64,000 nt of DNA, from positions 1-64,000 of the forward strand of contig CAJFSS010000007.1 of the NCBI GenBank assembly GCA_904419745.1, in the 5' to 3' direction. Source of the stretch: Candidatus Pseudoruminococcus merdavium. Its GTDB lineage: Bacteria; Bacillota; Clostridia; Oscillospirales; Ruminococcaceae. The notes below the pieces were generated by a model. The model was given only the letters and a program-made list of their open reading frames with translations. It searched no databases and was not told where the DNA came from. Made by a program: the position numbers and the translations under genes. How positions within the stretch are numbered: position 1 is the stretch's first letter; every line of letters begins with the position of its first letter. This document shows, piece after piece, positions 1-64,000 of the stretch.

Positions 1-267
1 TACAAATGGTTCGTCCATTCACATAGAGGTTTCTTATTTCCCGTTCACTTGGCATAGGTTAGTATTTTCGTAATACTTCTTTATGCTCCTCTGCCATTCT
101 CGAAGGAGGTTTTATTGTCCTGTTCTCCTCCGAGAACATATGCTTTTTCTAAAGGCAGCGCTTTAGAAATGTTTTACATTAATATAATTTCATATTCTAC
201 TTAAATTGTCAATAGTTTTTTAGTTTTGTGACCAAAAATCTATGTTAAAAACAGCTGTCTTATGAAA

Positions 268-309
268 ATCATAACAGGGTGGAGGGAATTCCCTCCACCC
301 TGTTATGAT
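268..309. terminator. A 42 bp perfect palindrome, atcataacagggtggagggaattccctccaccctgttatgat, lying just downstream of msrA on the minus strand. Probably a bidirectional terminator or structural hairpin.
   Basis: Read directly from the sequence: the reverse complement of 268..309 equals itself. It sits 20 bp after the msrA stop codon. Confidence 0.6.
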
Positions 310-328
310 GATACGCACACGCAATCTC

Positions 329-850
329 TTATTTTTCTCCCTTGGGTTTCACCTGCTTGACCTGTTCCAGTTTAGCAGGGGCAATGTGGCAGTATCCGCC
401 GGGGTTTTTATCCAGATACTTCTGATGGTATTCTTCTGCACGGGAAAAATTTTCAAGCGGTTTTGCCTCCACAGCCACCGGCTTGTCACAGCGCGCCTGA
501 AGACCGCAAAGGGACTGCCGAATAACTGGAAAATCTTTTTCTTCTACATAGTAAATACCGGTACGGTATTGACTTCCAATATCCCCTCCCTGCCGATTGA
601 TTGAAGTTGGATTGATAGCATCATAATACAGTTCCAATAATTCCGCAAGGGATACTTGCTGTGCGTCATAAATGACATGCACGGTTTCTGCATGTCCGGT
701 TCCACAGTTGCAAACTTCTTGATAAGTGGGATTTTGCGTGCTCCCATTGGCATATCCGACTTCTGTTTCCAAAACACCTTGCACATTATCTAAATATTTC
801 TGCGTACCCCAAAAACAGCCGCCCGCAAGATATATTTCGCGTTTTTTCAT
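329..850 (-). CDS. msrA: peptide-methionine (S)-S-oxide reductase MsrA
   Basis: 173 aa with the GCFWG catalytic motif near the N-terminus (MKKREIYLAGGCFWGTQKYL...). The whole protein looks like MsrA. Confidence 0.9.
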   Translation of the reverse strand: MKKREIYLAGGCFWGTQKYLDNVQGVLETEVGYANGSTQNPTYQEVCNCGTGHAETVHVIYDAQQVSLAELLELYYDAINPTSINRQGGDIGSQYRTGIYYVEEKDFPVIRQSLCGLQARCDKPVAVEAKPLENFSRAEEYHQKYLDKNPGGYCHIAPAKLEQVKQVKPKGEK

Positions 851-956
851 TTTGTTTTCTCTCCTGTCCTTTTATCATTGCTCTGTAAAGTATGGCAGTT
901 TACTAATTAGTATTTGTATTATATCACAAAATCCGCCCGCTATCTATCTGGGCAGA

Positions 957-985
957 TTGACAAAACCCTTTCTCCCATGTAAAAT
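957..985 (+). promoter_or_regulatory. sigma-A-type promoter for feoAB: TTGACA, a 17 bp spacer, then TAAAAT
   Basis: TTGACA at 957..962 and TAAAAT at 980..985, about 90 bp upstream of the feoA start codon. Confidence 0.5.
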
Positions 986-1031
986 GATAGCTGTGGATAA
1001 CATTTTGTCCACCTTCTTTTTTACAATTAAT

Positions 1032-1047
1032 GTTAGTCTAAACTAAC
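1032..1047. promoter_or_regulatory. Candidate operator, the inverted repeat GTTAG-TCTAAA-CTAAC, in the feoAB 5' UTR
   Basis: Perfect 5 bp inverted repeat with a 6 bp spacer, lying between the predicted promoter and the feoA start codon. The same motif is found at 33773..33788, and with one mismatch at 29519..29534. Confidence 0.45.
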
Positions 1048-1074
1048 AAAAGAGTGTGGAAGGGGAAACATCAA

Positions 1075-1308
1075 ATGACACTGGACCAAATCAAGCCGGG
1101 AGAATCCGGGACGATTACCCAAGTAGCAGGGGAAGGACTTTTGCGCCGCCGTCTGCTTGATATGGGGCTTACTCCTAAAACCCGAGTGTCCGTACGCAAA
1201 GTCGCTCCAATGGGAGATCCCATTGAACTGATGCTGCGCGGGTATGTGTTGACAATTCGCAAGGAGGAAGCTGCCAAAATTACCGTAAGAAAGGAGACAT
1301 CCCGATGA
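1075..1308 (+). CDS. feoA: ferrous iron transport protein A (FeoA)
   Basis: 77 aa with an FeoA/SH3-like fold pattern (MTLDQIKPGESGTITQVAGEG...RLLDMGLTPKTRVSV...). Ribosome-binding site GGAAGGGGAAAC. The stop overlaps the feoB start as ATGA. Confidence 0.85.
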   Translation: MTLDQIKPGESGTITQVAGEGLLRRRLLDMGLTPKTRVSVRKVAPMGDPIELMLRGYVLTIRKEEAAKITVRKETSR

Positions 1309-3410
1309 GCAGTCCCACAATTACATCGCAGACACATGCTTCCCAGGAAGCGGGGAAACATCGCCGCCATACAACAGAGCTTTTGCAGAAAAATCTTCTC
1401 TTTGCACTGGCGGGAAACCAAAACTCTGGAAAAACCACTTTATTCAATGCTCTAACCGGGAGCAATCAGCATGTGGGCAACTTCCCCGGCGTTACGGTAG
1501 AACGAAAAGACGGTGCGATGAAGGGGCACAGAGAGGCGGTTGTCGTTGACTTGCCGGGGATTTACTCGCTTTCCCCCTATACCTCAGAGGAAATTGTTAC
1601 CAGAGATTTCTTAATTAAAGATCACCCGGATGCCATTATCAACATCGTGGATGCCACCAATATTGAGAGAAATCTCTATTTAAGCCTTCAGCTCATGGAA
1701 CTTTCCATTCCCATGGTGATTGCGCTGAACATGATGGATGAAGTCCGTGCCAGCGGAAACTCCATTGATGTACAAAAACTTTCGGAACTGCTTGGCATCC
1801 CGGTTGTCCCCATCTCAGCAAGCAAAGGGGAAGGCATTGATGAACTCACCGAAATTGCCCTGCGTACAGCCAGACAGGGAATCCCGCCCAAAAAGATGGA
1901 TTTCTGCACGGGGGAAGTTCATAAGGCCATCCATGCCATTGCGCATGTTATTGAAGAACAAGCCCAGGAATACGGTTATCCCCTGCGTTTTGCTGCCACG
2001 AAACTGGTGGAAGGGGATGAACCGACCATGCAGGCGCTGCACGTCACAGAAAATCAACGGGATATTCTGGGACATGTCATTGATGATATGGAAGCCGCGC
2101 TGGATACCGATCGAGAGGCTGCCCTGGCGGATATGCGCTACAATTTTATCGAAAACCTCTGTGCCAAATGTGTGGTCAAACGACATGAAACACATGAACA
2201 GGTGCGCAGTGAAAAAATAGATAGGATTTTAACCCACAAATACCTGGGCATCCCCATTTTCTTTGTCATTATGCTGGTAGTGTTTTGGCTCACATTCGGT
2301 GTAGTGGGGAGTTTCCTCAGCGGCCTGTTTGAATCCGGAGTGAACTTCCTTGTGGACAGTCTTTCCTCTCTGCTTACTCATATTGGCGTCAGCGATTGGA
2401 TGCATTCGCTGGTTATTGATGGAATCTGTGCCGGCGTGGGGAGTGTGCTCTCCTTCTTGCCAGTCATTGTCCTGTTGTTTTTCTTCCTATCCCTGCTCGA
2501 AGACAGCGGATATATGGCACGTGTAGCATTTGTCATGGATAAACTGTTGAGAAAAATTGGACTTTCCGGACGTTCCTTTGTTCCCATGCTCATCGGATTT
2601 GGCTGCAGTGTCCCTGCTATTATGGCAACCCGTACCCTTTCCAGCGAGCGTGACCGGAAAATGACGATTGTGCTCACCCCTTTTATGTCATGCAGCGCAA
2701 AACTTCCCATTTATGGGATGTTTACTATGGCGTTTTTTCCAAATCATGCTGGTATTGTTATGATCTCCGTATATATTATTGGGATTATAGTGGCAATCCT
2801 TTCCGGGCTTTTGCTCAAAAACACAGTTTTCCGTGGAAAGCCTGTCCCCTTTGTCATGGAACTCCCCGCTTATAGAATCCCATCTGCCAAAAGTGTTTTG
2901 CTCCACATGTGGGAAAAAGCGAAAGACTTTATCCGCAAAGCATTTACCATCATTTTTCTCGCTTCCATGGTTATCTGGTTTTTGCAGAGTTTTGACTGGT
3001 CGTTTAACCTGGTAACTGATAATACTACCAGCATGCTCGCTTCCATTGGCAAATTCATTGCCCCTATCTTTACTCCACTTGGCTTTGCAGATTGGCGTGC
3101 ATCCACCGCACTGATTACTGGAATTACAGCAAAAGAAACCGTTGTCAGCACCTTTACCGTTTTGACCGGTGCTTCCACTAACGCTGAACTTACCACCATG
3201 TTGCACATGGTATTCCCTTCTACACTGACTGCTTTCTCTTTCCTGGTATTCACAGTGCTGTACATGCCCTGTATTGCAGCATTTGCTGCTTCCCGGAGAG
3301 AACTCGGTTCTATGAAGAGTGCTCTTGGCACCGCATTGTTCCAAACTTCCATGGCTTATCTGGTTTCCCTTGTGATCTTCCAAGTTGGAAGGTTGATTCT
3401 GGGAATATGA
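1305..3410 (+). CDS. feoB: ferrous iron transport protein B (FeoB)
   Basis: 701 aa. N-terminal G-domain with the G1 motif GNQNSGKTTLFNALTG, followed by a polytopic membrane domain typical of FeoB. Confidence 0.95.
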   Translation: MSSPTITSQTHASQEAGKHRRHTTELLQKNLLFALAGNQNSGKTTLFNALTGSNQHVGNFPGVTVERKDGAMKGHREAVVVDLPGIYSLSPYTSEEIVTRDFLIKDHPDAIINIVDATNIERNLYLSLQLMELSIPMVIALNMMDEVRASGNSIDVQKLSELLGIPVVPISASKGEGIDELTEIALRTARQGIPPKKMDFCTGEVHKAIHAIAHVIEEQAQEYGYPLRFAATKLVEGDEPTMQALHVTENQRDILGHVIDDMEAALDTDREAALADMRYNFIENLCAKCVVKRHETHEQVRSEKIDRILTHKYLGIPIFFVIMLVVFWLTFGVVGSFLSGLFESGVNFLVDSLSSLLTHIGVSDWMHSLVIDGICAGVGSVLSFLPVIVLLFFFLSLLEDSGYMARVAFVMDKLLRKIGLSGRSFVPMLIGFGCSVPAIMATRTLSSERDRKMTIVLTPFMSCSAKLPIYGMFTMAFFPNHAGIVMISVYIIGIIVAILSGLLLKNTVFRGKPVPFVMELPAYRIPSAKSVLLHMWEKAKDFIRKAFTIIFLASMVIWFLQSFDWSFNLVTDNTTSMLASIGKFIAPIFTPLGFADWRASTALITGITAKETVVSTFTVLTGASTNAELTTMLHMVFPSTLTAFSFLVFTVLYMPCIAAFAASRRELGSMKSALGTALFQTSMAYLVSLVIFQVGRLILGI

Positions 3411-3425
3411 GGAGGGAGAAATAAA

Positions 3426-3632
3426 GTGAATCTGGCAGATTTTTTTCTCCTTATTTTGCTGCTGTCCGCTGTTGCCGCGGTCCTGTTCTTCCAACGGAAA
3501 GGTAGGCATTCCAGCGGCTGTACGGGATGTTCCGGATGCAGTGGATGTTCCGCAAAGCACGGCATCCACTGTAAAAAAGTGCCTTCTCCCCAAAAAACGG
3601 GAAAGCCTTTTCAAAACGCTTCCCGGCAGTAA
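3426..3632 (+). CDS. FeoB-associated Cys-rich small membrane protein
   Basis: 68 aa: an N-terminal transmembrane helix followed by GCTGCSGCSGCS. It lies immediately downstream of feoB, matching the 'FeoB-associated Cys-rich membrane protein' family architecture. The true C-terminus may be earlier than this stop. Confidence 0.6.
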   Translation: MNLADFFLLILLLSAVAAVLFFQRKGRHSSGCTGCSGCSGCSAKHGIHCKKVPSPQKTGKPFQNASRQ

Positions 3633-3649
3633 CTGCAATGCTGAAAAGA

Positions 3650-3696
3650 AGACAACCCCTCAGCCTGACTTGAAGAAGCTGAGGGGTTGCTTTTTG
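3650..3696. terminator. Bidirectional intrinsic terminator: hairpin aacccctcagc...gctgaggggtt followed by GCTTTTT
   Basis: An 11 bp stem with a T-run. It lies between the convergent feoB-associated gene (+) and a lipoprotein gene (-). Confidence 0.8.
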
Positions 3697-4428
3697 CTAT
3701 GATAAAGCTTTCAGATTCGTATTCAAAAAATCTTCTGTCTGTTTCTCTTGGCCTTCAATATAAGTGAAAATAAATGCGGTCATCAGCTGCCCTTGTTTGC
3801 GCAAAATGTAGTCCTGGCAGAGATGCCTTCCACCATCCAATTCTAAAGCCGTCACCTTGAACGGCAACACCAAATACTCTTTCCCATGTAGCTGAATGGA
3901 GTAGGTAGCCCCCGCTTGATACCCAAGATCACTGAGCTGTTCCATCTGTCCTTTGAGGACTTGAGCATACTCTTCTTCTGAAAGATTGGAAGCCCCTTTT
4001 GTCAAACCCAAATTCTCCACCGCCAACTGAAACCCGTTCGTACCGTCCTCACTGGTGGTCAGGAAATCATTCACAGATTTTTCGCGGGAGTAATCGTAAT
4101 TTTTCTTCTGTTCTTCTGTGAGTGCAGCATATCCCGCGTCCATGGTCTCCATAATTTCCTCATCTGTTGCAGCAGTCCAGCCCTCCGGCATGGTATAGAC
4201 AAATCCCAGGGATTCATTGGTATAGGTATTCCCCTCCCAGGTTCCTCTATGATATACTACCGATTCAGAACCAGAGGAATTCTCCTGCTGCTCCTGTGGC
4301 ACTAACGCCCCACTGCTGACAGGTTCGGAGGAAAAATCCTCCTCGCTTTTGGAGCCGCATCCACTAAGCATTGTCAGCGAAAAAAAAGCAGCCATTAAAA
4401 ATAGGACGATTCGTTTTCCCTTTTTCAT
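3697..4428 (-). CDS. lipoprotein of unknown function (copy 1 of a tandem paralog pair)
   Basis: 243 aa with a signal peptide and the lipobox LSGC (MKKGKRIVLFLMAAFFSLTMLSGCGSK). It shares a block with the ORF at 4493..5149: RGTWEGNxYTNExLxFxYTMPxGWTAxxDxxxMxxxxxGYAALTEEQKKxYDYSxxKxVxDF. Confidence 0.75.
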   Translation of the reverse strand: MKKGKRIVLFLMAAFFSLTMLSGCGSKSEEDFSSEPVSSGALVPQEQQENSSGSESVVYHRGTWEGNTYTNESLGFVYTMPEGWTAATDEEIMETMDAGYAALTEEQKKNYDYSREKSVNDFLTTSEDGTNGFQLAVENLGLTKGASNLSEEEYAQVLKGQMEQLSDLGYQAGATYSIQLHGKEYLVLPFKVTALELDGGRHLCQDYILRKQGQLMTAFIFTYIEGQEKQTEDFLNTNLKALS

Positions 4429-4492
4429 TTTTCATTCTATTCCTTTCCATATCCTCTTCCTATTGCCCCTTGGTTTTTTCAGAAATCATCCG

Positions 4493-5149
4493 TCATAATT
4501 TCCCACCGGTTTCCTGTTGTAAAGGCTGTAAGCTCTCAGACAGCATCTGCTCAAAGTCATCCTGTTCACTTTCCAAAAAGACCCCGGTAAAAATGGCCAT
4601 TAGCTTGCCTGCCTTATGGATATAATAATTCTGGCATGGGCGTTCGCCATCCACGGTCGGGGTTTCCACCACCACCGGCAGTACCAGAAAGGCACAATCA
4701 TAGAGCTCCGTAGTATATGGCTCTCCGACCGTATAGGTCATACTGGTGATCTTTTGCAGCTGCTCCCTGAGCGACTGTGCATATTCCACTTCTTTCATCG
4801 AACTGGCCCCCGCTGTCATGGAGAGATTTTCCACCATCAGCTGAAGACTGGACATCCCATTTTCTTCAGAAACCATAAAATCATAAACAGTCTTGTTTTT
4901 GGAGTAATCATAGTCTTTTTTCTGTTCTTCTGTCAACGCCGCATAGCCACTGCTAATCAAATCCATCAGTGCATCATCCGATTTTGCCGTCCAACCATCC
5001 GGCATAGTATAGGTAAAACACAAGGTTTCATTTGTATAGAGATTCCCTTCCCAAGTTCCTCTAGTGTAGACGGTTTTAGATGTGCAACTGGAACAACAAA
5101 AGAGTACCATCAATACAGCGGCAAAAGAAATTAACTGTTTCATATACAC
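4493..5149 (-). CDS. lipoprotein of unknown function (copy 2 of the tandem pair)
   Basis: 218 aa with a signal peptide and a Cys-containing lipobox-like end (...LFCCSSCTSK). Clear homology to 3697..4428 over the mature domain. Confidence 0.75.
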   Translation of the reverse strand: MYMKQLISFAAVLMVLFCCSSCTSKTVYTRGTWEGNLYTNETLCFTYTMPDGWTAKSDDALMDLISSGYAALTEEQKKDYDYSKNKTVYDFMVSEENGMSSLQLMVENLSMTAGASSMKEVEYAQSLREQLQKITSMTYTVGEPYTTELYDCAFLVLPVVVETPTVDGERPCQNYYIHKAGKLMAIFTGVFLESEQDDFEQMLSESLQPLQQETGGKL

Positions 5150-5241
5150 TCCTTTTTAAGAAAGTAGACTGTTTTTATGATAGCACGGAATGGGAAAGGC
5201 TGCAACCTTTCTGACCAGGATCGATTTTCTTCGACTTCTTT

Positions 5242-5772
5242 TTAAATTCCCATACTTTCCGTCATTTCATATGCTTTTTGAAGATAAACTGTTACCTGAG
5301 CAGGTGTTTTTAGAACAAGGGTTTTTTGTGGATACTGTCTCCGTATTTTCAAAAAAGCCTCCCGTTTTTTCTTGTTTCTTCCCCTGAAAAGAACCCAGTG
5401 GACAAATTCCATATCCAGTTTTTCTTCACATCCTTCCGCCATACTTTCTCTTACATTTCCCCTGTTTTGTCGATAGCGCTTCCACACTCGGTACAAACAG
5501 CGCAACCTGCCAAAAGGAAGCAATAGAATTTGATCCGCTTGTTCCAAGAGCTCAAGCTGATAAAAACCGGAGTAATTCCCATCTATCACCCAATCCGGTT
5601 GGCTCATAAACTCGGCAACCATCTCCTTTGCCTGTTCTCGTGGACGTATTTTCCATCCCGGAAGAAACTGCACTGCGTCCAGATGAAGTACCGGAATCTG
5701 ATATAGCTTTCCAAGCTGTGCAGCCAAAGTGGATTTTCCCGCCCCGCTGTATCCAAGTACTGCAATTTTCAT
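5242..5772 (-). CDS. P-loop NTPase, topology-modulation / adenylate-kinase-like AAA ATPase
   Basis: 176 aa with a Walker A motif, GYSGAGKSTLA. Ribosome-binding site AAGGAGGAAAGAAG. Confidence 0.7.
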   Translation of the reverse strand: MKIAVLGYSGAGKSTLAAQLGKLYQIPVLHLDAVQFLPGWKIRPREQAKEMVAEFMSQPDWVIDGNYSGFYQLELLEQADQILLLPFGRLRCLYRVWKRYRQNRGNVRESMAEGCEEKLDMEFVHWVLFRGRNKKKREAFLKIRRQYPQKTLVLKTPAQVTVYLQKAYEMTESMGI

Positions 5773-5851
5773 CTTCTTTCCTCCTTATCTGTAAACCAAC
5801 AGCCCCCACGCCAATTGCATGGGGGCTGTTTCTTAGCATATCATCCAATGC

Positions 5852-7270
5852 TTATTCTTTCAAGTCCTGTTCCTTTTTTTCGTTCTCCTGAACTTCTTCT
5901 TTTTCAGGGGTTTCTTTCTGTTTTCCAAGATATTCCGGAAGCTCCATTCCCGCCATCTCAAACATTTCCTTCATTGGAGGGACGGATTTCATCATACTGG
6001 AAAGGAAGTTTGAAGTAGTGGAAGAACCGTCTTTTCCATTCATACTGTCCCAGACAGTGACTTTGTCGATCTTCAGGTTCTTCACCGCATCCACCTGTAC
6101 TCGTGTAAGTTCTTCCAGTTTATCAGCAATCATCAGCTTCATCGCATCATTTGGATTACCTCCCGTTGCAGCGACAATCTGCGCAAGACCAGCCGCCTGA
6201 CGGGTCAGACGTTCCTGAACACCACGAGCTTCTGCTTCCATTTTCGCATAGATAGCGTCCGCTTCACCCTGTGCACGTCTGCGAATCTGTTCTGCTTCCG
6301 CTTCTGCTTCCAGCTCGACTTTTCTTTTTTCAATTTCCGTTTTAACAATGACGTCCGCTTCCAAAGCAGCCTGTTCACGGGCATATCTTGCCTGCTCCGC
6401 CTCTTTTTCTGCGGCGTAGGCTTCTTCCAGTGCCTTTGCGGACTGAATTTTTTCCGCCGCAGTTGCACGGCGCTTTGCATCGGACTGGCGCTCAATCAAA
6501 GTTGCGTTGGATTCTGCAATCTTCGCCTTGGATTCGTTTTCACCCTTGATAGCTTCGGAATCCGCAAAGGACACCTGAATACGCTGCTCTCTTCTCGCAT
6601 TTGCTTCACCAATAGCGCCAGAGCGGTCCGCTTCGGCCACCGAGATTTTTGCATCGTTAATGGCTTTTGCCGCCGCTTCTTTTCCCAGTGCGGCAATATA
6701 CCCAGACTCGTCAGAGATGTCCGTCACGTTGACGTTGATCAAACGCAGACCGATTTTTTTCAGTTCTGTTTCCACGTTACTGGAAACAGCGGCAAGGAAC
6801 TTATCGCGATCGGTGTTGATTTCCTCAATTTCCATAGTTGCAATCACCAGACGCAGCTGTCCAAAGATGATATCTTTTGCAAGTTCCTGTATTTCGTCAA
6901 GTTTTAACCCAAGCAGGCGTTCTGCTGCATTTTGCATCACACCCGGCTCCACAGAAATTCCCACCGTAAACCGGGATGGGACGTCAATTCGGATATTCTG
7001 CTTGGACAGTGCGTTTTTCAAATCGACTGAGATGGAAATCGGCGTCAGATCCAGAAATTCGTAGGATTGGATGACCGGAACAATAAACGCCGCGCCGCCG
7101 TGGATACATTTTGCGCTTCTGGATGTACCGTCCTTATTGGAACCCACTCGCCCGTATACGACAAGAATTTTATCGGACGGACACCGTTTATAACGGGAAA
7201 GGATGACAAGCAGGGTTGTCAAAAGCAATACCGCCACCACACTGATTAAAATAACTAGGATTGGATCCAT
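5852..7270 (-). CDS. flotillin / SPFH (band 7) family protein
   Basis: 472 aa: N-terminal membrane anchor, an SPFH domain, then a long Ala/Glu-rich coiled-coil (EAEAEAEQIRRRAQGEADA...) typical of FloT/YuaG-like flotillins. It overlaps the upstream nfeD stop. Confidence 0.9.
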   Translation of the reverse strand: MDPILVILISVVAVLLLTTLLVILSRYKRCPSDKILVVYGRVGSNKDGTSRSAKCIHGGAAFIVPVIQSYEFLDLTPISISVDLKNALSKQNIRIDVPSRFTVGISVEPGVMQNAAERLLGLKLDEIQELAKDIIFGQLRLVIATMEIEEINTDRDKFLAAVSSNVETELKKIGLRLINVNVTDISDESGYIAALGKEAAAKAINDAKISVAEADRSGAIGEANARREQRIQVSFADSEAIKGENESKAKIAESNATLIERQSDAKRRATAAEKIQSAKALEEAYAAEKEAEQARYAREQAALEADVIVKTEIEKRKVELEAEAEAEQIRRRAQGEADAIYAKMEAEARGVQERLTRQAAGLAQIVAATGGNPNDAMKLMIADKLEELTRVQVDAVKNLKIDKVTVWDSMNGKDGSSTTSNFLSSMMKSVPPMKEMFEMAGMELPEYLGKQKETPEKEEVQENEKKEQDLKE

Positions 7271-7953
7271 TTTGAAATACCTCCCTTAGATTCTTCCGGT
7301 GCCTGTTCCACCGGCTCCACTAATACTGTGTCCTCGTCCACAAGATCGCAGATTCGGACAAATGCCCCTGTTGGAATGAACTGTTTCGATGTGCCCGCTG
7401 CATCAAGTTCCACCAGCCTTTCCTGCAACATCACTGTTATTTTTCCCTGCCCTTTTCCGGCAGGCGGTATGGCTAGATAGACCTTTGCAAGTTTTCCTAC
7501 CGCATTTACAGGCTCCAGGTTTCCCTTATCCTGTAGCTGGTAAGCACCCCTCATCAGTAGGGCGATTCCCACCAGGGCCACATTACCTGCAACAAAGGCA
7601 AGCAACACGGCAAAAAAATTGCCAATATACTTGCTCAACAACAGGCCGGTCCAGCCCCCTACGGCAAAAAAAGCGACAATACCACGCACGGTAAACAGCC
7701 GCAGACCATCATGCGCATCCGTATTATGGGATGCTCCTTCTCCTTCCAAATGGCTATCCGGTATGTCCGAATGTCCATCGGAATCCAGGTCTGACCCATC
7801 AGCTGAATCCAGCTCTGGACTGTCTGCATCCGTACCAAACCCCAATCCAAGTAACAGCAATCCTGTCTGGATGAGCATTACCACGGTAGCAGCAATCGCA
7901 ATACAGGCAAATATCTGCTGGACAATTGTCAGGCTGTACCACCATTCCAACAT
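7255..7953 (-). CDS. NfeD-family membrane protein, the flotillin-associated partner
   Basis: 232 aa with multiple transmembrane helices and a C-terminal OB-fold-like segment (GKITVMLQERLVELDAAG...). The conserved NfeD-flotillin pairing supports the call. Confidence 0.8.
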   Translation of the reverse strand: MLEWWYSLTIVQQIFACIAIAATVVMLIQTGLLLLGLGFGTDADSPELDSADGSDLDSDGHSDIPDSHLEGEGASHNTDAHDGLRLFTVRGIVAFFAVGGWTGLLLSKYIGNFFAVLLAFVAGNVALVGIALLMRGAYQLQDKGNLEPVNAVGKLAKVYLAIPPAGKGQGKITVMLQERLVELDAAGTSKQFIPTGAFVRICDLVDEDTVLVEPVEQAPEESKGGISKWIQS

Positions 7954-8540
7954 TCAGATTCCCCCTTTCCAAGTACGGATGGGGGTGTTTCCAGTACCTG
8001 ACTGTATAGCCCATCCGCCTTTTTTTTAATAATGGAGGCGGCATAGTAAATTAAAATCACATGAATTCCGTCCATCAGCCGCCGTCTAGCTCCCGGCCAG
8101 GGTTCCTGGTAATCGGAAATTTCCTTCTCCACTAGGGCAAAAAATTCTTCTTCCGACAGGACCTCTTCAAAACTCACCTTGTCTAAAATCGAACACAGGT
8201 AACAATAGAGATCCGATTCGCTGACAATATTGTCCGATGCATCCTCCGTCCTGCCGTTGATAAAAGTAAGCAGAACGCTGATATGGTCTAGTTTCATGAC
8301 ATCCCGCAGCATATTGATAATCATAATACGCGCCAGATGATCCATGCTGTAGCGTTTTTCTACCGGTCGTGCAACCCACCCCCGGTTAATCCAGTTTTGA
8401 ATTGCCGGAGTATCAAGCCCGGTAATCTCACGCACCTGTGCAAGCATCAAACCCTTTGTCACTGCGAAAATAGAAAACAAAAAGCTCCTTGCATCCTGGC
8501 CGTTTCGTTCGATGACGGTTCCCGGAAAATAGGATTTCAT
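7929..8540 (-). CDS. HTH-containing protein, MerR-like helix-turn-helix, possibly DUF1836 family. First gene of the flotillin operon.
   Basis: HTH segment LMLAQVREITGLDTPAIQNWINRGWV. The start was set at the ATG preceded by AAAGGAGGGAAGG (8540). The ORF track's upstream extension has no ribosome-binding site. Confidence 0.55.
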   Translation of the reverse strand: MKSYFPGTVIERNGQDARSFLFSIFAVTKGLMLAQVREITGLDTPAIQNWINRGWVARPVEKRYSMDHLARIMIINMLRDVMKLDHISVLLTFINGRTEDASDNIVSESDLYCYLCSILDKVSFEEVLSEEEFFALVEKEISDYQEPWPGARRRLMDGIHVILIYYAASIIKKKADGLYSQVLETPPSVLGKGESECWNGGTA

Positions 8541-8904
8541 ACTGCCTTCCCTCCTTTGTTTTCCATTATATATCACATTCATTTGAATGTAAAATACAGT
8601 CTAACGATTATTATTTGCAATTAAAAGAATTTGATTCAACGGAAATACAATCAAGCACTCAATCTCCTGTTTACTCATTATTTCGCTTATTTTCTCTTGT
8701 TTTCTTAAAAAACATAAAAAATACTTTCCAGTTTTTTAAAGACTGTCTAACCAACTTCCCCTTTGCTTTTATAAAAAGCCATCGGTATCTTTTTGAAATT
8801 TTTATTCTGAATTGTAATCATTATCTATTATACCGTTACAAATAGAAAAGAGAAAGAAAAAAGCGGAAAATTACTCAAAAATTTTCGTAATCCAAAATTA
8901 GCAG

Positions 8905-8940
8905 AAAAAAACGGAAAGGAAAATCCTTTCCGTTTTTATA
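8905..8940. terminator. Intrinsic terminator downstream of clpX: acggaaagg-aaaat-cctttccgt followed by TTTTT
   Basis: A 9 bp perfect stem flanked by an A-run and a T-run. It lies 7 bp after the clpX stop. Confidence 0.8.
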
Positions 8941-8946
8941 ACTCTA

Positions 8947-10209
8947 CTATTTTTTCAATTCCAGAATCGGAGATTCTTTTCCCTCCACGCAAGCAGGGGT
9001 AATCGTAACTTTGGCGACTTCCTCCTGAGAAGGAACATCAAACATGATTTCATTGAGGATTTCCTCCATAATAGAACGAAGGCCACGGGCGCCTGTTTTG
9101 CGCTCAATTGCCTTGCGCGCTACCATCCGAAGCGCTTCTGGCTCAAACTCCAGTTCCACCCCATCCAATCCAAGCAGCTTCTTATACTGTTTGAGGATGG
9201 CGTTTTTCGGCTGGGTCAATACCTTTACTAGGGCGTCTTCATCCAAATCCTCCAGAGTAGTAATCACCGGAAGACGGCCGACCAGCTCGGGAATTAAACC
9301 ATATTTGACAAGATCGTGCGGTGTGATTTCCTTAAGCGTCTTTGCCTGGGAGAGTTCTTCTTTACTGCGTACTTTGGCGCCAAAGCCAAGCGCACCGGAA
9401 TCCATCCGTTTTCCGATGACCTTTTCAATCCCGGCAAATGCGCCACCACAGATAAACAGGATGTTTGTCGTATCAATCTGGATAAACTCCTGCTGGGGAT
9501 GCTTTCTTCCTCCGGTCGGCGGAACATTGGAAACCGTTCCCTCCAAGATTTTCAGCAGGGCCTGCTGGACTCCTTCCCCGCTGACGTCGCGGGTGATGGA
9601 GGTGCTCTCCGATTTCCGGGAGATCTTGTCAATCTCATCGATATAGATAATACCGCGTTCCGCCTTCTCCACATCATAGTCGGCCGCCTGAATCAGGCGT
9701 AGAAGGATGTTTTCCACATCCTCACCGACATAACCTGCTTCTGTTAACGTAGTCGCATCGGCAATGGCAAAGGGGACTCCCAAAATCTTGGCGAGTGTCT
9801 GCGCAATAAAAGTCTTACCAACACCAGTCGGACCGACAAGCAGCACATTACTTTTTTGGATTTCCACATCGTCCTCATCCGGGGCGTTCATAATGCGCTT
9901 GTAGTGGTTGTAGACTGCAACAGAAAGCGCACGCTTTGCATCGTCCTGTCCGATAACATACTGATCCAGCTTTTCCTTAATTTCACGGGGTTTGAGTACC
10001 TGCATGTCGCCGTCATCCCCCTGCCCCATCCCAGAATGGTAATGGGAATCCTGTGCCAGAAGATTTTCTTCTTCCAGAATACTGTAGCATAGCTGGACAC
10101 ACTCGTCACAGATATACACACCCGGGCCGGCAATGAATTTTTTTGCTTCGTCCTGCGGCTTCCCGCAGAACGAACAGCGCACCGGCTTATTTTCATCATT
10201 TTTTATCAT
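8947..10209 (-). CDS. clpX: ATP-dependent Clp protease ATP-binding subunit ClpX
   Basis: N-terminal zinc-binding CSFCGK...CDEC, Walker [11 protein letters not shown], and ClpX length. An ATG at 10209 is preferred over the GTG at 10215. Confidence 0.95.
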
Positions 10210-10239
10210 TTGCACACCAACTTATCTGGTTGTCTTTTC

Positions 10240-10824
10240 TTACCGTGAAGTAATTACTTTATCAATCAGGCCGTATTCCAGGGCCTGCTGCGCGGTCATA
10301 AAATTATCGCGCTCGGTATCCCGGTTGATGGTCTCCACTGGCTGTCCGGTGTATTCGGAAAGCATCTTATTGAGTTTCTCGCGGGTATGCACAATGTGAT
10401 CCGCATGGATTTTAATATCCGTCGCCTGTCCCTGGAGCCCACCGAGTAGCGGCTGGTGAATTAAGATTTCACTGTTTGGCAGCGCAAAACGCTTGCCCTT
10501 AGTACCGGAAGTCAACAGGAAAGAACCCATGGATGCCGCAAGCCCTACACAGATGGTAGAAACATCGCATTTGATATATTTCATGGTATCGTGGATCGCC
10601 ATTCCCGCGGTGATAGAACCGCCCGGGCTGTTGATATACAGGCTGATATCCTTTTCTGGATCCTGCCCTTCCAGGTAGAGCAACTGGGCTACCACCAAGC
10701 TCGCCGTTGCATCGTTTACTTCATCACAGAGCATGATAATCCTGTCGTTGAGCAATCTGGAAAAAATATCATAGGAGCGTTCCCCACGATCGGTTTGTTC
10801 TACTACCATTGGCACTAAGCTCAT
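10240..10824 (-). CDS. clpP: ATP-dependent Clp protease proteolytic subunit ClpP
   Basis: [25 protein letters not shown]... is the canonical ClpP N-terminus, and the catalytic Ser/His/Asp context is present. Ribosome-binding site GGAGGTG. Confidence 0.95.
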
Positions 10825-10865
10825 TTGTGTGCACCTCCACAATTTCTCAAAAGTTTCATCATAGT

Positions 10866-10899
10866 ATTTTTGTCAGGCAGAAAATCTGCCTGACAAAAA
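10866..10899. terminator. Intrinsic terminator between tig and clpP: ttgtcaggcag-aaaat-ctgcctgacaa flanked by T- and A-runs
   Basis: An 11 bp perfect stem with a T-run on one side and an A-run on the other. Confidence 0.75.
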
Positions 10900-10969
10900 A
10901 TAATTCTATGTATCAAGTTAAAACAGAGTATGAACAAGCTGAGAACAAACGAAAAACATCTTGCAGGGT

Positions 10970-12331
10970 TTATTTCTGCTCAGCGGTCTCTTCTGCTTCA
11001 GCCTTTTTCTTCGTTGTACGGCGGGTGGTCTTCTTTTTCCCATCCACAGTTTCTTTTACTTTTGCATTGTCTTTCACAAAATCGATTGCCTTGTTGACAA
11101 CAACATCCTTTTTCAAATCCTCCACTGGGATGAAGGTTTTGACTTTGTCTGCTTCCAGGCCATACTGTTCAGCCAATTTTGCATATTCCGCCTCAACTTC
11201 TTCTTCAGAAGCCTCGAGTTTTTCGTTTTCTGCAATCTTTTCCAGGGCAAGGCGAATCTTCACCTGACGCTCAGCCTGCTCACGGAAAGTCTTACGGAAG
11301 CTTTCCATCTCCATACCAGTGTACTGCAAATAGGTGTTGATATCCATACCCTGCATCTGCAAACGGTATTCGAAGTCGCCCACCATATTGTTGATGCTGT
11401 TCTCATACATTTCCTCTGGAATCTCCGCCTTGAGGTTCTCAATTACCGTGTCAATCAGCTTGTTTTCCAGATCATCCTGTGCAGCTTTATCGCTCTGCTC
11501 CTGGAGTTTCTTTTCCGTATCCTTTTTGAGCTCGTCAAGGGTATCAAACTCGCTGACATCCTTAACAAATTCATCGTCGAGTTCCGGAAGCTCACGGCTT
11601 CTCAGCTCGTGGAGTTTGCATTTGAAAACAGCCTCTTTGCCGGCAAGTTCTTTTGCATGATACTCTTCTGGGAAAGTGACATTGACATCGAACTCATCGC
11701 CGATATTGTGGCCGACAATCTGCTCCTCAAATCCCGGGATAAATTGGCCGGAACCAAGGGTTAACGGGTAGTTTTCACCTTTGCCGCCTTCAAACGCCTT
11801 GCCATCGACAAAACCTTCAAAATCGATCATAGCGCTGTCGCCGTTTTCTGCAGCTCTGTCTTCTACTGTAATAATTCTGGCATTTCTCTCACGGAGTCTT
11901 TCAATGGCCTCGTTGACCTCTTCTTCCGTGACCTTGTGCAAATCCTTGGTAGCCTCAATGCCTTTGTAGTTTTCCACTTCCACATCTTCCGGCTTTACAA
12001 CGACGTTTGCTTTGAACGTATAGCCGTCTTTGCTGATTTCCGTGATCTCTACTTGCGCTTCTGCAACAGGAGTGATGCCGGCAGCTTCGATTGCCTGTGC
12101 ATATGCATCCGGGTAAGACATATTGACAGCGTCCTCAAAGAACACACTCTCGCCATAGAGTTTCTCAATGAGATGGCGCGGAGCTTTTCCCTTTCTAAAA
12201 CCAGGGACAGTCATTTTTGGCGCGTTTTTCTTAAATGCTTTGGTAAGAGCTTCTTCAAACTGCTCTTTCTCTACTTTTACTTCCAATTCATAATGATTGG
12301 TTTCGGTTTTGTTCGCTGAGACTAAACTCAT
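10970..12331 (-). CDS. tig: trigger factor (peptidyl-prolyl isomerase Tig)
   Basis: FKBP-like PPIase core plus the ribosome-binding N-terminal motif (GFRKGKAPRHLIEK). Conserved tig-clpP-clpX gene order. The start at 12331 has the ribosome-binding site AGGAGGA. Confidence 0.95.
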   Translation of the reverse strand: MSLVSANKTETNHYELEVKVEKEQFEEALTKAFKKNAPKMTVPGFRKGKAPRHLIEKLYGESVFFEDAVNMSYPDAYAQAIEAAGITPVAEAQVEITEISKDGYTFKANVVVKPEDVEVENYKGIEATKDLHKVTEEEVNEAIERLRERNARIITVEDRAAENGDSAMIDFEGFVDGKAFEGGKGENYPLTLGSGQFIPGFEEQIVGHNIGDEFDVNVTFPEEYHAKELAGKEAVFKCKLHELRSRELPELDDEFVKDVSEFDTLDELKKDTEKKLQEQSDKAAQDDLENKLIDTVIENLKAEIPEEMYENSINNMVGDFEYRLQMQGMDINTYLQYTGMEMESFRKTFREQAERQVKIRLALEKIAENEKLEASEEEVEAEYAKLAEQYGLEADKVKTFIPVEDLKKDVVVNKAIDFVKDNAKVKETVDGKKKTTRRTTKKKAEAEETAEQK

Positions 12332-12418
12332 GTTGACATCCTCCTGTTTTGAAAACAATCTATCCTGGCTATTATAGCACAGAGTTTCTTAAAATTCCAC
12401 CATTTTTTTCAATCCATA

Positions 12419-13126
12419 CTATCTGTCGCTATTTTCCCCTGACGGCACCAGAATTGGGGTGAATTTCAGGTAATCTGCGGAAACAAGCCGGAAATGAATT
12501 CCTCCATATTCCCCCTGAAAAGCATACTGCGCGCCGGAGCCGTGAATATGCCCGTAAAAACAGCGTTTTACACCATAGCGGCGCATCACTTCCAGCATTT
12601 CCTCACAGCAGTTGTTCTGGTAAACCGGAGGATAATGGAGAAAGGCCACCGGTTCTTTTCCGGTTTTAGCGCCCTCTTTCAAAGATGTTTCCAGCCTGCC
12701 GACTTCCCGCAGGTATACTTTGTGGTTGTGTTCTTCTTCACTGTCAAGCATCCAGCCCCGGGAACCGCAGACAGCAATTTCTCCTGTCTCAGCGCAGTTA
12801 TTATGAATGATTTTCAGGCTGTTTAATCCGTTTTGCTCAAAAAAACGGCTCATTTTTGATGCAGTGGAAAACCAGTAGTCGTGGTTACCCTTAATAATCA
12901 GCTTGTGCCCGGGCAGTGCATCCAAAAACCGGAAATCTACCAGCGCCTGTTCCATGGACATACCCCAGGAGATATCCCCTGCAAGCACGACGGTATCCTC
13001 AGGATCTATCAGTCTTTCCCAGTTTTCCTGAATCCGTTCGACATAGTTTTCCCACCCCGAAAAAATATCCATTGGTTTCGTCCCATCCAGGGACAGGTGT
13101 AAATCCGCAATGGTAAAGACTTTCAA
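12419..13126 (-). CDS. metallophosphoesterase (calcineurin-like phosphoesterase)
   Basis: Motifs DLHLS, GDISWG and GNHDYW. TTG start with the ribosome-binding site GAGGGG. Confidence 0.8.
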   Translation of the reverse strand: MKVFTIADLHLSLDGTKPMDIFSGWENYVERIQENWERLIDPEDTVVLAGDISWGMSMEQALVDFRFLDALPGHKLIIKGNHDYWFSTASKMSRFFEQNGLNSLKIIHNNCAETGEIAVCGSRGWMLDSEEEHNHKVYLREVGRLETSLKEGAKTGKEPVAFLHYPPVYQNNCCEEMLEVMRRYGVKRCFYGHIHGSGAQYAFQGEYGGIHFRLVSADYLKFTPILVPSGENSDR

Positions 13127-13157
13127 CCCTTCCCCTCACTTTCCAAAAAACTGCCGG

Positions 13158-14078
13158 TTATTTGACATTCCGAACGAAAAATTCGTAGGCATTGTCGTAG
13201 AAAATCTTATGAACTAGCTTTTCCGGATAATTTTTACGCAACATGGCGTTTGCAAGGTTTTCCACCTTTTCAATAGAATCCAGATTCGGTTCAATTTCCG
13301 CGCCGTCAAAATCACTTCCCATTGCGAGGATATCTTCCCCGCCCAGGGAAAGAAAGTGATCCGCATGGCCTACCAAATCGTCGATGGTTCCATATTTGCT
13401 GATGAACCCTTTATAAAAATTCAAACCCACCAGACCGCCCCGCTCCCGGATGAGTGCAAACTGGTCATCCGTCAAGTTACGACGATGTGGATAAACGGCG
13501 AAAGAATTGGAATGCGTGGCAATGAAGGGCTTGGAGTAGCATTCAGCTGCCTCATAGAAAGTGCGCTCACTTGCATGAGAAACATCCAGAACCATTCCAA
13601 CGCGCTCCATCTCGCTCAAAGCGACCTTACCCAAAGCTGTCAACCCTTGGTTTGACATTGCACCGCCCGCCAACAGCGTGGGGTTGTTCCAGGTAAGCGA
13701 GGCAATCCGCACTCCTGCTTTATAGTAGCGTTCAATGGTAGACATGTCGTCCCCAAACGCACGCCCATTTTCTATGGAGAGCACCGCAGCAAACCGACCT
13801 GACTGTGCCGCCTGTTCTATATCTTCTCCATTGGTACACTTGACCACCAGGTCTTTATTGATCTCCATCTGTTCATGGAAATATGCAAGATACTCCGTTA
13901 CATAGTCCAGCGCCTGATTTGCCTCCACCGTATCCGGGACATAAACGGCATAGGTCTGGCACCATTTGTTCAAACATCTGCCCTTTTCCAGAGAAATATG
14001 CATGGAATTTTTACGCAGCCCCTCCATTTTCCGGTGTGCAAAAACAATGGTGTCACAGTGCAAATCAAAAAAATTCAT
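13158..14078 (-). CDS. membrane dipeptidase (peptidase family M19)
   Basis: N-terminal DLHCD motif and M19 dipeptidase architecture. The start was set at MNFFDLHCD, which has the ribosome-binding site GGAGGGA. Confidence 0.85.
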   Translation of the reverse strand: MNFFDLHCDTIVFAHRKMEGLRKNSMHISLEKGRCLNKWCQTYAVYVPDTVEANQALDYVTEYLAYFHEQMEINKDLVVKCTNGEDIEQAAQSGRFAAVLSIENGRAFGDDMSTIERYYKAGVRIASLTWNNPTLLAGGAMSNQGLTALGKVALSEMERVGMVLDVSHASERTFYEAAECYSKPFIATHSNSFAVYPHRRNLTDDQFALIRERGGLVGLNFYKGFISKYGTIDDLVGHADHFLSLGGEDILAMGSDFDGAEIEPNLDSIEKVENLANAMLRKNYPEKLVHKIFYDNAYEFFVRNVK

Positions 14079-14155
14079 CAAATCCCTCCTACCCTGCTTT
14101 TCTATGTGTAATTTATCTTTATTACGCAAAAGGCCTCTGCATGCACAGTCCTTTT

Positions 14156-14524
14156 TCATCCCGCGTCAAAGGCATTTTTTAGATAATGCATCTGCTTTAC
14201 GGCAAAAATCTCTCCCGGATATAAAACAACCTCTGCCACATCAAAGCGGGGCGTCAGCGCTGGCCGCTCCTGTTTCAGATACTCTTGCGCACAGCGGATC
14301 AGGCGCTCCCGTTTTGTCTTTGTAACTGCCTCTCTGGGAGCATAAAGAGAGTTCGCCCTCCTCGCCTTGACTTCCACAAAGGCTAGGCAGTTCCCATCCT
14401 TGACAATCAGATCAATCTCTCCGCCGCGGATGGTAAAATTGCGCCGCAGGATTTCGCAGCCACGCTGCACAAGATAGCGGGCGACATATTCCTCCGCCGC
14501 TCTCCCACGGCCGACCGACTTCAC
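14156..14524 (-). CDS. yraN: YraN family protein (UPF0102, predicted endonuclease)
   Basis: 122 aa, [21 protein letters not shown]...EIDLI..., the classic UPF0102 pattern. The GTG start overlaps the rnhB stop as GTGA. Confidence 0.85.
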
Positions 14525-15132
14525 TTAGATTCCCCCAGGTATTTTTTCAGAAAGCTTCTGCGGTGGACTTCACTCACGCCATATTCATCCAGCCGTTCAT
14601 AGTGGAGTTTTGTCCCGTATCCCTTGTGCTTTGCAAAGGCATATTGCGGATACTTTTCATCTAACTCCAGCATGTAGCGATCCCGGCTGACTTTGGCAAG
14701 GATTGAAGCGGCGGCAATGGAGGCCGACGTCCCATCCCCTTTTACCACAAGTTTCGTATCACACCCAAGGCCAGGATCACGGTTACCATCCACCAATGCA
14801 AGTGCGGCGGGGCGATCCATTCCCTGATAGGCGCGCCGCATCGCAAGGAAGGTTGCCTGCAAAATATTGAGCGTATCGATCTCCTGTTCGCTAGCACTGG
14901 CCACCGAATAGGCAAGCGCCTTTTCGGTAATCTCTGTAAAGAGCGCCTCCCGGCGCTTTTCTGTTAGCTTTTTAGAGTCGTTAAGCCCTTCAATTGGGCG
15001 TTCCGGATCGAGAATCACACAGGCGGCAAATACCGGGCCGGCCAGAGGCCCCCTGCCCGCCTCGTCAATCCCGCATAAACAAGAAATCCCCTGTGCACGC
15101 AAAGCAGCGTCAAATTCGTCAAGTCTGCTCAT
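14521..15132 (-). CDS. rnhB: ribonuclease HII
   Basis: [14 protein letters not shown] active-site motif. The start is at MSRLDEF, which has the ribosome-binding site GGAGGAG. Confidence 0.95.
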
Positions 15133-16039
15133 GGATATTCTCCTCCGGTGGCCGTTCCAGGGTGATGCGTCCAATTTTTCCGCTGCGGAATTCATCAAGC
15201 AGCATAATCGCCGCACGGTCGACGTCAATCTCCCCGCCGGAGATCAGCATTCCGCGTTTTTTTCCAATCTGCTCGAGCAGCGCGTAAGGGGAAATCTCCA
15301 CTAGATCCCCTTCCAGTTTGTAGCGTGCCTTGAGCAGATTCGGGTATTCGCGCTGCAACACCATCAGCAGGCGCATAGCGAGCATGGTCAAATCCAGTAT
15401 ATCATCCTTGACCGCACCGGTGAAGGCCAGGTTTTCCCCAGCCAATCTGTCCTCAAATTTTGGCCAGAGGACGCCCGGCATATCCAGCAAATCCAGATTT
15501 TCGTCAATCTTCACCCACTGCTTGCCACGTGTGACGCCCGGGCGATCTTCTACTTTCGCCCTCTTGGATTTTGCCATGCGGTTGATAAAAGAGGATTTTC
15601 CCACATTGGGGACGCCCACCACCATCATGGAAAGCTTGGCAGTCATGCCCTTTGCCCTGCGTTTGGCAATCACCTCGTCGAGCGTACGGTATACAGTTGG
15701 AAGAAGTTGGTTTAACCCCGCCCCATTTTTGCAATCCACAGCAAGCGCGGGAATCCCTTTTGCCTTGTAATAGGAAAGCCATTGGACAGTTACTTCCCTA
15801 TCTGCGGAATCGCTCTTGTTGAGCAGGATGATCCGCGGCTTTTTGCCCACAATCCGATCGATTTCTGGATTACGGCTGCTCTGGGGAATCCGGGCGTCTG
15901 TGATCTCTACAACAATATCCACATATTTCAGGTTTTCCTGCATCAGGCGGCGTGTTTTCGCCATATGGCCTGGAAACCACTGAATCATCGGCACGTCGCT
16001 GACTGGAGCGTCGTAATTTATCATCAGTTCCTCATCCAT
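15119..16039 (-). CDS. rbgA: ribosome biogenesis GTPase A (RbgA/YlqF)
   Basis: QWFPGHMAK signature and a circularly permuted GTPase. Ribosome-binding site AGGAGGGGAGAAC. Conserved lepB-rbgA-rnhB gene order. Confidence 0.9.
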
Positions 16040-16050
16040 GTTCTCCCCTC

Positions 16051-16602
16051 CTATTTACCGGAAAACATCTGGTACACCACGGTGCCCAGGACATAGCGTT
16101 CATCAATCTGTCCGATCTCAGAAAAACGGCTGTCCAGCGAATGATTGCGGTTGTCCCCCAGCACAAAGACCTTTCCTTCTTCCACGGTCAGTGGGAACTG
16201 CATGTCTCCACTCTTCATGGGGCGAGCATCTAAGTGCGCATAGGGCTCCGCGACAGCCTGCCCGTCCACATAGAGTTGTCCTGTCTGAAAATCGAAATCC
16301 ACTACCTGTCCTTCGGTAGCAACCACGCGCTTGATGATCGGCTCGTTGCGGGAATTGGGTTTAGTAATGACAACCACATCCCCTGCTTTTGGGGATTGTC
16401 CTAACAGCGCATTGTAGGTAGAAATTATCAGGTTATCCTTATCATGTAGGGTCGGATACATAGAAGTCCCGCTGACATAGACCGGCCTGCCAACAAAGAC
16501 AAACAGGATTGCCACTGCAATAATGGCAAACGCAAAGATTTCGATATGCTCAAAAATATCAAAGGGTTCTTTGGCGGTTTGCAATTTTGGTTCTTTTTCC
16601 AT
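16051..16602 (-). CDS. lepB: signal peptidase I
   Basis: Catalytic Ser motif GTSMYPTL and Lys-box VLGDNRNHSLDSR. Confidence 0.9.
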   Translation of the reverse strand: MEKEPKLQTAKEPFDIFEHIEIFAFAIIAVAILFVFVGRPVYVSGTSMYPTLHDKDNLIISTYNALLGQSPKAGDVVVITKPNSRNEPIIKRVVATEGQVVDFDFQTGQLYVDGQAVAEPYAHLDARPMKSGDMQFPLTVEEGKVFVLGDNRNHSLDSRFSEIGQIDERYVLGTVVYQMFSGK

Positions 16603-16719
16603 ATGGCATATCTTCCTTTCCCAGGGAATTATGCAGGGAGCAGATTTCTCCTGCGGCAAAAACATTGTGATAGCAAAAAAAGGGACATGATTGTCCCTTT
16701 TTCTGTGTGCATTTTGAAA

Positions 16720-17064
16720 TTAGCGAATTGCCTCTTTGACCTTGGCAGCTTTACCCACTCTGTCTCTGAGATAATAGAGTTTGCTTCTGCGGACACGGCC
16801 TTTACGGATGGTCTCGACTTTTTCAATGTTCGGGGAATGGATCGGGAAAACCCTTTCCACGCCGACGCCGTAAGAAACGCGGCGGACGGTGAAGGTTTCA
16901 GAGATACCACCGTGCTTTCTTGCGATAACCGTTCCCTCGAAAGCCTGGATTCTCTCTCTTTCTCCCTCTTTGATTTTGACATGTACCCGGACAGTATCGC
17001 CGACTTTGACCTCCGGCAGTTCTGCTTTCAGGCAGCTTTCAGACATGTGTTTGAGTGCATCCAT
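16720..17064 (-). CDS. rplS: 50S ribosomal protein L19
   Basis: 114 aa with strong identity to bacterial L19 ([23 protein letters not shown]...[20 protein letters not shown]). Confidence 0.97.
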
Positions 17065-17250
17065 TTCTAATTTCCTCCTGTTTTTCAGACGTTCATTCCC
17101 GGATATTCCCGGCAGAGGACCGCCCGCTTTGATTGTCGTGACCCTTTAAAAAGAGTCTGGCATCAAACCCCTGTACGCCCAAAAGGGCGCAGCAGGCCTA
17201 ATTAAATGCGAAAATATGATACCACAGGACGCTTTAAATTGCAAGCAAAA

Positions 17251-17904
17251 TCAGCAAAACGGTTCAAAATCGGCAGTATAGACAGCCGTACGGGAGACAG
17301 ACACCCTATCGAGCGGGCAGTTTGCATATTCCGCAAACGCACCGAGCAGGAGCATGGGGTTGACAGTCTTTTCATTGCCAGAGGGCAGCAGCACGGTCAG
17401 TTGCAACGCCCCACCCGATTCCTCCACTGTCTCTAAATTGATATCTGGACGCAGATCCACCTGCTTTTCTCCTCGCTTAGATTTTTTCATCACCAAAATC
17501 TGCGGCTGTGCAAAAAAGCGTTCAAACACCTCTTTGGACTGCGCACAGCCCGAAAGCCGGACGTCCAACACATACCGAGAATAAGCGATCATATTCGCCT
17601 TTTTTACCGGCTCGGCGCATTTTGTCACAAAAATCCCTTCCGGGAGGACGCGGTTTAACCGCTCTTTTATCTCCTCATAGGGCATCGGCTGCGTCAGGCG
17701 GATGTCCATCGTCTCGCACAGACTCTCAAACCCAAGCGAAATCGGCAGTGCAAAGGTCATATAGACGTGGGGATTAAACCCCTCCGTGTACCATACCGGA
17801 ATTCCGGCCCGGCGAAGCGCGCGTTTCATACAGCGGGTCATGTCCAGATGGGAGATGTATTTCCCTCTCCCGGTCTTTTGATAAAACACTCTAACAGTTT
17901 CCAA
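17251..17904 (-). CDS. TIGR03936-family radical SAM-associated protein (DUF2344)
   Basis: 217 aa starting METVRVFYQKTGRGKYISHLDMTRCMKRALRRAGIPVWYTEGFNPH. It overlaps the upstream TIGR03960-type radical SAM gene. Confidence 0.75.
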   Translation of the reverse strand: METVRVFYQKTGRGKYISHLDMTRCMKRALRRAGIPVWYTEGFNPHVYMTFALPISLGFESLCETMDIRLTQPMPYEEIKERLNRVLPEGIFVTKCAEPVKKANMIAYSRYVLDVRLSGCAQSKEVFERFFAQPQILVMKKSKRGEKQVDLRPDINLETVEESGGALQLTVLLPSGNEKTVNPMLLLGAFAEYANCPLDRVSVSRTAVYTADFEPFC

Positions 17905-19738
17905 AACAGGGTCCTCCCATCAGGCGGTTTGCGCCGCAGCCTGCGCACTGCTGGCGACAGTGCGGCGTCGTCTTGCTGGCGTAGGCTTTTTCGCGTTCTT
18001 TCCACAAAAAGGATTTGTCCACCGCGTAATCCAGGTGATCCCAAGGGAAAATCTCGTCTTTTTCACGTACCCTGGCGGCATAGAAATCCGGGTCTAACCC
18101 GCATTCTTTGATGGTCTCCACCCAGGTATCATAGCGATAATATTCGTCCCAACCGTCAAATTTGCATCCCTTTTTCCACGCCCGGTAGAGCACCTCTCCC
18201 AGGCGTCGGTCACCGCGGGCAAATACCGCCTCAATCCGACTGACTTTCATGTCGTGGTACTTGGCGTTAATTTTCTTAGTACGAATACTGGAAACCAGGT
18301 GATGCTGTTTTTCGAGTACCGTCTCAAAGGTATCCTGCGCGTCCCATTGGAACGGAGTAAATGGTTTGGGCACAAAAGTAGAGGCACTAACCGTCACTGT
18401 GACGCCTTTGCCCTTTGGACGGTTCGGCATATGGTAAAAGGTATCGACGACCTTCTGAGCAAGTTCTGCGATCCCGGCGACGTCTTCCATCGTCTCCGTC
18501 GGCAAGCCGATCATAAAGTAAAGTTTCATCGCCGTATACCCGCCCTGAAAAGCCGTCAACGCGGTGTCGAGCACTTCTTCTTCGGTGACATTTTTGTTGA
18601 TGGCGTCGCGCAAGCGCTGGGTTCCCGCCTCCGGAGCAAAAGTCAGACCGCTCTTTCGCACCCGTTTGATTTTTTCCAGCAGGCTTTCAGAGAAATTATC
18701 CACCCGTAGCGATGGAAGCGAAAGATTGACCCTTCCCTTCTCCGACCAGGACAGCAAGGTGTCCATCAGTTCCTCCAGCTTAGAGTAGTCGCTTGTGGAC
18801 AGTGAGGACAGGGAGATCTCATCATAGCCCGTGGTGTCGCACAGGCTTTTACAGTCACGGTCAATGGTGCCCGGTTTCTTTTCCCGCAGCGGCCGGTAGA
18901 TAAATCCCGCCTGGCAGAACCGGCATCCGCGGATACATCCGCGCAGTACTTCCACCATAGCGCGATCATGGACTACTTCAATGTTGGGGACAATGAAACT
19001 TTCCGGCGTAAAGACCTTGTCGAAATCCCGGATAATGCGCTTTTTCACAACGGCAGGGGCCTCAGGGTCGTTGATAACCTCCCTGATTGTACCGTCCTCA
19101 TGGTACTGTACCTGGTACAGAGAGGGAACATAGACGCCTTCTATCTTTGCGGCACGCTTTAAAAACTCCGCTTTGGAAAATCCCTCCCGTTTTGCCACGG
19201 AATATGCTTCCAGCAGCTCCAGCATGACTTCTTCTCCTTCGCCGAGCATGAACAGGTCTATAAAATCCGCCAGAGGTTCCGGGTTGCAGGCGCAGGGGCC
19301 TCCCGCCACGACCAGCGGAGCAAGAGAATCGCGCTCGCATGCCCGCACCGGGATTTTCGCCAGATCCAGCATGTTGAGCACATTGGTATAGGACATCTCA
19401 TATTGCAGCGTAAAACCGACGATGTCAAAGTTTGCCACCGGCTCCAGGTTTTCCAGCGTATATAGAGGAATGCCATGCGCCCTCATCTGTTCTTCCATGT
19501 CCACCCAAGGGGCAAAAACCCGCTCGCAGCACATGTTGTCCTGTGCGTTGATGAGAGAATAAAGGATCTTCATGCCCAGATGGGACATGCCAACTTCATA
19601 GGTATCTGGGAAGCAAAAGGCGAATTTTACATCCATTTTGGAAAGATCCTTCTTGACGCTGTTGACCTCTCCGCCGATGTAACGCCCCGGCTTTTGCACC
19701 TGCATTAAAATCTGTTCGAGCTGTTGTGAAATATCCAT
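17891..19738 (-). CDS. TIGR03960-family B12-binding-domain radical SAM protein
   Basis: 615 aa with a radical SAM Cys cluster CIRGCRFCQAG and an N-terminal B12-binding-like domain. It is the partner of the TIGR03936 gene. Confidence 0.8.
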   Translation of the reverse strand: MDISQQLEQILMQVQKPGRYIGGEVNSVKKDLSKMDVKFAFCFPDTYEVGMSHLGMKILYSLINAQDNMCCERVFAPWVDMEEQMRAHGIPLYTLENLEPVANFDIVGFTLQYEMSYTNVLNMLDLAKIPVRACERDSLAPLVVAGGPCACNPEPLADFIDLFMLGEGEEVMLELLEAYSVAKREGFSKAEFLKRAAKIEGVYVPSLYQVQYHEDGTIREVINDPEAPAVVKKRIIRDFDKVFTPESFIVPNIEVVHDRAMVEVLRGCIRGCRFCQAGFIYRPLREKKPGTIDRDCKSLCDTTGYDEISLSSLSTSDYSKLEELMDTLLSWSEKGRVNLSLPSLRVDNFSESLLEKIKRVRKSGLTFAPEAGTQRLRDAINKNVTEEEVLDTALTAFQGGYTAMKLYFMIGLPTETMEDVAGIAELAQKVVDTFYHMPNRPKGKGVTVTVSASTFVPKPFTPFQWDAQDTFETVLEKQHHLVSSIRTKKINAKYHDMKVSRIEAVFARGDRRLGEVLYRAWKKGCKFDGWDEYYRYDTWVETIKECGLDPDFYAARVREKDEIFPWDHLDYAVDKSFLWKEREKAYASKTTPHCRQQCAGCGANRLMGGPCFGNC

Positions 19739-20231
19739 CGTTTCGCCCCTTTATCTCGCAAAAAACAATTGTATCCTTAGTTTCGGTTTTCAGGCAATCC
19801 CTGTTGAAAAGCGATCTATAAAACCAAAACGGTCGCCACATCCTTGCAAATAGTACTGGAGTCATTGGCAAACCGCATTTCAAGCGATTTGCCCTTCTAC
19901 TTTCCTGTCTGCAGAGTAAAACCGTACTTTGGGGTTATGATACCATATCTCTCCTCTTTCTGCAAATGACAAAACAGAGAAAATCCTCCTTCTATCGAAT
20001 CCTGTTCCCGCTTTCCATGTAATTTCTCCATCTCATATCAGCGGCAATTCCACAAAACTTCCGGGCTTTCGGTAGCCTCCGCTTGGTATTCCAATCCTTC
20101 CGTTCACTGCTTCGCCGTATTCTACTATAGAGAATTTCCGTCTCTGCATGGAAAATCCCCCATCCCTCTTTTTTCAGAGGAACGGGGAATGGCTTCCAAA
20201 AATACGCACAGAAGTTCCCAAATTAGCTTAA

Positions 20232-20381
20232 TCACAACACCAACCACAATGCCTGCACCGTTCGCATTGATAATACCGTAAATTTTTCTAGGTTCTCCAT
20301 CCTGCTTTTCTTTATATAAAGAGTAAATCCTGGCCCCAGAATCAACAGTCCTATGAGGAACGCCACCGCGTTATACATCAT
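20232..20381 (-). CDS. Putative 49-aa small membrane protein, translationally coupled to the P1B ATPase: MMYNAVAFLIGLLILGPGFTLYIKKSRMENLEKFTVLSMRTVQALWLVL
   Basis: Its ATG overlaps the ATPase TGA stop as ATGA. It has one clear hydrophobic helix. Short and unverified. Confidence 0.3.
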   Translation of the reverse strand: MMYNAVAFLIGLLILGPGFTLYIKKSRMENLEKFTVLSMRTVQALWLVL

Positions 20382-22249
20382 GTTCGCTTTTTCCATTTCA
20401 GTAAAAATGCAGAGTTGATGATCACGAGGACAGATCCGGTGTTGTGGACCAGTGCGCCGACTACCGGGTTTAAGACACCGGTAATCGCCAAAATAATCGC
20501 GGCAAAGTTTAGGGCCATAGAAAACGTGAGATTGCACTTAATAGTCACCATCATCCGCTTGGAAAGCGCCAGCAGATGTGGAAGTTCCTTGACCTCATCA
20601 TCCACAAGCGCAATATCCGCCGCATCCACGGCGATATCACTGCCAACGCCGCCCATCGCAATGCCGATATTCGCTTTTTTCAGTGCCGGGGCGTCGTTGA
20701 CCCCGTCCCCAATCATACAGACGGATTGTCCCTGTTTTTGACAGCTTTCAATAAAACGAAGTTTTTCTTCCGGCAGGCAGTCCGCATGTACTTCCTCAAT
20801 GGAAAGCTGCCCGGCGATGGTTTTCGCAGCACTTTCATGATCTCCTGTGAGCAGTACCGGCGAAACGTCGAGGCCAATCAGCCTGCGCACCATTTCCCCG
20901 CTTTCCGGACGCACGGTATCCGACAGTGCAAGAAATCCCGCTGGCTGCCCATCCACTGATAAATAAATGACCGTACAGCCCCGGTCATCATATAGCTTTC
21001 CGGATTCTAGTAAAGAGGGAACGGAAGTCATCCCTTCCCTGGCAAGCAGCTTGCGGTTTCCCGCAAGAATCCGTCTACCCTGCACAACTGCCGCGACGCC
21101 CTGGCCGGGGATCATCTGGAATTCCTCTGTCTGCGGGAGTTCTTTGGAGATTTCCTGTCTACAGCAGCGCACCACCGCTTTGCCCAAAGGGTGTTCGGAA
21201 CGCTGTTCCGCCGCCGCAGCGAGCAGATAGAGTTCTTCTCTTGCCAAACCCGGCAGAATGCTCTTCACCTCGACCACCTGAGGCGTCCCATAGGTCAGCG
21301 TTCCAGTCTTGTCGAACGCAATTTTAGAGACCGAGGCAAGTCGTTCCAATGCATCGCCTTCTCGTACCAGAAACCCGTGTTTGGTTGCATTTCCAATCGC
21401 CGCCATAATGGCGGTCGGTGTTGCCAGAACCAGCGCGCAGGGACAGAAGACGACCAGAATGGTCACCGCACGGATGATCTGTCCACTGAAAATCCAGGTC
21501 AAGGCAGCTGCTGTCAGTGCGATAACAACAATCCAGGTTGCCCAGCGATCCGCCAACCCGACGATTTTCGCCTTGCCCGCGTCCGCCGACTGTACCAGCC
21601 GGATCATCCTCTGGATAGAACTGTCCTCCCCGACCTTTGTTGCCCTCATATCAAAAGAGCCGAACTGATTGACCGTCCCACTGGAAACTTCATCCCCAGC
21701 ACTTTTGTCTACCGGAAGGGATTCTCCGGTCATCACCGCCTGGTTAATGGAGGTCTGTCCGGACAGGATCACCCCGTCCACCGGGATGGTTTCGCCCGGC
21801 AGCACACGGAGAATATCCCCCACGCAAACCTGCTCCGCCGGGATCACGGTTTCCTGACCTTCAGAAATCACTCTTGCCGTGCGCGGCGTCAGGTGGACAA
21901 GTTTTTCAATCCCTGCCCGCGCTTTCGCTACGGTCAAATCTTCCAGCAGCGCGCCGAGCTGCATGATAAAGGCGACTTCACCCGCAGCAAAATCCTCCCC
22001 AATAATTACCGAGGCAATCAGTGCCAGTGAAACCAGCACGTCCGCTTTGATGTCAAAGGCGGTGACAAGCCCAATCACTGCTTCCAGGATAATCGGGATT
22101 CCACACAGAATAATCGCCACCCATGCCGCATCAAATGGGAGTGGAATCAAATCTAGCATACTGACAAGCAGCGCTATTCCGGAAATCACCAGAAAGGCGA
22201 TATCCTTTTTGGTTCCTCCAATTTCAAGAAATTCTTCCAATTTTTCCAT
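20378..22249 (-). CDS. heavy-metal-translocating P1B-type ATPase lacking an N-terminal HMA domain (CPC motif)
   Basis: 623 aa. Motifs DKTGTLT, GDGVNDAPAL and the transmembrane CPC (VVFCPCALVLATP). The protein begins directly with transmembrane helices. The last helix reads HNTGS, where Cu-type ATPases have MxxSS and Zn-type have DxG. Confidence 0.85.
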   Translation of the reverse strand: MEKLEEFLEIGGTKKDIAFLVISGIALLVSMLDLIPLPFDAAWVAIILCGIPIILEAVIGLVTAFDIKADVLVSLALIASVIIGEDFAAGEVAFIMQLGALLEDLTVAKARAGIEKLVHLTPRTARVISEGQETVIPAEQVCVGDILRVLPGETIPVDGVILSGQTSINQAVMTGESLPVDKSAGDEVSSGTVNQFGSFDMRATKVGEDSSIQRMIRLVQSADAGKAKIVGLADRWATWIVVIALTAAALTWIFSGQIIRAVTILVVFCPCALVLATPTAIMAAIGNATKHGFLVREGDALERLASVSKIAFDKTGTLTYGTPQVVEVKSILPGLAREELYLLAAAAEQRSEHPLGKAVVRCCRQEISKELPQTEEFQMIPGQGVAAVVQGRRILAGNRKLLAREGMTSVPSLLESGKLYDDRGCTVIYLSVDGQPAGFLALSDTVRPESGEMVRRLIGLDVSPVLLTGDHESAAKTIAGQLSIEEVHADCLPEEKLRFIESCQKQGQSVCMIGDGVNDAPALKKANIGIAMGGVGSDIAVDAADIALVDDEVKELPHLLALSKRMMVTIKCNLTFSMALNFAAIILAITGVLNPVVGALVHNTGSVLVIINSAFLLKWKKRT

Positions 22250-22265
22250 TGGATTCCCTCCTTTT

Positions 22266-22306
22266 ATACCTATAGGGGTATATGTTTATTATACGGGTGG
22301 GGGTAT
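22266..22306. promoter_or_regulatory. Promoter (TTGACT, 18 bp spacer, TATAAT on the minus strand) with two degenerate CsoR-like boxes (ATACCTATAGGGGTAT and ATACGGGTGGGGGTAT), upstream of the HMA-less ATPase
   Basis: The half-sites ATACC and GGGTAT match the CsoR boxes upstream of csoR at 25424..25465. One box lies in the promoter spacer and the other just downstream of the -10 element. Confidence 0.45.
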
Positions 22307-22408
22307 TGATAAGTCAAGGGAAACATTTGTACAGCTAAATCCTTTGGCGAACAAAAAATCTCCCGGAACATGCAAATCGTGTCCGGGAGATTTCTTCTGG
22401 GTATCTCT

Positions 22409-25045
22409 TTATTCTGCAGTACAGCTGACCGGGGTGTACCCCGCTTCAGTGACCGCATCCATCAAAACTTTGTCATCCACCTCTTTGGAAAGGGAGACTG
22501 TCGCCTTTTTGTTCTCCAAATCCACAACCGCCTCGCTTACGCCATCGACAGCGGCAAGGGCCTTTTGTACATGTGCCTGACAATGTGCACACATCATGCC
22601 GTCTACAACCAATACTTTTTTCATAAAGATCATTCCTTTCTCATGTTCCACCGGTTGTGCACCGGTTTCAAGGGGATTATTATCTTCCACCGCCGGCAAT
22701 ACTGCCGGGATTTCAGCATGGGGATTGTGCGTATCCTGTCCCTTCTTTTTGAAAAAGCGCAGGCGCAACGCATTCGTAACAACGCAGACGGAACTCAGGC
22801 TCATCGCCGCGGAGCCAATCATCGGGCTCAATCGCAGGCCAAAAGCCGGGAACAGGGCGCCCGCCGCCACCGGAATGCCGAGGATGTTGTAAAAGAATGC
22901 CCAGAACAGGTTCATGTGGATGTTGCGCACCACCGCCCGACTGAGATCAATCGCGTTTGCCACATCATCCAGGGAATCCTTCATCAAAACCACGTCCGCG
23001 GATTCAATTGCAATGTCCGTGCCTGCGCCGATAGCAATACCAATGTCCGCACGGGTCAGGGCCGGAGCGTCGTTGATGCCGTCACCGACCATGGCAACCT
23101 TGTGACCCTGCTCCTGCAAGGCACGGATGTTGGCCTCTTTTTCCGTAGGCAGTACGTCCGAGATGGCCCGCTCAATACCGAGCTCTTTGCGGATCGCTTC
23201 CGCCGTCACCCGGTTGTCCCCGGTCAGCATGACAACATGTAATCCCATCTGAGCAAAGCGTTTGATAGCTGCACGGCTGGTATCGCGGATGGTATCCGCT
23301 ACTGCGATGATCCCCACGAGTTTTCCACCGCGTGCAAAGAGTAACGGAGTCTTGCCCTCCTGCGCCAGGCGCGCTGTCTGCGCGCGTGCCTCTTTTGAAG
23401 CACCATCTTCCGTTAGCAAATGATTTTCCTCCAAAAACGCAATATTTCCGGCAAAATATTCCTGACCGCCCACTTTTGCACGGATTCCACGTCCGGAAAC
23501 CGCTTCAAATTCCTCTGCCGCAGGCAAAGAGAGGTTTTCCAGCTTTGCACGTTCCACAACCGCCTGGGCCAGCGGATGTTCGCTGCCCATCTCCGCAGCG
23601 GCGGCTTCTTTCAAAAATTCCTGCTCGCTCAAAGTGGAATCCAGTACCACAATGTCCGTGACGGACGGGTGCCCAGAGGTGATCGTCCCGGTTTTGTCCA
23701 GGACAATCGTGTCAATGTTATGCAGATTTTCCAAACTCTCCGCAGATTTTATCAAAATTCCCATCTCCGCCGCCTTTCCGGTTCCGACCATGATGGCGAC
23801 GGGTGTGGCAAGCCCCAGTGCGCAAGGGCAGGAGATGACCAGTACAGCAATGGCATTGGACAGGGCAAATTCAAACCCCTGACCGGCAAGCATCCAAATC
23901 ACCGCGGTTAAAATCGCAATCCCAATGACGACCGGGACAAAAATCCCGCTAACACGGTCTGCCAGGCGCGCAATCGGTGCTTTGGAGTTGCCCGCTTCGT
24001 CCACAAGGCGGATGATCTGTGCCAGCGTGGTATCTTCTCCGACTTTGGACGCTTGAAAACGGAAGGTACCGTTTTTATTGATAGTTGCAGAGATTACCGT
24101 ATCCCCGGCTTTTTTCTCCACAGGGATACTCTCTCCGGTAATCGCCGCCTGATCCACATATCCGTGACCTTCAGTAACAACACCGTCCACTGGAATTCCT
24201 TCTCCTGGACGGATTACCAGGATATCCCCGGCGACGACCTGCTCCGCGGGGATGATCTGTTCTTCTCCGTTTCGGAGGACAACCGCTGTTTTGGGAGCAA
24301 GATCCACCAGCTTGCCGAGCGCATCCGAAGTTTTGGATTTGGAACGTGCTTCAAGATATTTTCCAACCGTAACCAGCGTCAGGATCATGGCCGCGGATTC
24401 AAAATACAGTGCATGGGCGTATTCGTGGACGACCGCCATGTCTCCGTGTCCAAACCCATAAGCCATGCGAAACATGGCGAACAACCCATAAACCAGGGAC
24501 GCCCCGGAACCGATTGCCACCAGCGAATCCATGTTGGGGGCACGGTGGAACAGGGATTTCAGACCATTTTGAAAAAAGTGCCGGTTGATAAACAGGATGG
24601 GCACTGTAATGATCAGCTGCAAAAGGGCGTTGACAAGCGTGTTCTCCATGCCAACCAAAAAGGATGGCATCGGCAGGTTCATCATGCCTCCCATCGCAAC
24701 ATACATCAGGGGGATCAGCAGGATAATGGAGGCCACAAGCCGGTGTTTCATGCTTTTCTGGCTTTCTTCCGCCTGTTCCTTTCTCATCTGCCATTCGCTA
24801 CGGAATCCCCCTTCTTTTGCCCGTGCCTGGTGTTCCAGAGAAGATGCGCCGTAACCGATTTCCCTGACCGCACCGATAATGCTCTGCGGATCAAGAGCGG
24901 ATTCATCATAGGTCACCGTCATCTGGTTGGCAAGCAGGCTGACGTTGACGTCTTCAACCCCATCGAGTTTTTGTACACACCGGGTAACATTGGCCTGACA
25001 GGCCGCACAGGTCATCCCGGTCACATTATACTTTTCTGTTTTCAA
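22409..25045 (-). CDS. copA: copper-translocating P-type ATPase CopA with an in-frame C-terminal CopZ-like HMA domain
   Basis: 878 aa. N-terminal HMA domain GMTCAACQ, transmembrane CPC, and the Cu-type signatures YN...MSLSS in the last helices. After the last helix comes a linker of about 40 aa and a 71-aa HMA domain (MKKVLVVDGMMCAHCQAH...) with no stop codon in between. Confidence 0.85.
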   Translation of the reverse strand: MKTEKYNVTGMTCAACQANVTRCVQKLDGVEDVNVSLLANQMTVTYDESALDPQSIIGAVREIGYGASSLEHQARAKEGGFRSEWQMRKEQAEESQKSMKHRLVASIILLIPLMYVAMGGMMNLPMPSFLVGMENTLVNALLQLIITVPILFINRHFFQNGLKSLFHRAPNMDSLVAIGSGASLVYGLFAMFRMAYGFGHGDMAVVHEYAHALYFESAAMILTLVTVGKYLEARSKSKTSDALGKLVDLAPKTAVVLRNGEEQIIPAEQVVAGDILVIRPGEGIPVDGVVTEGHGYVDQAAITGESIPVEKKAGDTVISATINKNGTFRFQASKVGEDTTLAQIIRLVDEAGNSKAPIARLADRVSGIFVPVVIGIAILTAVIWMLAGQGFEFALSNAIAVLVISCPCALGLATPVAIMVGTGKAAEMGILIKSAESLENLHNIDTIVLDKTGTITSGHPSVTDIVVLDSTLSEQEFLKEAAAAEMGSEHPLAQAVVERAKLENLSLPAAEEFEAVSGRGIRAKVGGQEYFAGNIAFLEENHLLTEDGASKEARAQTARLAQEGKTPLLFARGGKLVGIIAVADTIRDTSRAAIKRFAQMGLHVVMLTGDNRVTAEAIRKELGIERAISDVLPTEKEANIRALQEQGHKVAMVGDGINDAPALTRADIGIAIGAGTDIAIESADVVLMKDSLDDVANAIDLSRAVVRNIHMNLFWAFFYNILGIPVAAGALFPAFGLRLSPMIGSAAMSLSSVCVVTNALRLRFFKKKGQDTHNPHAEIPAVLPAVEDNNPLETGAQPVEHEKGMIFMKKVLVVDGMMCAHCQAHVQKALAAVDGVSEAVVDLENKKATVSLSKEVDDKVLMDAVTEAGYTPVSCTAE

Positions 25046-25060
25046 AAGAGATCCTCCCCT

Positions 25061-25402
25061 CTATTTAAGCCTTTTTATCAGTTCCACGGCTTCCTCAATC
25101 ACCTGGGTATTCCCTTTCTGCACTTCCTCAACCACACAGGTTTCCAGGTGACTCTGCAAAACCAGATACCCAAAGGATTGAAGCGCGCTTTCCACTGCGG
25201 CAACCTGCATCAGGATATCCCCACAATAGCGGTTATCATCCAGCATTTTACTGATACCGCCAAGCTGCCCGACCATCCGTTTGATACGGTTTTGCAGCAG
25301 GGTCAGTTCCCTTCCACTGCGGGGCGTCGCCTTGTGGTGACAGGGACATTCGCGCTGCTGCCCGGGGGCATTTGTCTTCTTTTCCTGTTTTTCCATCTGC
25401 AA
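25061..25402 (-). CDS. csoR: CsoR-family metal-sensing transcriptional repressor
   Basis: 113 aa with a CsoR/RcnR helical-bundle pattern (C-H-C metal ligands; ...YCGDILMQVAAVESAL...). Encoded directly upstream of copA. Confidence 0.85.
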   Translation of the reverse strand: MQMEKQEKKTNAPGQQRECPCHHKATPRSGRELTLLQNRIKRMVGQLGGISKMLDDNRYCGDILMQVAAVESALQSFGYLVLQSHLETCVVEEVQKGNTQVIEEAVELIKRLK

Positions 25403-25423
25403 GCCTCCTCAAAATACCCGATA

Positions 25424-25465
25424 GGGGTATTTCGTTTTCTCTATTATAATACCCCCTATGGGTAT
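25424..25465. promoter_or_regulatory. Two canonical CsoR operators, ATACCC-GATAG-GGGTAT and ATACCC-CCTAT-GGGTAT, flanking a TATAAT -10 element upstream of csoR-copA
   Basis: Both boxes are perfect 6-N5-6 inverted repeats and match the known GC-rich CsoR operator architecture. They lie 22 and 47 bp upstream of the csoR start. Confidence 0.7.
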
Positions 25466-25770
25466 TTTCAACCCCCTTTTGAAAAAAACTTTACTTTTTT
25501 ACTGGGAATTCCTTTTTCTTCTTTCTTCTCCACCTGATTGCCATAGATTGAGTATGGGAGATTTTTTAGCCCATTTTTTAAAGGGATACACATACCAAAA
25601 TCTTATAATCAGCACCATTTGACAGGTAAAACCTTTCCAGTTATGATGATGACAGATAAAAATCAAAAAAAGAGGGATTTTTGTGAAAGAGATGCGCAGA
25701 AAAAGGGCAATTGCTACCCGTTTGGGAATACTGTGTGGAGGTGAAAGCTAATTCAAAAGGAGAATCTATT

Positions 25771-26460
25771 ATGAATCATATTCCAAACCCAGATGTCGTT
25801 TTCCCAAACGAATATGGAACTACCTGTTTTCTGAAAAACGTAATTACCGCCCCGAATATTATCGTTGGGGACTATACCTATTATGACGACCCAGTAGATC
25901 CAACCGGATTCGAACACAATAATGTCCTGTTCAACTGGCCGGAATTTGGAGATCGTCTCATAATTGGGAAATTCTGTGCCATTGCAAGCGGGGTACAGTT
26001 TATTATGGGGAGTGCAAACCATCGGATGAACAGTATCAGCACCTATCCCTTCCACGTCTTTGGCGGAATATGGGAAGAAAATACCCCTCCCCATCTCTCC
26101 CAGCTCCCCTTTAAAGGGGATACAGTCATCGGAAATGACGTCTGGATTGGACGGGAAAGCGTGATTTTACCCGGCGTCCATGTAGGCGACGGGGCTATCA
26201 TCGCCGCAAATTCCGTGGTTTCCAAAGATATAGAGCCATATACTCTTGTGGGCGGAAATCCGGCGAAACCAATCCGGAAGCGCTTTGATGAAGAACTGGT
26301 TTCCATGCTCCTTACTCTGCGTTGGTGGGACTTTCCCCCGGAAAAACTGGCCGATTTCCTGCCTTTCCTGTGTGACAGTGATCTTTCCAAAGTAAAAACC
26401 ATCATTGAAAACCTGATCAATCAATCTTCCGTAGAACCTAATTCTACAAAGCTGCTGTAA
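25771..26460 (+). CDS. vat: Vat-family streptogramin A O-acetyltransferase (xenobiotic acetyltransferase with hexapeptide repeats)
   Basis: 229 aa starting at MNHIPNP, with the ribosome-binding site AAAGGAGAA. Strong resemblance to Vat(D)/Vat(B), including GDYTYYD, IGKFCAIASGV...GSANHRM, GNDVWIGRESVILPGVHVGDGAIIAANSVV and LVGGNPAKPIRKRF. Confidence 0.85.
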   Translation: MNHIPNPDVVFPNEYGTTCFLKNVITAPNIIVGDYTYYDDPVDPTGFEHNNVLFNWPEFGDRLIIGKFCAIASGVQFIMGSANHRMNSISTYPFHVFGGIWEENTPPHLSQLPFKGDTVIGNDVWIGRESVILPGVHVGDGAIIAANSVVSKDIEPYTLVGGNPAKPIRKRFDEELVSMLLTLRWWDFPPEKLADFLPFLCDSDLSKVKTIIENLINQSSVEPNSTKLL

Positions 26461-26548
26461 AATTTCCAGAAAAGGACTGCAACCCCAGCAGAAATCGTTA
26501 CAAATATTGGCTTTTTTAAATAATAAAACATATGGCAAGCCAAAAATC

Positions 26549-26592
26549 AAAATTTCCCCTTCCAGCAGTAGTACTGGAAGGGGAAATTTTGA
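26549..26592. terminator. Bidirectional terminator: a 16 bp perfect stem, aaatttccccttccag...ctggaaggggaaattt
   Basis: A long perfect hairpin with flanking A- and T-runs, lying between the convergent vat (+) and the SCA-type ATPase (-). Confidence 0.85.
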
Positions 26593-26598
26593 TCCCAT

Positions 26599-28710
26599 TT
26601 ACAGGATTCGTTGCTGTTTCAACTTTTCCTTCGCATCTTTATGCAGCAGGTTTTCCATACTTTTTAAGCTGATGGCAAGCGTTGAGGCATTGTGCAACAA
26701 GGCAGATGTAGTGGGTTGTATCATTCCACCAACCCCCAGGGCAATCAATGTCCCGTTAATTGCCAAAATGGATTTATAATTTCGGTCGATCCGGCGCATC
26801 ATAGCGGTACTCAGCCGTCGTAGCGTGAGTAACTCCCGTAAATTGTCCGCCCCGATCGTGATATCGGCAATTTCCCGTGCAATCTCCGCCCCATCGCTGA
26901 TGGCGATTCCAACGTCTGCCGCGGACAGCGCCGGAGAATCATTGATCCCGTCCCCAATCATGACAACTCCGCTGCCCCGCTCCCGCTCTTTCAGGACAAA
27001 GTTTGCCTTATCTTCCGGCAGGACTTCAGAATAATATTCGTCCACGCCAACTCTTGCCGCAATAGCCGAAGCCGTGCGCTCGCTATCCCCTGTCATCATG
27101 ACTATTTTCCGGAACCCCTCCGTCTTCAGTTGCGCGATGACTTCAATTGCTTCTTCCCTTAGAGGGTCTTCAATCAGGATCACCGCTGCAAGTTCTCCAT
27201 CCATAGCCAGATAAAGATGGGAAAACTCTGTCGGAAGCCGCTCAAAGCGTTCCTGATATTCCTCCCGTATCTTACAGCCTTCATCTTCAAAAACAAAATG
27301 ATGGCTCCCGATAATAACCCGTTTGTCCCCGATGTAGGAAGTAATACCGTGCGCGACAATATAATCCACTTTGGAGTGCATTTCCTCATGCTCTAAATGC
27401 TGTTGCTGCGCCGCACGCACCACCGCTTTGGCCATGGAATGCGGAAAATGTTCTTCCAGGCAGGCCGCCACTCTCAGCATCTCTTGTGCGTTAAAATCCC
27501 CGAACGGCACGACCTCTTTTACGGTAGGCTGCGCCTTTGTAAGCGTCCCGGTTTTATCAAAGACGATGGTGGACGCGCAAGACAATGCCTCCAGATACTT
27601 TCCGCCTTTGACAGTAATATGATGGGCACTTGCTTCCCGGATAGCGGAAAGCACTGTAATTGGCATAGCAAGCTTTAGCGCGCAGGAAAAATCCACCATC
27701 AGGACAGACAGTGCCTTTGTCAGATTGCGTGTAAACAGCCCGACTAAGAGCGTCCCAAGAAAAGTATAGGGCACCAGACGATCTGCCAAGTGCTCAGCTT
27801 TCCCCTCCACGGCGGACTTAAGTTTTTCCGATTCCTCAATCATGGTGATAATTTTTTCATAGCGGGTCGAACCAGAGACCTCTTTGACCCGGATGGTAAG
27901 CTCTCCTTCTTCTACGACCGTACCCGCATAGGCATAGCTGTCCACTTCTTTTTTCACCGGAAGGCTTTCGCCAGTCAGAGAAGCCTGATTAACCATCGCC
28001 TCTCCTCCTACCACAAGCCCGTCAAAGGGGATCAGATTGCCCATATGGACTACCACTTCATCGGCGGGCTGTATTTCCGAGGCGTCTACCAGGATTTCCT
28101 GTCCCTCCCGCTTAAGCCAGACCTTGCCCACATTTAAGGACATACTGCGTGCCAGATCCCCGACGGATTTCTTATGCGTCCATTCTTCCAGAATTTCTCC
28201 AATTCCAAGCAGGAACATCACAGAACTAGCCGTACGGAAGTCTCCGCGCACAATGGAAATTCCAATTGCCGTTGCATCCAACACAGGGACTTCCAGTTTC
28301 TTTTTGCACAGACACTGAAAACCATGGCGGAGATATTTGAGAGATTTAAACACAATATACCCTGCCCGGACCGGAGTGGGCAGGAACTTGGTAAACAGGT
28401 GCAAAACCGCTTTCCCGATCAGCTTTTCCCGGTATTTGGCATTCAGTCTACGCCCGGAACTTTCCAACACCGCCTGTGGCACGTCCACTTTTTCATACCG
28501 GAACCCTTTCAGGGCAATTATCAGCTGTTCCCGGCTTCCGGTATAAAAAATCGCTGCATCCGCTGTCTGTTCGTAAACTTTCGCCTTGGTGACATAGCTG
28601 AGGCTTTCCAGAAAATAAAGCAGGGTATCCGCCTGTTCAAAAGACATCTTCGCCTGTACCATATGAATACGGATACGCCCGGACATCTCATGTTTGATAA
28701 CAAATTTCAC
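26599..28710 (-). CDS. P1B-type ATPase with an 'SCA' transmembrane motif (P1B-6-like, substrate uncharacterised)
   Basis: 703 aa. Motifs DKTGTLT and GDGINDSPAL. The transmembrane helix carries SCA (MVDFSCALKLAMP) where CPC is usual. The N-terminal domain has a ferredoxin-like fold but lacks CxxC. Confidence 0.85.
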   Translation of the reverse strand: MKFVIKHEMSGRIRIHMVQAKMSFEQADTLLYFLESLSYVTKAKVYEQTADAAIFYTGSREQLIIALKGFRYEKVDVPQAVLESSGRRLNAKYREKLIGKAVLHLFTKFLPTPVRAGYIVFKSLKYLRHGFQCLCKKKLEVPVLDATAIGISIVRGDFRTASSVMFLLGIGEILEEWTHKKSVGDLARSMSLNVGKVWLKREGQEILVDASEIQPADEVVVHMGNLIPFDGLVVGGEAMVNQASLTGESLPVKKEVDSYAYAGTVVEEGELTIRVKEVSGSTRYEKIITMIEESEKLKSAVEGKAEHLADRLVPYTFLGTLLVGLFTRNLTKALSVLMVDFSCALKLAMPITVLSAIREASAHHITVKGGKYLEALSCASTIVFDKTGTLTKAQPTVKEVVPFGDFNAQEMLRVAACLEEHFPHSMAKAVVRAAQQQHLEHEEMHSKVDYIVAHGITSYIGDKRVIIGSHHFVFEDEGCKIREEYQERFERLPTEFSHLYLAMDGELAAVILIEDPLREEAIEVIAQLKTEGFRKIVMMTGDSERTASAIAARVGVDEYYSEVLPEDKANFVLKERERGSGVVMIGDGINDSPALSAADVGIAISDGAEIAREIADITIGADNLRELLTLRRLSTAMMRRIDRNYKSILAINGTLIALGVGGMIQPTTSALLHNASTLAISLKSMENLLHKDAKEKLKQQRIL

Positions 28711-28814
28711 TTAAGATTCCTCCACTGGTTAGACGTCCTGCTGGAAAATAATTTTCCTCCAGCAGGAAAACGGGGCCTTGCCTTCCCCACAGGCTAGCCC
28801 CGAAACCATCATTC

Positions 28815-29093
28815 TTATTCTGCCTCGTTGTCGTTTTCTTCAACAATCCTTGCCGCTTCCTCAGCAGCTCTTTTCTCATTGACTTGCTTAGCTTCCGCAA
28901 AGATATCCTCTGCATTTTCCTGAATAGTGGTAGCGGTTTTCATCACGGATTCCTTTGCACGCAGAGCGGCTGCGGTACACTGGACGTATGCTTTCTTTGC
29001 ATCTTTGCTGGAAAGAAGTTTGATTCCAGCCGTACCAAACAGAACGCCTCCTAAAAACAAACCTACATTTTTCATTGTGCCAATTTTAAACAT
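28815..29093 (-). CDS. YtxH-like small protein: an N-terminal hydrophobic helix followed by a coiled-coil
   Basis: 92 aa starting at MFKIGTMKNVGLFLGGVLFGTAGIKLL, with the ribosome-binding site AAGGAGGAGA. Lies upstream of the SCA ATPase on the same strand. Confidence 0.55.
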   Translation of the reverse strand: MFKIGTMKNVGLFLGGVLFGTAGIKLLSSKDAKKAYVQCTAAALRAKESVMKTATTIQENAEDIFAEAKQVNEKRAAEEAARIVEENDNEAE

Positions 29094-29273
29094 TATGGTC
29101 TCCTCCTTTATTTGTGTCTGTAACCGGTATAAAAAAGCATGATGAAACATACTAGTGCCGCAAAGGCCCAAAAACGGTGCCGTTTCATGTCTCCAATTCC
29201 TCCCTTATTCAAGGATGTTCTCGGTACTCCGTGATTTTCCTGCGCCTTGGATTGTGTACAACAGGATCAAGGG

Positions 29274-29483
29274 CTAGACGAGTATTTTACCGGCCATTTC
29301 CCTGCTGATGGCAACCCGGGAGTTTTTTATGTTTACTATCAAGTTACCGCCGAGTGTAGAAACTACCGTAACTCTCGCCCCAACAACAAAACCGATATCC
29401 TGTAAATGGGATTTCAATCCCTCAGAGCCTCCCACTTTCTTAATAACCTGTTCGATCCCTGCAGGAGCCAGTGTCAACGGCAT
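29274..29483 (-). CDS. free-standing FeoA-family (SH3-like) protein
   Basis: 69 aa with the FeoA domain pattern: MPLTLAPAGIEQVIKKVGG...LQDIGFVVGARVTVV...IVNIKNSRVAISREMAGKILV. Confidence 0.75.
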   Translation of the reverse strand: MPLTLAPAGIEQVIKKVGGSEGLKSHLQDIGFVVGARVTVVSTLGGNLIVNIKNSRVAISREMAGKILV

Positions 29484-29518
29484 ATTTCCTCATCTCCTGT
29501 CCTCATCACCGCCCAAAA

Positions 29519-29534
29519 GTTATCTATAGCTAAC
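29519..29534. promoter_or_regulatory. Candidate operator GTTAT-CTATAG-CTAAC upstream of the feoA-like gene, one mismatch from the GTTAG-N6-CTAAC motif
   Basis: It lies inside a larger palindrome AAAGTTATCTATAGCTAACTTT, 36 to 51 bp upstream of the start codon. There is an extra GTTAG half-site at 29548..29552. Confidence 0.4.
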
Positions 29535-29680
29535 TTTTGGTTCTAAAGTTAGTCTTGCACAACCACTTGCGCTATTATATCACCGTTCAAAAAACTTGTC
29601 AATGCAGAGAAAATATCCTCAAAACTCTGTTTTTTAGTCAGATATTATATGCAGTATAAACAATTTTCGTCTTAGAGTTT

Positions 29681-31396
29681 TTATTTCTTTATAGTTTTAG
29701 AACATTCTTGGACTGTCTCCTCTATGGCAGTACCGTTTTCCAAACGGATAATCCGATTGCAACCGGTCAGGGTGGACATTCTATGGGAAATAATTAAAAG
29801 CGTTTTATCCGGATATTCTTCCCGCAAGGTTTTGAGCAACTCTTTTTCGTGGAGGACATCTAAACTGCTGGTCGGTTCGTCCATAACAACCACGTCGGGA
29901 TCCACCAGCATAACTCTGGCAATACCGACTCTTTGGCGTTCGCCTCCGGAGAGCCTTGCTCCCATCTGCCCCATCTGGGTCTGATAGCCATCCGGCAGCG
30001 TGGAAATGAAATCATGCAGGCCGGCTCTTCTGGCGGCATTGCGAATTTCCTTCATCGAAGCCTCCGGTTTACCAAGCGCGATATTTTCCGCAATGGTTCC
30101 ATTAAAAAGAAACGTATCCTGTTCCAGTACTGCTATTCTGCGGTGCAATTCCTGGAGGGAGAGTTGTTGTACAGGGATTCCGTTCATTTTTATGGAACCG
30201 CTCACCGGGTTCCAAAACCTCAGCAATAAACGGAAAACCGTTGATTTTCCCACACCGCTTTCCCCAACAATTCCAACCTTATCTCCACGTTTAATTACAA
30301 GGTTCATCCTTTTCAGGATATCCTTACTGTTTTCCGCATAGTGAAACGACACATTTTCAAACGAAATGCTCTCAATTGGGCCAAGTGTTCTCGGATGTTC
30401 TGTCTCTGTAATTTCAGGCCTGGTATCTTCAATGATAAATAACCGTTCTGCAGCGGCAAATGCTTCCAGCAAGCTGGAAACCACCATAGTCAATGAAAAA
30501 GTAGAGGAAAAGGACGCCACGGCAACAAACGAGATAACAACAGTCCCCACTGGATTTTGCGAACCCGAACCGGCTAGATAGGTGGCCACCGCCAAAATCA
30601 GGATGCGGGCAAGATACACAAAAAAGGTCGGCGTAGAGGAAACCGTCTGCCGGTGCAGGGTCAGACCATGTGCCGCACGATTGACCTTTTTATTCTGTTC
30701 CTGTACTCTTGCAAGCTGATCGTGTCCATACCCAAAAATCTGGATATCCTTAATTCCATAGACGCTTTCCAGAACAAGCGACTTGATTTCCCCAAGGCGC
30801 GTCCGGTAACGCATCCCAATAGGTCTGCCCGCTTTCATAGCAATCAGAGGAAGCACGATACTGATAATTAGATAAATTGGAAGCAAAACTGCTGCATACA
30901 ATGGATGGAAAAAAAGCGCCAAGCCCAGTGTGACACAGGGTAGCAGGATAACGGTAAACATTGGGCCAATAGTATGAGCGAAAAAATACTCAATCGTCTC
31001 AATATCCGAAACTGCAACATTCAGGATATCTCCTTTTTTCCTGTCCATCAGGCAGGCTGGCGCAAGTTTGCGGATAGTTTCAAACAGGTGGATTCGCATG
31101 CTGGCAAGTAACTTATAGGCGCCCGCATGAGAGGCCACGCCTTCCAAATATCGGCAGATAACAATCATAAGTCCGCAGACCACCATCAGAATTCCAAACA
31201 GGATGGGAGAACCGGAAGTGAGTTTTCCCGCACAGGACAGGATTAACAGTGCGCCAAATCCCATCAAACCCATATGCGACAGGTTTCCAAAAACACTCGC
31301 CAAAGTGGAAACAGTCAAATACCCTTTGACTGGGGAAGCAATTTTTAAAAGCCGTCCTACCATTTCCCGAATGGAATATTGGAATTTCTGTCTCAT
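29681..31396 (-). CDS. ABC exporter, fused permease and ATPase half-transporter (subunit 2 of a heterodimer)
   Basis: 571 aa. An N-terminal domain with six transmembrane helices, then Walker A GESGVGKST, the signature LSGGERQRV and Walker B VVMDEPTS. Confidence 0.85.
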   Translation of the reverse strand: MRQKFQYSIREMVGRLLKIASPVKGYLTVSTLASVFGNLSHMGLMGFGALLILSCAGKLTSGSPILFGILMVVCGLMIVICRYLEGVASHAGAYKLLASMRIHLFETIRKLAPACLMDRKKGDILNVAVSDIETIEYFFAHTIGPMFTVILLPCVTLGLALFFHPLYAAVLLPIYLIISIVLPLIAMKAGRPIGMRYRTRLGEIKSLVLESVYGIKDIQIFGYGHDQLARVQEQNKKVNRAAHGLTLHRQTVSSTPTFFVYLARILILAVATYLAGSGSQNPVGTVVISFVAVASFSSTFSLTMVVSSLLEAFAAAERLFIIEDTRPEITETEHPRTLGPIESISFENVSFHYAENSKDILKRMNLVIKRGDKVGIVGESGVGKSTVFRLLLRFWNPVSGSIKMNGIPVQQLSLQELHRRIAVLEQDTFLFNGTIAENIALGKPEASMKEIRNAARRAGLHDFISTLPDGYQTQMGQMGARLSGGERQRVGIARVMLVDPDVVVMDEPTSSLDVLHEKELLKTLREEYPDKTLLIISHRMSTLTGCNRIIRLENGTAIEETVQECSKTIKK

Positions 31397-33150
31397 TTCT
31401 CTTCACCTACTTCCCTGTGTTCTTCCAGATTAGCCTGTTCCGTTACCAATTGGTAATACAAGCCATGGTTTTGCATTAAATCTTCGTGCCGGCCGCTTTC
31501 AGAAATTTTTCCGCCCGACAGGACATAAATACAGTCCGCATTCTGAATCGTGGACAGCCTGTGTGAAATGATGATAAGCGTCCTTGTCATGGCAAGCCTG
31601 TCCACACAACTCCAGATTTCCTGCTCACTCTGGATATCCACACTGGAAGTTGCCTCGTCAAAAATAATATATTCCGCCTTGCAGAGCAGGGCGCGGGCAA
31701 TTCCGATCTTTTGGCGTTGCCCTCCGGAAAGTTTTCCCCCGCTGTCTCCGACATCGGTATCAAGACCATCCGGCAGTGTATCCACCCAGTTTTTTAACCG
31801 TACCTGTTGCAGTGCCTCCAGCATTTCTTCTTTGGTGGCATCCTTTTTAGCTATCCTCAGGTTGTCCGCAATTGTGCCGGAGAAAATACTGACGCTCTGG
31901 GGAACCATAATAATCCGTTTCCTAAGCTGTTCTGGGGTAAAACTGTAATAATCTTTTCCTTCGAGTGTGATGCGCCCATTCGATGGGTCAAAAAAACGCA
32001 TCAAAAGCCCCGCGATAGTGCTTTTTCCACAGCCGGATAATCCGGCAAGAGCGGTTACCTTTCCTTTCGGGATGGTCAGGGAAACATCGGTTATCGCGGC
32101 GTTACGCCCTGTATAAGAATGTGAAACATGTTCCATTCGGATTCCTTCATAGACATCCTTGTCTATTGGCAAGGCGGGATCATAAGGGCGAGAGGTATCG
32201 ATATCAAGCAGATTTTCCACTTTTTCTGCTGCTGATACCCCGCTGAGCGCAGTATGGGTCGCATTCATCAGTTGGCGCACCGAGTCAAAAAAGCTATAAG
32301 AGAGCAGCAAAATCATCAGAGCAGAGGTAAAGAGAATGTCCCCCTGCAAAAGTCCCGCACTGACAATTCCCATCGCAATCAGGATGGAACAGTAAATCAT
32401 ACCATCCGTGAGCAGGAAGGATGAAAAATTCACCTTCATAACATCCATGATTTTCCGGTTAAAAGCATCTGCCTTTTTGCTAAGAACTTTAGTCCGTTCA
32501 CCGTCCTGTTCATAGAGTTTAAAAGTCGTCAATCCCTGTACGCTTTCCAAATAGTAGCCAGTTAAATCCTCCATGGAGTTCCAGTATTCGGTTTTTAGCG
32601 TTTCAATTTTAGAACGGAAAATATTGTTGATAGGAAGCAGAACAAATGATACGGCAAACAGCAGAATTGCCACTGACAAAGAAGAGTTCTTTAATTGAAA
32701 AAACAGGTAAATGGGAGCGCACATGCAATAAATCAACCCCGGAAGGTATTGACTATAATAGGTCTGCATGGATTCCACCCCATCCACAGAGGATGTTATC
32801 GCAGAAACAGGCCCGATTCTCTCAATGTTCCCGGCATCCAGCTCCAGTACCTTGGAAAAAATTTTTGTACGCAGGGCAGTCCGTGCCTTTGCAGTACAGC
32901 GGTACTCCAACTCACCGCGTAATAGTTCAGAACAGAATGTAACTGCTGCAATCACGAGCGCGGACAGAATAGCAGAACCGGCTGTTTCTATTGTTACGGA
33001 TGGGGAATCAATATTTCCAAGGAATCCGGAAATGGTTTTTGCAAACGCTGTAATTCCAATTAATGTAACCAGTTTGACAATAACAATAGCAAAAATCCAT
33101 CCCCACAGCCCTTTTGCCAGCCGCAAGAGTGTTTTGTTAAGTAAAAGCAT
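31393..33150 (-). CDS. ABC exporter, fused permease and ATPase half-transporter (subunit 1)
   Basis: 585 aa. Walker A GLSGCGKST, signature LSGGQRQK, Walker B IIFDEATS. Its stop overlaps the start of the downstream paralog. Confidence 0.85.
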   Translation of the reverse strand: MLLLNKTLLRLAKGLWGWIFAIVIVKLVTLIGITAFAKTISGFLGNIDSPSVTIETAGSAILSALVIAAVTFCSELLRGELEYRCTAKARTALRTKIFSKVLELDAGNIERIGPVSAITSSVDGVESMQTYYSQYLPGLIYCMCAPIYLFFQLKNSSLSVAILLFAVSFVLLPINNIFRSKIETLKTEYWNSMEDLTGYYLESVQGLTTFKLYEQDGERTKVLSKKADAFNRKIMDVMKVNFSSFLLTDGMIYCSILIAMGIVSAGLLQGDILFTSALMILLLSYSFFDSVRQLMNATHTALSGVSAAEKVENLLDIDTSRPYDPALPIDKDVYEGIRMEHVSHSYTGRNAAITDVSLTIPKGKVTALAGLSGCGKSTIAGLLMRFFDPSNGRITLEGKDYYSFTPEQLRKRIIMVPQSVSIFSGTIADNLRIAKKDATKEEMLEALQQVRLKNWVDTLPDGLDTDVGDSGGKLSGGQRQKIGIARALLCKAEYIIFDEATSSVDIQSEQEIWSCVDRLAMTRTLIIISHRLSTIQNADCIYVLSGGKISESGRHEDLMQNHGLYYQLVTEQANLEEHREVGEEK

Positions 33151-33327
33151 ATAATTTTCCCCCTGTCTGTTTTTTCAGTAAAAGCGTTCCCCTGTATCCC
33201 GATACAATTTTCTTTCTGCCACAGGGAAAAGCGGGAAGCAAACCGCTGCACCGTCTTTCAATTTTCAATATTGACCCATGATGTCCTAGGCCCATCCTAA
33301 TTACTTTCACAAACGGACCACAGGATA

Positions 33328-33723
33328 CTAGGTATTTTGCTCTGACGGGCCGACTCCATTTTTCAGAAAATATTGTTTCAGCGCTTCAAAGCTCTCCGCA
33401 CTAAGGGCATGCTCCATCCGACAGGCGTCCTTCATGGCAATATCCTTGTCTACACCTAGGCTGCACAGGACATCGGAAAACAGAAGATGCCTCTCATAAA
33501 TGGTTTCCGCCAGTGTCCTTCCCTGTTTCGTGAGGGAAATCTCATGGTTCTCTCCCATCTGAATATATCCACCGTTTCTCAGGTTTTTCATCGCTACGCT
33601 GACGCTCGCTTTAGAGACATTCAGTTGCGCCGCAATATCCACCGAGCGTACTGCGGCGCCGGTACGGTTTTGTAAAATCAAAATCATTTCCAGATAATCT
33701 TCACCGGACTCCATAATTTTCAT
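33328..33723 (-). CDS. MntR/DtxR-family metal-dependent transcriptional regulator (no C-terminal SH3 domain)
   Basis: 131 aa. It aligns with B. subtilis MntR across the HTH and the dimerisation/metal-binding domain (SGEDYLEMIL..., ...ERHLLFSDVL..., ...MEHALS...). Confidence 0.8.
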   Translation of the reverse strand: MKIMESGEDYLEMILILQNRTGAAVRSVDIAAQLNVSKASVSVAMKNLRNGGYIQMGENHEISLTKQGRTLAETIYERHLLFSDVLCSLGVDKDIAMKDACRMEHALSAESFEALKQYFLKNGVGPSEQNT

Positions 33724-33772
33724 GTTTTGCCTCCCTTCATAAATTCTATATTATTTGTCTTATTCGCCCTCG

Positions 33773-33788
33773 GTTAGATACAGCTAAC
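33773..33788. promoter_or_regulatory. Candidate autoregulatory operator GTTAG-ATACAG-CTAAC upstream of the MntR-like gene
   Basis: Perfect 5-6-5 inverted repeat, 50 to 65 bp upstream of the regulator start codon. It overlaps the likely -35 region, and a TAATAT -10 element lies downstream. Confidence 0.45.
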
Positions 33789-34006
33789 TACAAGAGAAAA
33801 AATACAGGAATTCCCCACAAATTGTCGGAAAAATCCAATTAAATAATATTTTACTATAATCTCTCTTTTCGGTCAAGTCAGTTTGCTTTCCCTCTAAAGA
33901 CTTCAGCCGGTAGCAGAAGATGATAGACAATCCTCTGGTTCCTATATCACCTTTTCTTTCATTTTCCTTTATTTTTTATCACAAAAATTGAACAACTCCT
34001 GAAGAG

Positions 34007-34042
34007 ACAAAAAAGCAGCTGGCATTGTTTTGCCAGCTGCTT
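34007..34042 (-). terminator. Intrinsic terminator of thiW: GCAGCTGGCA-ttgttt-TGCCAGCTGC followed by a T-run on the minus strand
   Basis: A 10 bp perfect stem, 19 bp after the thiW stop, followed by a U-run in the transcript. Confidence 0.8.
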
Positions 34043-34060
34043 TCTGTGCGCTTTCTCCTT

Positions 34061-34567
34061 TTATCGTCCGGAAGGAGACGGAACCAGACGGTCAAGGACA
34101 TGAGTCTTTTTCAGGGCATACAAAATAGCGATAGAAATTGTTGACCCCCCAACAGTACTTACCATAAATGGAATGACATAGGCAAACAGTGCAGTCTCCT
34201 GTGTCATGACAAAAGCAGCAATGGGATATGCCGCCAATGCGCCAAGGAATCCCGTGCCGATAACCTCTCCCAAATAGGCAAGAGGAAGGCGCTTAGTATA
34301 GCGGTACAGCATGCCACAGCAAAACGCACCGACCATACTTCCAGGGAACGCAAGCAAGCTCCCGGTACTCGTCATTACACGGATAAGCGAGGTCACAAAC
34401 GCCATCCCCAATGCATACCACGGCCCCAAAATCACGCCTGCCAGGACGTTCACCATATGCTGAATGGGAAAACACTTGGAAGCCCCAACCGGAATATAAA
34501 ATGCTGAGCATACCACACCCAGCGCAATCAGGATTCCTGCCATTGTCAGTTTTTTTGTCTTACTCAT
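34061..34567 (-). CDS. thiW: ECF-transporter S component ThiW (thiazole/thiamine-precursor transporter)
   Basis: 168 aa small polytopic membrane protein (MSKTKKLTMAGILIALGVV...) immediately downstream of a TPP riboswitch. Confidence 0.7.
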   Translation of the reverse strand: MSKTKKLTMAGILIALGVVCSAFYIPVGASKCFPIQHMVNVLAGVILGPWYALGMAFVTSLIRVMTSTGSLLAFPGSMVGAFCCGMLYRYTKRLPLAYLGEVIGTGFLGALAAYPIAAFVMTQETALFAYVIPFMVSTVGGSTISIAILYALKKTHVLDRLVPSPSGR

Positions 34568-34599
34568 TTCTCATCACTCCAATTAAAAATGGGATACGC

Positions 34600-34735
34600 C
34601 CACCTCAGGCGCACCCCATAACAGTGACGAGAAAAGATTCCCAGCACAAAACTGATGTCCCTACGTTGGCATTATCCAAATCAGGTTATGGGTCGAAACT
34701 TCCAGTTTCCTCTCAGCCTGTCTCACAAGCTCCCC
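34600..34735 (-). promoter_or_regulatory. TPP (THI-box) riboswitch
   Basis: The minus-strand transcript contains GGCTGAGAGG...ACCCATAACCTGATTTGGATAATGCCAACGTAGGGA, matching the conserved THI-element cores CUGAGA and ACCUGAUCUGGAUAAUGCCAGCG. It lies 5' of thiW. Confidence 0.8.
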
Positions 34736-34748
34736 TTTTTCGTTTTTT

Positions 34749-34777
34749 ATCATACGCCGCTTTTTTCCACTTGTCAA
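34749..34777 (-). promoter_or_regulatory. Promoter for the riboswitch-thiW transcript: TTGACA, a 17 bp spacer, then TATGAT
   Basis: Consensus -35 and near-consensus -10 elements on the minus strand, just upstream of the THI element. Confidence 0.6.
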
Positions 34778-35505
34778 GCGTCTTGTGTCAAAAAAGGAAC
34801 AATTTTTGCAAGAGTTTCCTGCGCAAGTCCTGCCCGCAACAGATATTCCCCTGCCCCTCCATAAACCTGTTTAAGGTGGATGAGTGTCTGTTCCATGGTG
34901 TGGGGAGCGGCTTCAAAAATATATTTGGGCAAATGAACGCCTACATTTTGCAGCAGTTCTTGCTGTCTTCTTCCGGGTTCCAACATGTATTCCTGTGTAG
35001 CGGAATAATCCTTGATAATCCACTCTTCCCCCACCCCAGCAAGCGAGAGCAGGAGCATGGAGACAAGCCCGGTACGGTCTTTCCCCGCAGTACAATGGAA
35101 TAGGACACATTCCCCCGTATATTCCGCCATTTTTTCAAAAATACGGACAAAGGTCTTCCCGCTTCCATCCAGAAGATCCCGGTACATCTGTTCCATTGAG
35201 GAAGGAAGCGAAGTTCCGGCAAGCAGATCCGAATGAATATGATCAAGCAGGGGAAAATTTTGGTATTCTATTCCACTTGGAATAAGATATCCACCTTCCT
35301 CCGCCTCTTTGGAAGCCCTTAAATCAACAACACAGCGAACCCCATATTCCCACAGGGTATTCCAATCGCCTTTGGTCAAGCGCAGCAAGCTGTCGCTACG
35401 CAAATAGCGGTGGGATGCTGTTACTCTCCCATCTTTTGTGGGATATCCACCCAAATCCCTTGTATTATGGCTCCCCTTTAGCGGGAGCGGCAGAGAAATA
35501 TTCAT
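34774..35505 (-). CDS. protein tyrosine/serine phosphatase (Y_phosphatase3-like, CX5R active site)
   Basis: 243 aa with the active-site motif HCTAGKDRTG. Confidence 0.8.
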   Translation of the reverse strand: MNISLPLPLKGSHNTRDLGGYPTKDGRVTASHRYLRSDSLLRLTKGDWNTLWEYGVRCVVDLRASKEAEEGGYLIPSGIEYQNFPLLDHIHSDLLAGTSLPSSMEQMYRDLLDGSGKTFVRIFEKMAEYTGECVLFHCTAGKDRTGLVSMLLLSLAGVGEEWIIKDYSATQEYMLEPGRRQQELLQNVGVHLPKYIFEAAPHTMEQTLIHLKQVYGGAGEYLLRAGLAQETLAKIVPFLTQDA

Positions 35506-35659
35506 CGGCTAGCTCCTTTTCTAATTAAAAGTAGTGTTTCCTGTTTATAAAATCAGCGTAGAATTACCGGTTCCTGTCATCTAGGGCTATTCTAGCACAA
35601 AGCAGATCGCACCGCAAGGAGCATGACCACCGTGGGGATGCAACTTCCAAATATCAGGA

Positions 35660-35704
35660 CAAAACACCCCATTCCCAAGGATTTTGGGAATGAGGTGTTT
35701 TTTA
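35660..35704. terminator. Terminator downstream of hydF: ACACCCCATTCCCAA-ggatt-TTGGGAATGAGGTGT followed by TTTTTT
   Basis: A long imperfect stem with a strong T-run on the plus strand and a moderate one on the minus strand. Confidence 0.65.
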
Positions 35705-36898
35705 TTCCGGCAGGACAATCTTATCAAGAATTCCGGTCAGTTTTGCAATCAAGATTCCATAATTGGTCATCGCAACGCCCTGCGCCTGTGCGAGAGCCGC
35801 ACGGGAAAGCAGAAAACGGCGGTTAAACATACATCCACCACAGTGCACAACCAAATCATACCTCCGCAGATCGTGCGGGAAATCCGTCCCTGAGACATGC
35901 TCGACTGTGATCCCGGGCCCAATCCGTTTTCTGAGCATGGCAGGGATTTTTACCCGACCGATATCCTCTGTGAGCGGGGCGTGGGTGCAGGCCTCTGCAA
36001 TCAGGACCCGAGAGCGTTCTGTCAGGGAATCCAGCTTGTCAGCTCCCCGACGGAACACAGAGATATCACCCTTATATGCCGCAAAGAGGACGGAAAATGA
36101 AGTGAGCAATGTCCCTTTTGGTACCAGAGGATAAACCTCCTGAAATACCTGAGAATCCGTGATAATCAATTTTGGCGGTTGCTTTAAAACCTCCAGCGCT
36201 TGTGAAAGACGTTGCGGCGTGGTATTGATGGAAATACAGTCTTTTTCCAACATTTCCCGGATGGTCTGCACCTGTGGCAAAATCAACCTGCCTTTAGGCG
36301 CTTCGGAGTCCTGCGGCATGACCAGGACAACCACATCCCCTGCCTGTACCAGGTTTCCAGTAATGCTTTGCATACCGAAATCTTCTGGTATCCGGCGAAG
36401 GATCCTCTCGAGCAGCTCTCCGATCCCCTCTTTGGTTCTACTGCTTACGACAATAGGGTTCAGTCCAAGCTGTGCTTGTACTTTGGAAGCTATCTCCGGG
36501 ATATCGTCCAATTCGTCCGCTTTATTGACCACAGCTAGGAATGGAACTTTAGCTTCCTTGAGCTTGTTTGCCCATTCCTTTTCCAAAGAGAGTTCCGGTG
36601 AGGAACACACAATCAGCGCAAGATCCGCACGGGACAGGGTCTGCTCCGTCTTTTGTACGCGTAATTTTCCCAAATCCCCGCTGTCGTCAAAGCCCGCCGT
36701 ATCAATGAAAACACAGGGACCAATTCCCGGGATTTCCATCGCCTTGAAAACCGGGTCTGCGGTAGTTCCGGCATGTTCGGAAACAATGGACAATTCCTGT
36801 CCGGTAATCGCATTGAGAAGGGAGGATTTTCCCGCGTTCCTCCTGCCGTAAATCGCAATATGGAGCCTGTTTGCCTGCGGTGTGGTATTCATCTGCAA
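35702..36898 (-). CDS. hydF: [FeFe]-hydrogenase H-cluster maturation GTPase HydF
   Basis: 398 aa with the GTPase G1 motif GRRNAGKSSLLNA and a C-terminal Fe-S-binding CxH...HCGGC motif. Adjacent to hydG and hydE. Confidence 0.9.
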   Translation of the reverse strand: MQMNTTPQANRLHIAIYGRRNAGKSSLLNAITGQELSIVSEHAGTTADPVFKAMEIPGIGPCVFIDTAGFDDSGDLGKLRVQKTEQTLSRADLALIVCSSPELSLEKEWANKLKEAKVPFLAVVNKADELDDIPEIASKVQAQLGLNPIVVSSRTKEGIGELLERILRRIPEDFGMQSITGNLVQAGDVVVLVMPQDSEAPKGRLILPQVQTIREMLEKDCISINTTPQRLSQALEVLKQPPKLIITDSQVFQEVYPLVPKGTLLTSFSVLFAAYKGDISVFRRGADKLDSLTERSRVLIAEACTHAPLTEDIGRVKIPAMLRKRIGPGITVEHVSGTDFPHDLRRYDLVVHCGGCMFNRRFLLSRAALAQAQGVAMTNYGILIAKLTGILDKIVLPE

Positions 36899-36906
36899 GC
36901 CCTCCT

Positions 36907-38325
36907 TTAAAAACGGAAATCCCTCATGCCGCCATCCATATCATGTAAATGTTTGTACACAATTTCCCGCACTTTTTCATTCGGGATGGTCTCAGCTTCC
37001 CGCGCAATCATATCCAGGGCAAGCTGTTTTGTCTCCTCATCCGCATAGTCCTCAGCAAATTCTTTGAGCGTCATCAAAGCATTGGGCAAACAGCAGTTTT
37101 TGATCTGTCCCGCTTTTACCAGCGACATAAAGCGGTCACCAGTTCTGCCTTCCCGGTAGCAGGCGGTGCAGAAACTCGGCAGATATCCAAGCTTCAGCAG
37201 CCAGTTGACTACCTGGCCAAGCGTACGGTTATCACTGATTTCAAATTGGGAAGAATCTTCTTCCTCCTCTTCTGTTTCCGCATAGCCTCCGACACTGGTA
37301 CGGGAACCGCCACTAATTTGGGATACACCATATTTGAGAACCATTTCACGGGTCTTCTTGGATTCTCTTGTGGAGATAATCAGCCCTGTATATGGGACAG
37401 CAATCCGCAAAATAGCGACAATTTTCTGGAACAATTCATCGGAAATGCCGTTTTTAAATTCAGAAGCGTCAATATCGTCCGCATCTCTCAGGCGTGGAAC
37501 GCTGATTGTGTGCGGCCCGACGCCATGAACGGCTTCCAGATGTTCTGCATGCATCAGTAAACCGACAAAATCATATTTATAGAGATTTAATCCAAAAAGT
37601 ACACCACAGCCGACATCGTCTATACCGCCTTCCATGGCGCGATCCATGGCCTCGGTATGGTAATTATAGTTGTGCTTCGGGCCTGTGGGATGCAGCAGTT
37701 CATATTGTTCTTTGTTGTAAGTTTCCTGAAACAGGATATAAGTTCCAATACCTGCCTCTTTGAGTTTGCGGTAATTTTCTACTGTCGTCGCCGCAATATT
37801 AACATTGACACGGCGGATAGCTCCGTTTTTATGCTTAATGGAATAAATGGTTTTGATACTCTCCAGCACGTATTCAATTGGGCAGTTGACAGGGTCTTCT
37901 CCTGTCTCCAAAGCCAGGCGCTTATGCCCCATATCCTGTAAAGCGATGACTTCCCTACGGATTTCTTCCTGAGAAAGCTGTTTTCTCGGGATATGCTTGT
38001 TCTTTGCATGATACGGACAGTAAGTACAACCATTGACGCAGTAATTGGAAAGGTAAAGTGGAGCAAACATGACAATCCGGTTTCCATAAAACTCCTGTTT
38101 AATCTTGGACGCCTGCTCAAAAATACGTTGAAGCGCTTGTTCATCCTCACACATCAGAAGAAGCGCAGCTTCCCGATGAGTTAGTCCCTTTAACTCATCA
38201 GTTTTATCAATAATCTTATTAATCAGTGTAAGATTATCCTTGTTTTCCTCCGCCCATGCAATGGTGTCCTTAATTTCTGTATCGTCAATAAATTCGGTTG
38301 CCTTTAAAGAGTATTTGTCATACAT
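36907..38325 (-). CDS. hydG: [FeFe]-hydrogenase H-cluster radical SAM maturase HydG (tyrosine lyase)
   Basis: 472 aa. Radical SAM cluster CVNGCTYC plus a C-terminal auxiliary cluster CTACYREGRTGDRF. Confidence 0.9.
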   Translation of the reverse strand: MYDKYSLKATEFIDDTEIKDTIAWAEENKDNLTLINKIIDKTDELKGLTHREAALLLMCEDEQALQRIFEQASKIKQEFYGNRIVMFAPLYLSNYCVNGCTYCPYHAKNKHIPRKQLSQEEIRREVIALQDMGHKRLALETGEDPVNCPIEYVLESIKTIYSIKHKNGAIRRVNVNIAATTVENYRKLKEAGIGTYILFQETYNKEQYELLHPTGPKHNYNYHTEAMDRAMEGGIDDVGCGVLFGLNLYKYDFVGLLMHAEHLEAVHGVGPHTISVPRLRDADDIDASEFKNGISDELFQKIVAILRIAVPYTGLIISTRESKKTREMVLKYGVSQISGGSRTSVGGYAETEEEEEDSSQFEISDNRTLGQVVNWLLKLGYLPSFCTACYREGRTGDRFMSLVKAGQIKNCCLPNALMTLKEFAEDYADEETKQLALDMIAREAETIPNEKVREIVYKHLHDMDGGMRDFRF

Positions 38326-38349
38326 AACTTCTCGTCTTCTTTCTTTTTC

Positions 38350-39309
38350 TCAGTATGGGATTTTCCCAATTTCTCTAATTTCCTGTTCAATTTGCTTTCT
38401 GCCCGAGGCAATATCTGTCTCCTGAAATTTTGCAGGGTAAATTTGGTACAGCCGTTTAAGTTTGGCCGGGGTGACTTTCTGCATCACCACATTTGCTCCA
38501 CAGGCAAATACCAGATCTTTACAACCAGGATCGAGTACGCCAAGGGCGGTTGTGGCAGGCAGGTTTGCATTTGGCAGTAACATGCGGGCGATCGCGACTG
38601 CCCGCAGGGTCAGTTCCGCACTCCCATGTGGCGCTGTCCCCAATGGAGTATCCGGATGGGGTAAAAAGGGGCCGATTCCCGCCATATCGCATCCGATCTC
38701 TTTGAGCAAAAGCAGATCCTGAGCAACTGTTTCCAGTGTCTGTCCGGGCAACCCAATCATAAAGCCACCGCCGGTTTCAAGCCCTGCACGCTTGATAAAA
38801 CGCTGGCAATCCACCCGGTTTTTGAGGGCCGAATCCGGATGAAGGGACTGGTACAACACCGGATCGGACGTTTCATGCTTCAGCAAATAGCGATCCGCAC
38901 CACATTCTTTAAAATAGGAATAGGTCTGCTCGTCAAACTCCCCACAGGAGAGCGTCACGGCAATACCGCATGGCTTGATTTTTCGGACAATTTCTCCAAT
39001 CATTGCAGGAGTATAATAGGGATCTTCCCCGGATTGCAGCACGATCGTGCGATACCCGGCCTCCTTTGCATCCAAGGCTGTTTCTACAATCTCCTGCGGC
39101 TGCATCCGGAAACGTTCCAATGCAGAGTTATTGCGGTTTAACCCGCAATAACGGCACTGCCGGCGGCAATAGTTGGAAAACTCAAGCAGTGCCCGAATAT
39201 GTACCCTGTCTCCCACATGTTCCTGGCGAATTCTATCCGCCAGGGCAAATTCCGCTGAAAAATCCTCCTTGCCAAGTAGAGAGACAATGGTATCTTTTGT
39301 AAGGTTCAT
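38350..39309 (-). CDS. hydE: [FeFe]-hydrogenase H-cluster radical SAM maturase HydE
   Basis: 319 aa with a biotin-synthase-like radical SAM core, CRRQCRYCGL, in the hydE-hydG-hydF context. Confidence 0.8.
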   Translation of the reverse strand: MNLTKDTIVSLLGKEDFSAEFALADRIRQEHVGDRVHIRALLEFSNYCRRQCRYCGLNRNNSALERFRMQPQEIVETALDAKEAGYRTIVLQSGEDPYYTPAMIGEIVRKIKPCGIAVTLSCGEFDEQTYSYFKECGADRYLLKHETSDPVLYQSLHPDSALKNRVDCQRFIKRAGLETGGGFMIGLPGQTLETVAQDLLLLKEIGCDMAGIGPFLPHPDTPLGTAPHGSAELTLRAVAIARMLLPNANLPATTALGVLDPGCKDLVFACGANVVMQKVTPAKLKRLYQIYPAKFQETDIASGRKQIEQEIREIGKIPY

Positions 39310-39569
39310 GCATTTTCTCCCGCCTTTTGATATACTGTTTTAACATTGATTCCCTCAACCATGCCAAGTTTTCCAGACATGGCGCTGATAGTATCATTGG
39401 GAGCATCAACTACCACGCAGATAATGCTGACGCCCCTGTCCCGGTAGGGAATGCCCATCCTACCCACAATGCAGGAAGAAAATTCATGTAAAATAGAGTT
39501 GATTTTTTCCGCCGCTTCCGGATTCTCCACAATAATGCCAATCAGAGCAATTCGTTTTCCCAGAACAAT
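39306..39569 (-). CDS. TM1266-family putative iron-only hydrogenase system regulator
   Basis: KRIALIGIIVENPEAAEKINSILHEFSSCIVGRMGIPYRDRGVSIICVVVD... matches the roughly 85-aa TM1266 family. It has no in-frame ATG, so the start is probably a non-canonical codon (CTG, GTT or ATT) after the ribosome-binding site GGAAAGGGGGAA. The ORF track's TTG at 39617 sits right after a terminator and is unlikely to be real. Confidence 0.6.
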   Translation of the reverse strand: MVLGKRIALIGIIVENPEAAEKINSILHEFSSCIVGRMGIPYRDRGVSIICVVVDAPNDTISAMSGKLGMVEGINVKTVYQKAGENA

Positions 39570-39613
39570 TCCCCCTTTCCAAAAAAACTTATACCAGAAG
39601 CTCCTGTAAGACA

Positions 39614-39648
39614 ACAAAAAAGCCGTGCCCCTTGTGAAAAGGCACAGC
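39614..39648 (-). terminator. Terminator separating the histidine kinase gene from the hyd maturase operon: GTGCC-ttttcacaag-GGCAC, then GGCTTTTTT in the transcript
   Basis: A hairpin followed by a run of six U on the minus-strand transcript. Confidence 0.6.
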
Positions 39649-39875
39649 TTAAAAATTCCATAGGCAAAAATGCCAAATGAACCGAATCTTAGCCGTCTTT
39701 CCCTTCAGGTGTCCCTTGTCAGTCAGAACGCTTGCTCTCTGGATTGTTCCCGTTTGCAGTTGGACGCATCCTTCCACTTACGGTTGTTTTTATTTTAACA
39801 GGCCAGCTTTCCTTTGTCAATCAGATGGAAATCCTGAATGGGAAATGATTCGGGAAATATTTGCGTTTTATCATA

Positions 39876-41354
39876 TCAACGGCCACCACCTGTATGTGTT
39901 GATTCTTGTGAACAAACCAGATGAAAATATATGTCCCTTTTTGTATCCAGCACAACCTCAAACTTTCCGGAAAAACGGAGTGTAATACATTTGCTAAACT
40001 CCCCTACTGTCCCATCAAATTCTGAAATCTTCATTGTAATGCCATTTGCCTGTAAAATTTCAAGCATATTGGCAATGCCTTCGCCTGTGCCTCCAGTAGT
40101 AAGCCCGCGTTCTCCAAAGTTTTCGAGTATAAAAGCTGGAAAAGGTTCTCCTGTATCATAAACATCGATTTCATAATATCCATCATCGGTAATTCCCATA
40201 TTGATCTCGACCGCTTCATCAAAGCGGATCTTTTTCCGCAGAATAGCGCGAAAAGCATTTGTCAGCAGATCTCCAAGCAATTCTTCTAACTTTAACTGCG
40301 GAATCAAGTGCCTTCGGAATAAATGCTGAGGGGAATCAAATACTCTTACATCAAAACTAATATCTTCCTTGTGAGCCCGTTCATAGTACTGTTCAAGCAG
40401 CGCATCCACAAATATAACTCCGGTTTTCGCCAGCGTGCTTGCCTGGAGAAATTCCCTCCTGCTCTCCTCCATCTGCTCTTCATATAATCTGTCAATTTCT
40501 TCCACAAGAGGGCGGAATTTCTCCAATATTTTAATATCCGTGGTTTTCCTTTTCAGTTCTTCTAAACTCGCGTCAAATTTCCGTTTCATTGCTGGAATAA
40601 ATTCTTTATAGTGGTGAACCTGGCTGCGTAATTTCTTGATTTCTATCAGCAATTTTTGTTTTTCTTCATTTTCTCTCCTGCGTTCCCACAACCACACAGC
40701 GAGTCCAATACAACTGACTACGGCCACTAAGATAAATGCAAGTTCTGCATGGTTTGCAGTAATAGAAGCAGGCATTACAATTACAAAATTGCATAGCATG
40801 ATAATACAGCACAGTATACTAAATGCAGTAAACCAATAGGGACGGACTTTTTTCTTTTTTTGTTTTCCCGTAATAAAACAGATTAGCAACATCTCTGCAA
40901 TATAAAACGTTTGGTTGAGCACCGCCGTCATTACCCAGTTACCCACAGGATTTATTGCATAAACAATGCCATAAGCAACCGATCCCAAAAGGATATTGGA
41001 AAACAGTGACAGAGTGTATAAATCAAAGTGCATCAAAATAGAATTTGTCATCTTTCCCCTGTGCCTGAGATGGTGGTAAATACCTGCTAAAATCATCACC
41101 AAAACTCCAACAAAGGCGACGGGGAAGACGTCTTCCAGTAGATAGGTTGCCGCAGTACATACGACAGCAATCACCAATGACTCCAACACCATTTTGGGGA
41201 TACTTCTAACAGTCCCCATGTAACTGAGAACTATAAATTGACAGGCAAAATACATGGTCATATGCTTCCACGCAAACAATAATTCAACCAAACTCAACAC
41301 TCCCCCACTTTTTCGGCATTCTCCATCATACCAGCAACACAGGGGGAAAAGCAC
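39876..41354 (-). CDS. orphan AgrC-like (HPK10 / GHKL) membrane sensor histidine kinase
   Basis: A polytopic N-terminal sensor domain, an H-box-like SQVHHYKEF, and a C-terminal GHKL ATPase with G-boxes (GERGLTTGGTGEGIANM). No response-regulator gene is adjacent. The start is uncertain; 41261 and 41255 are alternative start sites. Confidence 0.7.
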   Translation of the reverse strand: MLFPLCCWYDGECRKSGGVLSLVELLFAWKHMTMYFACQFIVLSYMGTVRSIPKMVLESLVIAVVCTAATYLLEDVFPVAFVGVLVMILAGIYHHLRHRGKMTNSILMHFDLYTLSLFSNILLGSVAYGIVYAINPVGNWVMTAVLNQTFYIAEMLLICFITGKQKKKKVRPYWFTAFSILCCIIMLCNFVIVMPASITANHAELAFILVAVVSCIGLAVWLWERRRENEEKQKLLIEIKKLRSQVHHYKEFIPAMKRKFDASLEELKRKTTDIKILEKFRPLVEEIDRLYEEQMEESRREFLQASTLAKTGVIFVDALLEQYYERAHKEDISFDVRVFDSPQHLFRRHLIPQLKLEELLGDLLTNAFRAILRKKIRFDEAVEINMGITDDGYYEIDVYDTGEPFPAFILENFGERGLTTGGTGEGIANMLEILQANGITMKISEFDGTVGEFSKCITLRFSGKFEVVLDTKRDIYFHLVCSQESTHTGGGR

Positions 41355-41735
41355 AATTAACTCTTAATTCTATATCTTTCAAAAAGAATTTCATCAAAAA
41401 GGATAACTTTTATCAGGTTACACCATTGCATTTAATCCTATTTTTACAATCTTTTATGTGACCCCGAGCCTGTTATCCTGTTTTGGAATGGGTTTTCTCC
41501 CTGTTCTATAAGAATACCGTAACACAGCAGAGAAATTTTTCCTGTTGTTTTTCGCGTATAAAAAACAGGAAATCCATTGCTTTTAAAACCAAAATGTCGA
41601 AAAACACGCAATTTTTAGTAATATCCAAACAAATATGTCGATTTTCGCGGTAAATTCCCAGACACACAAACAGCCCATTACGGCATATATTATGAGTACG
41701 GGACATATTTTCCCGAGGATACGGAGGAATGAACT

Positions 41736-42077
41736 ATGCGTTTTAATCATGACTGTGGCTGTCATTGTGGCTGTAGAGATGGCCATAAAAAAGAATGGAA
41801 CGACAACTATGAAAACCGTGGCAACTATGGAAATAATGGGATCCCTATCGGGTATCTCTATGCTCCAGTAAGCTTTTACAGCAATGCCTGTGATTCCGAT
41901 GACCACTGCGATTGCAAAAAGCACTGCGATTCTGAAAATAAATGGGATTATTGCAAAAAGCACTGCGATTCTGAAAATAAATGGGATTGCGGTAAAAAAG
42001 ACCATTCTAATGGCTGTTCCTGCGGCATTGCGTTTATTAAATGCTCAGACTGCTTTACCGACAGCTGCTGCCGCTAA
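41736..42077 (+). CDS. Cys/His/Asp-rich small protein with an internal 13-aa tandem repeat
   Basis: 113 aa, about 17 Cys and 7 His. Strong ribosome-binding site GGAGGAA. A 39 bp tandem duplication encodes CKKHCDSENKWD(Y) twice. A strong terminator follows the gene. Confidence 0.65.
   Translation: MRFNHDCGCHCGCRDGHKKEWNDNYENRGNYGNNGIPIGYLYAPVSFYSNACDSDDHCDCKKHCDSENKWDYCKKHCDSENKWDCGKKDHSNGCSCGIAFIKCSDCFTDSCCR
41911..41988 (+). repeat. 39 bp tandem direct repeat, two copies, inside the Cys-rich gene
   Basis: attgcaaaaagcactgcgattctgaaaataaatgggatt is repeated with period 39. Confidence 0.85.
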
Positions 42078-42140
42078 CGTTTGGCCGCCCGCCTTTGGGC
42101 GGTCTACTTAGACCGGACACAACCCATCCGTATCCATATG

Positions 42141-42178
42141 GTGCCGGAGACTTCTGTCTCCGGCACTTTGTGCTTTTT
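42141..42178 (+). terminator. Intrinsic terminator of the Cys-rich gene: GTGCCGGAGAC-ttct-GTCTCCGGCAC followed by TTTGTGCTTTTT
   Basis: An 11 bp perfect stem with a T-run. Confidence 0.85.
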
Positions 42179-42316
42179 AAAACATGGTCGTAGTATTTTT
42201 GAAATTTATCTGAAAAATAAGACTTTCCAGATTAGCTCACAATATAACAGAATATGCCAACAATCCAAGGAGATTTTTTACAAGTCAGAACGATTCTCTG
42301 TCAGTATATCATCAGC

Positions 42317-43936
42317 TTACCTGCCAGAGTTGGAACGATACTGGGTATGCGTTTTTCTTTTCCGGAATAATTTGTTTTGCATTCCACTCTTTAACCCTAA
42401 GATCCCCCGCGATGCGAGTAGGATGAAAAACGGCAAGTACAAAAAAAGATAACGTGAACGAGCCTCAAAAAGGAGTAAAAACAAAAACAATCCCAAAATA
42501 GACATCTGCATCACAAATTCCATCCCGATCCCCTTTTTACGGACACTAATAAAGGCATACCAGGCATTTCCGAATAAAAGAAACGCCCATATTGCATGCA
42601 GATACTGCCCATAATATTGTTGATAAAATGGGGTTTCACAATAGGTAAAATTCTGTAGCAGCCCTCGGACCCCCGTTTCTGTTTTGGGAATATCCCTATG
42701 GAAATGTCCTTCCCCGCCATAAAAGAAAGTCCCGTCTGTTGTAATCCAGATATATTTGTGATAGAGGTGTTGCAAAAAACCTGTAAAACCATAATCGGTC
42801 AAACGCTGGCGAATCACTAAGAGATTGTAAAAAATTTTTTCTTTCTTTCCTTGAATGGACTTTGTCGTATCCAAATCTTTCCCATAATAGGCGCCAAAAA
42901 GCCCTCCTTCATCATACAGGCCCATCATCATAAAATGGGTCATGGGGATTTCATTTTCATAAAAAAGCACCTGCTGGTTATAAGGACCCAGTATTTTTTC
43001 TTTTGCCAAGTTTTGTATTCCAATAACCATTCCCAAACCCAGAATGAAAGCGCCCACTGCACTGCTAAAACGAAGGAAAGCCGTTTTGTCCATTTTTCCT
43101 TTCTTTTTCAACAGCAACCAGATCCCGTATGCAATCCAGACGATCACTACCGTTGGTTTTATCCAATACCCCATTAATGTAGCGGCACCTAGGAAAAATG
43201 CCAATACTGCCTTTTTCCATAAAATCTGCTGTTCCCTGTACAGCAACAGGAAAAAGAAAATTGCAGCAGGAAACGGAAGCGCCATTGTGTCAGAGTAAGG
43301 GACTGTCAAATAGGGGGAAAGCCCTACCACAGAAATCATCAACACAAAAGACAGGTAATATCCTCTTGTGGGGAGAAGCTTTTTGCATGCAAGCATTCCG
43401 AAAACAATTCCCAGGTCCAAAAATAAGATATTAACCCCAATACAAACCGCCCAGACATTATAAATACCAAACAAATAGGCTAAATGATTCGCCGCTTTAT
43501 ATAGAAAGGCCAAAAGGATATTGTTGGGATAAGTCAAAAAATAAAAGGGGTCTCCCTCCGGATCCCCCTGCAACACAACCGTAGAACAATCCCACCCAAT
43601 TTCTGTATATGTATTCTTTGCAAACCAGAGCTGGAACAAAAACAGAAAGATAGTTCCAGCTACCATGATCGAAATTTTATGCTTGACGAAAAAAATTCTG
43701 CATTTCTTCCAGTGTGTGAGAAAAAATTCCCCTGCCCAAAGCAAAATGAAAAATAGCGCTATCCATATTAAAACCTGTACCTGGTCAATTGGCACAATTC
43801 TTCTATATTGCGAAGAGTTGAAAAACAAATTCCCGATGGACATCACCAGCAGTATAAGAACCCCCACCTCAAACAGACGCAGGCTTCCCACTCCTATCCT
43901 AGAAAACAGATGCTTATTTTTTCCCAATTTCTTCAT
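42317..43936 (-). CDS. polytopic GT-C-type membrane glycosyltransferase (GtrC-like acceptor transferase)
   Basis: About 540 aa with many transmembrane helices, encoded immediately downstream of a GtrA-GtrB-like pair. Confidence 0.6.
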   Translation of the reverse strand: MKKLGKNKHLFSRIGVGSLRLFEVGVLILLVMSIGNLFFNSSQYRRIVPIDQVQVLIWIALFFILLWAGEFFLTHWKKCRIFFVKHKISIMVAGTIFLFLFQLWFAKNTYTEIGWDCSTVVLQGDPEGDPFYFLTYPNNILLAFLYKAANHLAYLFGIYNVWAVCIGVNILFLDLGIVFGMLACKKLLPTRGYYLSFVLMISVVGLSPYLTVPYSDTMALPFPAAIFFFLLLYREQQILWKKAVLAFFLGAATLMGYWIKPTVVIVWIAYGIWLLLKKKGKMDKTAFLRFSSAVGAFILGLGMVIGIQNLAKEKILGPYNQQVLFYENEIPMTHFMMMGLYDEGGLFGAYYGKDLDTTKSIQGKKEKIFYNLLVIRQRLTDYGFTGFLQHLYHKYIWITTDGTFFYGGEGHFHRDIPKTETGVRGLLQNFTYCETPFYQQYYGQYLHAIWAFLLFGNAWYAFISVRKKGIGMEFVMQMSILGLFLFLLLFEARSRYLFLYLPFFILLASRGILGLKSGMQNKLFRKRKTHTQYRSNSGR

Positions 43937-44348
43937 CCTTTTTAAAAGCAAACAGTCGCTGGCCAAGATAATTTAATCCGGTAAACAGGCACATACCAAA
44001 CAACATGGATATTTGGTCAGTAATAGACTGTTCTAATGAAAAGCTTGACAACATCCAGTTTACTGCCGGCTGTGCAATACTATATGCAACCACATAGCAA
44101 ATCGCCACATTGAGTGCGAATTTCACTCCTGTTTTCACTACGGAATCCTTGTTCTGGAAAGTAAAATTTTTATTGAGTACAAAACTCAAAATGCTACCAA
44201 GCACATAGGAAATTGCAGAAGAACCCCAATACCCCAAATGGGCCAGATTGTACAATAAAAACATAGTAGCCGCACTAAACAGAGTATTCGCAATACCTAC
44301 CAGCATAAATTTTAAAAGCCTGTAGTCAAATAACTCCCGAATTCTCAT
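43914..44348 (-). CDS. gtrA: GtrA-family flippase-like membrane protein
   Basis: 144 aa with four transmembrane helices, matching the GtrA family pattern (LLKFMLVGIANTLFSAATMFLLYNL...). Confidence 0.8.
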   Translation of the reverse strand: MRIRELFDYRLLKFMLVGIANTLFSAATMFLLYNLAHLGYWGSSAISYVLGSILSFVLNKNFTFQNKDSVVKTGVKFALNVAICYVVAYSIAQPAVNWMLSSFSLEQSITDQISMLFGMCLFTGLNYLGQRLFAFKKDEEIGKK

Positions 44349-44351
44349 GTA

Positions 44352-45335
44352 TTACACATCCTTGTCCGTTTTTTTACTTTCCAGGTATTCCTGGATAATA
44401 AAGCGCGGACGCGCTTTGGTTTCCATATAAATTTTCCCAATATATTCGCCCACTATTCCAACGGAAACCATCAGCAGGCCTACCAGAAACCAAAGGCTTG
44501 CCATAATTCCAAATGCAAGGCTTGCCGTCCCAAGGCAGGCTTTGACAATCAGCCAGATCAACAGAACGATTCCAACCAGGGCAAGTAATATCCCCGTTGC
44601 GGTAATTATCCGGATTGGTTTGACACTCAATGAAGTAATCCCGTCCATGGCGAGAGCAAGCATTTTTTTCAATGGATATTTGCTTTCTCCTGCAAAGCGT
44701 TCATTCCGTTCAAACATCACATAATCTGTACGGTAACCAATCATAGGAATCAGTCCGCGCAAAAACAGGTTGACTTCTTTAAATTGAGCGAGCCCATGGA
44801 GGGCCCGTCTGCTCATCAAACGATAATCTGCATGGTTAAAGACAATGTCCGCTCCCATGAGATTCATCAAATGGTAAAACCCCTCTGCGGTAAACCGTTT
44901 AAAAAATGTGTCTGTTGCCCGTTTGCTACGCACACCATAGACGATATCACACCCGTCCAAATATTTATCGACCATTTCATCCATGGCGTTAATATCGTCC
45001 TGCAAGTCTGCGTCCATAGAAATCACCATGTCTGCGTCGTCCATTACTGTCATCAAGCCAGCAAGCAGGGCGTTCTGATGTCCCCGGTTCCGGCTCAGAT
45101 TAATCCCCGTAAACAATGAGTCGTTTTCATGAAATTCGCAAATCATCTTCCATGTGTGATCTTTGGAGCCATCGTTAACCAATACGACGCGGCTTTCTTT
45201 AGAGATCTTGTTCTGCTCCATAAGAAAAAGCATTTTCGATTTCAGGCGCCTTGTTGTTTCGGGCAAAACCTCCTGTTCATTATAACAGGGAATTACTACA
45301 TATAGTGTATTTTTCACTGCTGACACTCCTGACAT
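44352..45335 (-). CDS. GT2-family glycosyltransferase, GtrB / polyprenyl-phosphate sugar transferase-like
   Basis: 327 aa. An N-terminal GT-A domain (VVIPCYNEQE... DAD...) and two C-terminal transmembrane helices. Confidence 0.85.
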   Translation of the reverse strand: MSGVSAVKNTLYVVIPCYNEQEVLPETTRRLKSKMLFLMEQNKISKESRVVLVNDGSKDHTWKMICEFHENDSLFTGINLSRNRGHQNALLAGLMTVMDDADMVISMDADLQDDINAMDEMVDKYLDGCDIVYGVRSKRATDTFFKRFTAEGFYHLMNLMGADIVFNHADYRLMSRRALHGLAQFKEVNLFLRGLIPMIGYRTDYVMFERNERFAGESKYPLKKMLALAMDGITSLSVKPIRIITATGILLALVGIVLLIWLIVKACLGTASLAFGIMASLWFLVGLLMVSVGIVGEYIGKIYMETKARPRFIIQEYLESKKTDKDV

Positions 45336-45508
45336 CTTTACTATATCATATTGCCCATTTTTGCAAAACTTATCAATTGATTATAGCACGCGGGAATTGT
45401 TTTATCAATTACCAAGAAAGATAGAAGCGAATTTTCCCATGACTTCATGCATTTTCCGCAAAAATACACAATTAGGGGCACAGAAACAATTTCTGTGCCC
45501 CTCTCGCG

Positions 45509-46441
45509 CTATGCCTTTGGTGCTGTATTCCATTGAATTGTAATACAGAAATTACCCTCATCCAGGGTTGCATTCACTATATGTCCCATGTGTTCTACCA
45601 GCTTTTTGACAATACATAATCCCAAACCAGTATTCTGACCGGAACGCACTCTGTCGGCCATATAGAACCGGTCAAAAATATGTTCCATATCCTGTTGCGT
45701 CAAACCCGTAACAGGATTGCTAAACTGCGTCACCACAATATTGGCTTGCCGGTACTGCCGGATAGACAGTGCACCTTGCGCATGTTGCAGTGCGTTTTGT
45801 AAAAGGTTAGAAAAAATACGGACAACGGCATCTTTATCAGCTATTACCATTGGAAGGTCTTCCTCTAAGTCTGGATGTACTTCCAAATCCTGTTCCGAAA
45901 AAGCATTATAAAATCCAGCTATCAGCTCACAAAGCACTGCGTATAGATCCACTGGTCCCAGTGTAGTCTGATATTCCCCAGATTCCACACGGGATAAATC
46001 ATAGAAATTTGTAATGAGTGTTTGCAGGGCTTCTGAACGCTTTTCAATAATCTGCAGGTAAGAATTCCGCTCCTCTGACGTGCAGTTCGGGTCATGCAAC
46101 AACTGTAAATATCCTCGGATAGCGGTCAGAGGAGTCCGTAAATCATGTGAAATATTTGCAATTTGCCCCCTGAGCTGGCGCTCCTTATTGCGGTAGTCCG
46201 CATCTGCCGCCTGCCTTGCGTCCAGCACGGCATTGATTTGGATAAAGAGCCGCTCCAGCCCGCGATCCGGCGAGGTCAGCTGCACCCTGCCATTGGTATG
46301 GGTGACATTGATCCGGCGCAGCTGTTCTTCTGCGCTGTCGATATTTTTCTGTTTCAGCAGAAGCGCCACCACACAAATACAGAGCAGGACTGTCAGGATA
46401 ACCACTGCGGCTCCCATCATAAAATCCATTCCCCTTTCCAA
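45509..46441 (-). CDS. sensor histidine kinase (HisKA and HATPase_c)
   Basis: H-box ISHDLRTPL. N and G boxes are present. One or two transmembrane helices at the N-terminus. Confidence 0.85.
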   Translation of the reverse strand: MERGMDFMMGAAVVILTVLLCICVVALLLKQKNIDSAEEQLRRINVTHTNGRVQLTSPDRGLERLFIQINAVLDARQAADADYRNKERQLRGQIANISHDLRTPLTAIRGYLQLLHDPNCTSEERNSYLQIIEKRSEALQTLITNFYDLSRVESGEYQTTLGPVDLYAVLCELIAGFYNAFSEQDLEVHPDLEEDLPMVIADKDAVVRIFSNLLQNALQHAQGALSIRQYRQANIVVTQFSNPVTGLTQQDMEHIFDRFYMADRVRSGQNTGLGLCIVKKLVEHMGHIVNATLDEGNFCITIQWNTAPKA

Positions 46442-46483
46442 AGCCCATATCTTTTCCGGACGGGAGAGTCCCTTTTACAAAAA

Positions 46484-47272
46484 CTATTTGATCTCCTTTT
46501 TCCGGAAAACAAGATACCCGATGAGACAGGTTCCGAAAATCCAAAGCACGCCTGTCGCCCAGCTATGGGCAAACAGACCGGTGGAGAAAACGGTATCCAC
46601 TCCGGTAATATCTGCCGTTATGATACGCGTACTCCAGTCGCCGAGCACTTCCATAGGCAGCCACGCGTAGACAGAGGCAAAAAAGTCCGAAACATAAAAT
46701 TGCAGGATCTGAACCATCGGCCCGAGCAGAGCCAGAACCCCTGCATAAACAAAACTCGCGGCAGTAGAACTGCGGATGATGGAGAACAGCATGACAGCCA
46801 GGCTGATACCGGAAATCCAAATGGGAACGGCCCCGCCAAGATACGCCCAAAACCATTGCAGCACAAATCCGCTTTGCTCCGTCGACGGAGCAACCAGGAA
46901 CGCTGACAGCAGGAACACCCCTAAAATCACCGCGCCCGACAAACAGGTCACGAATATGCTGACAAGCAGTTTGCCGAAATACACCTGCCAGCGGGGAACC
47001 CCATAGGAGATGGCATTTTTTAAAGTTCCATGTTTATATTCATCGGAAAAGACAATATCCGTCGTAATAAGCATGAGATAGGTGACCGCAGGGAACATCA
47101 TCATGGCAATACTCAGCAGCCCGCCAAAATCAACCGGGTTATCAAAATGCTCGTTTGCAAAAAATGCCAGCAGGTTCACACCGGCACACAGCAGGCAACA
47201 GATCCCTGTAAAAATATAGAGATACTTGCGGTGAAAAGTTTTATATAATTCACTCTTAATATAATTAAGCAT
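46484..47272 (-). CDS. ABC-2-type transporter permease (lantibiotic or peptide immunity-like)
   Basis: 262 aa with six transmembrane helices. Overlaps the upstream ABC ATPase gene. Confidence 0.7.
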   Translation of the reverse strand: MLNYIKSELYKTFHRKYLYIFTGICCLLCAGVNLLAFFANEHFDNPVDFGGLLSIAMMMFPAVTYLMLITTDIVFSDEYKHGTLKNAISYGVPRWQVYFGKLLVSIFVTCLSGAVILGVFLLSAFLVAPSTEQSGFVLQWFWAYLGGAVPIWISGISLAVMLFSIIRSSTAASFVYAGVLALLGPMVQILQFYVSDFFASVYAWLPMEVLGDWSTRIITADITGVDTVFSTGLFAHSWATGVLWIFGTCLIGYLVFRKKEIK

Positions 47273-48197
47273 GCTGTCCGCCTCCTACCAGTGAGATAAA
47301 ATAGTCCTCCAGGTTCTCGCCCCTGGTCTCAATGGCATAGACTTCAATGCCGTTTTCCACCAAGACACGGTTAACCTGATTGGATTCCTCCAAAAACTGA
47401 TAGAGCCGGATCTGCTCCCCGTTTAGGATTTCATAAGATGTGCTGCCGAGTACACGTTCAATCACTGCAGCGGCTTTCGCGCTGTCCCCTACGGTAAACT
47501 GCAGGCATTCCCTGCATTTATCGTGGAGCTGTTCGGCTGAAATTTCCTCAATCAGCTTCCCGCCGTTGAGAAATCCATAATGCGTAGCCAGGCTGGAAAG
47601 CTCCGACAGGATATGGCTGGAGATTAAAATGGTTGTGCCCTTATCCTGGTTGAGCCGGATCAACATATTTCGGACATCCACAATTCCCATTGGGTCAAGG
47701 CCATTAACGGGTTCATCGAGCAACAGAAAATCCGGGTTGCCCATAATCGCCAGTCCTAATCCCAAGCGCTGTTTCATACCAAGGGAAAAATCTTTGAACT
47801 TTTTCTTTCCGGTTCCGGAAAGGCCGACCCGTTCCAAAGCTTCATCGGCGCGGTGTTTTCCCGCAATCCCGCGCTGAAGCCGATAATACTCCAAATTTTC
47901 TCTGGCCGTCATAAAAGGGAAAAAACTTGGAGTTTCTACCATAACTCCGGTACGGCGTCTTGCCTGCTCAAGCCCTTTTGCAGTGTCGTCCCCAAACAGG
48001 GCGATTGCCCCCATATCCGGAATGGTTTGGGAAGCAATAGCACGGATTAAAGTTGTCTTTCCCGCTCCATTTCTTCCCACTAGACCATAAATTTGTCCAC
48101 GCTCTATTGTCATACTGACATGATCAAGCGCCAAAACACTGCCATATTTTTTTGTCAGGTTTTGTGTGACCAAAACAGTTTCCGTCATATCAACCAA
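47265..48197 (-). CDS. ABC transporter ATP-binding protein
   Basis: Walker A GRNGAGKTT, signature motif, and Walker B LLLDEPVNGLD. Confidence 0.9.
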   Translation of the reverse strand: MVDMTETVLVTQNLTKKYGSVLALDHVSMTIERGQIYGLVGRNGAGKTTLIRAIASQTIPDMGAIALFGDDTAKGLEQARRRTGVMVETPSFFPFMTARENLEYYRLQRGIAGKHRADEALERVGLSGTGKKKFKDFSLGMKQRLGLGLAIMGNPDFLLLDEPVNGLDPMGIVDVRNMLIRLNQDKGTTILISSHILSELSSLATHYGFLNGGKLIEEISAEQLHDKCRECLQFTVGDSAKAAAVIERVLGSTSYEILNGEQIRLYQFLEESNQVNRVLVENGIEVYAIETRGENLEDYFISLVGGGQHA

Positions 48198-48297
48198 CCT
48201 TTCTTTCCTTTGATGTCCCTATCATAAGATACCGTGAGTAAGATATGTTCAAGAAAAATTAAAGAAAAGCTAAAGGTTACAGCGGGAAACAGAACCA

Positions 48298-48993
48298 TTA
48301 ATCCGCCATTTTAAACCCGATTCCCCAAACGGTTTTAATATACTCTTCCCCTTCATGATATTTAGCGAGTTTGGCACGCAGATTACTGATATGGACATTG
48401 ACAGTATTGTCTCCGCCAAAAAATTCCTCATTCCATACATGAGTGAAAAGGTTTTCCTTGGTAAATACTTTTTTTGGATAACTCATTAACAGTTGTAAAA
48501 TTTTAAATTCCCGGGCCGTCAGCTGCACTGGATTCCCCGCAACAGTTACAGTGACCGTCTCCGGATCTAGTACCAGGTCTTTATATTTTAATATAATATG
48601 TTCTTCCTTTTCCTGAGCAGAAAATTCCCGGTAACGGCGAAGCTGCGCCTGTACCCTGGCAAGCACTTCCCCCACGTCAAAGGGTTTGGAAATAAAATCG
48701 TCCGCGCCGCTTTTGAGTACGCCAATCCTGTCTTCCATTGCTGTTTTTGCAGAGATGACGATAACCGGAATCGTTTTATCCTTGCGGAGAGTGTCAATCA
48801 ATTCCTCACCTGTAATACCGGGAAGCATCAGATCCAGCAGCAACAAGTCATACTCCCCCTGCTCCAGGCGCAATTTTGCTTCTGTGCCAGAAAAAGCCGA
48901 AGTGACCTGATAGCCTTCCTTTTTTAAAATTGTGCATAACAGTTCATTGATGCTGTTATCATCCTCTACTACCAAAATTTGATAGGGCTGCAT
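48298..48993 (-). CDS. OmpR-family response regulator
   Basis: Receiver domain (ILVVEDD...DLLLLDLMLPG) plus a winged-helix DNA-binding domain. Start is at MQPYQ. Confidence 0.85.
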   Translation of the reverse strand: MQPYQILVVEDDNSINELLCTILKKEGYQVTSAFSGTEAKLRLEQGEYDLLLLDLMLPGITGEELIDTLRKDKTIPVIVISAKTAMEDRIGVLKSGADDFISKPFDVGEVLARVQAQLRRYREFSAQEKEEHIILKYKDLVLDPETVTVTVAGNPVQLTAREFKILQLLMSYPKKVFTKENLFTHVWNEEFFGGDNTVNVHISNLRAKLAKYHEGEEYIKTVWGIGFKMAD

Positions 48994-49016
48994 AATTCCT
49001 TCCTCCTGTCCATTTC

Positions 49017-50039
49017 TCATGCAATCAGGTTTCCAATCACCTGTCTAAATTTCGGGTAGATCCCGGTTTTATCCTTTCCAAGATGATAGTAGTTCTGACA
49101 CATGTCATAACCAGGAATCGTATTTCCTTCCACAAGTACCGGTCCACTTTCAGAAATTGCCACATCCCACCCGACATAGCGGACTTCTTTAATTTCCAAA
49201 GCGGCGCGTTTTACCATTTCCAAAGCCTTATGGAAGCAGGGGATCTGGAAACCCAAGAGCTTTGCCCCTGTATAGGGATGTACTTCATAGTATTCCCCCG
49301 TCGCATCACAAAAAGCTGGTTTACAGAGAACACCGTTTCCATCCACTGGACAATACATCCCATCACTGGAGATATTGTCAACAAAACGTTTTCCGTCTCC
49401 AATCCGGATAAGCGCATACATGATATGTATCTGTCCATCCTTGACCAAGGTAACAATTCGGATTGTATTGACTGAGGAAGCGCACAAGCTGCTCATCTTC
49501 GTATCCTGTTGGATACACTCCTCTACCAAATATTGTTTTCCAGCCATCATCATCTGATACAGGTGTCTATGATCTTGGAATTGATTCAGTTCCAGTTTTG
49601 CAATTCCTTTACCGCCAAAATTGTTCACAGTTTTCGCAAAAATCACTTCTTTTCCCATTAGAAAGTGATCAAACTCTTCAAATCCGCATTCCCGCAAATC
49701 AAGAAACTCACGGCCGATATACTCGGAAAAACGGCGATTAAATTCGCATTTGTCTACAAAAATCTGCGAAGCGTCCCGATCGTTCATTGCTCGGACAACC
49801 GAAAGATTGTCATTCATAGTCATGAATGTACGGCGTTTTTCCTTTCCTCGGACATAAGCAAAGCCAAATACCTGGTAATCCTGGTAGCCGACCCCATAGA
49901 CAACCGCACAGTAGACCATATCTAAAAAAATCAGTAAGCAAGGCTTTTGAGAATCATCATGAACTTGTCGGATAATTCTCCACATCTTTTTCAGGCTCAT
50001 GCCACGAAGCCTGTGGAAAAAAGTTTTTATCTTTTTCAT
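49017..50039 (-). CDS. sugar-transfer-associated ATP-grasp family protein
   Basis: ATP-grasp fold pattern (...FAKTVNNFGGKGIAKL...). Start is at MKKIKTF, with the ribosome-binding site AGAGGAG. The ORF track's upstream extension overlaps the oxidoreductase gamma-subunit gene and was rejected. Confidence 0.55.
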   Translation of the reverse strand: MKKIKTFFHRLRGMSLKKMWRIIRQVHDDSQKPCLLIFLDMVYCAVVYGVGYQDYQVFGFAYVRGKEKRRTFMTMNDNLSVVRAMNDRDASQIFVDKCEFNRRFSEYIGREFLDLRECGFEEFDHFLMGKEVIFAKTVNNFGGKGIAKLELNQFQDHRHLYQMMMAGKQYLVEECIQQDTKMSSLCASSVNTIRIVTLVKDGQIHIMYALIRIGDGKRFVDNISSDGMYCPVDGNGVLCKPAFCDATGEYYEVHPYTGAKLLGFQIPCFHKALEMVKRAALEIKEVRYVGWDVAISESGPVLVEGNTIPGYDMCQNYYHLGKDKTGIYPKFRQVIGNLIA

Positions 50040-50070
50040 GTCATTTTCTCCTCTTGTCTTCATTCCACAT

Positions 50071-50104
50071 AAAAAGAAAGCGTATCTCCTCAGAGATACG
50101 CTTT
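50071..50104 (-). terminator. Terminator of the 2-oxoacid oxidoreductase operon: AGCGTATCTC-ctca-GAGATACGCT followed by TTCTTTTT on the minus-strand transcript
   Basis: A 10 bp perfect stem, 40 bp after the gamma-subunit stop, followed by a U-run. Confidence 0.75.
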
Positions 50105-50143
50105 CATCATAGCATGATACGACAGAAAATTCAATTAGATGAC

Positions 50144-50680
50144 TTATAATGTCATACCGAGATCGATTGCACGGATATTGGCATCCAACAGATGTGCTTT
50201 CCTTGCAGAAACACATTTACCAATCCCTTTCTTGACGCCCTCATAGGAAGCAAACTGGGTTTCCTTAAGAACTTTACCAAGCAGGATAATATTGGCCAGG
50301 CTTTGGAGATTCTCGGAATTGGAGAGTTCCGTTGCCGGGACATAATAGACGTCTATATCTGTACGTTCGCATTTGACATCAATCAAGCTGGAATCCAAAA
50401 AGACCTTCCCACCTGCCGGGACAGCATCAATAAACTTCTGATAGCTTGGGAGGTTCATCGCAATCAGGATATTCGGATTGATGACAACCGGAGAGGCAAT
50501 CGGCTCATCTGAGATGCATACGCTACAGTTTGCCGTACCGCCTCTCATTTCAGGGCCGTAAGAAGGAAGCCAGGAAACCTGTTTGCCTTCCATCAAGCCC
50601 GTATAGGCCATGACCTTGCCCGCAAACAGAATACCCTGTCCGCCAAAGCCTGCCAAAACAATGTTTTTTGTATCAGCCAT
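50144..50680 (-). CDS. 2-oxoacid:ferredoxin oxidoreductase gamma subunit
   Basis: 178 aa with the typical gamma-subunit pattern ([12 protein letters not shown]...). Confidence 0.85.
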
Positions 50681-51432
50681 TATCTTACACCCTCCTCTGT
50701 CTTATCCTTATAGACGCCAAGCGGGTAATACGGAATCATATTCTCTCTCAGCCAGTCCAGAGCCTCTACCGGAGTAAGTCCCCAGTTGGTCGGACAGGTT
50801 GAGAGGACTTCAATGATGGAAAAGCCCTTCTTATCGATCTGAGCCTGGAAGCCCTTTTTAATGGCAGCCTTTGCTTCCCGGACATGCTGGACATTATCCA
50901 CGGTTACACGTTGAGCAAACGCAACGCCGGACAATGTGGAGAGCATCTCGCACATGCGGATCGGGAAACCGGAGTAGTTAACATCACGTCCATATGGAGT
51001 AGTCTGGGTGACCTGACCGGGCAGTGTGGTCGGCGCCATCTGTCCGCCGGTCATACCATAGATTGCATTGTTGATAAAAATGATGGTGATGTTTTCACCT
51101 CTAGTAGCTGCATGAACGGTTTCTGCGGTACCGATTGCTGCAAGGTCGCCGTCGCCCTGATAGGTAAAGACGACATTTTCCGGGAGCGCACGGCGCACAC
51201 CAGTTGCCACCGCAGGAGCACGGCCGTGCGGAGCCTCGATCATGTCACAGTTAAAATAATTATATGCCAAAACGGAACAGCCGACCGGAACGACACCGAC
51301 GGTCTTCCCCTCTACGCCGAGTTCATCAATGACCTCTGCAACCAGCCTATGTACAATGCCATGGGTACAGCCCGGGCAATAATGGGTAATGGCATCGGTC
51401 AGGGCATGTGGTTTTTGAAATACAACTGCCAT
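50680..51432 (-). CDS. 2-oxoacid:ferredoxin oxidoreductase beta subunit (TPP-binding)
   Basis: 250 aa with the TPP-binding motif GDGD (YQGDGDLAAIG) and the cysteines that hold the Fe-S cluster. Confidence 0.85.
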   Translation of the reverse strand: MAVVFQKPHALTDAITHYCPGCTHGIVHRLVAEVIDELGVEGKTVGVVPVGCSVLAYNYFNCDMIEAPHGRAPAVATGVRRALPENVVFTYQGDGDLAAIGTAETVHAATRGENITIIFINNAIYGMTGGQMAPTTLPGQVTQTTPYGRDVNYSGFPIRMCEMLSTLSGVAFAQRVTVDNVQHVREAKAAIKKGFQAQIDKKGFSIIEVLSTCPTNWGLTPVEALDWLRENMIPYYPLGVYKDKTEEGVR

Positions 51433-52493
51433 TATTCAGCACCCCCTGTGTGTTTTTTAATTGCTTCGAACACTTCTGACGGAGCCGGAATCACGCCGCC
51501 GGTTCTTCCAAAGAAGGCAACCGGTTTGCTGGAATGGATAGCCAGAGTGACGTCCTCCACCATCTGGCCCATGCTCATTTCCACGCACAGGAATTTCTTT
51601 GCGTGTTCCGCTGCTTTTTCAAAGCTTGCCTTCGGGAACGGCCACAGGGTAATCGGGCGGATAAGGCCGGCTTTGATACCAATTTCCCTTGCCTGGTTGA
51701 CTGCCGCTTTTGCAATTCTCGCAGTGGCGCCATAGGCGACCAGGACAATATCCGCATCCTCGGTCAAGTACTCTTCCGCTTTCGGCTCGTTCTTCTCAAC
51801 GATTTTATAGCGCTCAAAACGCTGATGTACCAAATCCTCGAGTTCCTGCGGGGTCAGATACAGGGAGTTGACGACGTTGTGCGCCCTCTTGTTTTCATGG
51901 CCCGTGGTTGCCCAGGACTTGTCATGCGGATGGATGACCGGATCGGTGAATTCGACCGGTTCCATCATCTGGCCCAAAACACCATCGCTGAGGATCATGG
52001 CCGGCATACGGTACTGCTCTGCCTTGTCAAAAGCCTCATAGACATAGTCCACCATTTCCTGAACGGAGGACGGAGCATAGACAAGGACATGGAAATCTCC
52101 ATGGCCGAGCGCCTTGGTTGCCTGCCAGTAATCGGACTGGGCCGGCTGGATACTGCCGAGGCCCGGGCCGCCACGCTGGACGTTGACGACTACGCAGGGA
52201 ACATCAGAGCCGGCAATATACGAAATACCCTCTGTTTTCAGGGAAATACCCGGAGAAGAAGAGGAGGTCATTGCACGCACGCCGCAGGAGGCAGCGCCGA
52301 GCACCATATTGATTGCAGCGACTTCGGATTCCGCCTGAAGGAAGGTGCCGCCGATCTTCGGCATCTTTTTGGACAAATATGCGGAAATCTCTGTCTGCGG
52401 AGTAATCGGATAACCAAAGAAATGACGGCAGCCGGCACGGATTGCCGCTTCTGCAATTGCCTCATTTCCTTTCATGAGAACTTTTTCAGCCAT
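51432..52493 (-). CDS. 2-oxoacid:ferredoxin oxidoreductase alpha subunit
   Basis: 353 aa. Start and stop codons overlap those of the delta and beta genes. Confidence 0.85.
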   Translation of the reverse strand: MAEKVLMKGNEAIAEAAIRAGCRHFFGYPITPQTEISAYLSKKMPKIGGTFLQAESEVAAINMVLGAASCGVRAMTSSSSPGISLKTEGISYIAGSDVPCVVVNVQRGGPGLGSIQPAQSDYWQATKALGHGDFHVLVYAPSSVQEMVDYVYEAFDKAEQYRMPAMILSDGVLGQMMEPVEFTDPVIHPHDKSWATTGHENKRAHNVVNSLYLTPQELEDLVHQRFERYKIVEKNEPKAEEYLTEDADIVLVAYGATARIAKAAVNQAREIGIKAGLIRPITLWPFPKASFEKAAEHAKKFLCVEMSMGQMVEDVTLAIHSSKPVAFFGRTGGVIPAPSEVFEAIKKHTGGAE

Positions 52494-52502
52494 GTTGTCT
52501 TC

Positions 52503-52709
52503 CTACCTTTCTACTGTAATCGCGACGTCCGGACACATCGTTGCGCACATTGCGCATCCGATGCACTTGTCCATATCAATGACTTCTGCCGGATGAAGGC
52601 CCTTCTCGTTGAGACGGGTCTTGGAAAGGGCGATAATTTTTTTCGGACAAGCAGTCACGCAAAGCCCGCACCCTTTGCAGCGCGATTCATTGACGGTCAT
52701 TTTGGCCAT
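52503..52709 (-). CDS. 2-oxoacid:ferredoxin oxidoreductase delta subunit (2x[4Fe-4S] ferredoxin)
   Basis: 68 aa with two CxxCxxCxxxCP motifs. Ribosome-binding site GGAGGTG. The ORF track's N-terminal extension was rejected. Confidence 0.85.
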   Translation of the reverse strand: MAKMTVNESRCKGCGLCVTACPKKIIALSKTRLNEKGLHPAEVIDMDKCIGCAMCATMCPDVAITVER

Positions 52710-52776
52710 GAAAACACCTCCACTGTTTGTTAAGAGTTCGGCAGAAAAAATTCCTGCAAAGCTCCAAATTCTTGCC

Positions 52777-53451
52777 TTATTTTTCCCAAAGAGTTTTGAC
52801 ATACCGTTTGACCGGGTACAAATGCTCCACCTGGCCGGACAAAGCTTGTGCAACATCCTCTTTCACCGCAGTCCCGAGCAGCGGAACGCCACTGAGAGAG
52901 GAAATCTCCTTGGCATAACGGATGGATTCCAACACCGTTTCCGGTCCGGTTTCCTCCGATAAATGCGAATTGTTGATAATCCCTGTGACTTTCAGCCGGG
53001 AGCTTGCTTCAATCCGGCGGAGAAGTCCGACCGCCTCCTCGACATCCGGGTCGACGTGGCGGTAACGATTTACTACATATAGCATGGAATATGCATGCTG
53101 ACTAAATAAATGGGCGTATTGTCCCAGGGCAATCGCCCCGTCGTCATCGCCGCCCACATCAAAAATCACATAGGAATCCGGCTGATTAAATGCCGAATAG
53201 ATTTTGGGATTCACCACTGGAAGATCCAAGTTGGTGTTGGCAAATTCCGGATTAATGACCTCAATTCCCTGACTGCCAAACAACTCCACAAAATCTGCGG
53301 TACGGAAATAGGGGTTCACAATATCCAAATCCACCACGACAACTTTTTCCCCTTGCGCCCGAAGATCCATTGCCAAGTTGACGCTCAAATTGGTTTTTCC
53401 GCTCCCATAATGCCCTGTCACCACAATCAGATGAGAGAGTTCCTTTATCAA
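52777..53451 (-). CDS. P-loop NTPase (MinD/ParA/CooC-like ATP-binding protein)
   Basis: 224 aa with Walker A GHYGSGKTN. Lies upstream of, and on the same strand as, the oxidoreductase genes. Confidence 0.65.
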   Translation of the reverse strand: MIKELSHLIVVTGHYGSGKTNLSVNLAMDLRAQGEKVVVVDLDIVNPYFRTADFVELFGSQGIEVINPEFANTNLDLPVVNPKIYSAFNQPDSYVIFDVGGDDDGAIALGQYAHLFSQHAYSMLYVVNRYRHVDPDVEEAVGLLRRIEASSRLKVTGIINNSHLSEETGPETVLESIRYAKEISSLSGVPLLGTAVKEDVAQALSGQVEHLYPVKRYVKTLWEK

Positions 53452-53842
53452 AAAAGTACCACCTTTCGTTGATATACAAAATGTCCTCTACTCAGGACAG
53501 TGAAAGCAGCCGCGGCTATGGCTGAACGCCATCCAATTATGGCTGCTTTATGGTTATTATAGCATTTTTATTTCCACCAGACAATTTCTAGTGTCTGGAT
53601 TTTTGCTTAAGAAAACAGACAATTTTCCAAGCGAATTTTAGATGTTTTGTATAATACCAAATGCCTCCTATCTACTTTTTGAATATTATACACAAAATGC
53701 ATTCTATAAGACCCTTCTATTTAGAAAAAATAGCCTACAAGGTTTTCCTTTCAAATACAATTTACAATAATTGTACTTTTTGAAAAAACATTTCACATAA
53801 ACGTCTTTTCCGTTTTCATGGAAAAATAAATTCGATTTTCCC

Positions 53843-53871
53843 TTGCATATTTTTATGAGATCGACTATACT
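53843..53871 (+). promoter_or_regulatory. Promoter for the T-box-serS transcript: TTGCAT, a 17 bp spacer, then TATACT
   Basis: Near-consensus -35 and -10 elements, with correct spacing, just upstream of the T-box leader. Confidence 0.55.
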
Positions 53872-53877
53872 CTAGAA

Positions 53878-54120
53878 AACAGGATCTTTCAGCTAAGACA
53901 GGAGAAGCGGCCCTTTCCTTTTGTATCAGAGAACCGGCGGTAGGTGCAAGTCGGGCAAAAGCTGGGTTTTTCCACTCCCCGAGCTGCCGGCGACGAGCCG
54001 GAGGGACGTGCCCTTTACCGCACGGATTGAGTGGCCGGAACCTGAACTTCCGGCAATTTGGGTGGCAACGCGGAATCCTTCCGTCCCAGAATGGGACAGA
54101 GGGATTTTTTATTTTTTGAT
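53878..54120 (+). promoter_or_regulatory. T-box riboswitch leader (tRNA-Ser sensing) with terminator and antiterminator
   Basis: The conserved T-box sequence AATTTGGGTGGCAACGCGG is followed by the hairpin CCTTCCGTCCCA...TGGGACAGAGGG and then ATTTTTTATTTTTT. An AGAGA motif is present in stem I. It lies immediately 5' of serS. Confidence 0.8.
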
Positions 54121-54145
54121 CTGAAAACTATAGGAGGAATCCACA

Positions 54146-55426
54146 ATGCTGGACATCAAATTTCTCCGGGCAAACCCGGATGCGGTCAAGGAAAATATTA
54201 AGCGCAAATTCCAGGATGAAAAGCTCCCACTGGTCGATGAGGTGATTGCTTTTGACGAGGAGTACCGCGCGGCAAAAACCCGCTGCGACTATCTGCGGGG
54301 ACAGCGCAATTCTATCAGCAAACAGATTGGCGGATTTATGGCAAAAGGCATGAAAGAGGAAGCGGAACAGGCAAAGGCCCAAGTTACTTCCATGGCAAAA
54401 GAACTCAGTGAACTGGAAGCACGAGAAGAAGAGCTCTCCGCACTCATCCGCGAGCGGATGCTGGTAATCCCGAACATTATCGATCCTTCCGTCCCCATCG
54501 GGAAGGACGACAGCGAGAACGTCGAAGTTGAACGCTTTGGCGAACCGGTTGTACCGGATTTTGAAATTCCCTACCATGTGGACATCATGGAACGGTTGAA
54601 TGGAATCGATCTGGACAGCGCAAGAAAGACAAGCGGAAACGGATTCTACTACCTGTGCGGAGACATCGCACGCCTGCATTCTGCCATCCTCTCCTATGCG
54701 CGCGATTTCATGATCGACCGGGGATTTACCTATTATATCCCCCCGTTTATGATTCGCGGAGACGTTGTCAACGGCGTCATGAGCTTTGCGGAAATGGAAA
54801 ACATGATGTACAAAATTGAAGGGGAAGACCTGTATCTGATTGGGACCAGCGAACACTCGATGATCGGCAAATTCATCGACACCATTCTCACCGAGGATAA
54901 GCTCCCACAGGCTCTTACCAGTTATTCCCCCTGCTTCCGCAAAGAAGTAGGTGCGCATGGCATTGAAGAACGCGGCGTCTACCGGATCCATCAGTTTGAA
55001 AAGCAGGAGATGATCGTTGTCTGCAAACCGGAAGAGAGCATGGAGTGGTTTGAAAAACTCTACCACAATACAGTCGACTTTTTCCGTTCTCTTGACATCC
55101 CGGTGCGCACCTTGGAATGCTGCTCCGGAGACCTTGCAGATTTGAAGGTCAAGAGCATCGATGTGGAAGCCTGGTCCCCCCGTCAGAAAAAGTATTTTGA
55201 AGTGGGAAGCTGCTCTAATTTAGGGGATGCACAGGCACGCCGGCTTGGTATTCGTGTGAAAAACAAGGAAAAGGGGAACTACCTCCCCCATACACTCAAC
55301 AACACGGTTGTTGCTCCCCCGCGTATGCTGATAGCTTTTCTGGAAAACAATCTCAACGCGGACGGTTCTGTCAATATCCCTGAACCCCTGCGGATGTATA
55401 TGGGCGGCAAATCCCTGATTCAATAA
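54146..55426 (+). CDS. serS: seryl-tRNA synthetase
   Basis: 426 aa with an N-terminal coiled-coil arm and class II aaRS motifs. MLDIKFLRANPDAVKENIKRK... is the canonical SerS start. Confidence 0.95.
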   Translation: MLDIKFLRANPDAVKENIKRKFQDEKLPLVDEVIAFDEEYRAAKTRCDYLRGQRNSISKQIGGFMAKGMKEEAEQAKAQVTSMAKELSELEAREEELSALIRERMLVIPNIIDPSVPIGKDDSENVEVERFGEPVVPDFEIPYHVDIMERLNGIDLDSARKTSGNGFYYLCGDIARLHSAILSYARDFMIDRGFTYYIPPFMIRGDVVNGVMSFAEMENMMYKIEGEDLYLIGTSEHSMIGKFIDTILTEDKLPQALTSYSPCFRKEVGAHGIEERGVYRIHQFEKQEMIVVCKPEESMEWFEKLYHNTVDFFRSLDIPVRTLECCSGDLADLKVKSIDVEAWSPRQKKYFEVGSCSNLGDAQARRLGIRVKNKEKGNYLPHTLNNTVVAPPRMLIAFLENNLNADGSVNIPEPLRMYMGGKSLIQ

Positions 55427-55501
55427 CTTTGGAGTCATAAAGCAGGAGGGCTTTTAAAAAGTCCTCCTGTTTTTTCAAAGTCCCGGACAAGGAGACATTA
55501 T

Positions 55502-55907
55502 ATGCAAATTTCATATAAAGAAACAAAGAACTTCTCCCCCCAAAGAACTGGAGCGGCTGTTCTTATCAGTCGGCTGGGAATCCGGCAGATATCCCCAGCG
55601 TTTATCCCGTGCCATGAAGCATTCCTCTCAAGTCATCTCCGCGTGGAACGGCGATAAGCTTGTCGGATTGGTCCGAGGACTGGACGACGGAGAAACTGTG
55701 GCGTTCTTGCACTATTTATTGGTAGACCCGGAATATCAGAAACTGCATATCGGAGGAGAACTGATGAGACGGATTTTAAAAAAATATGAGCATCATTTGT
55801 ATGTAAAAATCATTCCATCCGACCCAGCCACTATCCCTTTTTATCAAAAATTTGGATTTCAGGAGTACGACAATTACTCCGCAATGGTCATCAAGCAGTT
55901 CAAGTAA
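55502..55907 (+). pseudogene. GNAT-family N-acetyltransferase interrupted by a +1 frameshift in a C6 homopolymer (55536..55541)
   Basis: The frame beginning at ATG 55502 reads MQISYKETKNFSP. After the C6 run the reading continues in the +1 frame as PKELERLFLSVGWESGRYPQRLSRAMKHSS, which joins the 55614..55907 ORF. Removing one C restores a contiguous GNAT of about 135 aa. Confidence 0.55.
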
Positions 55908-55990
55908 TGATCTCTGGTTAACTTTACAAGAAATCACTGATAGTAAACAGAATAAAATATCAGGCGATGGGAACCCCATCGCCTGATATT

Positions 55991-56773
55991 TTATTCTTTC
56001 CATTCTATATATGCCATGACGCCATAATGGTCGCTAGCACACAATCCGGTTGTTGGTGAAATTTCTGTTCCAAATTGCTCTACCTGTTTTAAAACAACCG
56101 AGTGAATGCCATCCATTACATAAATCCTGTCTGCCGCATAGGGAATATCCGTTGTATTCTTTCTTTCCCAACGAGGATTATGGATAAAATCCAGTGTTGG
56201 CTTTAGTGGAATTCCATGAAGTACTGCATAGGCGCTGGAGAGTTCATACCAGTATGGTTTCGCTTCCATTCCATCGATGGTCTGTTCTCCAAGCAGATAC
56301 CTGTGTACGCTGGAATTCAAGCTCCCATTAAAATCTCCCAGCATAACAGAGTAGTCCGCCAACGCTGCCTGTTCATGGAGATAGCGATCAATTGCAAGAA
56401 TCTGTTCCTCTTTTCTTCGGGCGGAGTCCCAGGGAAGGTGTAGATTTAGAAAAGATATGCGTCGCCCTTGTACGCGTAGAATGATATGAAGCGCAGCAGC
56501 ATACGCATATTCTTTGCTGGTACCCAGAAAAAAGCTAAAATCAAACGGATACCTGCTCAGAATCGCCAGTCCTTCCTCCTCGTCCAAATATTTTCCATAT
56601 ACACAATAGGGGTAGTCCACTTGTCTTAAGAGATGTTTTTCATAAAAATCCGGCGTTACCTCCTGCAGCCCGATGATATCCGCACCAGTTCGGCAGACTT
56701 CATCCAAAATCTGCAAAGTTCTATTTCCTCTACCCTTATTTTCGTTCCAAACATTATAGGTAGCCCATTTCAT
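55991..56773 (-). CDS. endonuclease/exonuclease/phosphatase (EEP) family protein
   Basis: 260 aa with the EEP fold pattern (WNENKGRGNRTLQILDEVCRTGADIIGLQEV...). Confidence 0.8.
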   Translation of the reverse strand: MKWATYNVWNENKGRGNRTLQILDEVCRTGADIIGLQEVTPDFYEKHLLRQVDYPYCVYGKYLDEEEGLAILSRYPFDFSFFLGTSKEYAYAAALHIILRVQGRRISFLNLHLPWDSARRKEEQILAIDRYLHEQAALADYSVMLGDFNGSLNSSVHRYLLGEQTIDGMEAKPYWYELSSAYAVLHGIPLKPTLDFIHNPRWERKNTTDIPYAADRIYVMDGIHSVVLKQVEQFGTEISPTTGLCASDHYGVMAYIEWKE

Positions 56774-56885
56774 TTACAACTATCCTTTCTCAATGCCTGC
56801 AAACAATCCCTGTACACCGACTATAGCAAAACTTTGCTTTTTAAAACAGAGAAAAAACATTTATATTCGATTTTTATAATAAATT

Positions 56886-56910
56886 ACCCCCTGCCTTTCG
56901 GCAGGGGTAC
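56886..56910 (-). terminator. spo0A terminator hairpin: CCCCTGCC-tttc-GGCAGGGG
   Basis: An 8 bp GC-rich perfect stem about 100 bp after the spo0A stop. The downstream tail is only moderately U-rich. Confidence 0.55.
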
Positions 56911-57012
56911 CAATGGGTTACAGCGAAAGCGGATAGCCCGAAAGGCCGTCGGAAACCGGCGGCTTTTTCGGACAGGAATTGTAAGGAAGATATGGGGTTT
57001 ATAGACACGCCT

Positions 57013-57798
57013 TTAACTGATTTTCAGCTGAAGGCGGAGTCTGTCGGCAATCATTGCGATAAACTCAGAATTTGTCGGTTTTCCCTTTCCATTGTGGATG
57101 GTGTACCCGAAATAAGAATTCAGCGTATCAACATCTCCCCTGTCCCATGCAACCTCAATTGCATGCCGGATAGCACGTTCAACACGGGATGATGTGGTAT
57201 CATGCTTTTTGGCAACTGTTGGATAAAGTTGTTTTGTCACAGCATTGATAATATCATGATCTTTGATGGCAAGGATGATTGCTTCACGCAGATAATGATA
57301 CCCTTTAATATGTGCGGGAACACCGATTTGGTGGATAATATCCGTCACAAGCATTTCCAAATCCGGTTCCAGCTGTCCCTGGTCAGCTGGGCCGACACCC
57401 AGGGTTTTGTGTACAGACGGTTGATGATACCCGGACAACTGAGCAATCCGTTCGGCCATAATTTCCATATCAAACGGCTTTAAAAAATAATAAGATGCGC
57501 CACACGAAAGCATTTCATGTTCCAGCATAGGATTGTCCACACTGGACATGACTAAAAACAGTGGGATCTTTCCTCCTGCTTCCCGAATGCGTTTCATAAC
57601 CCCGATAGCATCCAGATAGGGCATAAAAACATCCATCAGAACAATATCCGGGTGCTCGGCAAGAATTGTGTCGGTGACTTTGGTTCCGTCCTTTTGTGTC
57701 ATTAACGGCTCAAATCCGTAGGATTTTAATAAATTGCAGCAGATTGCGCCAAAATCCTTGCTGTCGTCTGCGATTAATACTTTTGGCTTGTTGTCCAT
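57013..57798 (-). CDS. spo0A: sporulation transcription factor Spo0A
   Basis: A receiver domain followed by the Spo0A-specific '0A box' effector region ([21 protein letters not shown]...[17 protein letters not shown]). Start is at [12 protein letters not shown]. Confidence 0.95.
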
Positions 57799-57937
57799 GT
57801 TACTTCCCCCATTGGTAGTAGTTGTTGAGTACACGATTATATTACCATAATTTTACAGGTTATGCAAGGGGTTTCTGCCAAAAAATGTAAATTATTTTTG
57901 CAAGCCACCCCTTATTTCGCTTTACAACTCCACAAGG

Positions 57938-59155
57938 TCACTGCGTCTGCTGTTCTTCGATGATTTCCTGCGCACCATCCAGCATATTTTCAATGAAAAT
58001 GCCGTATCCACGTGTCGGATCATTGACAAAAACATGGGTAACTGCACCAACAATATGACCATTTTGGAGAATTGGGCTCCCGCTCATTCCCTGTACAATC
58101 CCACCTGTTTTTTCTAAAAGCGCAGGATCAGTCACTTTCACCACCATATTTTTGGTCTTGGCCTTTTCCGAATAACTGACCTTCTCAATTTTAATACTAT
58201 ACTTCTTTGGGGTATCGCCGTCAATAGTAGCCAGGATTTCTGCCTCGCCCTCCTGCACTTCCTGCTTGAGTGCAATTGGCATGGCCTCATGTCCGGTATA
58301 GGCTTCAAATAAAACCCCATAGATGCCGGTTTCCGTATTTTGCATCAGTCTACCAACATCCTGGGCACCGGCAAAACTGCCTCTTAATTCTCCGGGAGAA
58401 CCAGATTGTGCCTTTACCACATCATTGATGGAGACGTCCACAACTTCGCCCGTCATCAGCGGCATGATTTCCCCGGTATCCACATCACAGATAGCATGAC
58501 CAAGGCCCCCAAACACGCCGGATTGTGGACTATAAAAAGTCAAGGTGCCAATTCCCGCGGAACTGTCCCTTACCCACATGCCAGCCCGATATCCTGTATG
58601 CGAAACGGATACCACTGGGGTTAAAGTGGTCTCATAAGTCTCGTTTTTATGAATTGCAGTTATTTTCAATGGCTGGCCATTGCTGTTTTCCACCATTTCA
58701 GAAACCTGCTCGTTGGTATTGACCTGTTTTCCTTCAATCTGAGTAATTACATCGCCAACTTGAATCCCTGCCTGTTTGGCGGGATTTACTGTCCCATCCG
58801 CTGTTTCCACATCGGACATGGAAACCACCAGCACGCCCTGTGTAAACATTTTTACACCAAATGGCGTCCCACAGGGAACTACTGTTTGACGATCGACTAC
58901 ATCGACAGAAACTTTTTTTACGGGAACCATCCCAAACAGCTTGACATCAACCTGGTAACTGCCATTCGATGCCCCCCGCTGTTCGCTGCCTGTCACCGCC
59001 GAGCTTAAAAAACCAGTATTTCCAAAGGATAAAGTATCCCCTGAAAAAACACTATAATGATCTGCTAAGCTGGAACCTGTATAACCTACTGCCGCAAACG
59101 CCACTGTCGAAATTGCCAGTAAGGACGCCGCGGCTCTTTGAATCCATTTTTTCAT
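57938..59155 (-). CDS. spoIVB: SpoIVB peptidase (S55)
   Basis: A signal/anchor sequence, a PDZ domain (GIQVGDVITQIEGKQV) and an S55 peptidase domain. The spoIVB-spo0A gene order is conserved. Confidence 0.85.
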   Translation of the reverse strand: MKKWIQRAAASLLAISTVAFAAVGYTGSSLADHYSVFSGDTLSFGNTGFLSSAVTGSEQRGASNGSYQVDVKLFGMVPVKKVSVDVVDRQTVVPCGTPFGVKMFTQGVLVVSMSDVETADGTVNPAKQAGIQVGDVITQIEGKQVNTNEQVSEMVENSNGQPLKITAIHKNETYETTLTPVVSVSHTGYRAGMWVRDSSAGIGTLTFYSPQSGVFGGLGHAICDVDTGEIMPLMTGEVVDVSINDVVKAQSGSPGELRGSFAGAQDVGRLMQNTETGIYGVLFEAYTGHEAMPIALKQEVQEGEAEILATIDGDTPKKYSIKIEKVSYSEKAKTKNMVVKVTDPALLEKTGGIVQGMSGSPILQNGHIVGAVTHVFVNDPTRGYGIFIENMLDGAQEIIEEQQTQ

Positions 59156-59308
59156 TTCAATTCCTCCTGTGTAAAATGCCACACAGTTACTATGCCACGG
59201 TCGCATAGGAATTATCTCTGGAATTTGATTCGTAATTTGGAAAAAGCAATGTCACTTTTAGTAAATTATGGTATACTTTAAGAGTACTTTGCGAAGAGGT
59301 GATATGTT

Positions 59309-59674
59309 ATGAGAGTTGCTGTAGTCGGGTCGAGAAGCTGTGCAGAATTTTCTGTTTCCCAGTTGATTTCTTTTCTTCCCACTGGATGCTCTGAAATTGT
59401 CAGCGGAGGCGCCGTTGGAATTGATGCAGTTGCACAAGCGGCTGCACATGTTTTAGAAATTCCCATTAAAGTGTTTTTGCCAAAATTTGAAAAATACGGA
59501 AAAGGCGCCCCTTTAAAAAGAAATTTGGAAATTATTCAGTACAGCGATATTGTCCTGGCCTTTTGGGATATGAGATCCAATGGAACAAGACAGGTAATTG
59601 CAGAATGTATTCGCAGGCAAAAGCCGTTCCGCATAATCCCCCTTGAACCGAAATCAAAACGTAAGCAGCATTAA
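59309..59674 (+). CDS. SLOG-family (DUF2493) protein
   Basis: 121 aa with a Rossmann-like pattern starting MRVAVVGSRSC...GGAVGIDAVAQAAA. Confidence 0.6.
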   Translation: MRVAVVGSRSCAEFSVSQLISFLPTGCSEIVSGGAVGIDAVAQAAAHVLEIPIKVFLPKFEKYGKGAPLKRNLEIIQYSDIVLAFWDMRSNGTRQVIAECIRRQKPFRIIPLEPKSKRKQH

Positions 59675-59777
59675 CCGTCCGCCTTATCCGTCATATTGCT
59701 TTCCCGCCACGAATAAGCTTAAAAGGGACAACTTGATACAAGCTGTTTCACAAGTATGAAAATGGCGGTGAAGCAAA

Positions 59778-62444
59778 ATGAACAAGATTGAAAAGGAAGC
59801 CCTGCTTGGATTAACAAGTAGACAGGCAGAAAAAAATCTCAGAGAATATGGGGAAAATGTCTTGAAAGAGGGCAAAAAAATCCGTGCTGGGAAAATCCTG
59901 GCCTCCCAGTTTAAAGACGTTTTGACCATGATCCTGCTATTTTCCACAATTCTCTCCGTCATCATGGGCGAAATCACTGAAGCATTTACGATTATGGCAA
60001 TTGTTTTTTTAAATGCCTTACTCGGTTTTATGCAGGAATACAAGACCGAAAAAACAATTGCCGCACTGCGTCAAATGGCAGCTCCTACCTGTACAGTCCT
60101 GCGCGATGGGAGTCCCAAACAAATTCCTGCAAGCGAGGTCACAATTGGGGACATCATCCTGCTGGAGGAAGGGGATAAGATTCCCGCGGATGGGATTTTA
60201 TCGGAATGTTACGGACTTTGTGCAGATGAAGCCCTGCTTACAGGAGAATCCGTACCGGTTCATAAAAAGTCCTATGCCTTTGACAATTCCCCTCACGAAG
60301 CACAAAACGAAGTTTATATGGGTACAGTTGTCACAAAGGGGCGCGGAAGAATGCTCGTCACCGCTGTGGGAATGAACACCCAGATGGGAGAAATCGCTGG
60401 GATGCTCGGTTCGATTGAAGAAGAGCAAACCCCATTGCAAAAAAAGCTGGATCAGCTCGGCAAATATATTGCGATTGGCTGTCTTGTTATCTGCGCCATT
60501 GTCAGTATTACGGGAATCTTGCGCGGAGAAAATATTTTTGACATGCTGCTGACCGGCATTTCCCTCTCGGTTGCCGCCGTCCCCGAAGGACTTTCTGCCA
60601 TTGTCACCATTGTGCTTGCACTGGCTGTAGGAAGAATGGTAAAACGACAGGCATTGATCCGAAAACTCTATTCTGTCGAAACGCTTGGATGCGCAGACGT
60701 TATCTGTACGGATAAAACAGGAACTTTGACGGAAAACAAAATGACTGTAAAAAAAATAGCAGCGCTTTCCTTTACTGTTGACGTGTCCGGAAACGGATAT
60801 GATATGGAGGGCAATTTTACCAGCTCTGGAAATCCGGTCGTCCCCACCCGTTCCCCATTGATGCACACCCTGCTCAATTCTTTTGTATTGTGCAGCAACG
60901 CTACAATCTCCGAACCAAAATCTCATAAGAAGGGGAAAGGAGATCCCTCCATTGCAGGAGATCCTACGGAAATTGCCCTTGTAATTGCTGCAAAAAAGGC
61001 GGGAATCACCCGGGAAGAACTGGAACGCAGTTACCGAAAAGTGGGGGAAATCCCTTTTGATTCAGAACGCAAATGCATGTCCGTCATTTTTGCAGACCAA
61101 CAAGGCCGTATGACAATGTTCTCAAAAGGCGCCCCGGATATTCTTCTAGAAAAATGCTCCTTTACTATGATTGACGGCAAAACCGTGCCTCTCACCGCTT
61201 CTCATCGTGCGAAGATCCTTGGTCAAAACGAAGAGATGGCTAAAAAAGCATTGCGTGTGCTTGCTTTTGCATACAAATCCTGCTCCTCATCCCAGGAACA
61301 GGAGAGCGGGCTTGTCTATCTCGGATTATGCGGTATGATTGATCCACCGAGAAAAGAAGTCTTTTCCAGCGTCCGGGAATGCCGGCGCGCCGGTATCCGT
61401 CCAGTTATGATTACCGGGGACCACAAAACGACAGCGGCGGCAATTGCACAGGAAATCGGCATTCTCCGTCCAGGAGAGCAGGTCGTCTCCGGTGCACAGC
61501 TCGATGAGATGAGCGACGCCCAGCTTGCTTCCGCAGTATCCAATATCAGCGTCTTTGCACGGGTAAGTCCAAGCCACAAGCTGAGGATTGTACGCGCCTT
61601 CAAGCGAGCGGGGCATATTGTTGCCATGACAGGGGATGGTGTTAACGACGCCCCCGCCATTAAGGAAGCCGATATCGGCGTATCCATGGGACTTTCCGGA
61701 ACCGATGTCACCAAAGAAGCCTCCTCTGTAATTCTGCTGGATGATAATTTTGCCACTCTGGTGGCGGCTATTGAAGAAGGCAGGATCATTTACCGTAATA
61801 TCAGAAAATTTATCCGCTATTTGCTTTCCTGCAATATCGGGGAGGTTCTGACCATGTTTTTGGGAATGCTGATTGGACTACCGGTTGTCCTGCTCCCCAT
61901 TCATATCCTGATTGTAAATCTGGTTACGGACGGCTTACCTGCGATTGCATTGGGATTGGAGCCGGGCGACAACGATATTATGCGAGAAAAACCACGCAGG
62001 AGGGAAGATGGTATTTTCGCCGGGGGACTTGCAACCACGATTATTTTTCGCGGATGTATGATTGGTCTGACGACTCTTGCCGTGTTTGTTGCAATTTTCA
62101 AAATGACCCACAATGTAGACGCTGCACGCACTGCTTCCCTTCTGGCATTAGTGTTTACTCAGCTTATCCATGTATTTGAATGCAAGTCTGAGAAAAAATC
62201 ACTCTTCCAGATCAATCCTTTTAACAACATCAAGCTGATTTTTGCAGTCCTCATCTCTGGTACAATCGTTTTCGCAGTCGTCTATTTTCCACCTCTATCC
62301 GCGATTTTTAAAACCATTCCCCTGACTTTAACACAACTGGGCGTAACATTTGCATACATTGTGGCAGTTCCGTTTTTGGTTGCCCTGTTTTCACTCAGAA
62401 GGCGCCGTCCCAGCAAACGGTCTACAATTGAACAGGGAAAATAA
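59778..62444 (+). CDS. P2-type cation-transporting ATPase (Ca2+-ATPase family, YloB/PMR1-like)
   Basis: 888 aa. Motifs DKTGTLTEN and GDGVNDAPA. Ten-transmembrane-helix P2A/P2B architecture, with no heavy-metal motifs. Confidence 0.9.
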   Translation: MNKIEKEALLGLTSRQAEKNLREYGENVLKEGKKIRAGKILASQFKDVLTMILLFSTILSVIMGEITEAFTIMAIVFLNALLGFMQEYKTEKTIAALRQMAAPTCTVLRDGSPKQIPASEVTIGDIILLEEGDKIPADGILSECYGLCADEALLTGESVPVHKKSYAFDNSPHEAQNEVYMGTVVTKGRGRMLVTAVGMNTQMGEIAGMLGSIEEEQTPLQKKLDQLGKYIAIGCLVICAIVSITGILRGENIFDMLLTGISLSVAAVPEGLSAIVTIVLALAVGRMVKRQALIRKLYSVETLGCADVICTDKTGTLTENKMTVKKIAALSFTVDVSGNGYDMEGNFTSSGNPVVPTRSPLMHTLLNSFVLCSNATISEPKSHKKGKGDPSIAGDPTEIALVIAAKKAGITREELERSYRKVGEIPFDSERKCMSVIFADQQGRMTMFSKGAPDILLEKCSFTMIDGKTVPLTASHRAKILGQNEEMAKKALRVLAFAYKSCSSSQEQESGLVYLGLCGMIDPPRKEVFSSVRECRRAGIRPVMITGDHKTTAAAIAQEIGILRPGEQVVSGAQLDEMSDAQLASAVSNISVFARVSPSHKLRIVRAFKRAGHIVAMTGDGVNDAPAIKEADIGVSMGLSGTDVTKEASSVILLDDNFATLVAAIEEGRIIYRNIRKFIRYLLSCNIGEVLTMFLGMLIGLPVVLLPIHILIVNLVTDGLPAIALGLEPGDNDIMREKPRRREDGIFAGGLATTIIFRGCMIGLTTLAVFVAIFKMTHNVDAARTASLLALVFTQLIHVFECKSEKKSLFQINPFNNIKLIFAVLISGTIVFAVVYFPPLSAIFKTIPLTLTQLGVTFAYIVAVPFLVALFSLRRRRPSKRSTIEQGK

Positions 62445-62507
62445 ATTTCATGACCATTTCAATCCCCTTCTCAAAAACCTCAAAAAATCCTACTGCAACC
62501 AATTCAT

Positions 62508-62552
62508 AAAACATGGAGGACATCCTGATGATGGATGTCCTCCATGTTTTTT
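62508..62552. terminator. Bidirectional terminator: CATGGAGGACATCC-tgatgat-GGATGTCCTCCATG followed by TTTTTT
   Basis: A 14 bp perfect stem with a T-run, between the convergent Ca-ATPase (+) and MATE (-) genes. Confidence 0.85.
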
Positions 62553-62648
62553 AGCATAACGCAAAATTCAAATAATTCCCCGCTATCCTTTGGAAGAAAA
62601 TAAACACACAAATTCCGTTATTGCTTATGCTGGATGAAAAAGACAGTT

Positions 62649-63974
62649 TTATCGCGAGGGTTCTCTCTGTCTTTTTTTAATCATTATATAAAAAATTGCG
62701 CCGAGCACCGCCACCAGTGATTCTGTTGTGGGGAATGCGCACCATACGCCTGTTATCTTTCCAAGGAAAGATAACAGAAACGCCACAGGAATGATTACCA
62801 GAAATCCACGCAGAATAGAAATCACGTGGGCAGGTCTTGGACTCTCTGTAGAAGTAAAGTACACAGACACAATGATATTAAATCCTGCAAACGGGCATGC
62901 AATAAAATACAGGCGAAGACCCTGTGTGGCAATGTTCTGTAACATGGCATTTTGTTCGCTGTTAAATATATTCACTATTGGGGAAGCGCCAAAAAATATA
63001 CCGGAATAAATAAGAGCGGACACAATCAGCATGGTAATGATTGCATAACGCAGGATTGAATGGGCATTGGTACGGTTCCCCATTCCATAGTTGCGGCTGA
63101 CAATCGGTTGAATCCCCTGTGCAATCCCAGTATAGATGGCGATTACCACCAATGAAAGGTTCGCAATTACGCCATATGCAGCCACCCCAACATTTCCTTC
63201 CAGTTTTAGGATAATGGAATTGAATATGATCATGACAATACCGGAGGATACCTCTGTTACAAAAGACGGAACACCACTGGAAAGAATTCCAGCAAATACT
63301 CCCTCTTGTGGCCTGCATTTCACAAAATGAAACTGGTTTTTTCGGCGGATAAAATGAGGGGATAAAATCATCATACTGATAATCGGCGCCAGGCCTGTTG
63401 CAAAAACTGCACCGAAAATTCCCATCCGGCACGGAAAGATGAACACCCAGTCCAGCACCACATTAGATAGGCTGCCTCCAATCATGGCTGCCATGGAAAG
63501 CTGCGGCGCACCATCGTTACGTACAAAGCACAACAGCACATTGTTCATCAAAAACGCTGGGGAAAACAGTAAAATCACCTGTAAATAGGTTTTAGACATG
63601 TCAAAAACACTCTCATCAGCGCCAAAAGCCGAAATAATCGTATCGGACAGGAAAATACCAATGAAAACAAAAATAATTGCAAAAATAGCTGCAAGAAAGA
63701 CGGCGTTCATAAAAGTGCGGCTTGCAGCGCTATCCTCCCCCTGGCTCTTTTGGATAGAATATTTGGTTGCACCACCCATCCCGATCATAAGTCCACTTCC
63801 GTGAATAAAACTATAAATTGGGATTGCCAAATTTAAGGCAGTTAATCCATTTGCACCAAGTCCTTTTGATACAAAGAAAGTATCTGCAAGAATATAGCAG
63901 GACAGTCCAATCATCCCCATTACATTCAACGATGAATATTTGACAAAATCCTGAAAACAACTTGATTGTGACAT
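62649..63974 (-). CDS. MATE-family efflux transporter
   Basis: About 441 aa with twelve transmembrane helices and a MATE pattern. Start is at MSQSS. Confidence 0.85.
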   Translation of the reverse strand: MSQSSCFQDFVKYSSLNVMGMIGLSCYILADTFFVSKGLGANGLTALNLAIPIYSFIHGSGLMIGMGGATKYSIQKSQGEDSAASRTFMNAVFLAAIFAIIFVFIGIFLSDTIISAFGADESVFDMSKTYLQVILLFSPAFLMNNVLLCFVRNDGAPQLSMAAMIGGSLSNVVLDWVFIFPCRMGIFGAVFATGLAPIISMMILSPHFIRRKNQFHFVKCRPQEGVFAGILSSGVPSFVTEVSSGIVMIIFNSIILKLEGNVGVAAYGVIANLSLVVIAIYTGIAQGIQPIVSRNYGMGNRTNAHSILRYAIITMLIVSALIYSGIFFGASPIVNIFNSEQNAMLQNIATQGLRLYFIACPFAGFNIIVSVYFTSTESPRPAHVISILRGFLVIIPVAFLLSFLGKITGVWCAFPTTESLVAVLGAIFYIMIKKRQREPSR

Positions 63975-64000
63975 ATTCTCAAACCCTCCAAACAAAAAAA

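Follow-up and report, generated by a model that had tools for sequence, protein, structure and literature searches.

A P1B ATPase gene lies directly behind csoR-copA in the 64-kb stretch of DNA analysed here (the window), and its stop codon overlaps the start of a 49-aa ORF. The locus raises the questions of which repressor controls this pump, which metal it exports and whether the small ORF encodes a subunit of it. When the window was compared with related loci, it could be read as a copy, rearranged and in part decayed, of a metal-efflux cassette with three parts, and we consider this reading, including the mechanism given below, reasonably probable.

The cassette is widespread in gut Clostridia. 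Cultivable carriers include Christensenella sp. Marseille-P2438, Clostridium ragsdalei P11, Clostridium aminobutyricum DSM 2634, Flavonifractor sp. An100, Zhenpiania hominis BX12 and Faecalicatena fissicatena KCTC 15010. The first part of its intact form is a CsoR-family repressor of 91 aa in which C4, C34, H59, H62 and C63 are conserved, with a single 16-bp box upstream. The second part is a sigma-70 promoter with two TAC-N8-GTA operators 25 bp apart, one over the spacer and the -10 element and the other just downstream. The third part is a P1B ATPase of 620-630 aa that lacks a cytoplasmic metal-binding domain and carries CPC in TM4, LN in TM5 and HN(A/T)GS in TM6; it appears to be translationally coupled to a membrane hairpin protein of 55-58 aa with two helices. 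The window copy retains an intact, conserved pump and two intact, conserved operators, apart from one half-site mismatch in box 1. The repressor gene is missing from the 64 kb, with csoR-copA upstream in its place, and the hairpin gene is apparently a pseudogene (Table 1).

Table 1 Features of the ATPase locus and its neighbours in the window
Feature	Position	Strand	Details
Out-of-frame remnant of the hairpin gene (loop and second helix)	20212..20334	-	...YKEKQDGEPRKIYGIINANGAGIVVGVVIKLIWELL; HMM positions 17-57, E = 1.5e-12
Strong hairpin ending the ATPase/small-gene unit	20149..20198	-	RNA fold, -31.2 kcal/mol, z = -4.9
49-aa ORF	20232..20381	-	MMYNAVAFLIGLLILGPGFTLYIKKSRMENLEKFTVLSMRTVQALWLVL; 18-19 authentic codons, then ~30 out-of-frame codons
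In-frame 5' part of the hairpin gene	20325..20381	-	Codons 1-19; family HMM positions 1-22
1-bp deletion	20325..20326	-	GGATT^TAC (window) vs GGATTCTAT (L085); MAFFT alignment
HMA-less P1B ATPase gene (pump)	20378..22249	-	623 aa; ORF list, domain and motif search
Shine-Dalgarno of the ATPase	22257..22261	-	GGAGG, 7 nt 5' of ATG; read from sequence
Operator box 2	22266..22281	-	ATACCCCTATAGGTAT; exact 16-bp class consensus, TAC-N8-GTA
Sigma-70 type promoter of the ATPase	22288..22317	-	TTGACT-18 nt-TATAAT
Operator box 1	22291..22306	-	ATACCCCCACCCGTAT; 16-bp class, one mismatch in right half-site
Intrinsic terminator 3' of copA	22353..22396	-	Hairpin then U-run; RNA fold
copA	22409..25045		CopA with two HMA domains (Pfam)
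csoR	25061..25402		PF02583
Two canonical CsoR boxes, csoR-copA promoter	25414..25465	-	ATACCCATAGGGGGTAT and ATACCCCTATCGGGTAT; TAC-N9-GTA, 17 bp, 35 bp apart
Third P1B ATPase of the window	26599..28710		SCA motif

Every feature named in a preliminary description of this DNA was found where it had been placed, and its account of an HMA-less P1B ATPase with CPC and a TM6 HNTGS was confirmed by Pfam and motif searches. The translated pump contains TGES174, CPC269, DKTGT313, TGD468, GDG514 and HNTGS602; its TM5 reads N573-x6-L580-N581 and its TM6 carries HNTGS at residues 602-606. These include the hallmarks of P1B-type pumps, namely the DKTGT phosphorylation site, TGES, the GDG of GDGxND and a CPx-type motif in TM4. 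With TIGR01525, the P1B-type model, it scored 568 bits (cutoff 346). Only the E1-E2_ATPase and Hydrolase domains were detected by Pfam. No HMA domain (PF00403) was found in that search, and the N-terminus consists of the first membrane helices. Relatives of the pump are encoded in approximately 575 genome stretches. The 80 that were retained are 72-79 % identical to it and all carry HN(A/T/C)GS. The pump is 100 % identical to P0001, a protein in whose cluster HJB26421.1 is found.

Three signatures are relevant to the substrate. P1B-1 pumps for Cu(I)/Ag(I) have N-x6-YN-x4-P in TM5, M-xx-SS in TM6 and one or more cytoplasmic HMA (CxxC) domains, P1B-2 pumps for Zn/Cd/Pb have N-x7-K in TM5 and DxG in TM6, and P1B-4 pumps for Co/Zn/Fe have SPC in TM4 and HEGxT in TM6. 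When the pump was aligned with the CopA of the window, the YN of P1B-1 was replaced by L580-N581, the Pro by I586 and MSLSS by HNTGS, while the TM5 Asn and the last TM6 Ser were kept; the HMA domain of this class is also lacking. The P1B-2 signature was likewise not observed, as this alignment puts N581 where the Lys would be and Asp is absent from TM6. The pump resembles the P1B-4 ATPases (sCoaT, PDB 7qbz; CtpD, PfeT and CzcP) in its similar size and in having no N-terminal metal-binding domain. The His of its HNTGS aligns with that of the sCoaT HEGST, so the earlier view of a non-classical, loosely P1B-4-like TM6 motif holds. However, it has CPC for SPC and Asn for Glu, and overall it is not more similar to P1B-4 pumps (281 bits) than to Cu (329 bits) or Zn (288 bits) pumps.

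The ATPase transcription unit is separated from copA by an intrinsic terminator (-23 kcal/mol, z = -5.0; 0 of 200 shuffles equally stable in the RNA fold analysis), which a simple scan of the (-) strand overlooked because the loop exceeds the length allowed by that scan. The promoter that follows matches the sigma-70 consensus at 11 of 12 positions and has the top score in the region. Among orthologous promoters, 38 of 41 match TTGACA in at least 5 of 6 positions and all 41 match TATAAT to the same degree. At the far end of the unit, the strong hairpin probably functions as a terminator with a weak U-tail (AUUUUCC).

Two degenerate CsoR-type boxes had been described in this promoter, one in the -35/-10 spacer and one just past the -10 element. 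The promoter match coordinates agree with that placement: box 1 spans the larger part of the spacer and reaches three bases into the -10, and box 2 begins 6 nt 3' of the -10. Both boxes are indeed present and conserved over the promoter, but they belong to a separate 16-bp class (ATACC-N6-GGTAT, two copies about 25 bp apart, the first over the -10), and box 2 is its exact consensus rather than a degenerate copy. When the window was searched for ATACC-N6-GGTAT with at most one mismatch, five matches were obtained against 1.05 expected, a number reached in none of 100 shuffles. The two boxes are not chance matches, because both are kept in orthologous promoters. At least one 16-bp box was found within 200 bp upstream of the pump in 80 of 83 related loci, and 60 loci have two. 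In 44 of these 60 the boxes lie 25 bp apart, usually across the -10 element; the window boxes show the same spacing and the same placement relative to the -35 and -10. The consensus of the pump promoters is TTGACAACCT-ATACCCCTATAGGTAT-AAT...ATACCCCTATAGGTATA..GGAGG. Between the window and its sister lineage L085, box 2 and the Shine-Dalgarno region are identical at 30 of 30 positions (63.5 % for third codon positions of the gene), and L085 has ATACCCCTAACCGTAT at the place of box 1.

The csoR promoters presented a different pattern. Of 32 other csoR loci, 26 have boxes of 17 bp (TAC-N9-GTA) and none has a 16-bp box, and in the window both classes stand side by side without mixing. Characterised CsoR operators are TAC-N9-GTA dyads around a G/C tract (PMC3902906); the csoR-copA boxes of the window conform to this definition and the ATPase boxes do not. 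A literature search for the ATPase operator sequences found no paper in which they are printed. Judged by their conservation, the two boxes appear to be genuine CsoR-family operators over the promoter, of a class distinct from CsoR's own.

A candidate regulator was found at the related loci. In 54 of 80 loci the gene immediately before the pump encodes a nearly invariant 91-aa CsoR-family paralogue (PF02583). Many of these loci have an extra 16-bp box approximately 420-540 bp upstream of the pump start, and therefore ahead of the regulator gene. Cu(I)-sensing CsoR proteins have x-C-H-C ligands with a second-shell Tyr and Glu (PMC8643695). The paralogue has invariant C34, H59 and C63 and additionally conserves C4 and H62. 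A Glu lies close to the expected site, but an invariant Pro33 occupies the position of the Tyr that is nearly invariant in Cu-CsoRs. A tblastn search of the 64 kb did not detect the paralogue; the sole match was the canonical csoR, with 32 % identity. The repressor of the window's pump is most likely supplied in trans, and operator conservation suggests that a paralogue may be encoded elsewhere in this genome. Such supply would be common, because approximately one third of the well-boxed pump loci are without an adjacent regulator. In the proposed mechanism, the apo-repressor would sit on both operators and shut out RNA polymerase, metal bound at the Cys-His-Cys site would free it from the DNA, and the derepressed pump would export the metal. 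The hairpin protein would be produced at a level matching that of the pump and would act as a dispensable accessory partner.

The small ORF behind the ATPase exists as described earlier, with ATGA in ACATGATG joining the two genes and a single hydrophobic stretch at the N-terminus of the product. The ancestral frame, however, is kept only over its first 18-19 codons. In the sister lineage L085, csoR-copA-ATPase is followed by an intact hairpin gene of 58 aa. When the two were aligned using MAFFT, a 1-bp deletion was located after codon 18-19 of the window gene, so that approximately 30 of the 49 residues are read out of frame. The same deletion splits the match to the family HMM between two frames, with positions 1-22 in one and 17-57 in the other. 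The ancestral stop codon is also lost, and the remnant frame is open to 20125. Programmed frameshifting was considered and rejected, as GGA TTT ACT is no slippery heptamer and the ancestral stop is gone. The frameshift allele is identical in L081-L084 and L086, and the 49-aa product is present on 46 contigs. Since the small gene is frameshifted, the ORF is apparently a pseudogene remnant of a two-helix protein of 55-58 aa, and the small subunit or accessory peptide suggested for it has to be given up. Comparable decay of the hairpin gene occurred independently in at least six loci (L003, L005, L009, L026, L036 and L075). A direct search with the 49-aa ORF gave one near-identical match, and across 5.8 billion sequences it was found in the same species only; it had seemed an orphan, an impression corrected by translating what lies downstream in the related loci.

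The intact members, of 55-58 aa, are two-helix membrane hairpins with a conserved acidic/basic loop (KEKxDPESRKIY). In the AlphaFold2 model (pLDDT 96) the helices are predicted at residues 2-24 and 29-57. Sequences matching the family fall into at least 1128 clusters when grouped at 90 % identity and have at least 290 representatives at 50 %. Pfam and NCBIfam searches with intact hairpins and with the repaired window sequence gave no significant match, and no sequence match to known small P-type ATPase partners (CcoS/FixS, KdpF and PacL) was found with the models of these databases. The gene product had been called previously unannotated; this holds in that no family-database model covers it, but intact copies are already carried in public records, only as "hypothetical protein". 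The hairpin gene is intact in 26 of the 80 pump loci, absent from approximately 47 and decayed in about 6-8, so it is no obligatory subunit. In 24 of the 26 it overlaps the pump stop codon or begins 2 nt past it, and the ATGA coupling to a small membrane-protein gene is thereby borne out for the family. In one abundant species the pump is internally deleted (residues 246-518) and the hairpin and regulator are intact, which argues against a strict co-dependence. Full-length fusions of the two, sought as evidence of interaction, were not seen. Short chimeras of a pump fragment and the hairpin do exist, but they look like deletion derivatives or assembly artefacts and were left out as evidence.

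The control of the pump and its metal can each be read differently. The adjacent canonical CsoR might repress the ATPase through both boxes, which would place the pump in the csoR-copA copper regulon. This would agree with the position of the pump directly behind csoR-copA in both the window and L085, with the lack of a dedicated paralogue in the 64 kb, with the half-sites ATACC and GGTAT shared by the two operator classes, and with the drift of box 1 in the window's lineage, as a change of regulator might cause; an earlier metagenomic study also put such promoters into a single CsoR meta-regulon (PMC4938975). We nevertheless consider it unlikely. The two spacings are strictly divided between pump promoters (80/83) and csoR promoters (26/32) and do not mix even within one window, characterised CsoRs recognise the longer dyad (PMC3902906), and the missing neighbour is shared with a third of the well-boxed loci. 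Because the classes segregate by promoter type, control by the paralogue is the more likely reading. The metal itself is more evenly contested, since the cues conflict: Cu(I) is indicated by the fingerprint of the sensor and by overall similarity, whereas the pump has neither the Tyr of YN nor the Met of MxxSS. Copper dependence is plausible, and Cu(I)/Ag(I) is slightly favoured, with about an even chance of being right. Somewhat less probable is a cassette for a divalent metal (Zn, Cd, Co, Ni or Fe) and not for copper, in which the paralogue would sense through Cys4/Cys34/His59/Cys63 and the pump would bind through CPC, His602 and Asn603. The two absent Cu(I) ligands and the alignment of HNTGS with HEGST of the Co/Zn/Cd pump sCoaT would fit such a cassette, as would the extra N-terminal Cys and His62 of a regulator without the second-shell Tyr; in addition, Cu is already handled in these genomes by a circuit that is separate and insulated. 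When the pump was placed by bit scores against solved structures and NCBIfam models, it was nearly equidistant from Cu (316-329), Zn (288) and P1B-4 (281) pumps, unlike the window's CopA, which separates the solved classes (511-586 vs 303-316 bits), and the Cd-family model TIGR01512 scored above the Cu model TIGR01511 (466 vs 426 bits). On the copper side are the retained TM5 Asn and TM6 Ser, the Asn at the Zn-type Lys site and the missing TM6 Asp, together with the assignment of the x-C-H-C fingerprint to Cu(I) sensors (PMC8643695) and the CPH pumps, which are His-substituted Cu(I) pumps (PMC7558416).

The hairpin also allows more than one reading. It could be a small membrane protein whose function has nothing to do with the pump and which merely shares its transcript, as most pump loci are without it, it is kept where the pump bears a deletion, and full-length pump fusions are not seen. 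Its position at the 3' end of one pump family in every context examined and the conserved start/stop codon overlap make this distinctly improbable, and a dispensable partner remains our preferred reading. More ambitious, and rather doubtful, is a cassette built from an uncharacterised P1B subgroup (CPC / LN / HN(A/T)GS) and a CsoR-family sensor that has a new C-C-H-C-type site and whose operator, 1 bp shorter, would insulate it from CsoR; the hairpin would then be a true micro-subunit replacing the metal-binding domain, for example via its conserved acidic loop, and the metal would be one that the signature rules do not predict. In the window's own species, the 49-aa ORF might still encode a single-helix peptide of new shape that functions as a partner of the pump, given that the allele is fixed and widespread (46 contigs) and retains the ATGA coupling and the first transmembrane helix. 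We regard this as very improbable: residues ~20 to 49 are the ancestral loop and second helix read in the wrong frame, the product is confined to one species among 5.8 billion sequences, and at least six loci have decayed in a comparable way.

The arrangement resembles the CsoR-CopA circuits of B. subtilis, S. aureus and L. monocytogenes, in which a PF02583 repressor with Cys-His-Cys acts on a P1B ATPase target through ATACC...GGTAT dyads around C/G tracts over the promoter. The cassette differs from them in the operator (TAC-N8-GTA vs TAC-N9-GTA, 1 bp shorter), the spacing of the dual sites (25 bp vs 34-38), the regulator (Pro for the second-shell Tyr, plus conserved Cys4 and His62) and the pump (without HMA, YN Tyr and MxxSS Met). 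Dual CsoR sites were already known in gut Firmicutes (PMC4938975), and M. tuberculosis has two CsoR-type sensors, CsoR and RicR, in one cell (PMC8643695). The split into 16-bp and 17-bp boxes, lumped as one CsoR regulon in the earlier meta-regulon study, cleanly illustrates a way in which cross-talk between two CsoR paralogues of the same cell could be avoided. Metal handling in gut Clostridia is mostly deduced from sequence signatures, and this cassette breaks the rules for both pump and sensor.

KdpF, CcoS/FixS (beside the Cu pump CcoI), mycobacterial PacL and FXYD/sarcolipin are likewise tiny co-expressed membrane proteins beside a P-type ATPase, and PacL and CcoS are precedents for partners of P1B pumps (PMC13043812, PMC7558416). 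The hairpin differs from these in its two helices and KEKxDPESRKIY loop and in being optional across genomes, and the Pfam and NCBIfam searches revealed no sequence kinship with them. Few micro-proteins associated with P1B pumps are known, and this family is a further candidate. The window also calls for caution, as it lacks the cognate regulator and its striking 49-aa ORF is apparently the remnant of a pseudogene. The third P1B ATPase of the window, which we take to resemble the P1B-6 class, shares the TM6 His-Asn pair of the pump (HNAST vs HNTGS), but it is 29 % identical to it and has SCA for CPC in TM4 and an N-terminal HMA_2-like region.

The preliminary description of the region downstream of csoR-copA placed a second P1B ATPase, two operator boxes and a small ORF there, and these observations held in every detail; its interpretation was supported in part. 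The window contains a very common uncharacterised cassette in rearranged and partly decayed form. Each of its parts is a variant of something known; the novelty lies in an operator geometry that differs from that of CsoR and goes with a dedicated CsoR paralogue, in a pump signature that current rules do not cover, and in a hairpin micro-protein family so far undescribed. This instance itself is of less interest, since it lacks the regulator gene and its micro-protein gene has become a pseudogene.

Features of the csoR-copA-ATPase region of the window
Feature	Coordinates	Strand	Details
csoR	25061..25402	-	PF02583
copA	22409..25045	-	878 aa, HMA domain at either end
Strong terminator hairpin	22353..22396	-	-23 kcal/mol, z = -5.0
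Promoter	22317..22288	-	TTGACT-18-TATAAT
Box 1	22306..22291	-	ATACCCCCACCCGTAT; spans the greater part of the spacer plus bases 1-3 of the -10
Box 2	22281..22266	-	ATACCCCTATAGGTAT; begins 6 nt past the -10
P-type ATPase	20378..22249	-	623 aa
49-aa ORF	20232..20381	-	ATG overlapping the ATPase TGA
Second strong hairpin	20149..20198	-	

Motifs (TGES174, CPC269, DKTGT313, GDG514 and HNTGS602) and domain analysis, in which no HMA domain was found, agreed that the pump is a P1B ATPase with CPC and without an HMA domain. When one genome per species was scanned, relatives were found in ~575 stretches, of which 80 loci with full-length identities of 72-79 % were kept (Christensenellales, Oscillospiraceae, Lachnospiraceae, Clostridium and others). 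All kept pumps are 614-635 aa long, have no N-terminal domain and end in ALVHN(A/T/C)GSV...NS; the family is large and tightly conserved. Another P1B ATPase, the third in the window and 703 aa long (26599..28710, minus strand), has SCA in place of CPC in TM4 and HNAST in TM6. Its N-terminus is weakly HMA_2-like, it shares 29 % identity with the HMA-less pump, and we take it to resemble the uncharacterised P1B-6 class. The C-terminal HMA domain of the window CopA spans residues ~809-871, and no separate copZ gene was found near copA.

The boxes of the ATPase had been described as CsoR-type. They are real operators, but their class differs from that of CsoR. When 200 bp 5' of the start codon were scanned in 83 pump loci (ATACC-N6-GGTAT, at most one mismatch), at least one 16-bp box was observed in 80 loci and two in 60, with a spacing of exactly 25 bp in 44 of the latter. 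The consensus of 41 pump promoters is TCTTGACAACCT-ATACCCCTATAGGTAT-AATATACCT-ATACCCCTATAGGTAT-A..GAGG. TTGACA was matched at five or more of six positions in 38 of the 41, and TATAAT overlaps the first box in all of them, so that a bound protein would cover both the -10 and the transcription start. The csoR-copA promoter of the window contains two 17-bp boxes (ATACC-N7-GGTAT) with a spacing of 35 bp. When 32 independent csoR loci from metagenomes were compared, 17-bp boxes were present in 26 and the 16-bp box in none. The 17-bp form corresponds to TAC-N9-GTA, the spacing of characterised CsoR operators (PMC3902906), and the pump boxes to TAC-N8-GTA. Paired CsoR sites in gut Firmicutes, falling into spacing classes of 26 and 36-38 bp, had been noticed in an earlier metagenomic study, which assigned all such targets to CopA under a single CsoR (PMC4938975); the present data split these classes between two regulator-pump pairs. 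Two exceptions to the spacing rule were observed: L072 has two 17-bp boxes before an HMA-less pump, and the L069 promoter combines a single 17-bp box with an imperfect 16-bp box. In neither locus was a regulator gene found beside the pump, the available upstream sequence of L072 being only 293 bp.

In 54 of the 80 loci, the gene directly 5' of the pump encodes a 91-aa PF02583 protein that is almost invariant across orders (conserved C4, P33-C34, H59, H62-C63 and H70), and many of these loci contain a further 16-bp box ahead of the regulator gene, ~420-540 bp 5' of the pump start. This paralogue is not encoded within the 64-kb window. In the sister lineage L085, whose pump is 88 % identical, csoR, copA and the ATPase gene follow in the same order, whereas the relative L086 (pump 92 % identical) has the paralogue upstream in place of csoR-copA. 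The window and L086 share identical DNA (100 %) from around nucleotide 800 of the pump gene, across the small gene and past it; before this point 18-37 differences per 100 nt were counted, and the upstream regions are unrelated. Such an abrupt change indicates recombination with its breakpoint close to the CPC codons (window ~21430..21450), by which regulator, promoter and the 5' third of the pump gene were exchanged.

The window and L085 agree at 63.5 % of third codon positions in the pump gene, but at 30 of 30 positions in box 2 plus the ribosome-binding region, and box 1 retains its outer half-sites; conservation of this degree implies that the sites are still recognised by a protein. Binding by the neighbouring CsoR is possible; it runs against the strict segregation of the two spacing classes. 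About a third of the pump loci with good boxes likewise have no adjacent regulator, so that the simplest reading for the window pump is control by a paralogue whose gene lies in another part of the genome. The canonical CsoR of the window has an N-terminal extension of ~25 aa (25300..25402, minus strand) with ECPCHH, possibly an extra metal site.

Six positions bind Cu(I) in Cu(I) pumps: both Cys of CPC, Tyr and Asn of YN, and Met and the last Ser of MxxSS. Alignment with the window CopA (39 % identity) showed that the pump keeps both Cys, N581 and S606, with Leu580 replacing the Tyr and His602 the Met. Its C-terminal helices aligned best with the P1B-4 pump sCoaT, HNTGS lying opposite HEGST, in line with the loose resemblance to HEGxT proposed earlier. 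The pump scored nearly equally against solved Cu pumps (316-329 bits), ZntA (288) and sCoaT (281), whereas the window CopA separates the same references (511-586 against 303-316 bits); NCBIfam slightly preferred a Cd-family model (466 against 426 bits). With near-equal scores and mixed motifs, the pump falls cleanly into no characterised subgroup.

Whether the cassette handles Cu(I)/Ag(I) is, judged from sequence, an evenly balanced call, with Cu(I)/Ag(I) slightly ahead of a divalent metal. The x-C-H-C ligands of the paralogue, a set assigned to copper sensors (PMC8643695), the CsoR-type dyad of the operator, the closest solved structures (Cu(I) pumps) and the four retained ligand positions argue for it, and CPH pumps tolerate a His substitution and still move Cu(I) (PMC7558416). 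Against it stand the lost Tyr and Met, the missing HMA domain, the P1B-4-like TM6, a sensor with Pro where the second-shell Tyr is nearly invariant and with extra conserved Cys4 and His62, and a separate CsoR-CopA circuit already running in the cell. A divalent metal is only slightly less likely. In L070, an ORF 18 nt past the pump stop looks FeoA-like by eye, a lone hint of iron; the 16-bp boxes of this locus lie ~470-495 bp 5' of the pump start.

The 49-aa ORF is coupled to the pump by ATGA as described, but is a pseudogene rather than a new small subunit. As a query it recovered only itself. When the sequence 3' of the pump stop was translated in related loci, a conserved gene of 54-61 aa was found (MIxxIIGLIIGxLILGAGxYYLxKEKxDPESRKIYxIVSxxGAVI...); 24 of the 26 intact copies start with ATGA, GTGA or TAATG. 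The profile of this family matched at least 1128 clusters formed at 90 % identity, each of them either unnamed or labelled "hypothetical", and 290 representatives at 50 % identity, all short. Intact members had no significant match in Pfam/NCBIfam, and AlphaFold2 predicted a hairpin of two helices (H2-24 and H29-57, pLDDT 96). In the window, profile positions 1-22 matched in the ORF frame and 17-57 in another (E = 1.5e-12). When aligned with the 58-aa gene of L085, which is intact, the window sequence showed a single-base deletion between 20326 and 20325 (GGATT^TAC against GGATTCTAT); about 30 of the 49 residues are translated out of frame, and the ancestral stop codon is also lost. Sequencing error was rejected, as the allele occurs in five other assemblies and its product on 46 contigs; the frameshift is a fixed mutation.

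In every context examined, the hairpin gene directly follows the 3' end of a pump gene of this family, usually with overlapping codons, which suggests co-translation at a fixed ratio. An obligatory role is argued against by its absence from about 47 of the 80 loci, its decay in 6-8 more, and the intact pump beside a dead hairpin gene in the window. A very abundant gut species (L119-L122, ~2941..4001) also argues against such a role: it retains the 91-aa regulator together with both boxes, and its 55-aa hairpin gene is intact (the protein is indexed in 335 blocks of the collection), but the pump has lost residues 246-518, including CPC and the phosphorylation domain. The hairpin is best described as a putative optional accessory. 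P1B pumps with small membrane partners have been described before, namely CcoI with the adjoining CcoS (PMC7558416) and the pumps served by the PacL proteins of M. tuberculosis (PMC13043812); neither CcoS nor PacL is related to the hairpin in sequence. Five short predicted proteins (P0311, P0340, P0280, P0286 and P0390) consist of various pump fragments fused in frame with the hairpin, the junctions often falling in brief stretches of similarity (AIG/IIG, VGA/GAG); they may derive from recurrent deletions or from chimeric assembly.

Follow-up and report, generated by a model that had tools for sequence, protein, structure and literature searches.

Copper pumps require a cytosolic chaperone. 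The Firmicute copZA and csoR-copZ-copA operons, as known from Bacillus subtilis and Enterococcus hirae, have the same components as the locus described here: the repressor is of the CsoR type, the P1B-1 pump possesses an N-terminal HMA domain, and the CopZ-type HMA chaperone, which is predicted in our case, carries an MxCxHC site. In these operons, copZ is a separate gene located upstream of copA, whereas here the proposed copZ lies inside the copA frame, at its 3′ end. Bacterial isoforms generated by in-frame internal initiation are also well known, such as IF2-alpha/beta (infB), ClpB-80 and CheA-S, and have been the subject of Ribo-RET surveys. As proposed for our case, a Shine-Dalgarno (SD) sequence and a start codon embedded in a longer ORF direct synthesis of a C-terminal fragment in the same frame. 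Unlike these examples, the predicted nested product described here corresponds to an entire, autonomous domain, whose family is usually encoded by a separate gene.

A different solution has been described for Escherichia coli, where a programmed –1 ribosomal frameshift in copA yields CopA(Z) besides CopA (Meydan et al. 2017; Drees et al. 2017; as cited in PMC9548414 and PMC7558416). There, a single gene reportedly supplies a Cu(I) ATPase and a free, co-regulated HMA-type chaperone, as we propose here, so that a separate copZ beside the pump is not needed. The E. coli chaperone is the N-terminal domain and reportedly arises when ribosomes shift frame at a slippery CCCAAAG heptamer and then terminate prematurely, whereas the chaperone proposed here is the C-terminal domain and would originate from independent in-frame initiation. 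The CCCAAAG heptamer, the only one searched for, is absent from the minus strand of the copA gene, which gives no indication of frameshifting of this type. CopA of Archaeoglobus fulgidus has the same layout as our protein, with one HMA domain at the N-terminus and another behind the last transmembrane helix (C-terminal domain, PDB 3FRY). The sequences of the two proteins are weakly related (E=1.5e-4). We are not aware of any report that the C-terminal domain of A. fulgidus CopA is translated from a start of its own, and a literature search on CopA/CopZ revealed no published account of internal initiation at a C-terminal CopZ. Likewise, no PDB chain combining a CopA core with a C-terminal HMA domain was found. 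A. fulgidus possesses a separate CopZ (PMC11970713).

The features of the locus are listed in Table 1. The copA gene starts with a TTG codon preceded by GGGGAGGA and encodes, in a single frame, the N-terminal HMA domain, the pump core, the linker and the C-terminal HMA domain. The product of the upstream gene was assigned to the CsoR-type repressors based on its match to Pfam Trns_repr_metal (E=8e-26); it also matches the NCBIfam models RicR, FrmR and RcnR, in all cases below their cut-offs. Downstream of copA, the terminator hairpin has a folding energy of –24 kcal/mol (z = –3.7), and none of 200 shuffled sequences folds equally well. We found no promoter-like site near the junction of copA and the HMA domain, no separate copZ in the csoR-copA operon and no other HMA ORF within the 64-kb window, that is, the whole stretch of DNA analyzed. 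Among the 80 best species loci, only about five harbor a stand-alone HMA gene at a distance of up to 4 kb. Related genomes do possess stand-alone copZ-type genes, which adjoin scpB, and such a gene may also lie elsewhere in the present genome, of which 64 kb were covered.

Table 1. Features of the csoR-copA locus (positions refer to the 64-kb window)
Feature	Position	Strand	Description
csoR-type gene	25061..25402	minus	Copper-sensing repressor, 113 aa; first gene of the operon
Promoter-like site	25471..25443 (element 25412..25471)	minus	TTGAAA-17-TATAAT, consensus match; upstream of csoR-copA
CsoR-operator-like palindromes	within 25412..25471	minus	ATACCC...GGGTAT, read from the sequence; putative function
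copA	22409..25045	minus	P1B-1 Cu(I) ATPase, 878 aa; ORF, Pfam and NCBIfam matches
N-terminal HMA domain	24851..25030	minus	Residues 6-65, GMTCAAC; Pfam HMA
Linker	22625..22738	minus	38 aa, Pro/Ala/Glu-rich, QDTHNPHAEIPAVLPAVEDNNPLETGAQPVEHEKGMIF
Internal Shine-Dalgarno	22634..22641	minus	AGAAAGGA, complementary to 16S rRNA 3′ tail ...CCUCCUUUCU
Internal ATG	22622..22624	minus	Proposed nested copZ start, 9 nt downstream of AGAAAGGA
Nested copZ frame	22412..22624 (stop 22409..22411)	minus	71-aa HMA domain, GMMCAHC; C-terminal domain of the fusion and proposed free chaperone
Intrinsic terminator	22346..22396	minus	3′ of copA; hairpin with stem of ~17 bp, then U run

The core of the protein shows the expected matches to a P-type ATPase (Pfam E1-E2_ATPase, E=2e-60; Hydrolase, E=6e-36), and its score against the copper-translocating subfamily TIGR01511 is 594.8 at a cut-off of 397. 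The transmembrane metal-site signature of P1B-1 pumps consists of CPC, YN(x)4P and M(x)2SS, and all three elements are present in the translation (...VISCPCALGLATP..., ...FFYNILGIP... and ...AAMSLSSVCVV...). With a score of 711.9, the protein stays below the cut-off of 1316 for NF007952, the equivalog model of E. coli-type CopA. The pump is therefore CopA at the level of the subfamily, but not an E. coli-type equivalog.

The final transmembrane helix ends with ...NALRLRFFKKKG, after which the frame continues without a stop codon through the linker into the C-terminal domain (MKKVLVVDGMMCAHCQ...SCTAE), as had been noticed in the original prediction, which had put the Pro-, Ala- and Glu-rich linker at about 40 aa and had located a ribosome-binding-like sequence and an ATG at the start of the domain. 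Pfam HMA matches the protein twice, at residues 6-65 and about 812-871, and the last 71 residues on their own still give E=5e-15 and contain the GMxCxxC metal site. This region is thus unambiguously predicted to be an HMA domain, located behind the last transmembrane helix of the same polypeptide. It is only 38% identical to the N-terminal HMA domain, and its residues 1-65 share 58% identity with a genuine stand-alone HMA protein of 72 aa. The scores against the curated CopZ families NF047957, NF033795 and NF033794 (67.0, 53.8 and 53.4) do not reach the respective cut-offs (85, 91 and 95).

The fusion proved to be genuine, one of the possibilities raised by the original prediction. Each of the 120 best homologues has a length of 863-883 aa and aligns with 99-100% coverage, and the fusion is in frame in all of the 80 best species loci, which share descent and hence do not represent 80 independent events. 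The linker is hypervariable among the relatives in both sequence and length, with 18-79 aa counted from ...RFFK and more than 130 aa in one case (L065). Nevertheless, it is open in the copA frame in 80/80 loci, compared with 31/80 and 18/80 for the two other frames, which contain 87 and 153 stop codons, respectively, versus none in the copA frame. The suggested comparison of orthologous loci was carried out, and no stop codon between copA and copZ was found in any of the relatives. The identical 878-aa protein is present in several independent assemblies. Such a fusion had been called unusual in bacteria, which is wrong: at least 582 species genomes, mostly of Clostridia, encode a relative of the CopA C-terminal region. 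Cultured carriers include Christensenella intestinihominis, C. tenuis, Eisenbergiella tayi, Flavonifractor spp. and Hathewaya proteolytica.

Two candidates for a separate gene were rejected. In Firmicutes bacterium CAG:170, a 64-aa “copper chaperone” (P0290) seemed to be encoded by a gene of its own that overlaps the copA stop codon (ATGA). Three other assemblies, including that of NCBI, contain an additional A in a homopolymer, and in these, TM6 and the HMA domain share one frame; the separate call is an artefact of N-runs, contig ends and a long-read contig filled with frameshifts. The second call (P0272) is a contig-edge prediction on a fused gene.

We then analyzed the conservation of the internal start region. 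The ATG is kept in all 80 species loci. Among diverse CopA proteins that end in an HMA domain, 35/35 have a Met at position –8 or –9, and 101 of 108 fragment clusters also have a Met; one low-coverage contig shows ATC instead of ATG. The combination of SD and ATG recurs in more distant CopA clades of this architecture, with GTG in one of them. The primary copA starts are GTG or TTG in 24/70 cases. Information content is highest at positions –17 to –10 (AGAAAGGA), including the third codon positions, with base frequencies of 0.70-0.95. For the invariant Gly of GMMC, the third position is free, and third positions within the HMA domain are nearly random. At the junction, the Gly codon is mostly GGA, with an A at the third position in 84% of the loci, while GGA accounts for 22% of the Gly codons across these genes overall. 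The purine motif is maintained in 42 distinct four-residue contexts, even in shifted frames such as GAA AGG AAG, AAG GAG GAT or AGA AAG GAA.

Spacing and accessibility also resemble those of a functional start site. The aligned distance between SD and ATG is the canonical 7 nt in 64/80 loci. The predicted duplex energy of the junction SD is –9.2 kcal/mol or lower in all loci, with a median of –10.4 kcal/mol compared with –10.7 kcal/mol at the start of copA itself. The 50 nt centred on the internal ATG have a GC content of 0.39 versus 0.58 for the whole gene and a folding energy of –2.5 versus –12.8 kcal/mol for the gene; this window belongs to the least structured 10% of the gene in 74 of 75 loci. 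Both the SD and the AUG are unpaired in the centroid fold.

Among the other in-frame internal ATGs of 81 related copA genes (n = 1846), an anti-SD match as good as or better than the junction median lies upstream of only 1.4%. The combination of SD and ATG at the junction exceeds chance. SD strength was dropped as a stand-alone criterion, because these GC-rich genes contain matches of similar strength at other places of the linker and HMA coding region, and the junction ranks first in only 49 of 80 loci. Our argument is therefore based on the position of the site, its ATG and spacing, the conservation of third positions and the low degree of structure. Purine richness could partly reflect composition in those AT-rich clades that have linkers rich in Lys and Glu. 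The site had originally been considered vestigial. This description is wrong, since the nucleotide-level conservation of SD and ATG extends over 80 species and goes beyond what coding demands, and the two elements are separated by a functional distance in a region with other hallmarks of a translation start.

These observations have to be weighed against a plain fusion, in which the C-terminal HMA domain exists only within the pump, like that of A. fulgidus CopA, while SD and ATG are a functionless relic of an ancestral separate copZ. The fused ORF is universal among the relatives, and such an origin is plausible because stand-alone relatives of the domain with similar SD sequences exist. However, a neutral relic should decay like the flanking linker, which can no longer be aligned, whereas the 8-nt motif with its spacing and ATG has been kept together with the open AT-rich pocket; we therefore regard this explanation as unlikely. 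Still less probable is that free CopZ is the sole selected product of the 3′ end and that read-through into the HMA domain is tolerated but functionless. CopA activity in A. fulgidus is unaffected by mutation or deletion of metal-binding domains, and Cu(I) can reach the transport site from CopZ but not from the isolated domains (PMC11970713), which would suit this idea. But many of the linker indels should then have yielded harmless stops or frameshifts, and the copA frame is free of stops in all 80 species.

The conserved motif might also be a feature of the protein (Lys-Gly-x3-Met at the domain start), as most close relatives read (E/Q)-K-G-x-x-x-M, or an SD-like pause for membrane insertion or folding instead of a start site. 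SD-like sequences have indeed been proposed as elongation brakes, a proposal that is contested. Nevertheless, the motif persists with other residues and in a shifted frame (ERK, ERI, KED, ESEE, RKEV), and the codon choice is fixed (AAA GGA) beyond the need for the amino acids. Moreover, a pause would leave the invariant ATG at canonical spacing and the unstructured pocket unexplained, so that we judge this explanation very improbable. Finally, separate copA and copZ genes might have been joined erroneously during sequencing or assembly, or might have lost the intervening stop codon very recently; a sequence error and a recent stop loss had been among the original readings. We found no support for either; some of the relatives' assemblies do contain homopolymer errors. 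Given that independent assemblies agree, that the fusion is present in each of the 120 best homologues and in all 80 species loci and that the lone unfused case is an artefact, the chance of such an event is negligible.

We propose that this single gene probably specifies two products by in-frame internal initiation, namely a pump to which an HMA domain is tethered and, as a free protein, a CopZ-type chaperone. The internally translated copZ of the original prediction thereby gains comparative support from the conserved SD and ATG; that the short protein is actually made, and that it acts as a chaperone, we infer. The frame of the Cu(I)-exporting P1B-1 ATPase in the csoR-copA operon continues via a flexible linker into the CopZ-type HMA domain. 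According to this model, initiation at the TTG codon of copA would yield the 878-aa pump of about 95 kDa with its N-terminal regulatory and tethered C-terminal HMA domains, while ribosomes binding to the internal AGAAAGGA and starting at the in-frame ATG would produce a free 71-aa CopZ-like chaperone of about 7.5 kDa. The latter may capture cytosolic Cu(I) at its MxCxHC site and pass it on to the pump, and the tethered copy may have a regulatory or delivery role of its own. Copper would free the promoter from CsoR, and pump and chaperone should therefore rise together from a single transcript, their ratio being set by the two initiation sites.

Beyond this locus, it seems reasonably likely that annotations have overlooked a copZ located in frame within the 3′ end of copA in hundreds of Clostridia and in some other Bacillota, and that its internal initiation alongside the fused form represents a second, independently evolved route from one gene to both pump and chaperone. 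If the internal start is used, a large group of gut anaerobes would satisfy the chaperone need at the opposite end of the gene compared with E. coli. This would explain why copZ is missing beside copA in many of these genomes and would add a widespread small protein to annotations that name only a “heavy metal translocating P-type ATPase”. Moreover, the locus would represent a clean natural case of a gene kept as both fusion and free domain, and a simple system for distinguishing the contributions of tethered and free HMA domains to pump regulation. The predicted N-terminal peptide of the free chaperone, MKKVLVVDGMMCAHCQAHVQK with or without the initiator Met, differs from the tryptic peptide of the fusion protein (GMIFMK/K...).

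The copA product scores 594.8 against a cut-off of 397 for TIGR01511, the NCBIfam model of the copper-translocating P1B subfamily, and contains CPC, YN(x)4P and MSLSS, the Cu(I) signature of the P1B classification. Its last helix ends ...NALRLRFFKKKG, and the same frame runs on into a linker and then a 71-aa domain, which on its own matches Pfam HMA with E=5e-15. The coding strand at this junction reads GAG AAA GGA ATG ATC TTT ATG AAA AAA, which places the purine-rich AGAAAGGA 9 nt upstream of the ATG. The original prediction had described the junction accurately, from the open frame to the putative Shine-Dalgarno (SD) sequence and start codon. Four residues from the C-terminus (...GYTPVSCTAE; 22421-22423, minus strand) lies an extra Cys, invariant in the close clade (GYTPVSC) and missing from the Flavonifractor-type clade (GYEVVSI), which could serve as a third copper ligand or in redox chemistry.

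Features of the csoR-copA locus (residue numbers refer to CopA)
Feature	Position	Strand	Remarks
csoR (CsoR-type repressor)	25061..25402		directly upstream of copA; Pfam Trns_repr_metal, E=8e-26
copA ORF	22409..25045	minus	878 aa
N-terminal HMA domain	residues 6-65		Pfam
E1-E2_ATPase	residues 249-427		Pfam
HAD hydrolase	residues 444-667		Pfam
Second HMA domain	residues ~812-871		Pfam
Linker	22625..22738	minus	38 aa, Pro/Ala/Glu-rich; joins last helix to C-terminal HMA domain
C-terminal 71-aa domain	22412..22624	minus	MKKVLVVDGMMCAHCQ...SCTAE
Internal SD	22634..22641	minus	AGAAAGGA
Internal ATG	22622..22624	minus	

A continuous frame could reflect a genuine fusion, a recently lost stop codon or a sequence error. 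The best 120 protein homologues (80-100% identity) all measure 863-883 aa at 99-100% coverage, and several assemblies made independently from an uncultured Bacillota bacterium encode the identical 878-aa protein. In all of the best 80 loci, which span Oscillospiraceae, Lachnospiraceae, Christensenella, Flavonifractor, Eisenbergiella and Hathewaya and include one Selenomonadales and one Flexilinea MAG, TM6, linker and HMA domain share a single frame, and the search for relatives revealed none with a genuine stop codon at this point. Between clades the linker itself cannot be aligned, and its length after ...RFFK ranges from 18 to 79 aa, exceeding 130 aa in one locus (L065). It is nevertheless open in the copA frame in 80/80 loci, compared with 31/80 and 18/80 in the other two frames, which contain 87 and 153 stops. 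Given the conserved fusion, the repeat assemblies and the open linker, neither a sequencing error nor a recent loss of the stop codon can explain the junction, and selection appears to maintain the fused polypeptide. Nor is such a fusion unusual in Clostridia, contrary to what had been assumed for bacteria in general: in a survey with one genome for each species, at least 582 species encode a relative of the CopA C-terminal region.

One apparent counterexample, a 64-aa “copper chaperone” of Firmicutes bacterium CAG:170 (P0290), first seemed to be an unfused copZ overlapping the copA stop. Three other assemblies carry an extra homopolymer A that restores a single frame, and the separate gene call is due to N-runs and contig breaks. 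In P0290 and in P0272, a contig-edge call on a fused gene, a contig end or N-run lies just 5′ of the junction, and the gene caller chose the internal SD and ATG. Public annotations contain gene products of 64-190 aa under the names “copper chaperone” or “Cu-exporting ATPase” (loci L082-L095, L084, L099-L101); these are often 3′ pieces of fused copA genes cut by contig ends, N-runs or homopolymer frameshifts. In the species representative UMGS553 (uncultured Ruminococcaceae; L008, 1734-4372), a frameshift in the pump core divides copA into two overlapping ORFs, indicating either a pseudogene or faulty assembly; the junction is intact.

Over residues 1-65, the C-terminal domain shares 58% identity with a true free-standing HMA protein of 72 aa, whose gene follows scpB on a contig of 163 kb and has an SD of its own, but the domain is only 38% identical to CopA's own N-terminal HMA domain. 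It thus belongs to a chaperone-type lineage and is not a duplicated pump domain, although its scores lie below the cut-offs of the curated CopZ models. True free-standing copZ genes from this HMA subfamily follow scpB directly on two related metagenomic contigs (L081, 4001-4219; L085, 306-518), preceded by GAAGGAGG or AAAGGAGG.

To compare the internal start region, the 80 loci were anchored at the domain start; they share ancestry, so that counts such as 80/80 are not independent events. Information content peaks at –17 to –10, spelling AGAAAGGA, amid an otherwise unconserved linker. Within this island even third codon positions are conserved (A at –13, 0.88; A at –10, 0.84), whereas the third position of the invariant Gly of GMMC reaches only 0.42. 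The junction Gly codon is mostly GGA (third-position A in 84% of loci), compared with 22% GGA among the Gly codons of these genes. Where residues differ, the purine run is kept in another frame, as in GAA AGG AAG (ERK), GAA AGG ATT (ERI), AAG GAG GAT (KED), GAA AGT GAG GAG (ESEE) and AGA AAG GAA (RKE, L065), and 42 distinct four-residue contexts cover the motif. Judged from these alignments, it is conserved at the nucleotide and not at the protein level.

The 3′ tail of 16S rRNA is complementary to this motif, which in the alignment stands 7 nt from the ATG in 64/80 loci (range 6-10). Anti-SD duplex energy is ≤–9.2 kcal/mol at every junction (median –10.4), as strong as at copA's own start (median –10.7), compared with a median of –3.0 for 1846 other in-frame internal ATGs, only 1.4% of which reach –10.4. 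The 50 nt around the internal ATG have a GC content of 0.39 (0.58 gene-wide) and a folding energy of –2.5 compared with –12.8 kcal/mol, placing the region among the least structured 10% of gene windows in 74/75 genes; at the window's own junction, neither SD nor AUG is paired in the centroid fold. Since comparable anti-SD matches are also found in other parts of these GC-rich genes, and the junction ranks first in only 49/80 loci, the case is based on the combined features and not on SD strength. Taken together, these features are the ones that typify bacterial translation initiation regions and argue against a vestigial ribosome-binding site. The primary copA start is GTG or TTG in 24 of 70 relatives; the internal one, by contrast, is always ATG (80/80 loci), which would fit lower initiation of the pump than of the nested chaperone.

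The pattern extends to distant clades. Met is present at –8 or –9 from GMxC in 35/35 diverse CopA proteins with a C-terminal HMA domain (50%-identity cluster representatives), but is missing from several internal HMA repeats of multi-HMA proteins. Among 108 fragment clusters reaching from TM6 to the HMA domain, Met stands at –8 in 101 and one or two residues off in five; the two exceptions are GTG, a valid start, and ATC on a contig with 1.8x coverage. At the DNA level, four more distant clades carry AAGGAG, AAGGAGG, GAGGAAAAAG or GGAGGA 6-9 nt before the ATG, and their loci likewise adjoin csoR.

In the window, a near-consensus promoter 5′ of csoR overlaps ATACCC...GGGTAT palindromes, copA starts with TTG (25043-25045, minus strand) preceded by GGGGAGGA, and a hairpin with a U run follows the copA stop (–24 kcal/mol, z=–3.7). 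The adjacent csoR, the promoter and the hairpin indicate a csoR-copA operon without a separate copZ. Searching the 64-kb window with a profile of the C-terminal domains revealed no further HMA ORF. Just downstream of copA (22262-22317 and 20378-22249, minus strand) lies a second P1B ATPase, 623 aa long and lacking an HMA domain; TM4 contains CPC, and HNTGS occurs in the last helix. A near-consensus promoter of its own (TTGACT-18-TATAAT) is flanked by ATACCCC...GGTAT palindromes resembling those of csoR-copA, suggesting that both pumps may be under CsoR control.

We consider it probable that copA yields two products. Copper would lift repression of csoR-copA, and from the single transcript, initiation at the copA start would give the pump with its tethered HMA domain, while initiation at the internal SD and ATG would give a free 71-aa CopZ-type chaperone, the two sites setting the chaperone:pump ratio. 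The fusion and a region with start-site features are conserved; that the small protein is made, and the role of each form, we infer.

In-frame internal starts are known from other genes. We found no description of one for a C-terminal CopZ in the literature searched, the coverage of which was incomplete. C-terminal metal-binding domains are also known already: the CopA of A. fulgidus has one (PDB 3FRY match, E=1.5e-4). Earlier studies of that protein are summarised as reporting that removing the metal-binding domains leaves pump activity unaffected and that Cu(I) reaches the transport site from free CopZ only, not from isolated domains (PMC11970713). By analogy, a free chaperone form, if made, would be functionally meaningful. 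Functionally, E. coli copA comes closest: it encodes both CopA and the chaperone CopA(Z) through programmed –1 frameshifting (PMC9548414, PMC7558416). Here, the chaperone would instead come from the opposite gene end by in-frame internal initiation, and the E. coli slippery heptamer is absent from copA. Five small two-HMA proteins (P0126, P0185, P0194, P0232, P0255) also carry a Met after a Lys/Glu/Gly-rich stretch just before the second domain, suggesting that nested starts may occur in other HMA fusions.

Follow-up and report, generated by a model that had tools for sequence, protein, structure and literature searches.

In the window, by which we mean the whole stretch of 64,000 nucleotides analysed here, four genes on the minus strand form one transcription unit that runs from a predicted promoter at 29602 to a terminator at 26546 (Table 1). 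They encode a FeoA, a micro-protein, a DUF6110 membrane protein of the FezA type, and a P1B-6 ATPase of the FezB type. The positions and the strand of the genes for FeoA, the small membrane protein and the ATPase are as given in a preliminary description of this DNA, which overlooked the micro-ORF.

Table 1. Features of the ATPase operon, its surroundings and the putative regulon partner.
Feature	Coordinates	Strand	Basis or remark
Third operator copy	1031..1048	+	Ahead of feoA-feoB
Putative regulon partner (feoA 1054..1308, feoB 1305..3410)	1031..3632	+	Operator and Feo genes
FeoB-associated Cys-rich membrane protein	3426..3632	+	Pfam score of 25.4 bits, below the cutoff of 27
Intrinsic terminator of the operon	26546..26593	-	20-bp stem, then T-run; 6 nt past the ATPase stop codon
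ATPase, fezB-like gene, 703 aa, P1B-6	26599..28710	-	Pfam/NCBIfam matches, motif strings
DUF6110-ATPase spacer, 104 nt, two stable hairpins	28711..28814	-	Folding compared with shuffles
fezA-like gene, 92-aa DUF6110 protein	28815..29093	-	PF19605, E=3e-36
Unannotated micro-gene, 26 aa (MKRHRFWAFAALVCFIMLFYTGYRHK)	29108..29188	-	Translation; Pfam DUF6219, E=2e-6
feoA, free-standing, 69 aa	29274..29483	-	PF04023, 7e-15
Palindromic operator AGTTAGCTATAGATAACT, AGTTAG-N6-CTAACT	29518..29535	.	feoA leader, about 40 nt past the -10 box
Operon promoter, sigma-70-type, TTGACA / 17-nt spacer / TATAAT, TG extension	29574..29602	-	12/12 consensus
Two CydC/CydD-like ABC exporter genes (29681..31396, 31393..33150)	29681..33150	-	Flanked by the regulator gene and the fez operon
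DtxR/MntR-family regulator, 131 aa, no SH3 domain	33328..33723	-	Pfam Fe_dep_repress, Fe_dep_repr_C
Second operator copy, leader of the regulator gene	33772..33789	.	Same palindrome

Operon control and the putative regulon

The operon promoter is the sole perfect consensus site in 26300..34100, and a near-identical one is present in a 90%-identical relative (locus L008). Copies of the operator start in the window at 1031, 29518 and 33772, which bears out the earlier claim that the operon shares an operator with a DtxR/MntR-like regulator. As the same palindrome recurs before the regulator gene and before feoAB, the operon is implied to be co-regulated with ferrous-iron uptake, and the feoAB operon is its probable regulon partner. 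The palindrome also precedes feoA in five related loci, L008 among them, and the regulator gene in two. The regulator is likely the repressor that acts on this operator, and it likely controls its own expression through the copy in its leader, near which a promoter-like site is found (33848..33876). No Fur box was found in 29094..29700, where the best match to the 19-bp consensus has eight mismatches, that is, background level. The operon neighbourhood has no fur gene; of 80 relatives, 21 carry a fur gene within 8 kb. No riboswitch was found at the operon.

The regulator could point to a different metal, as its top NCBIfam matches are MntR models and its best PDB matches are MntR proteins. In an alignment with B. 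subtilis MntR, it keeps the ligands equivalent to D8, E11, H77, E102 and H103. Were it to sense Mn2+, the pump might handle Mn2+ and not Fe2+; Feo systems have been linked to manganese import in some bacteria, and manganese was at one time suggested as the substrate of the P1B-6-like pump CtpC. However, all MntR and DtxR equivalogs score below cutoff (95 bits vs 153 for MntR), and the position equivalent to MntR E99 carries Cys, as in the iron-sensing DtxR. By alignment, the predicted metal ligands are an MntR/DtxR hybrid. Moreover, the pump and its partner lie near Fur in 21/80 related species and near FeoB in 19/80, and characterised ferrosomes hold iron phosphate. We regard a manganese system as very improbable.

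The ATPase and its membrane partner

The ATPase gene starts with GTG, 8 nt past GGAGG. Its product matches the Pfam families E1-E2_ATPase (7e-38) and Hydrolase (3e-29) and the NCBIfam heavy-metal P-type ATPase model TIGR01525 (489 bits, cutoff 346), and it carries DKTGT at 385. Three sets of motifs have been described as diagnostic of FezB, namely D[Y/F]SCA, HNxxT and RxR (bioRxiv 10.1101/2020.01.10.902569), and all are present. The transmembrane helix TM4 contains DFSCA (residues 340-344, within the string DFSCALK), in which D340 and C343 show no variation, and S342 and A344 hardly any, among 73 family members. In the AlphaFold2 model (pLDDT 85.8), the fourth hydrophobic helix is kinked at this motif; we rejected the possibility that SCA is a misread CPC, and the assignment of SCA to the metal-binding helix stands. 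The pump is of the P1B-6 type. TM6 contains H673-N674-A-S-T677 (HNAST), preceded by N652 in TM5, and all of these are nearly invariant. The resulting TM5-TM6 spacing is N-x20-HN, while N-x18-HN is quoted for P1B-6 in the literature. The N-terminal motif is G11-R12-I-R14-I-H16 (GRIRIH), in which R12 and R14 are nearly invariant.

SCA had been described as rare. Among the 150 best 50%-identity cluster representatives, D[YF]SCA is found in 107, HNxx[TS] in 119 and the N-terminal RxR in 114, so that the motif cannot be called rare in gut anaerobes.

The first cysteine of the ATPase is residue 133; the N-terminal domain is thus cysteine-free, and there is no CxxC or His-rich metal-binding domain. 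Residues 1-68 are predicted to adopt a beta-beta-alpha-beta-beta-alpha, HMA-like fold (pLDDT 93.8), in agreement with the ferredoxin-like domain proposed earlier. The structural neighbours listed for this segment include many HMA domains (MerP, ATP7B repeats, HAH1, CopZ) at target-normalised TM 0.6-0.69 and rmsd of about 2 A; no structural match reached E<=0.001, and the Pfam HMA_2 match is sub-threshold (E=0.004). Of the eight long helices in the model of the whole ATPase, the first and second (86-108 and 112-135) are low in hydropathy and contain eight and four charged residues, respectively, so that, as judged from charge and hydropathy, six would remain as membrane-like. FezB has been described with six predicted membrane helices, lacking the two extra N-terminal ones of classical P1B pumps.

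The small protein had been labelled YtxH-like. We rejected this identity (PF12732, E=0.1, 13.5 bits vs cutoff 37.5); the protein belongs to DUF6110, a family reported to be typically encoded alongside P1B-6 pumps. Gene callers place its start at the ATG at 29093, while a listed 118-aa ORF begins at an upstream TTG. It has a single-pass N-terminal membrane helix with the tandem GxxxG motif GLFLGGVLFG (residues 11-20), a feature of FezA-type proteins, and a cytoplasmic, helical, acidic tail (EENDNEAE) with no His-rich metal motif. GxxxGGxxxG is kept in 116/120 homologues, and a C-terminal His motif in 0/120. The motif string falls in GxxxG cluster 2-2 of Grant and Komeili, together with that of C. 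difficile BG47_10395, the neighbour of the FezB homologue there (LFLGGVLFGTAGIK in the window, IFLGGVLFGTVGVK in C. difficile). DUF6110 is related to the PacL scaffolds of plain efflux pumps in mycobacteria and to DUF1490, but membership of the protein itself in PacL/DUF1490 was rejected, with 14-17 bits (E=0.007 to 0.04) against a cutoff of 28.4 and no His C-terminus.

The spacer between the DUF6110 and ATPase genes has an MFE of -44.7 kcal/mol (z=-3.7), and 0/200 shuffles fold equally well. The L008 spacer, inspected by eye and not folded, likewise shows two successive inverted repeats, the first of them GC-rich, while Mediterraneibacter-type loci have no such spacer and a gap of about 6 nt. 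The hairpins may tune the ratio of the DUF6110 protein to the ATPase.

Gene neighbourhood and the role of FeoA

The preliminary description had proposed checking whether both neighbours of the ATPase are conserved, and the two differ in this respect. In 78 of 80 related species, the gene directly upstream of the ATPase gene, in the same orientation, encodes DUF6110, and in the remaining two the locus is cut at a contig end; DUF6110 is thus paired with the pump in every species with enough upstream sequence. A FeoA gene occurs within 8 kb of the pump in 18/80. A gene of the Fur, FeoB, FeoA or DtxR family is found at this distance in 30/80.

The FeoA of the operon matches PF04023 over its whole length (55.4 bits, cutoff 23). 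In relatives with feoA-feoA-feoB operons, the first FeoA shares 52% identity with it, and the operator precedes the gene for that first FeoA; the window's own feo operon holds the second-type FeoA only. Directly upstream of the pump and its partner, FeoA is found only in the closest relative among the 80 species; in two more, the order is FeoA-Fur-DUF6110-ATPase. The FeoA-domain proteins in the published list of fez clusters are deltaproteobacterial and 232-258 aa long, unlike the 69-aa FeoA here. We lean towards the view that FeoA originally belonged to the Feo uptake system and was displaced, along with its operator, to its present place, in which case it is uninformative about the substrate of the pump. 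On the other hand, the 90%-identical relative has the same FeoA-first order, and roughly one species in four has FeoA or FeoB in the vicinity of the pump, which would allow a coupling of uptake and storage. FeoA is most likely part of the shared iron regulon, and instead of forming a dedicated subunit of the pump, it may serve FeoB. Fe2+, suggested earlier as a testable substrate, is the most plausible one.

The ferrosome reading and its alternatives

The preliminary description held that P1B-6 pumps have no experimentally assigned substrate. This premise is outdated, because P1B-6 ATPases correspond to FezB, which genetic work has shown to be essential for ferrosomes (bioRxiv 10.1101/2020.01.10.902569), a recently recognised bacterial organelle consisting of membrane-bound iron-storage granules of anaerobes. 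It holds insofar as in the literature we found no P1B-6 pump with a direct assay of metal transport, nor one with Fe2+ transport in vitro or stimulation of the ATPase by Fe2+ on record; as late as 2026, a review describes the subfamily as poorly understood. In both D. magneticus and S. putrefaciens, ferrosomes depend on the fez genes, including fezB; R. palustris forms them through its fez operon (bioRxiv 10.1101/2020.01.10.902569). In C. difficile, both FezA and FezB are required, deletion of fezB in a fur mutant abolishes ferrosomes, and FezA and FezB yield ferrosome foci when introduced into E. coli. The iron is stored as a ferrous phosphate resembling vivianite. C. difficile ferrosomes contribute to colonisation under host iron restriction.

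The closest parallel to the locus is the fezXAB operon of C. difficile, where the gene for a GxxxG membrane protein (FezA, CD630_05920) likewise lies directly upstream of that for a ~700-aa P1B-6 ATPase (FezB, CD630_05910). The strings DFSCALK in TM4 and HNAST in TM6 are the same in the window and in the C. difficile FezB homologue BG47_10390; the N-terminal strings (FVIKHEMSGRIRIHM in the window, FYIKHEIRGRIRFDL in C. difficile) are a near match (KHEMSGRIRI vs KHEIRGRIRF), and the FezA membrane motifs agree at 11/14 positions. Similar entries in the published FezB table come from Blautia, Roseburia and Anaerostipes. This likeness to C. difficile Fez is one of published motif strings of 5-15 residues, Pfam family and synteny. 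Both hosts are Firmicute gut anaerobes with the cluster tied to an iron regulon. The systems differ in the listed length of FezA (131 aa in C. difficile, 92 aa here), in the FeoA gene that heads the operon in the window, and in the repressor, which is Fur in C. difficile, while the window has a DtxR/MntR-type regulator and operator and no Fur box. D. magneticus, with its FezABC system, and S. putrefaciens and R. palustris, with fez operons of six genes, have in common with the window the FezB signature of D[Y/F]SCA, HNxxT and an R-rich N-terminus, and each also has a GxxxG membrane partner. However, their pumps carry DYSCA and HNGTT-type strings instead of DFSCA and HNAST, the D. magneticus FezA falls in similarity cluster 2-4 and not 2-2, and these clusters also encode FezC (HMA plus two TM) and other proteins absent from the window.

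We conclude that the locus is a further member of the known ferrosome system and not an orphan pump. It would be a fezAB-type ferrosome gene cluster of an uncultured Lachnospiraceae-like gut anaerobe, a reading to which we assign a probability of about three in four. By analogy with characterised homologues, the metal-free regulator would release the operon and feoAB together when iron is scarce. FezB would then use ATP to move cytosolic Fe2+ across a membrane into the lumen of small vesicles, which the FezA-type protein may help to shape or organise. Inside, iron and phosphate would precipitate as ferrous phosphate, a store that could buffer the cell between iron scarcity and excess. We know of no Lachnospiraceae in which ferrosomes have been observed.

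P1B-4 Fe2+/Co2+ pumps, such as Bacillus subtilis PfeT, are also P1B ATPases that move Fe2+ out of the cytosol, but they have SPC in TM4 and no known DUF6110 partner, are induced by iron excess, and detoxify at the cell membrane.

Transport out of the cytosol is equally what a plain efflux platform would perform, in which the DUF6110 protein would act as scaffold or stabiliser in the manner of PacL, the ATPase would detoxify the cell by exporting excess Fe2+, Zn2+ or another divalent metal through the cytoplasmic membrane, and no storage organelle would form. The model for this is the PacL1/CtpC effluxosome of M. tuberculosis. There, as here, the gene immediately before that of the P1B pump encodes a small protein that spans the membrane once and has a helical portion in the cytoplasm. 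Zinc resistance through CtpC requires PacL1. CtpC has the HN motif in TM6, and the DUF1490 and DUF6110 families are related, although the DUF1490 match in the window is the weak, sub-threshold one given above. The operon, moreover, adjoins csoR-copA and a CPC-type efflux ATPase, a neighbourhood resembling that of metal resistance. Yet CtpC carries CPC where the pump in the window has SCA; the C-terminal metal motif of PacL1 (DLHDHDH) is absent from the DUF6110 protein; and PacL1/CtpC serves zinc efflux and resistance, not storage. The operator common to feoAB and to a repressor-type DtxR-family gene fits induction under scarcity rather than excess, and the sole tested members of the exact pump-plus-partner type form ferrosomes. 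We consider an efflux platform unlikely.

The DtxR/MntR-type regulator in place of Fur, with its hybrid ligands, the relation of DUF6110 to PacL, and the adjacent csoR-copA and CPC ATPase genes count against the ferrosome reading.

The locus is a further data point for ferrosome machinery genes in commensal gut Lachnospiraceae, which bears on iron competition between commensals and pathogens. In annotation, SCA-type P1B pumps should be named FezB-like and DUF6110 proteins FezA-like, neither being an orphan. Two modest leads are the linked micro-gene and the DtxR-type operator common to feoAB.

The micro-gene, located between feoA and the DUF6110 gene, is tightly linked to the DUF6110 and ATPase gene pair, and gene callers missed it in 5/5 contig neighbourhoods examined. 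In all of 75 distinct DNA versions the stop is at codon 27, and the entropies of the three codon positions are 0.58, 0.31 and 1.32. The product is one hydrophobic helix with basic ends, resembling the DUF6219 N-terminus; H4, T21 and G22 are invariant, and C14, Y23 and H25 nearly so. We found no published description of it. Tentatively, the ferrosome module of Lachnospiraceae-type Firmicutes might comprise three genes, the first of them that of the micro-protein, together with a shift from a Fur to a DtxR-type regulon in this lineage. The FezA/FezB machine would then need the micro-protein, either as a subunit or for its assembly, and the DtxR-type regulon would join the ferrosome module with feoAB and the CydDC-like exporter. 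If the micro-protein is C. difficile FezX, the regulatory rewiring alone would be new.

The ABC exporter genes are probably co-transcribed with the regulator gene, and their link to the pump is uncertain. Their orthologues are present in L008, and related pairs adjoin the DUF6110 and ATPase genes in three other loci.

The P1B-6 pump and the ferrosome family

Gene content, operon structure, family motifs, synteny and a common operator were observed directly in the cluster (see table). Judged from its sequence, the locus is a member, in a gut Lachnospiraceae-like bacterium, of the ferrosome (fezAB) type, a known system for membrane-bound iron storage granules. Three features are particular to its lineage: it is probably under DtxR-type control, its feoA is displaced, and a micro-gene is linked to it.

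Grant and Komeili (bioRxiv 10.1101/2020.01.10.902569) described FezB as a P1B-6 ATPase associated with ferrosomes together with small membrane proteins, both being required for lipid-bounded iron granules in Desulfovibrio magneticus, Shewanella putrefaciens, and Rhodopseudomonas palustris. Their criteria for the FezB group are D[Y/F]SCA, HNxxT, and an N-terminal R-rich motif, and a GxxxG membrane protein occurs in nearly all their fez clusters. C. difficile ferrosomes need the membrane protein FezA and FezB, which are both Fur-repressed and matter for colonisation; E. coli expressing this pair forms ferrosome foci. The ferrosome mineral is a vivianite-like ferrous phosphate. The preliminary description had treated P1B-6 pumps as lacking an experimentally assigned substrate. 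As FezB is a P1B-6 ATPase needed for ferrosomes, the group is no longer an orphan and the novelty of the pump is lost, while the proposed metal, Fe2+ (or Mn2+), was partly right.

We compared the window with C. difficile FezB and the protein encoded next to it by motif strings tabulated in the supplement to the ferrosome paper. The C. difficile FezB homologue BG47_10390 and the window ATPase both have DFSCALK in TM4 and HNAST in TM6; the N-termini are FYIKHEIRGRIRFDL and FVIKHEMSGRIRIHM, respectively, and the membrane motif of the neighbouring protein is IFLGGVLFGTVGVK in C. difficile (BG47_10395) and LFLGGVLFGTAGIK in the window. The tables list FezB homologues with the same strings in Blautia, Roseburia, Dorea, and Anaerostipes. 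The C. difficile FezB neighbour belongs to GxxxG cluster 2-2, along with Lachnospiraceae proteins (VFAAGVLFGTAGIK and similar), whereas D. magneticus FezA belongs to cluster 2-4.

Features of the fez operon, its surroundings and related loci (labels beginning with L denote related-species loci from the genome scan)
Feature	Position	Strand	Remarks
feo operon	1054..3632		other FeoA type only
Palindrome copy	1031..1048		immediately upstream of feoA-feoB
csoR, copA, CPC-type P1B ATPase	20378..25402	-	downstream of fez operon
Terminator	26593..26546	-	20-bp stem, directly after ATPase
P1B ATPase (703 aa)	26599..28710	-	GTG start behind GGAGG
His/Glu run, ATPase residues 417-471	~27298..27462	-	nucleotide-binding domain
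DUF6110-ATPase spacer (104 nt)	28711..28814	-	two stable hairpins, MFE -44.7 kcal/mol, z=-3.7
DUF6110 protein (92 aa)	28815..29093	-	Pfam DUF6110, E=3e-36
FXYD-like match, DUF6110 residues 6-33	28995..29078	-	sub-threshold
Micro-ORF (26 codons)	29108..29188	-	own GGAGG; between feoA and DUF6110; encodes MKRHRFWAFAALVCFIMLFYTGYRHK
feoA (69 aa)	29274..29483	-	upstream of the 92-aa gene
Palindrome copy	29518..29535		feoA leader of fez operon
Extended sigma-70 promoter	29602..29574	-	perfect (TTGACA, 17 nt, TATAAT); heads operon
Two CydC/CydD-type ABC exporter genes	29681..33150	-	upstream of feoA
DtxR/MntR-family regulator (131 aa)	33328..33723	-	upstream of ABC exporter genes
Palindrome copy	33772..33789		leader of regulator gene
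Palindrome in relatives	L002 3169; L016 2306; L053 1808, 1940; L079 2476; L089 3742; L014 5137, 9373
Micro-ORF in relatives	L002 7525-7599; L006 5545-5622; L008 5537-5614		many others
CydDC-like genes in relatives	L014 9738-13152; L018 3049-6494; L052 11096-12790		adjoining DUF6110-ATPase; the L052 contig piece carries only one subunit
Membrane-anchored HMA-type loci	L002 6502-7318; L007 4184-5353		and similar loci

The ATPase is of the heavy-metal P-type (Pfam E1-E2_ATPase and Hydrolase; NCBIfam TIGR01525, 489 bits against a cutoff of 346), with VDFSCALKLAMP at residues 338-349, DKTGT at 385, LLHNAST at 671-677, and its earliest cysteine at residue 133. In a 73-sequence alignment of the family, D340 and C343 are invariant, and R12, R14, S342, A344, N652, H673, N674, and T677 are nearly so. 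Among the 150 best representatives of a library clustered at 50% identity, with identities to the query as low as 33%, D[YF]SCA is found in 107, HNxx[TS] in 119, and an N-terminal RxR in 114. Given this conservation of D340, S342, C343, and A344 across a large family, SCA as a degenerate CPC was rejected.

In the full-length AlphaFold2 model (pLDDT 85.8), D340-F-S-C-A sits at a kink in the fourth membrane helix. Two charged amphipathic helices (residues 86-135) occupy the place of the two extra membrane helices of classical P1B pumps; with these set aside, six membrane-like helices remain. The N-terminal domain is cysteine-free and folds as beta-beta-alpha-beta-beta-alpha (pLDDT 93.8). It had no structural matches at E<=0.001; many classical HMA domains are among its listed structural neighbours (target-normalised TM 0.6-0.69, rmsd ~2 Å). 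This HMA-like fold and its neighbours make "ferredoxin-like, cysteine-free" a fair label. With the corrections given here, the initial observation is confirmed. No P1B-6 pump structure has been solved, the best PDB matches being of the CopA, CadA, and ZntA types.

The nucleotide-binding domain carries a His/Glu run that is nearly invariant across the P1B-6 family (CLEEHFPHS, HxExH, VAHG, GSxHF) and extends far beyond the usual HP dipeptide. This run may serve as a site for metal sensing in the cytoplasm or for regulation.

Conserved partners of the pump

The genome scan, seeded on the ATPase TM4 region, yielded the 80 closest species-level loci, all Lachnospiraceae-like; among named relatives, Lachnospiraceae such as Lientehia, Mediterraneibacter, and Faecalicatena stand nearest. 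A DUF6110 gene lies directly upstream of the ATPase, on the same strand, in 78 of the 80 loci, the other two being cut at the contig end; under a stricter distance rule, the pairing holds in 70/75. Of the 80 loci, 21 have Fur within 8 kb of the pump, 19 have FeoB, 18 have FeoA, and 9 have a gene of the DtxR family; 30 have at least one of these. Apart from the window, just the 90%-identical relative has FeoA directly ahead of the DUF6110-ATPase pair; two more relatives have the order FeoA-Fur-DUF6110-ATPase. Hence, the iron context is enriched around the pump, and FeoA is not a core partner. The preliminary description had proposed checking whether FeoA-like and YtxH-like neighbours are conserved. 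The YtxH identity of the 92-aa protein was rejected (E=0.1, far under threshold); Pfam assigns the protein to DUF6110.

The FeoA of the fez operon is of the type normally heading feoA-feoA-feoB operons; the separate feo operon of the window carries just the other type. The FeoA-domain proteins counted in fez clusters in the literature are deltaproteobacterial and 232-258 aa long. Mediterraneibacter-type loci run from a DtxR-like gene through feoA(A)B, one or two HMA-domain proteins with a membrane anchor, and fur to the micro-ORF, DUF6110, and the ATPase. These HMA proteins, which the window lacks, may play the FezC role.

The N-terminal membrane helix of the DUF6110 protein carries tandem GxxxG (GLFLGGVLFG) and is followed by a helical acidic tail without a histidine motif; GxxxGGxxxG is kept in 116/120 homologues. 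By analogy with homologues, the pump would move Fe2+ from the cytosol into a membrane-bounded lumen, which the DUF6110/FezA protein would organise and where the iron would mineralise with phosphate. The same protein gave a weak match (E=0.037) to the FXYD (ATP1G1/PLM/MAT8) family, single-pass regulators of Na,K-ATPase; the match is probably due to chance, though the architecture is analogous. The spacer of the 90%-identical relative contains inverted repeats similar to the window hairpins (read by eye, not folded), and the hairpins are absent in relatives whose DUF6110 and ATPase genes stand just 6 nt apart. Possible roles for them are transcription attenuation or mRNA stabilisation, with a high FezA:FezB ratio as the outcome.

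The 26-codon micro-ORF is absent from the contig gene calls and from the gene list of the preliminary description. It encodes a membrane protein of the form MK.H[KR]FWAWA..C..M.FYTGYKHK and aligns with positions 1-25 of Pfam DUF6219 (E=2e-6). In the window, in each of the four further neighbourhood types inspected, and in 25 of the 80 genome loci, DUF6110 is immediately preceded by the micro-ORF; one more locus has the micro-ORF downstream of the ATPase. Conversely, in a metagenome pattern scan seeded on MKxH[KR]FWA (80 contigs), DUF6110 was immediately downstream in 72 of the 75 contigs with room, and the pump was present in 50 of the 52 long enough to hold it. The stop is at codon 27 in all 75 distinct DNA versions and the codon-position entropies are 0.58, 0.31, and 1.32 bits, a clear coding signature. 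In both directions of testing, the micro-ORF shows tight linkage with the DUF6110/P1B-6 pair. The C. difficile ferrosome operon is named fezXAB in reviews, and the micro-ORF may be the equivalent of FezX; in the papers searched, phrase searches gave no description of FezX, and DUF6219 was not mentioned.

Operator, regulator and adjacent genes

The 64-kb window contains three copies of the palindrome AGTTAG-N6-CTAACT. The count of the loose pattern alone is not significant, while that of a stricter 17-mer is (0/100 shuffles reach it). With at most two mismatches, the palindrome is found in intergenic positions beside a DtxR-family gene or ahead of feoA in 9 of the 12 related loci examined. The sites precede feoA(B), the regulator gene, and CydDC-like ABC genes, as well as the fez operon in the window. 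The palindrome appears to be the operator of a DtxR/MntR subfamily in Lachnospiraceae; the candidate operator initially proposed upstream of the operon, and common to it and the regulator, is upheld. No Fur box was found upstream of the operon; a Fur-like site at 8310 (four mismatches) was dismissed, as it is inside an ORF. Riboswitch control (e.g. Mn or NiCo) was rejected, since an Rfam scan of 26400..34200 gave nothing above chance.

That the operon has its operator in common with genes for ferrous-iron uptake speaks for derepression when iron is scarce, the same logic as in the Fur-repressed fezAB of C. difficile. It speaks against a detoxification pump switched on by excess, and thus against the main alternative, an efflux platform of the PacL type at the cell membrane with no storage compartment. 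That alternative implies an identical transport direction and differs from the ferrosome model only in compartment formation; we consider it unlikely. A manganese role is less probable still. In an alignment, the regulator shares D8, E11, H77, E102, and H103 with B. subtilis MntR, but has Cys, not Glu, at position E99, Cys being the DtxR-type residue (DtxR C102). The ligand set is a hybrid, MntR-like at D8 and E11, and the regulator could sense iron or manganese.

Genes for a CydDC-like heterodimeric exporter adjoin DUF6110-ATPase in the window and its close relative, and clearly related ones do so in Lientehia hominis and in two Faecalicatena contorta loci; in L014, the palindrome precedes the pair. 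As a clearly related pair stands beside the pump in just three further species, we rejected the ABC exporters as a conserved partner and did not count them as core. The literature examined contained no functional link between CydDC-like exporters and ferrosomes. On the other side, a hexapeptide acyltransferase gene on the opposite strand separates the fez operon from the csoR-copA cluster, which encodes CopA (878 aa, with two HMA domains) and a CPC-type ATPase of 623 aa. This brings three P1B pumps of different subtypes within 9 kb.
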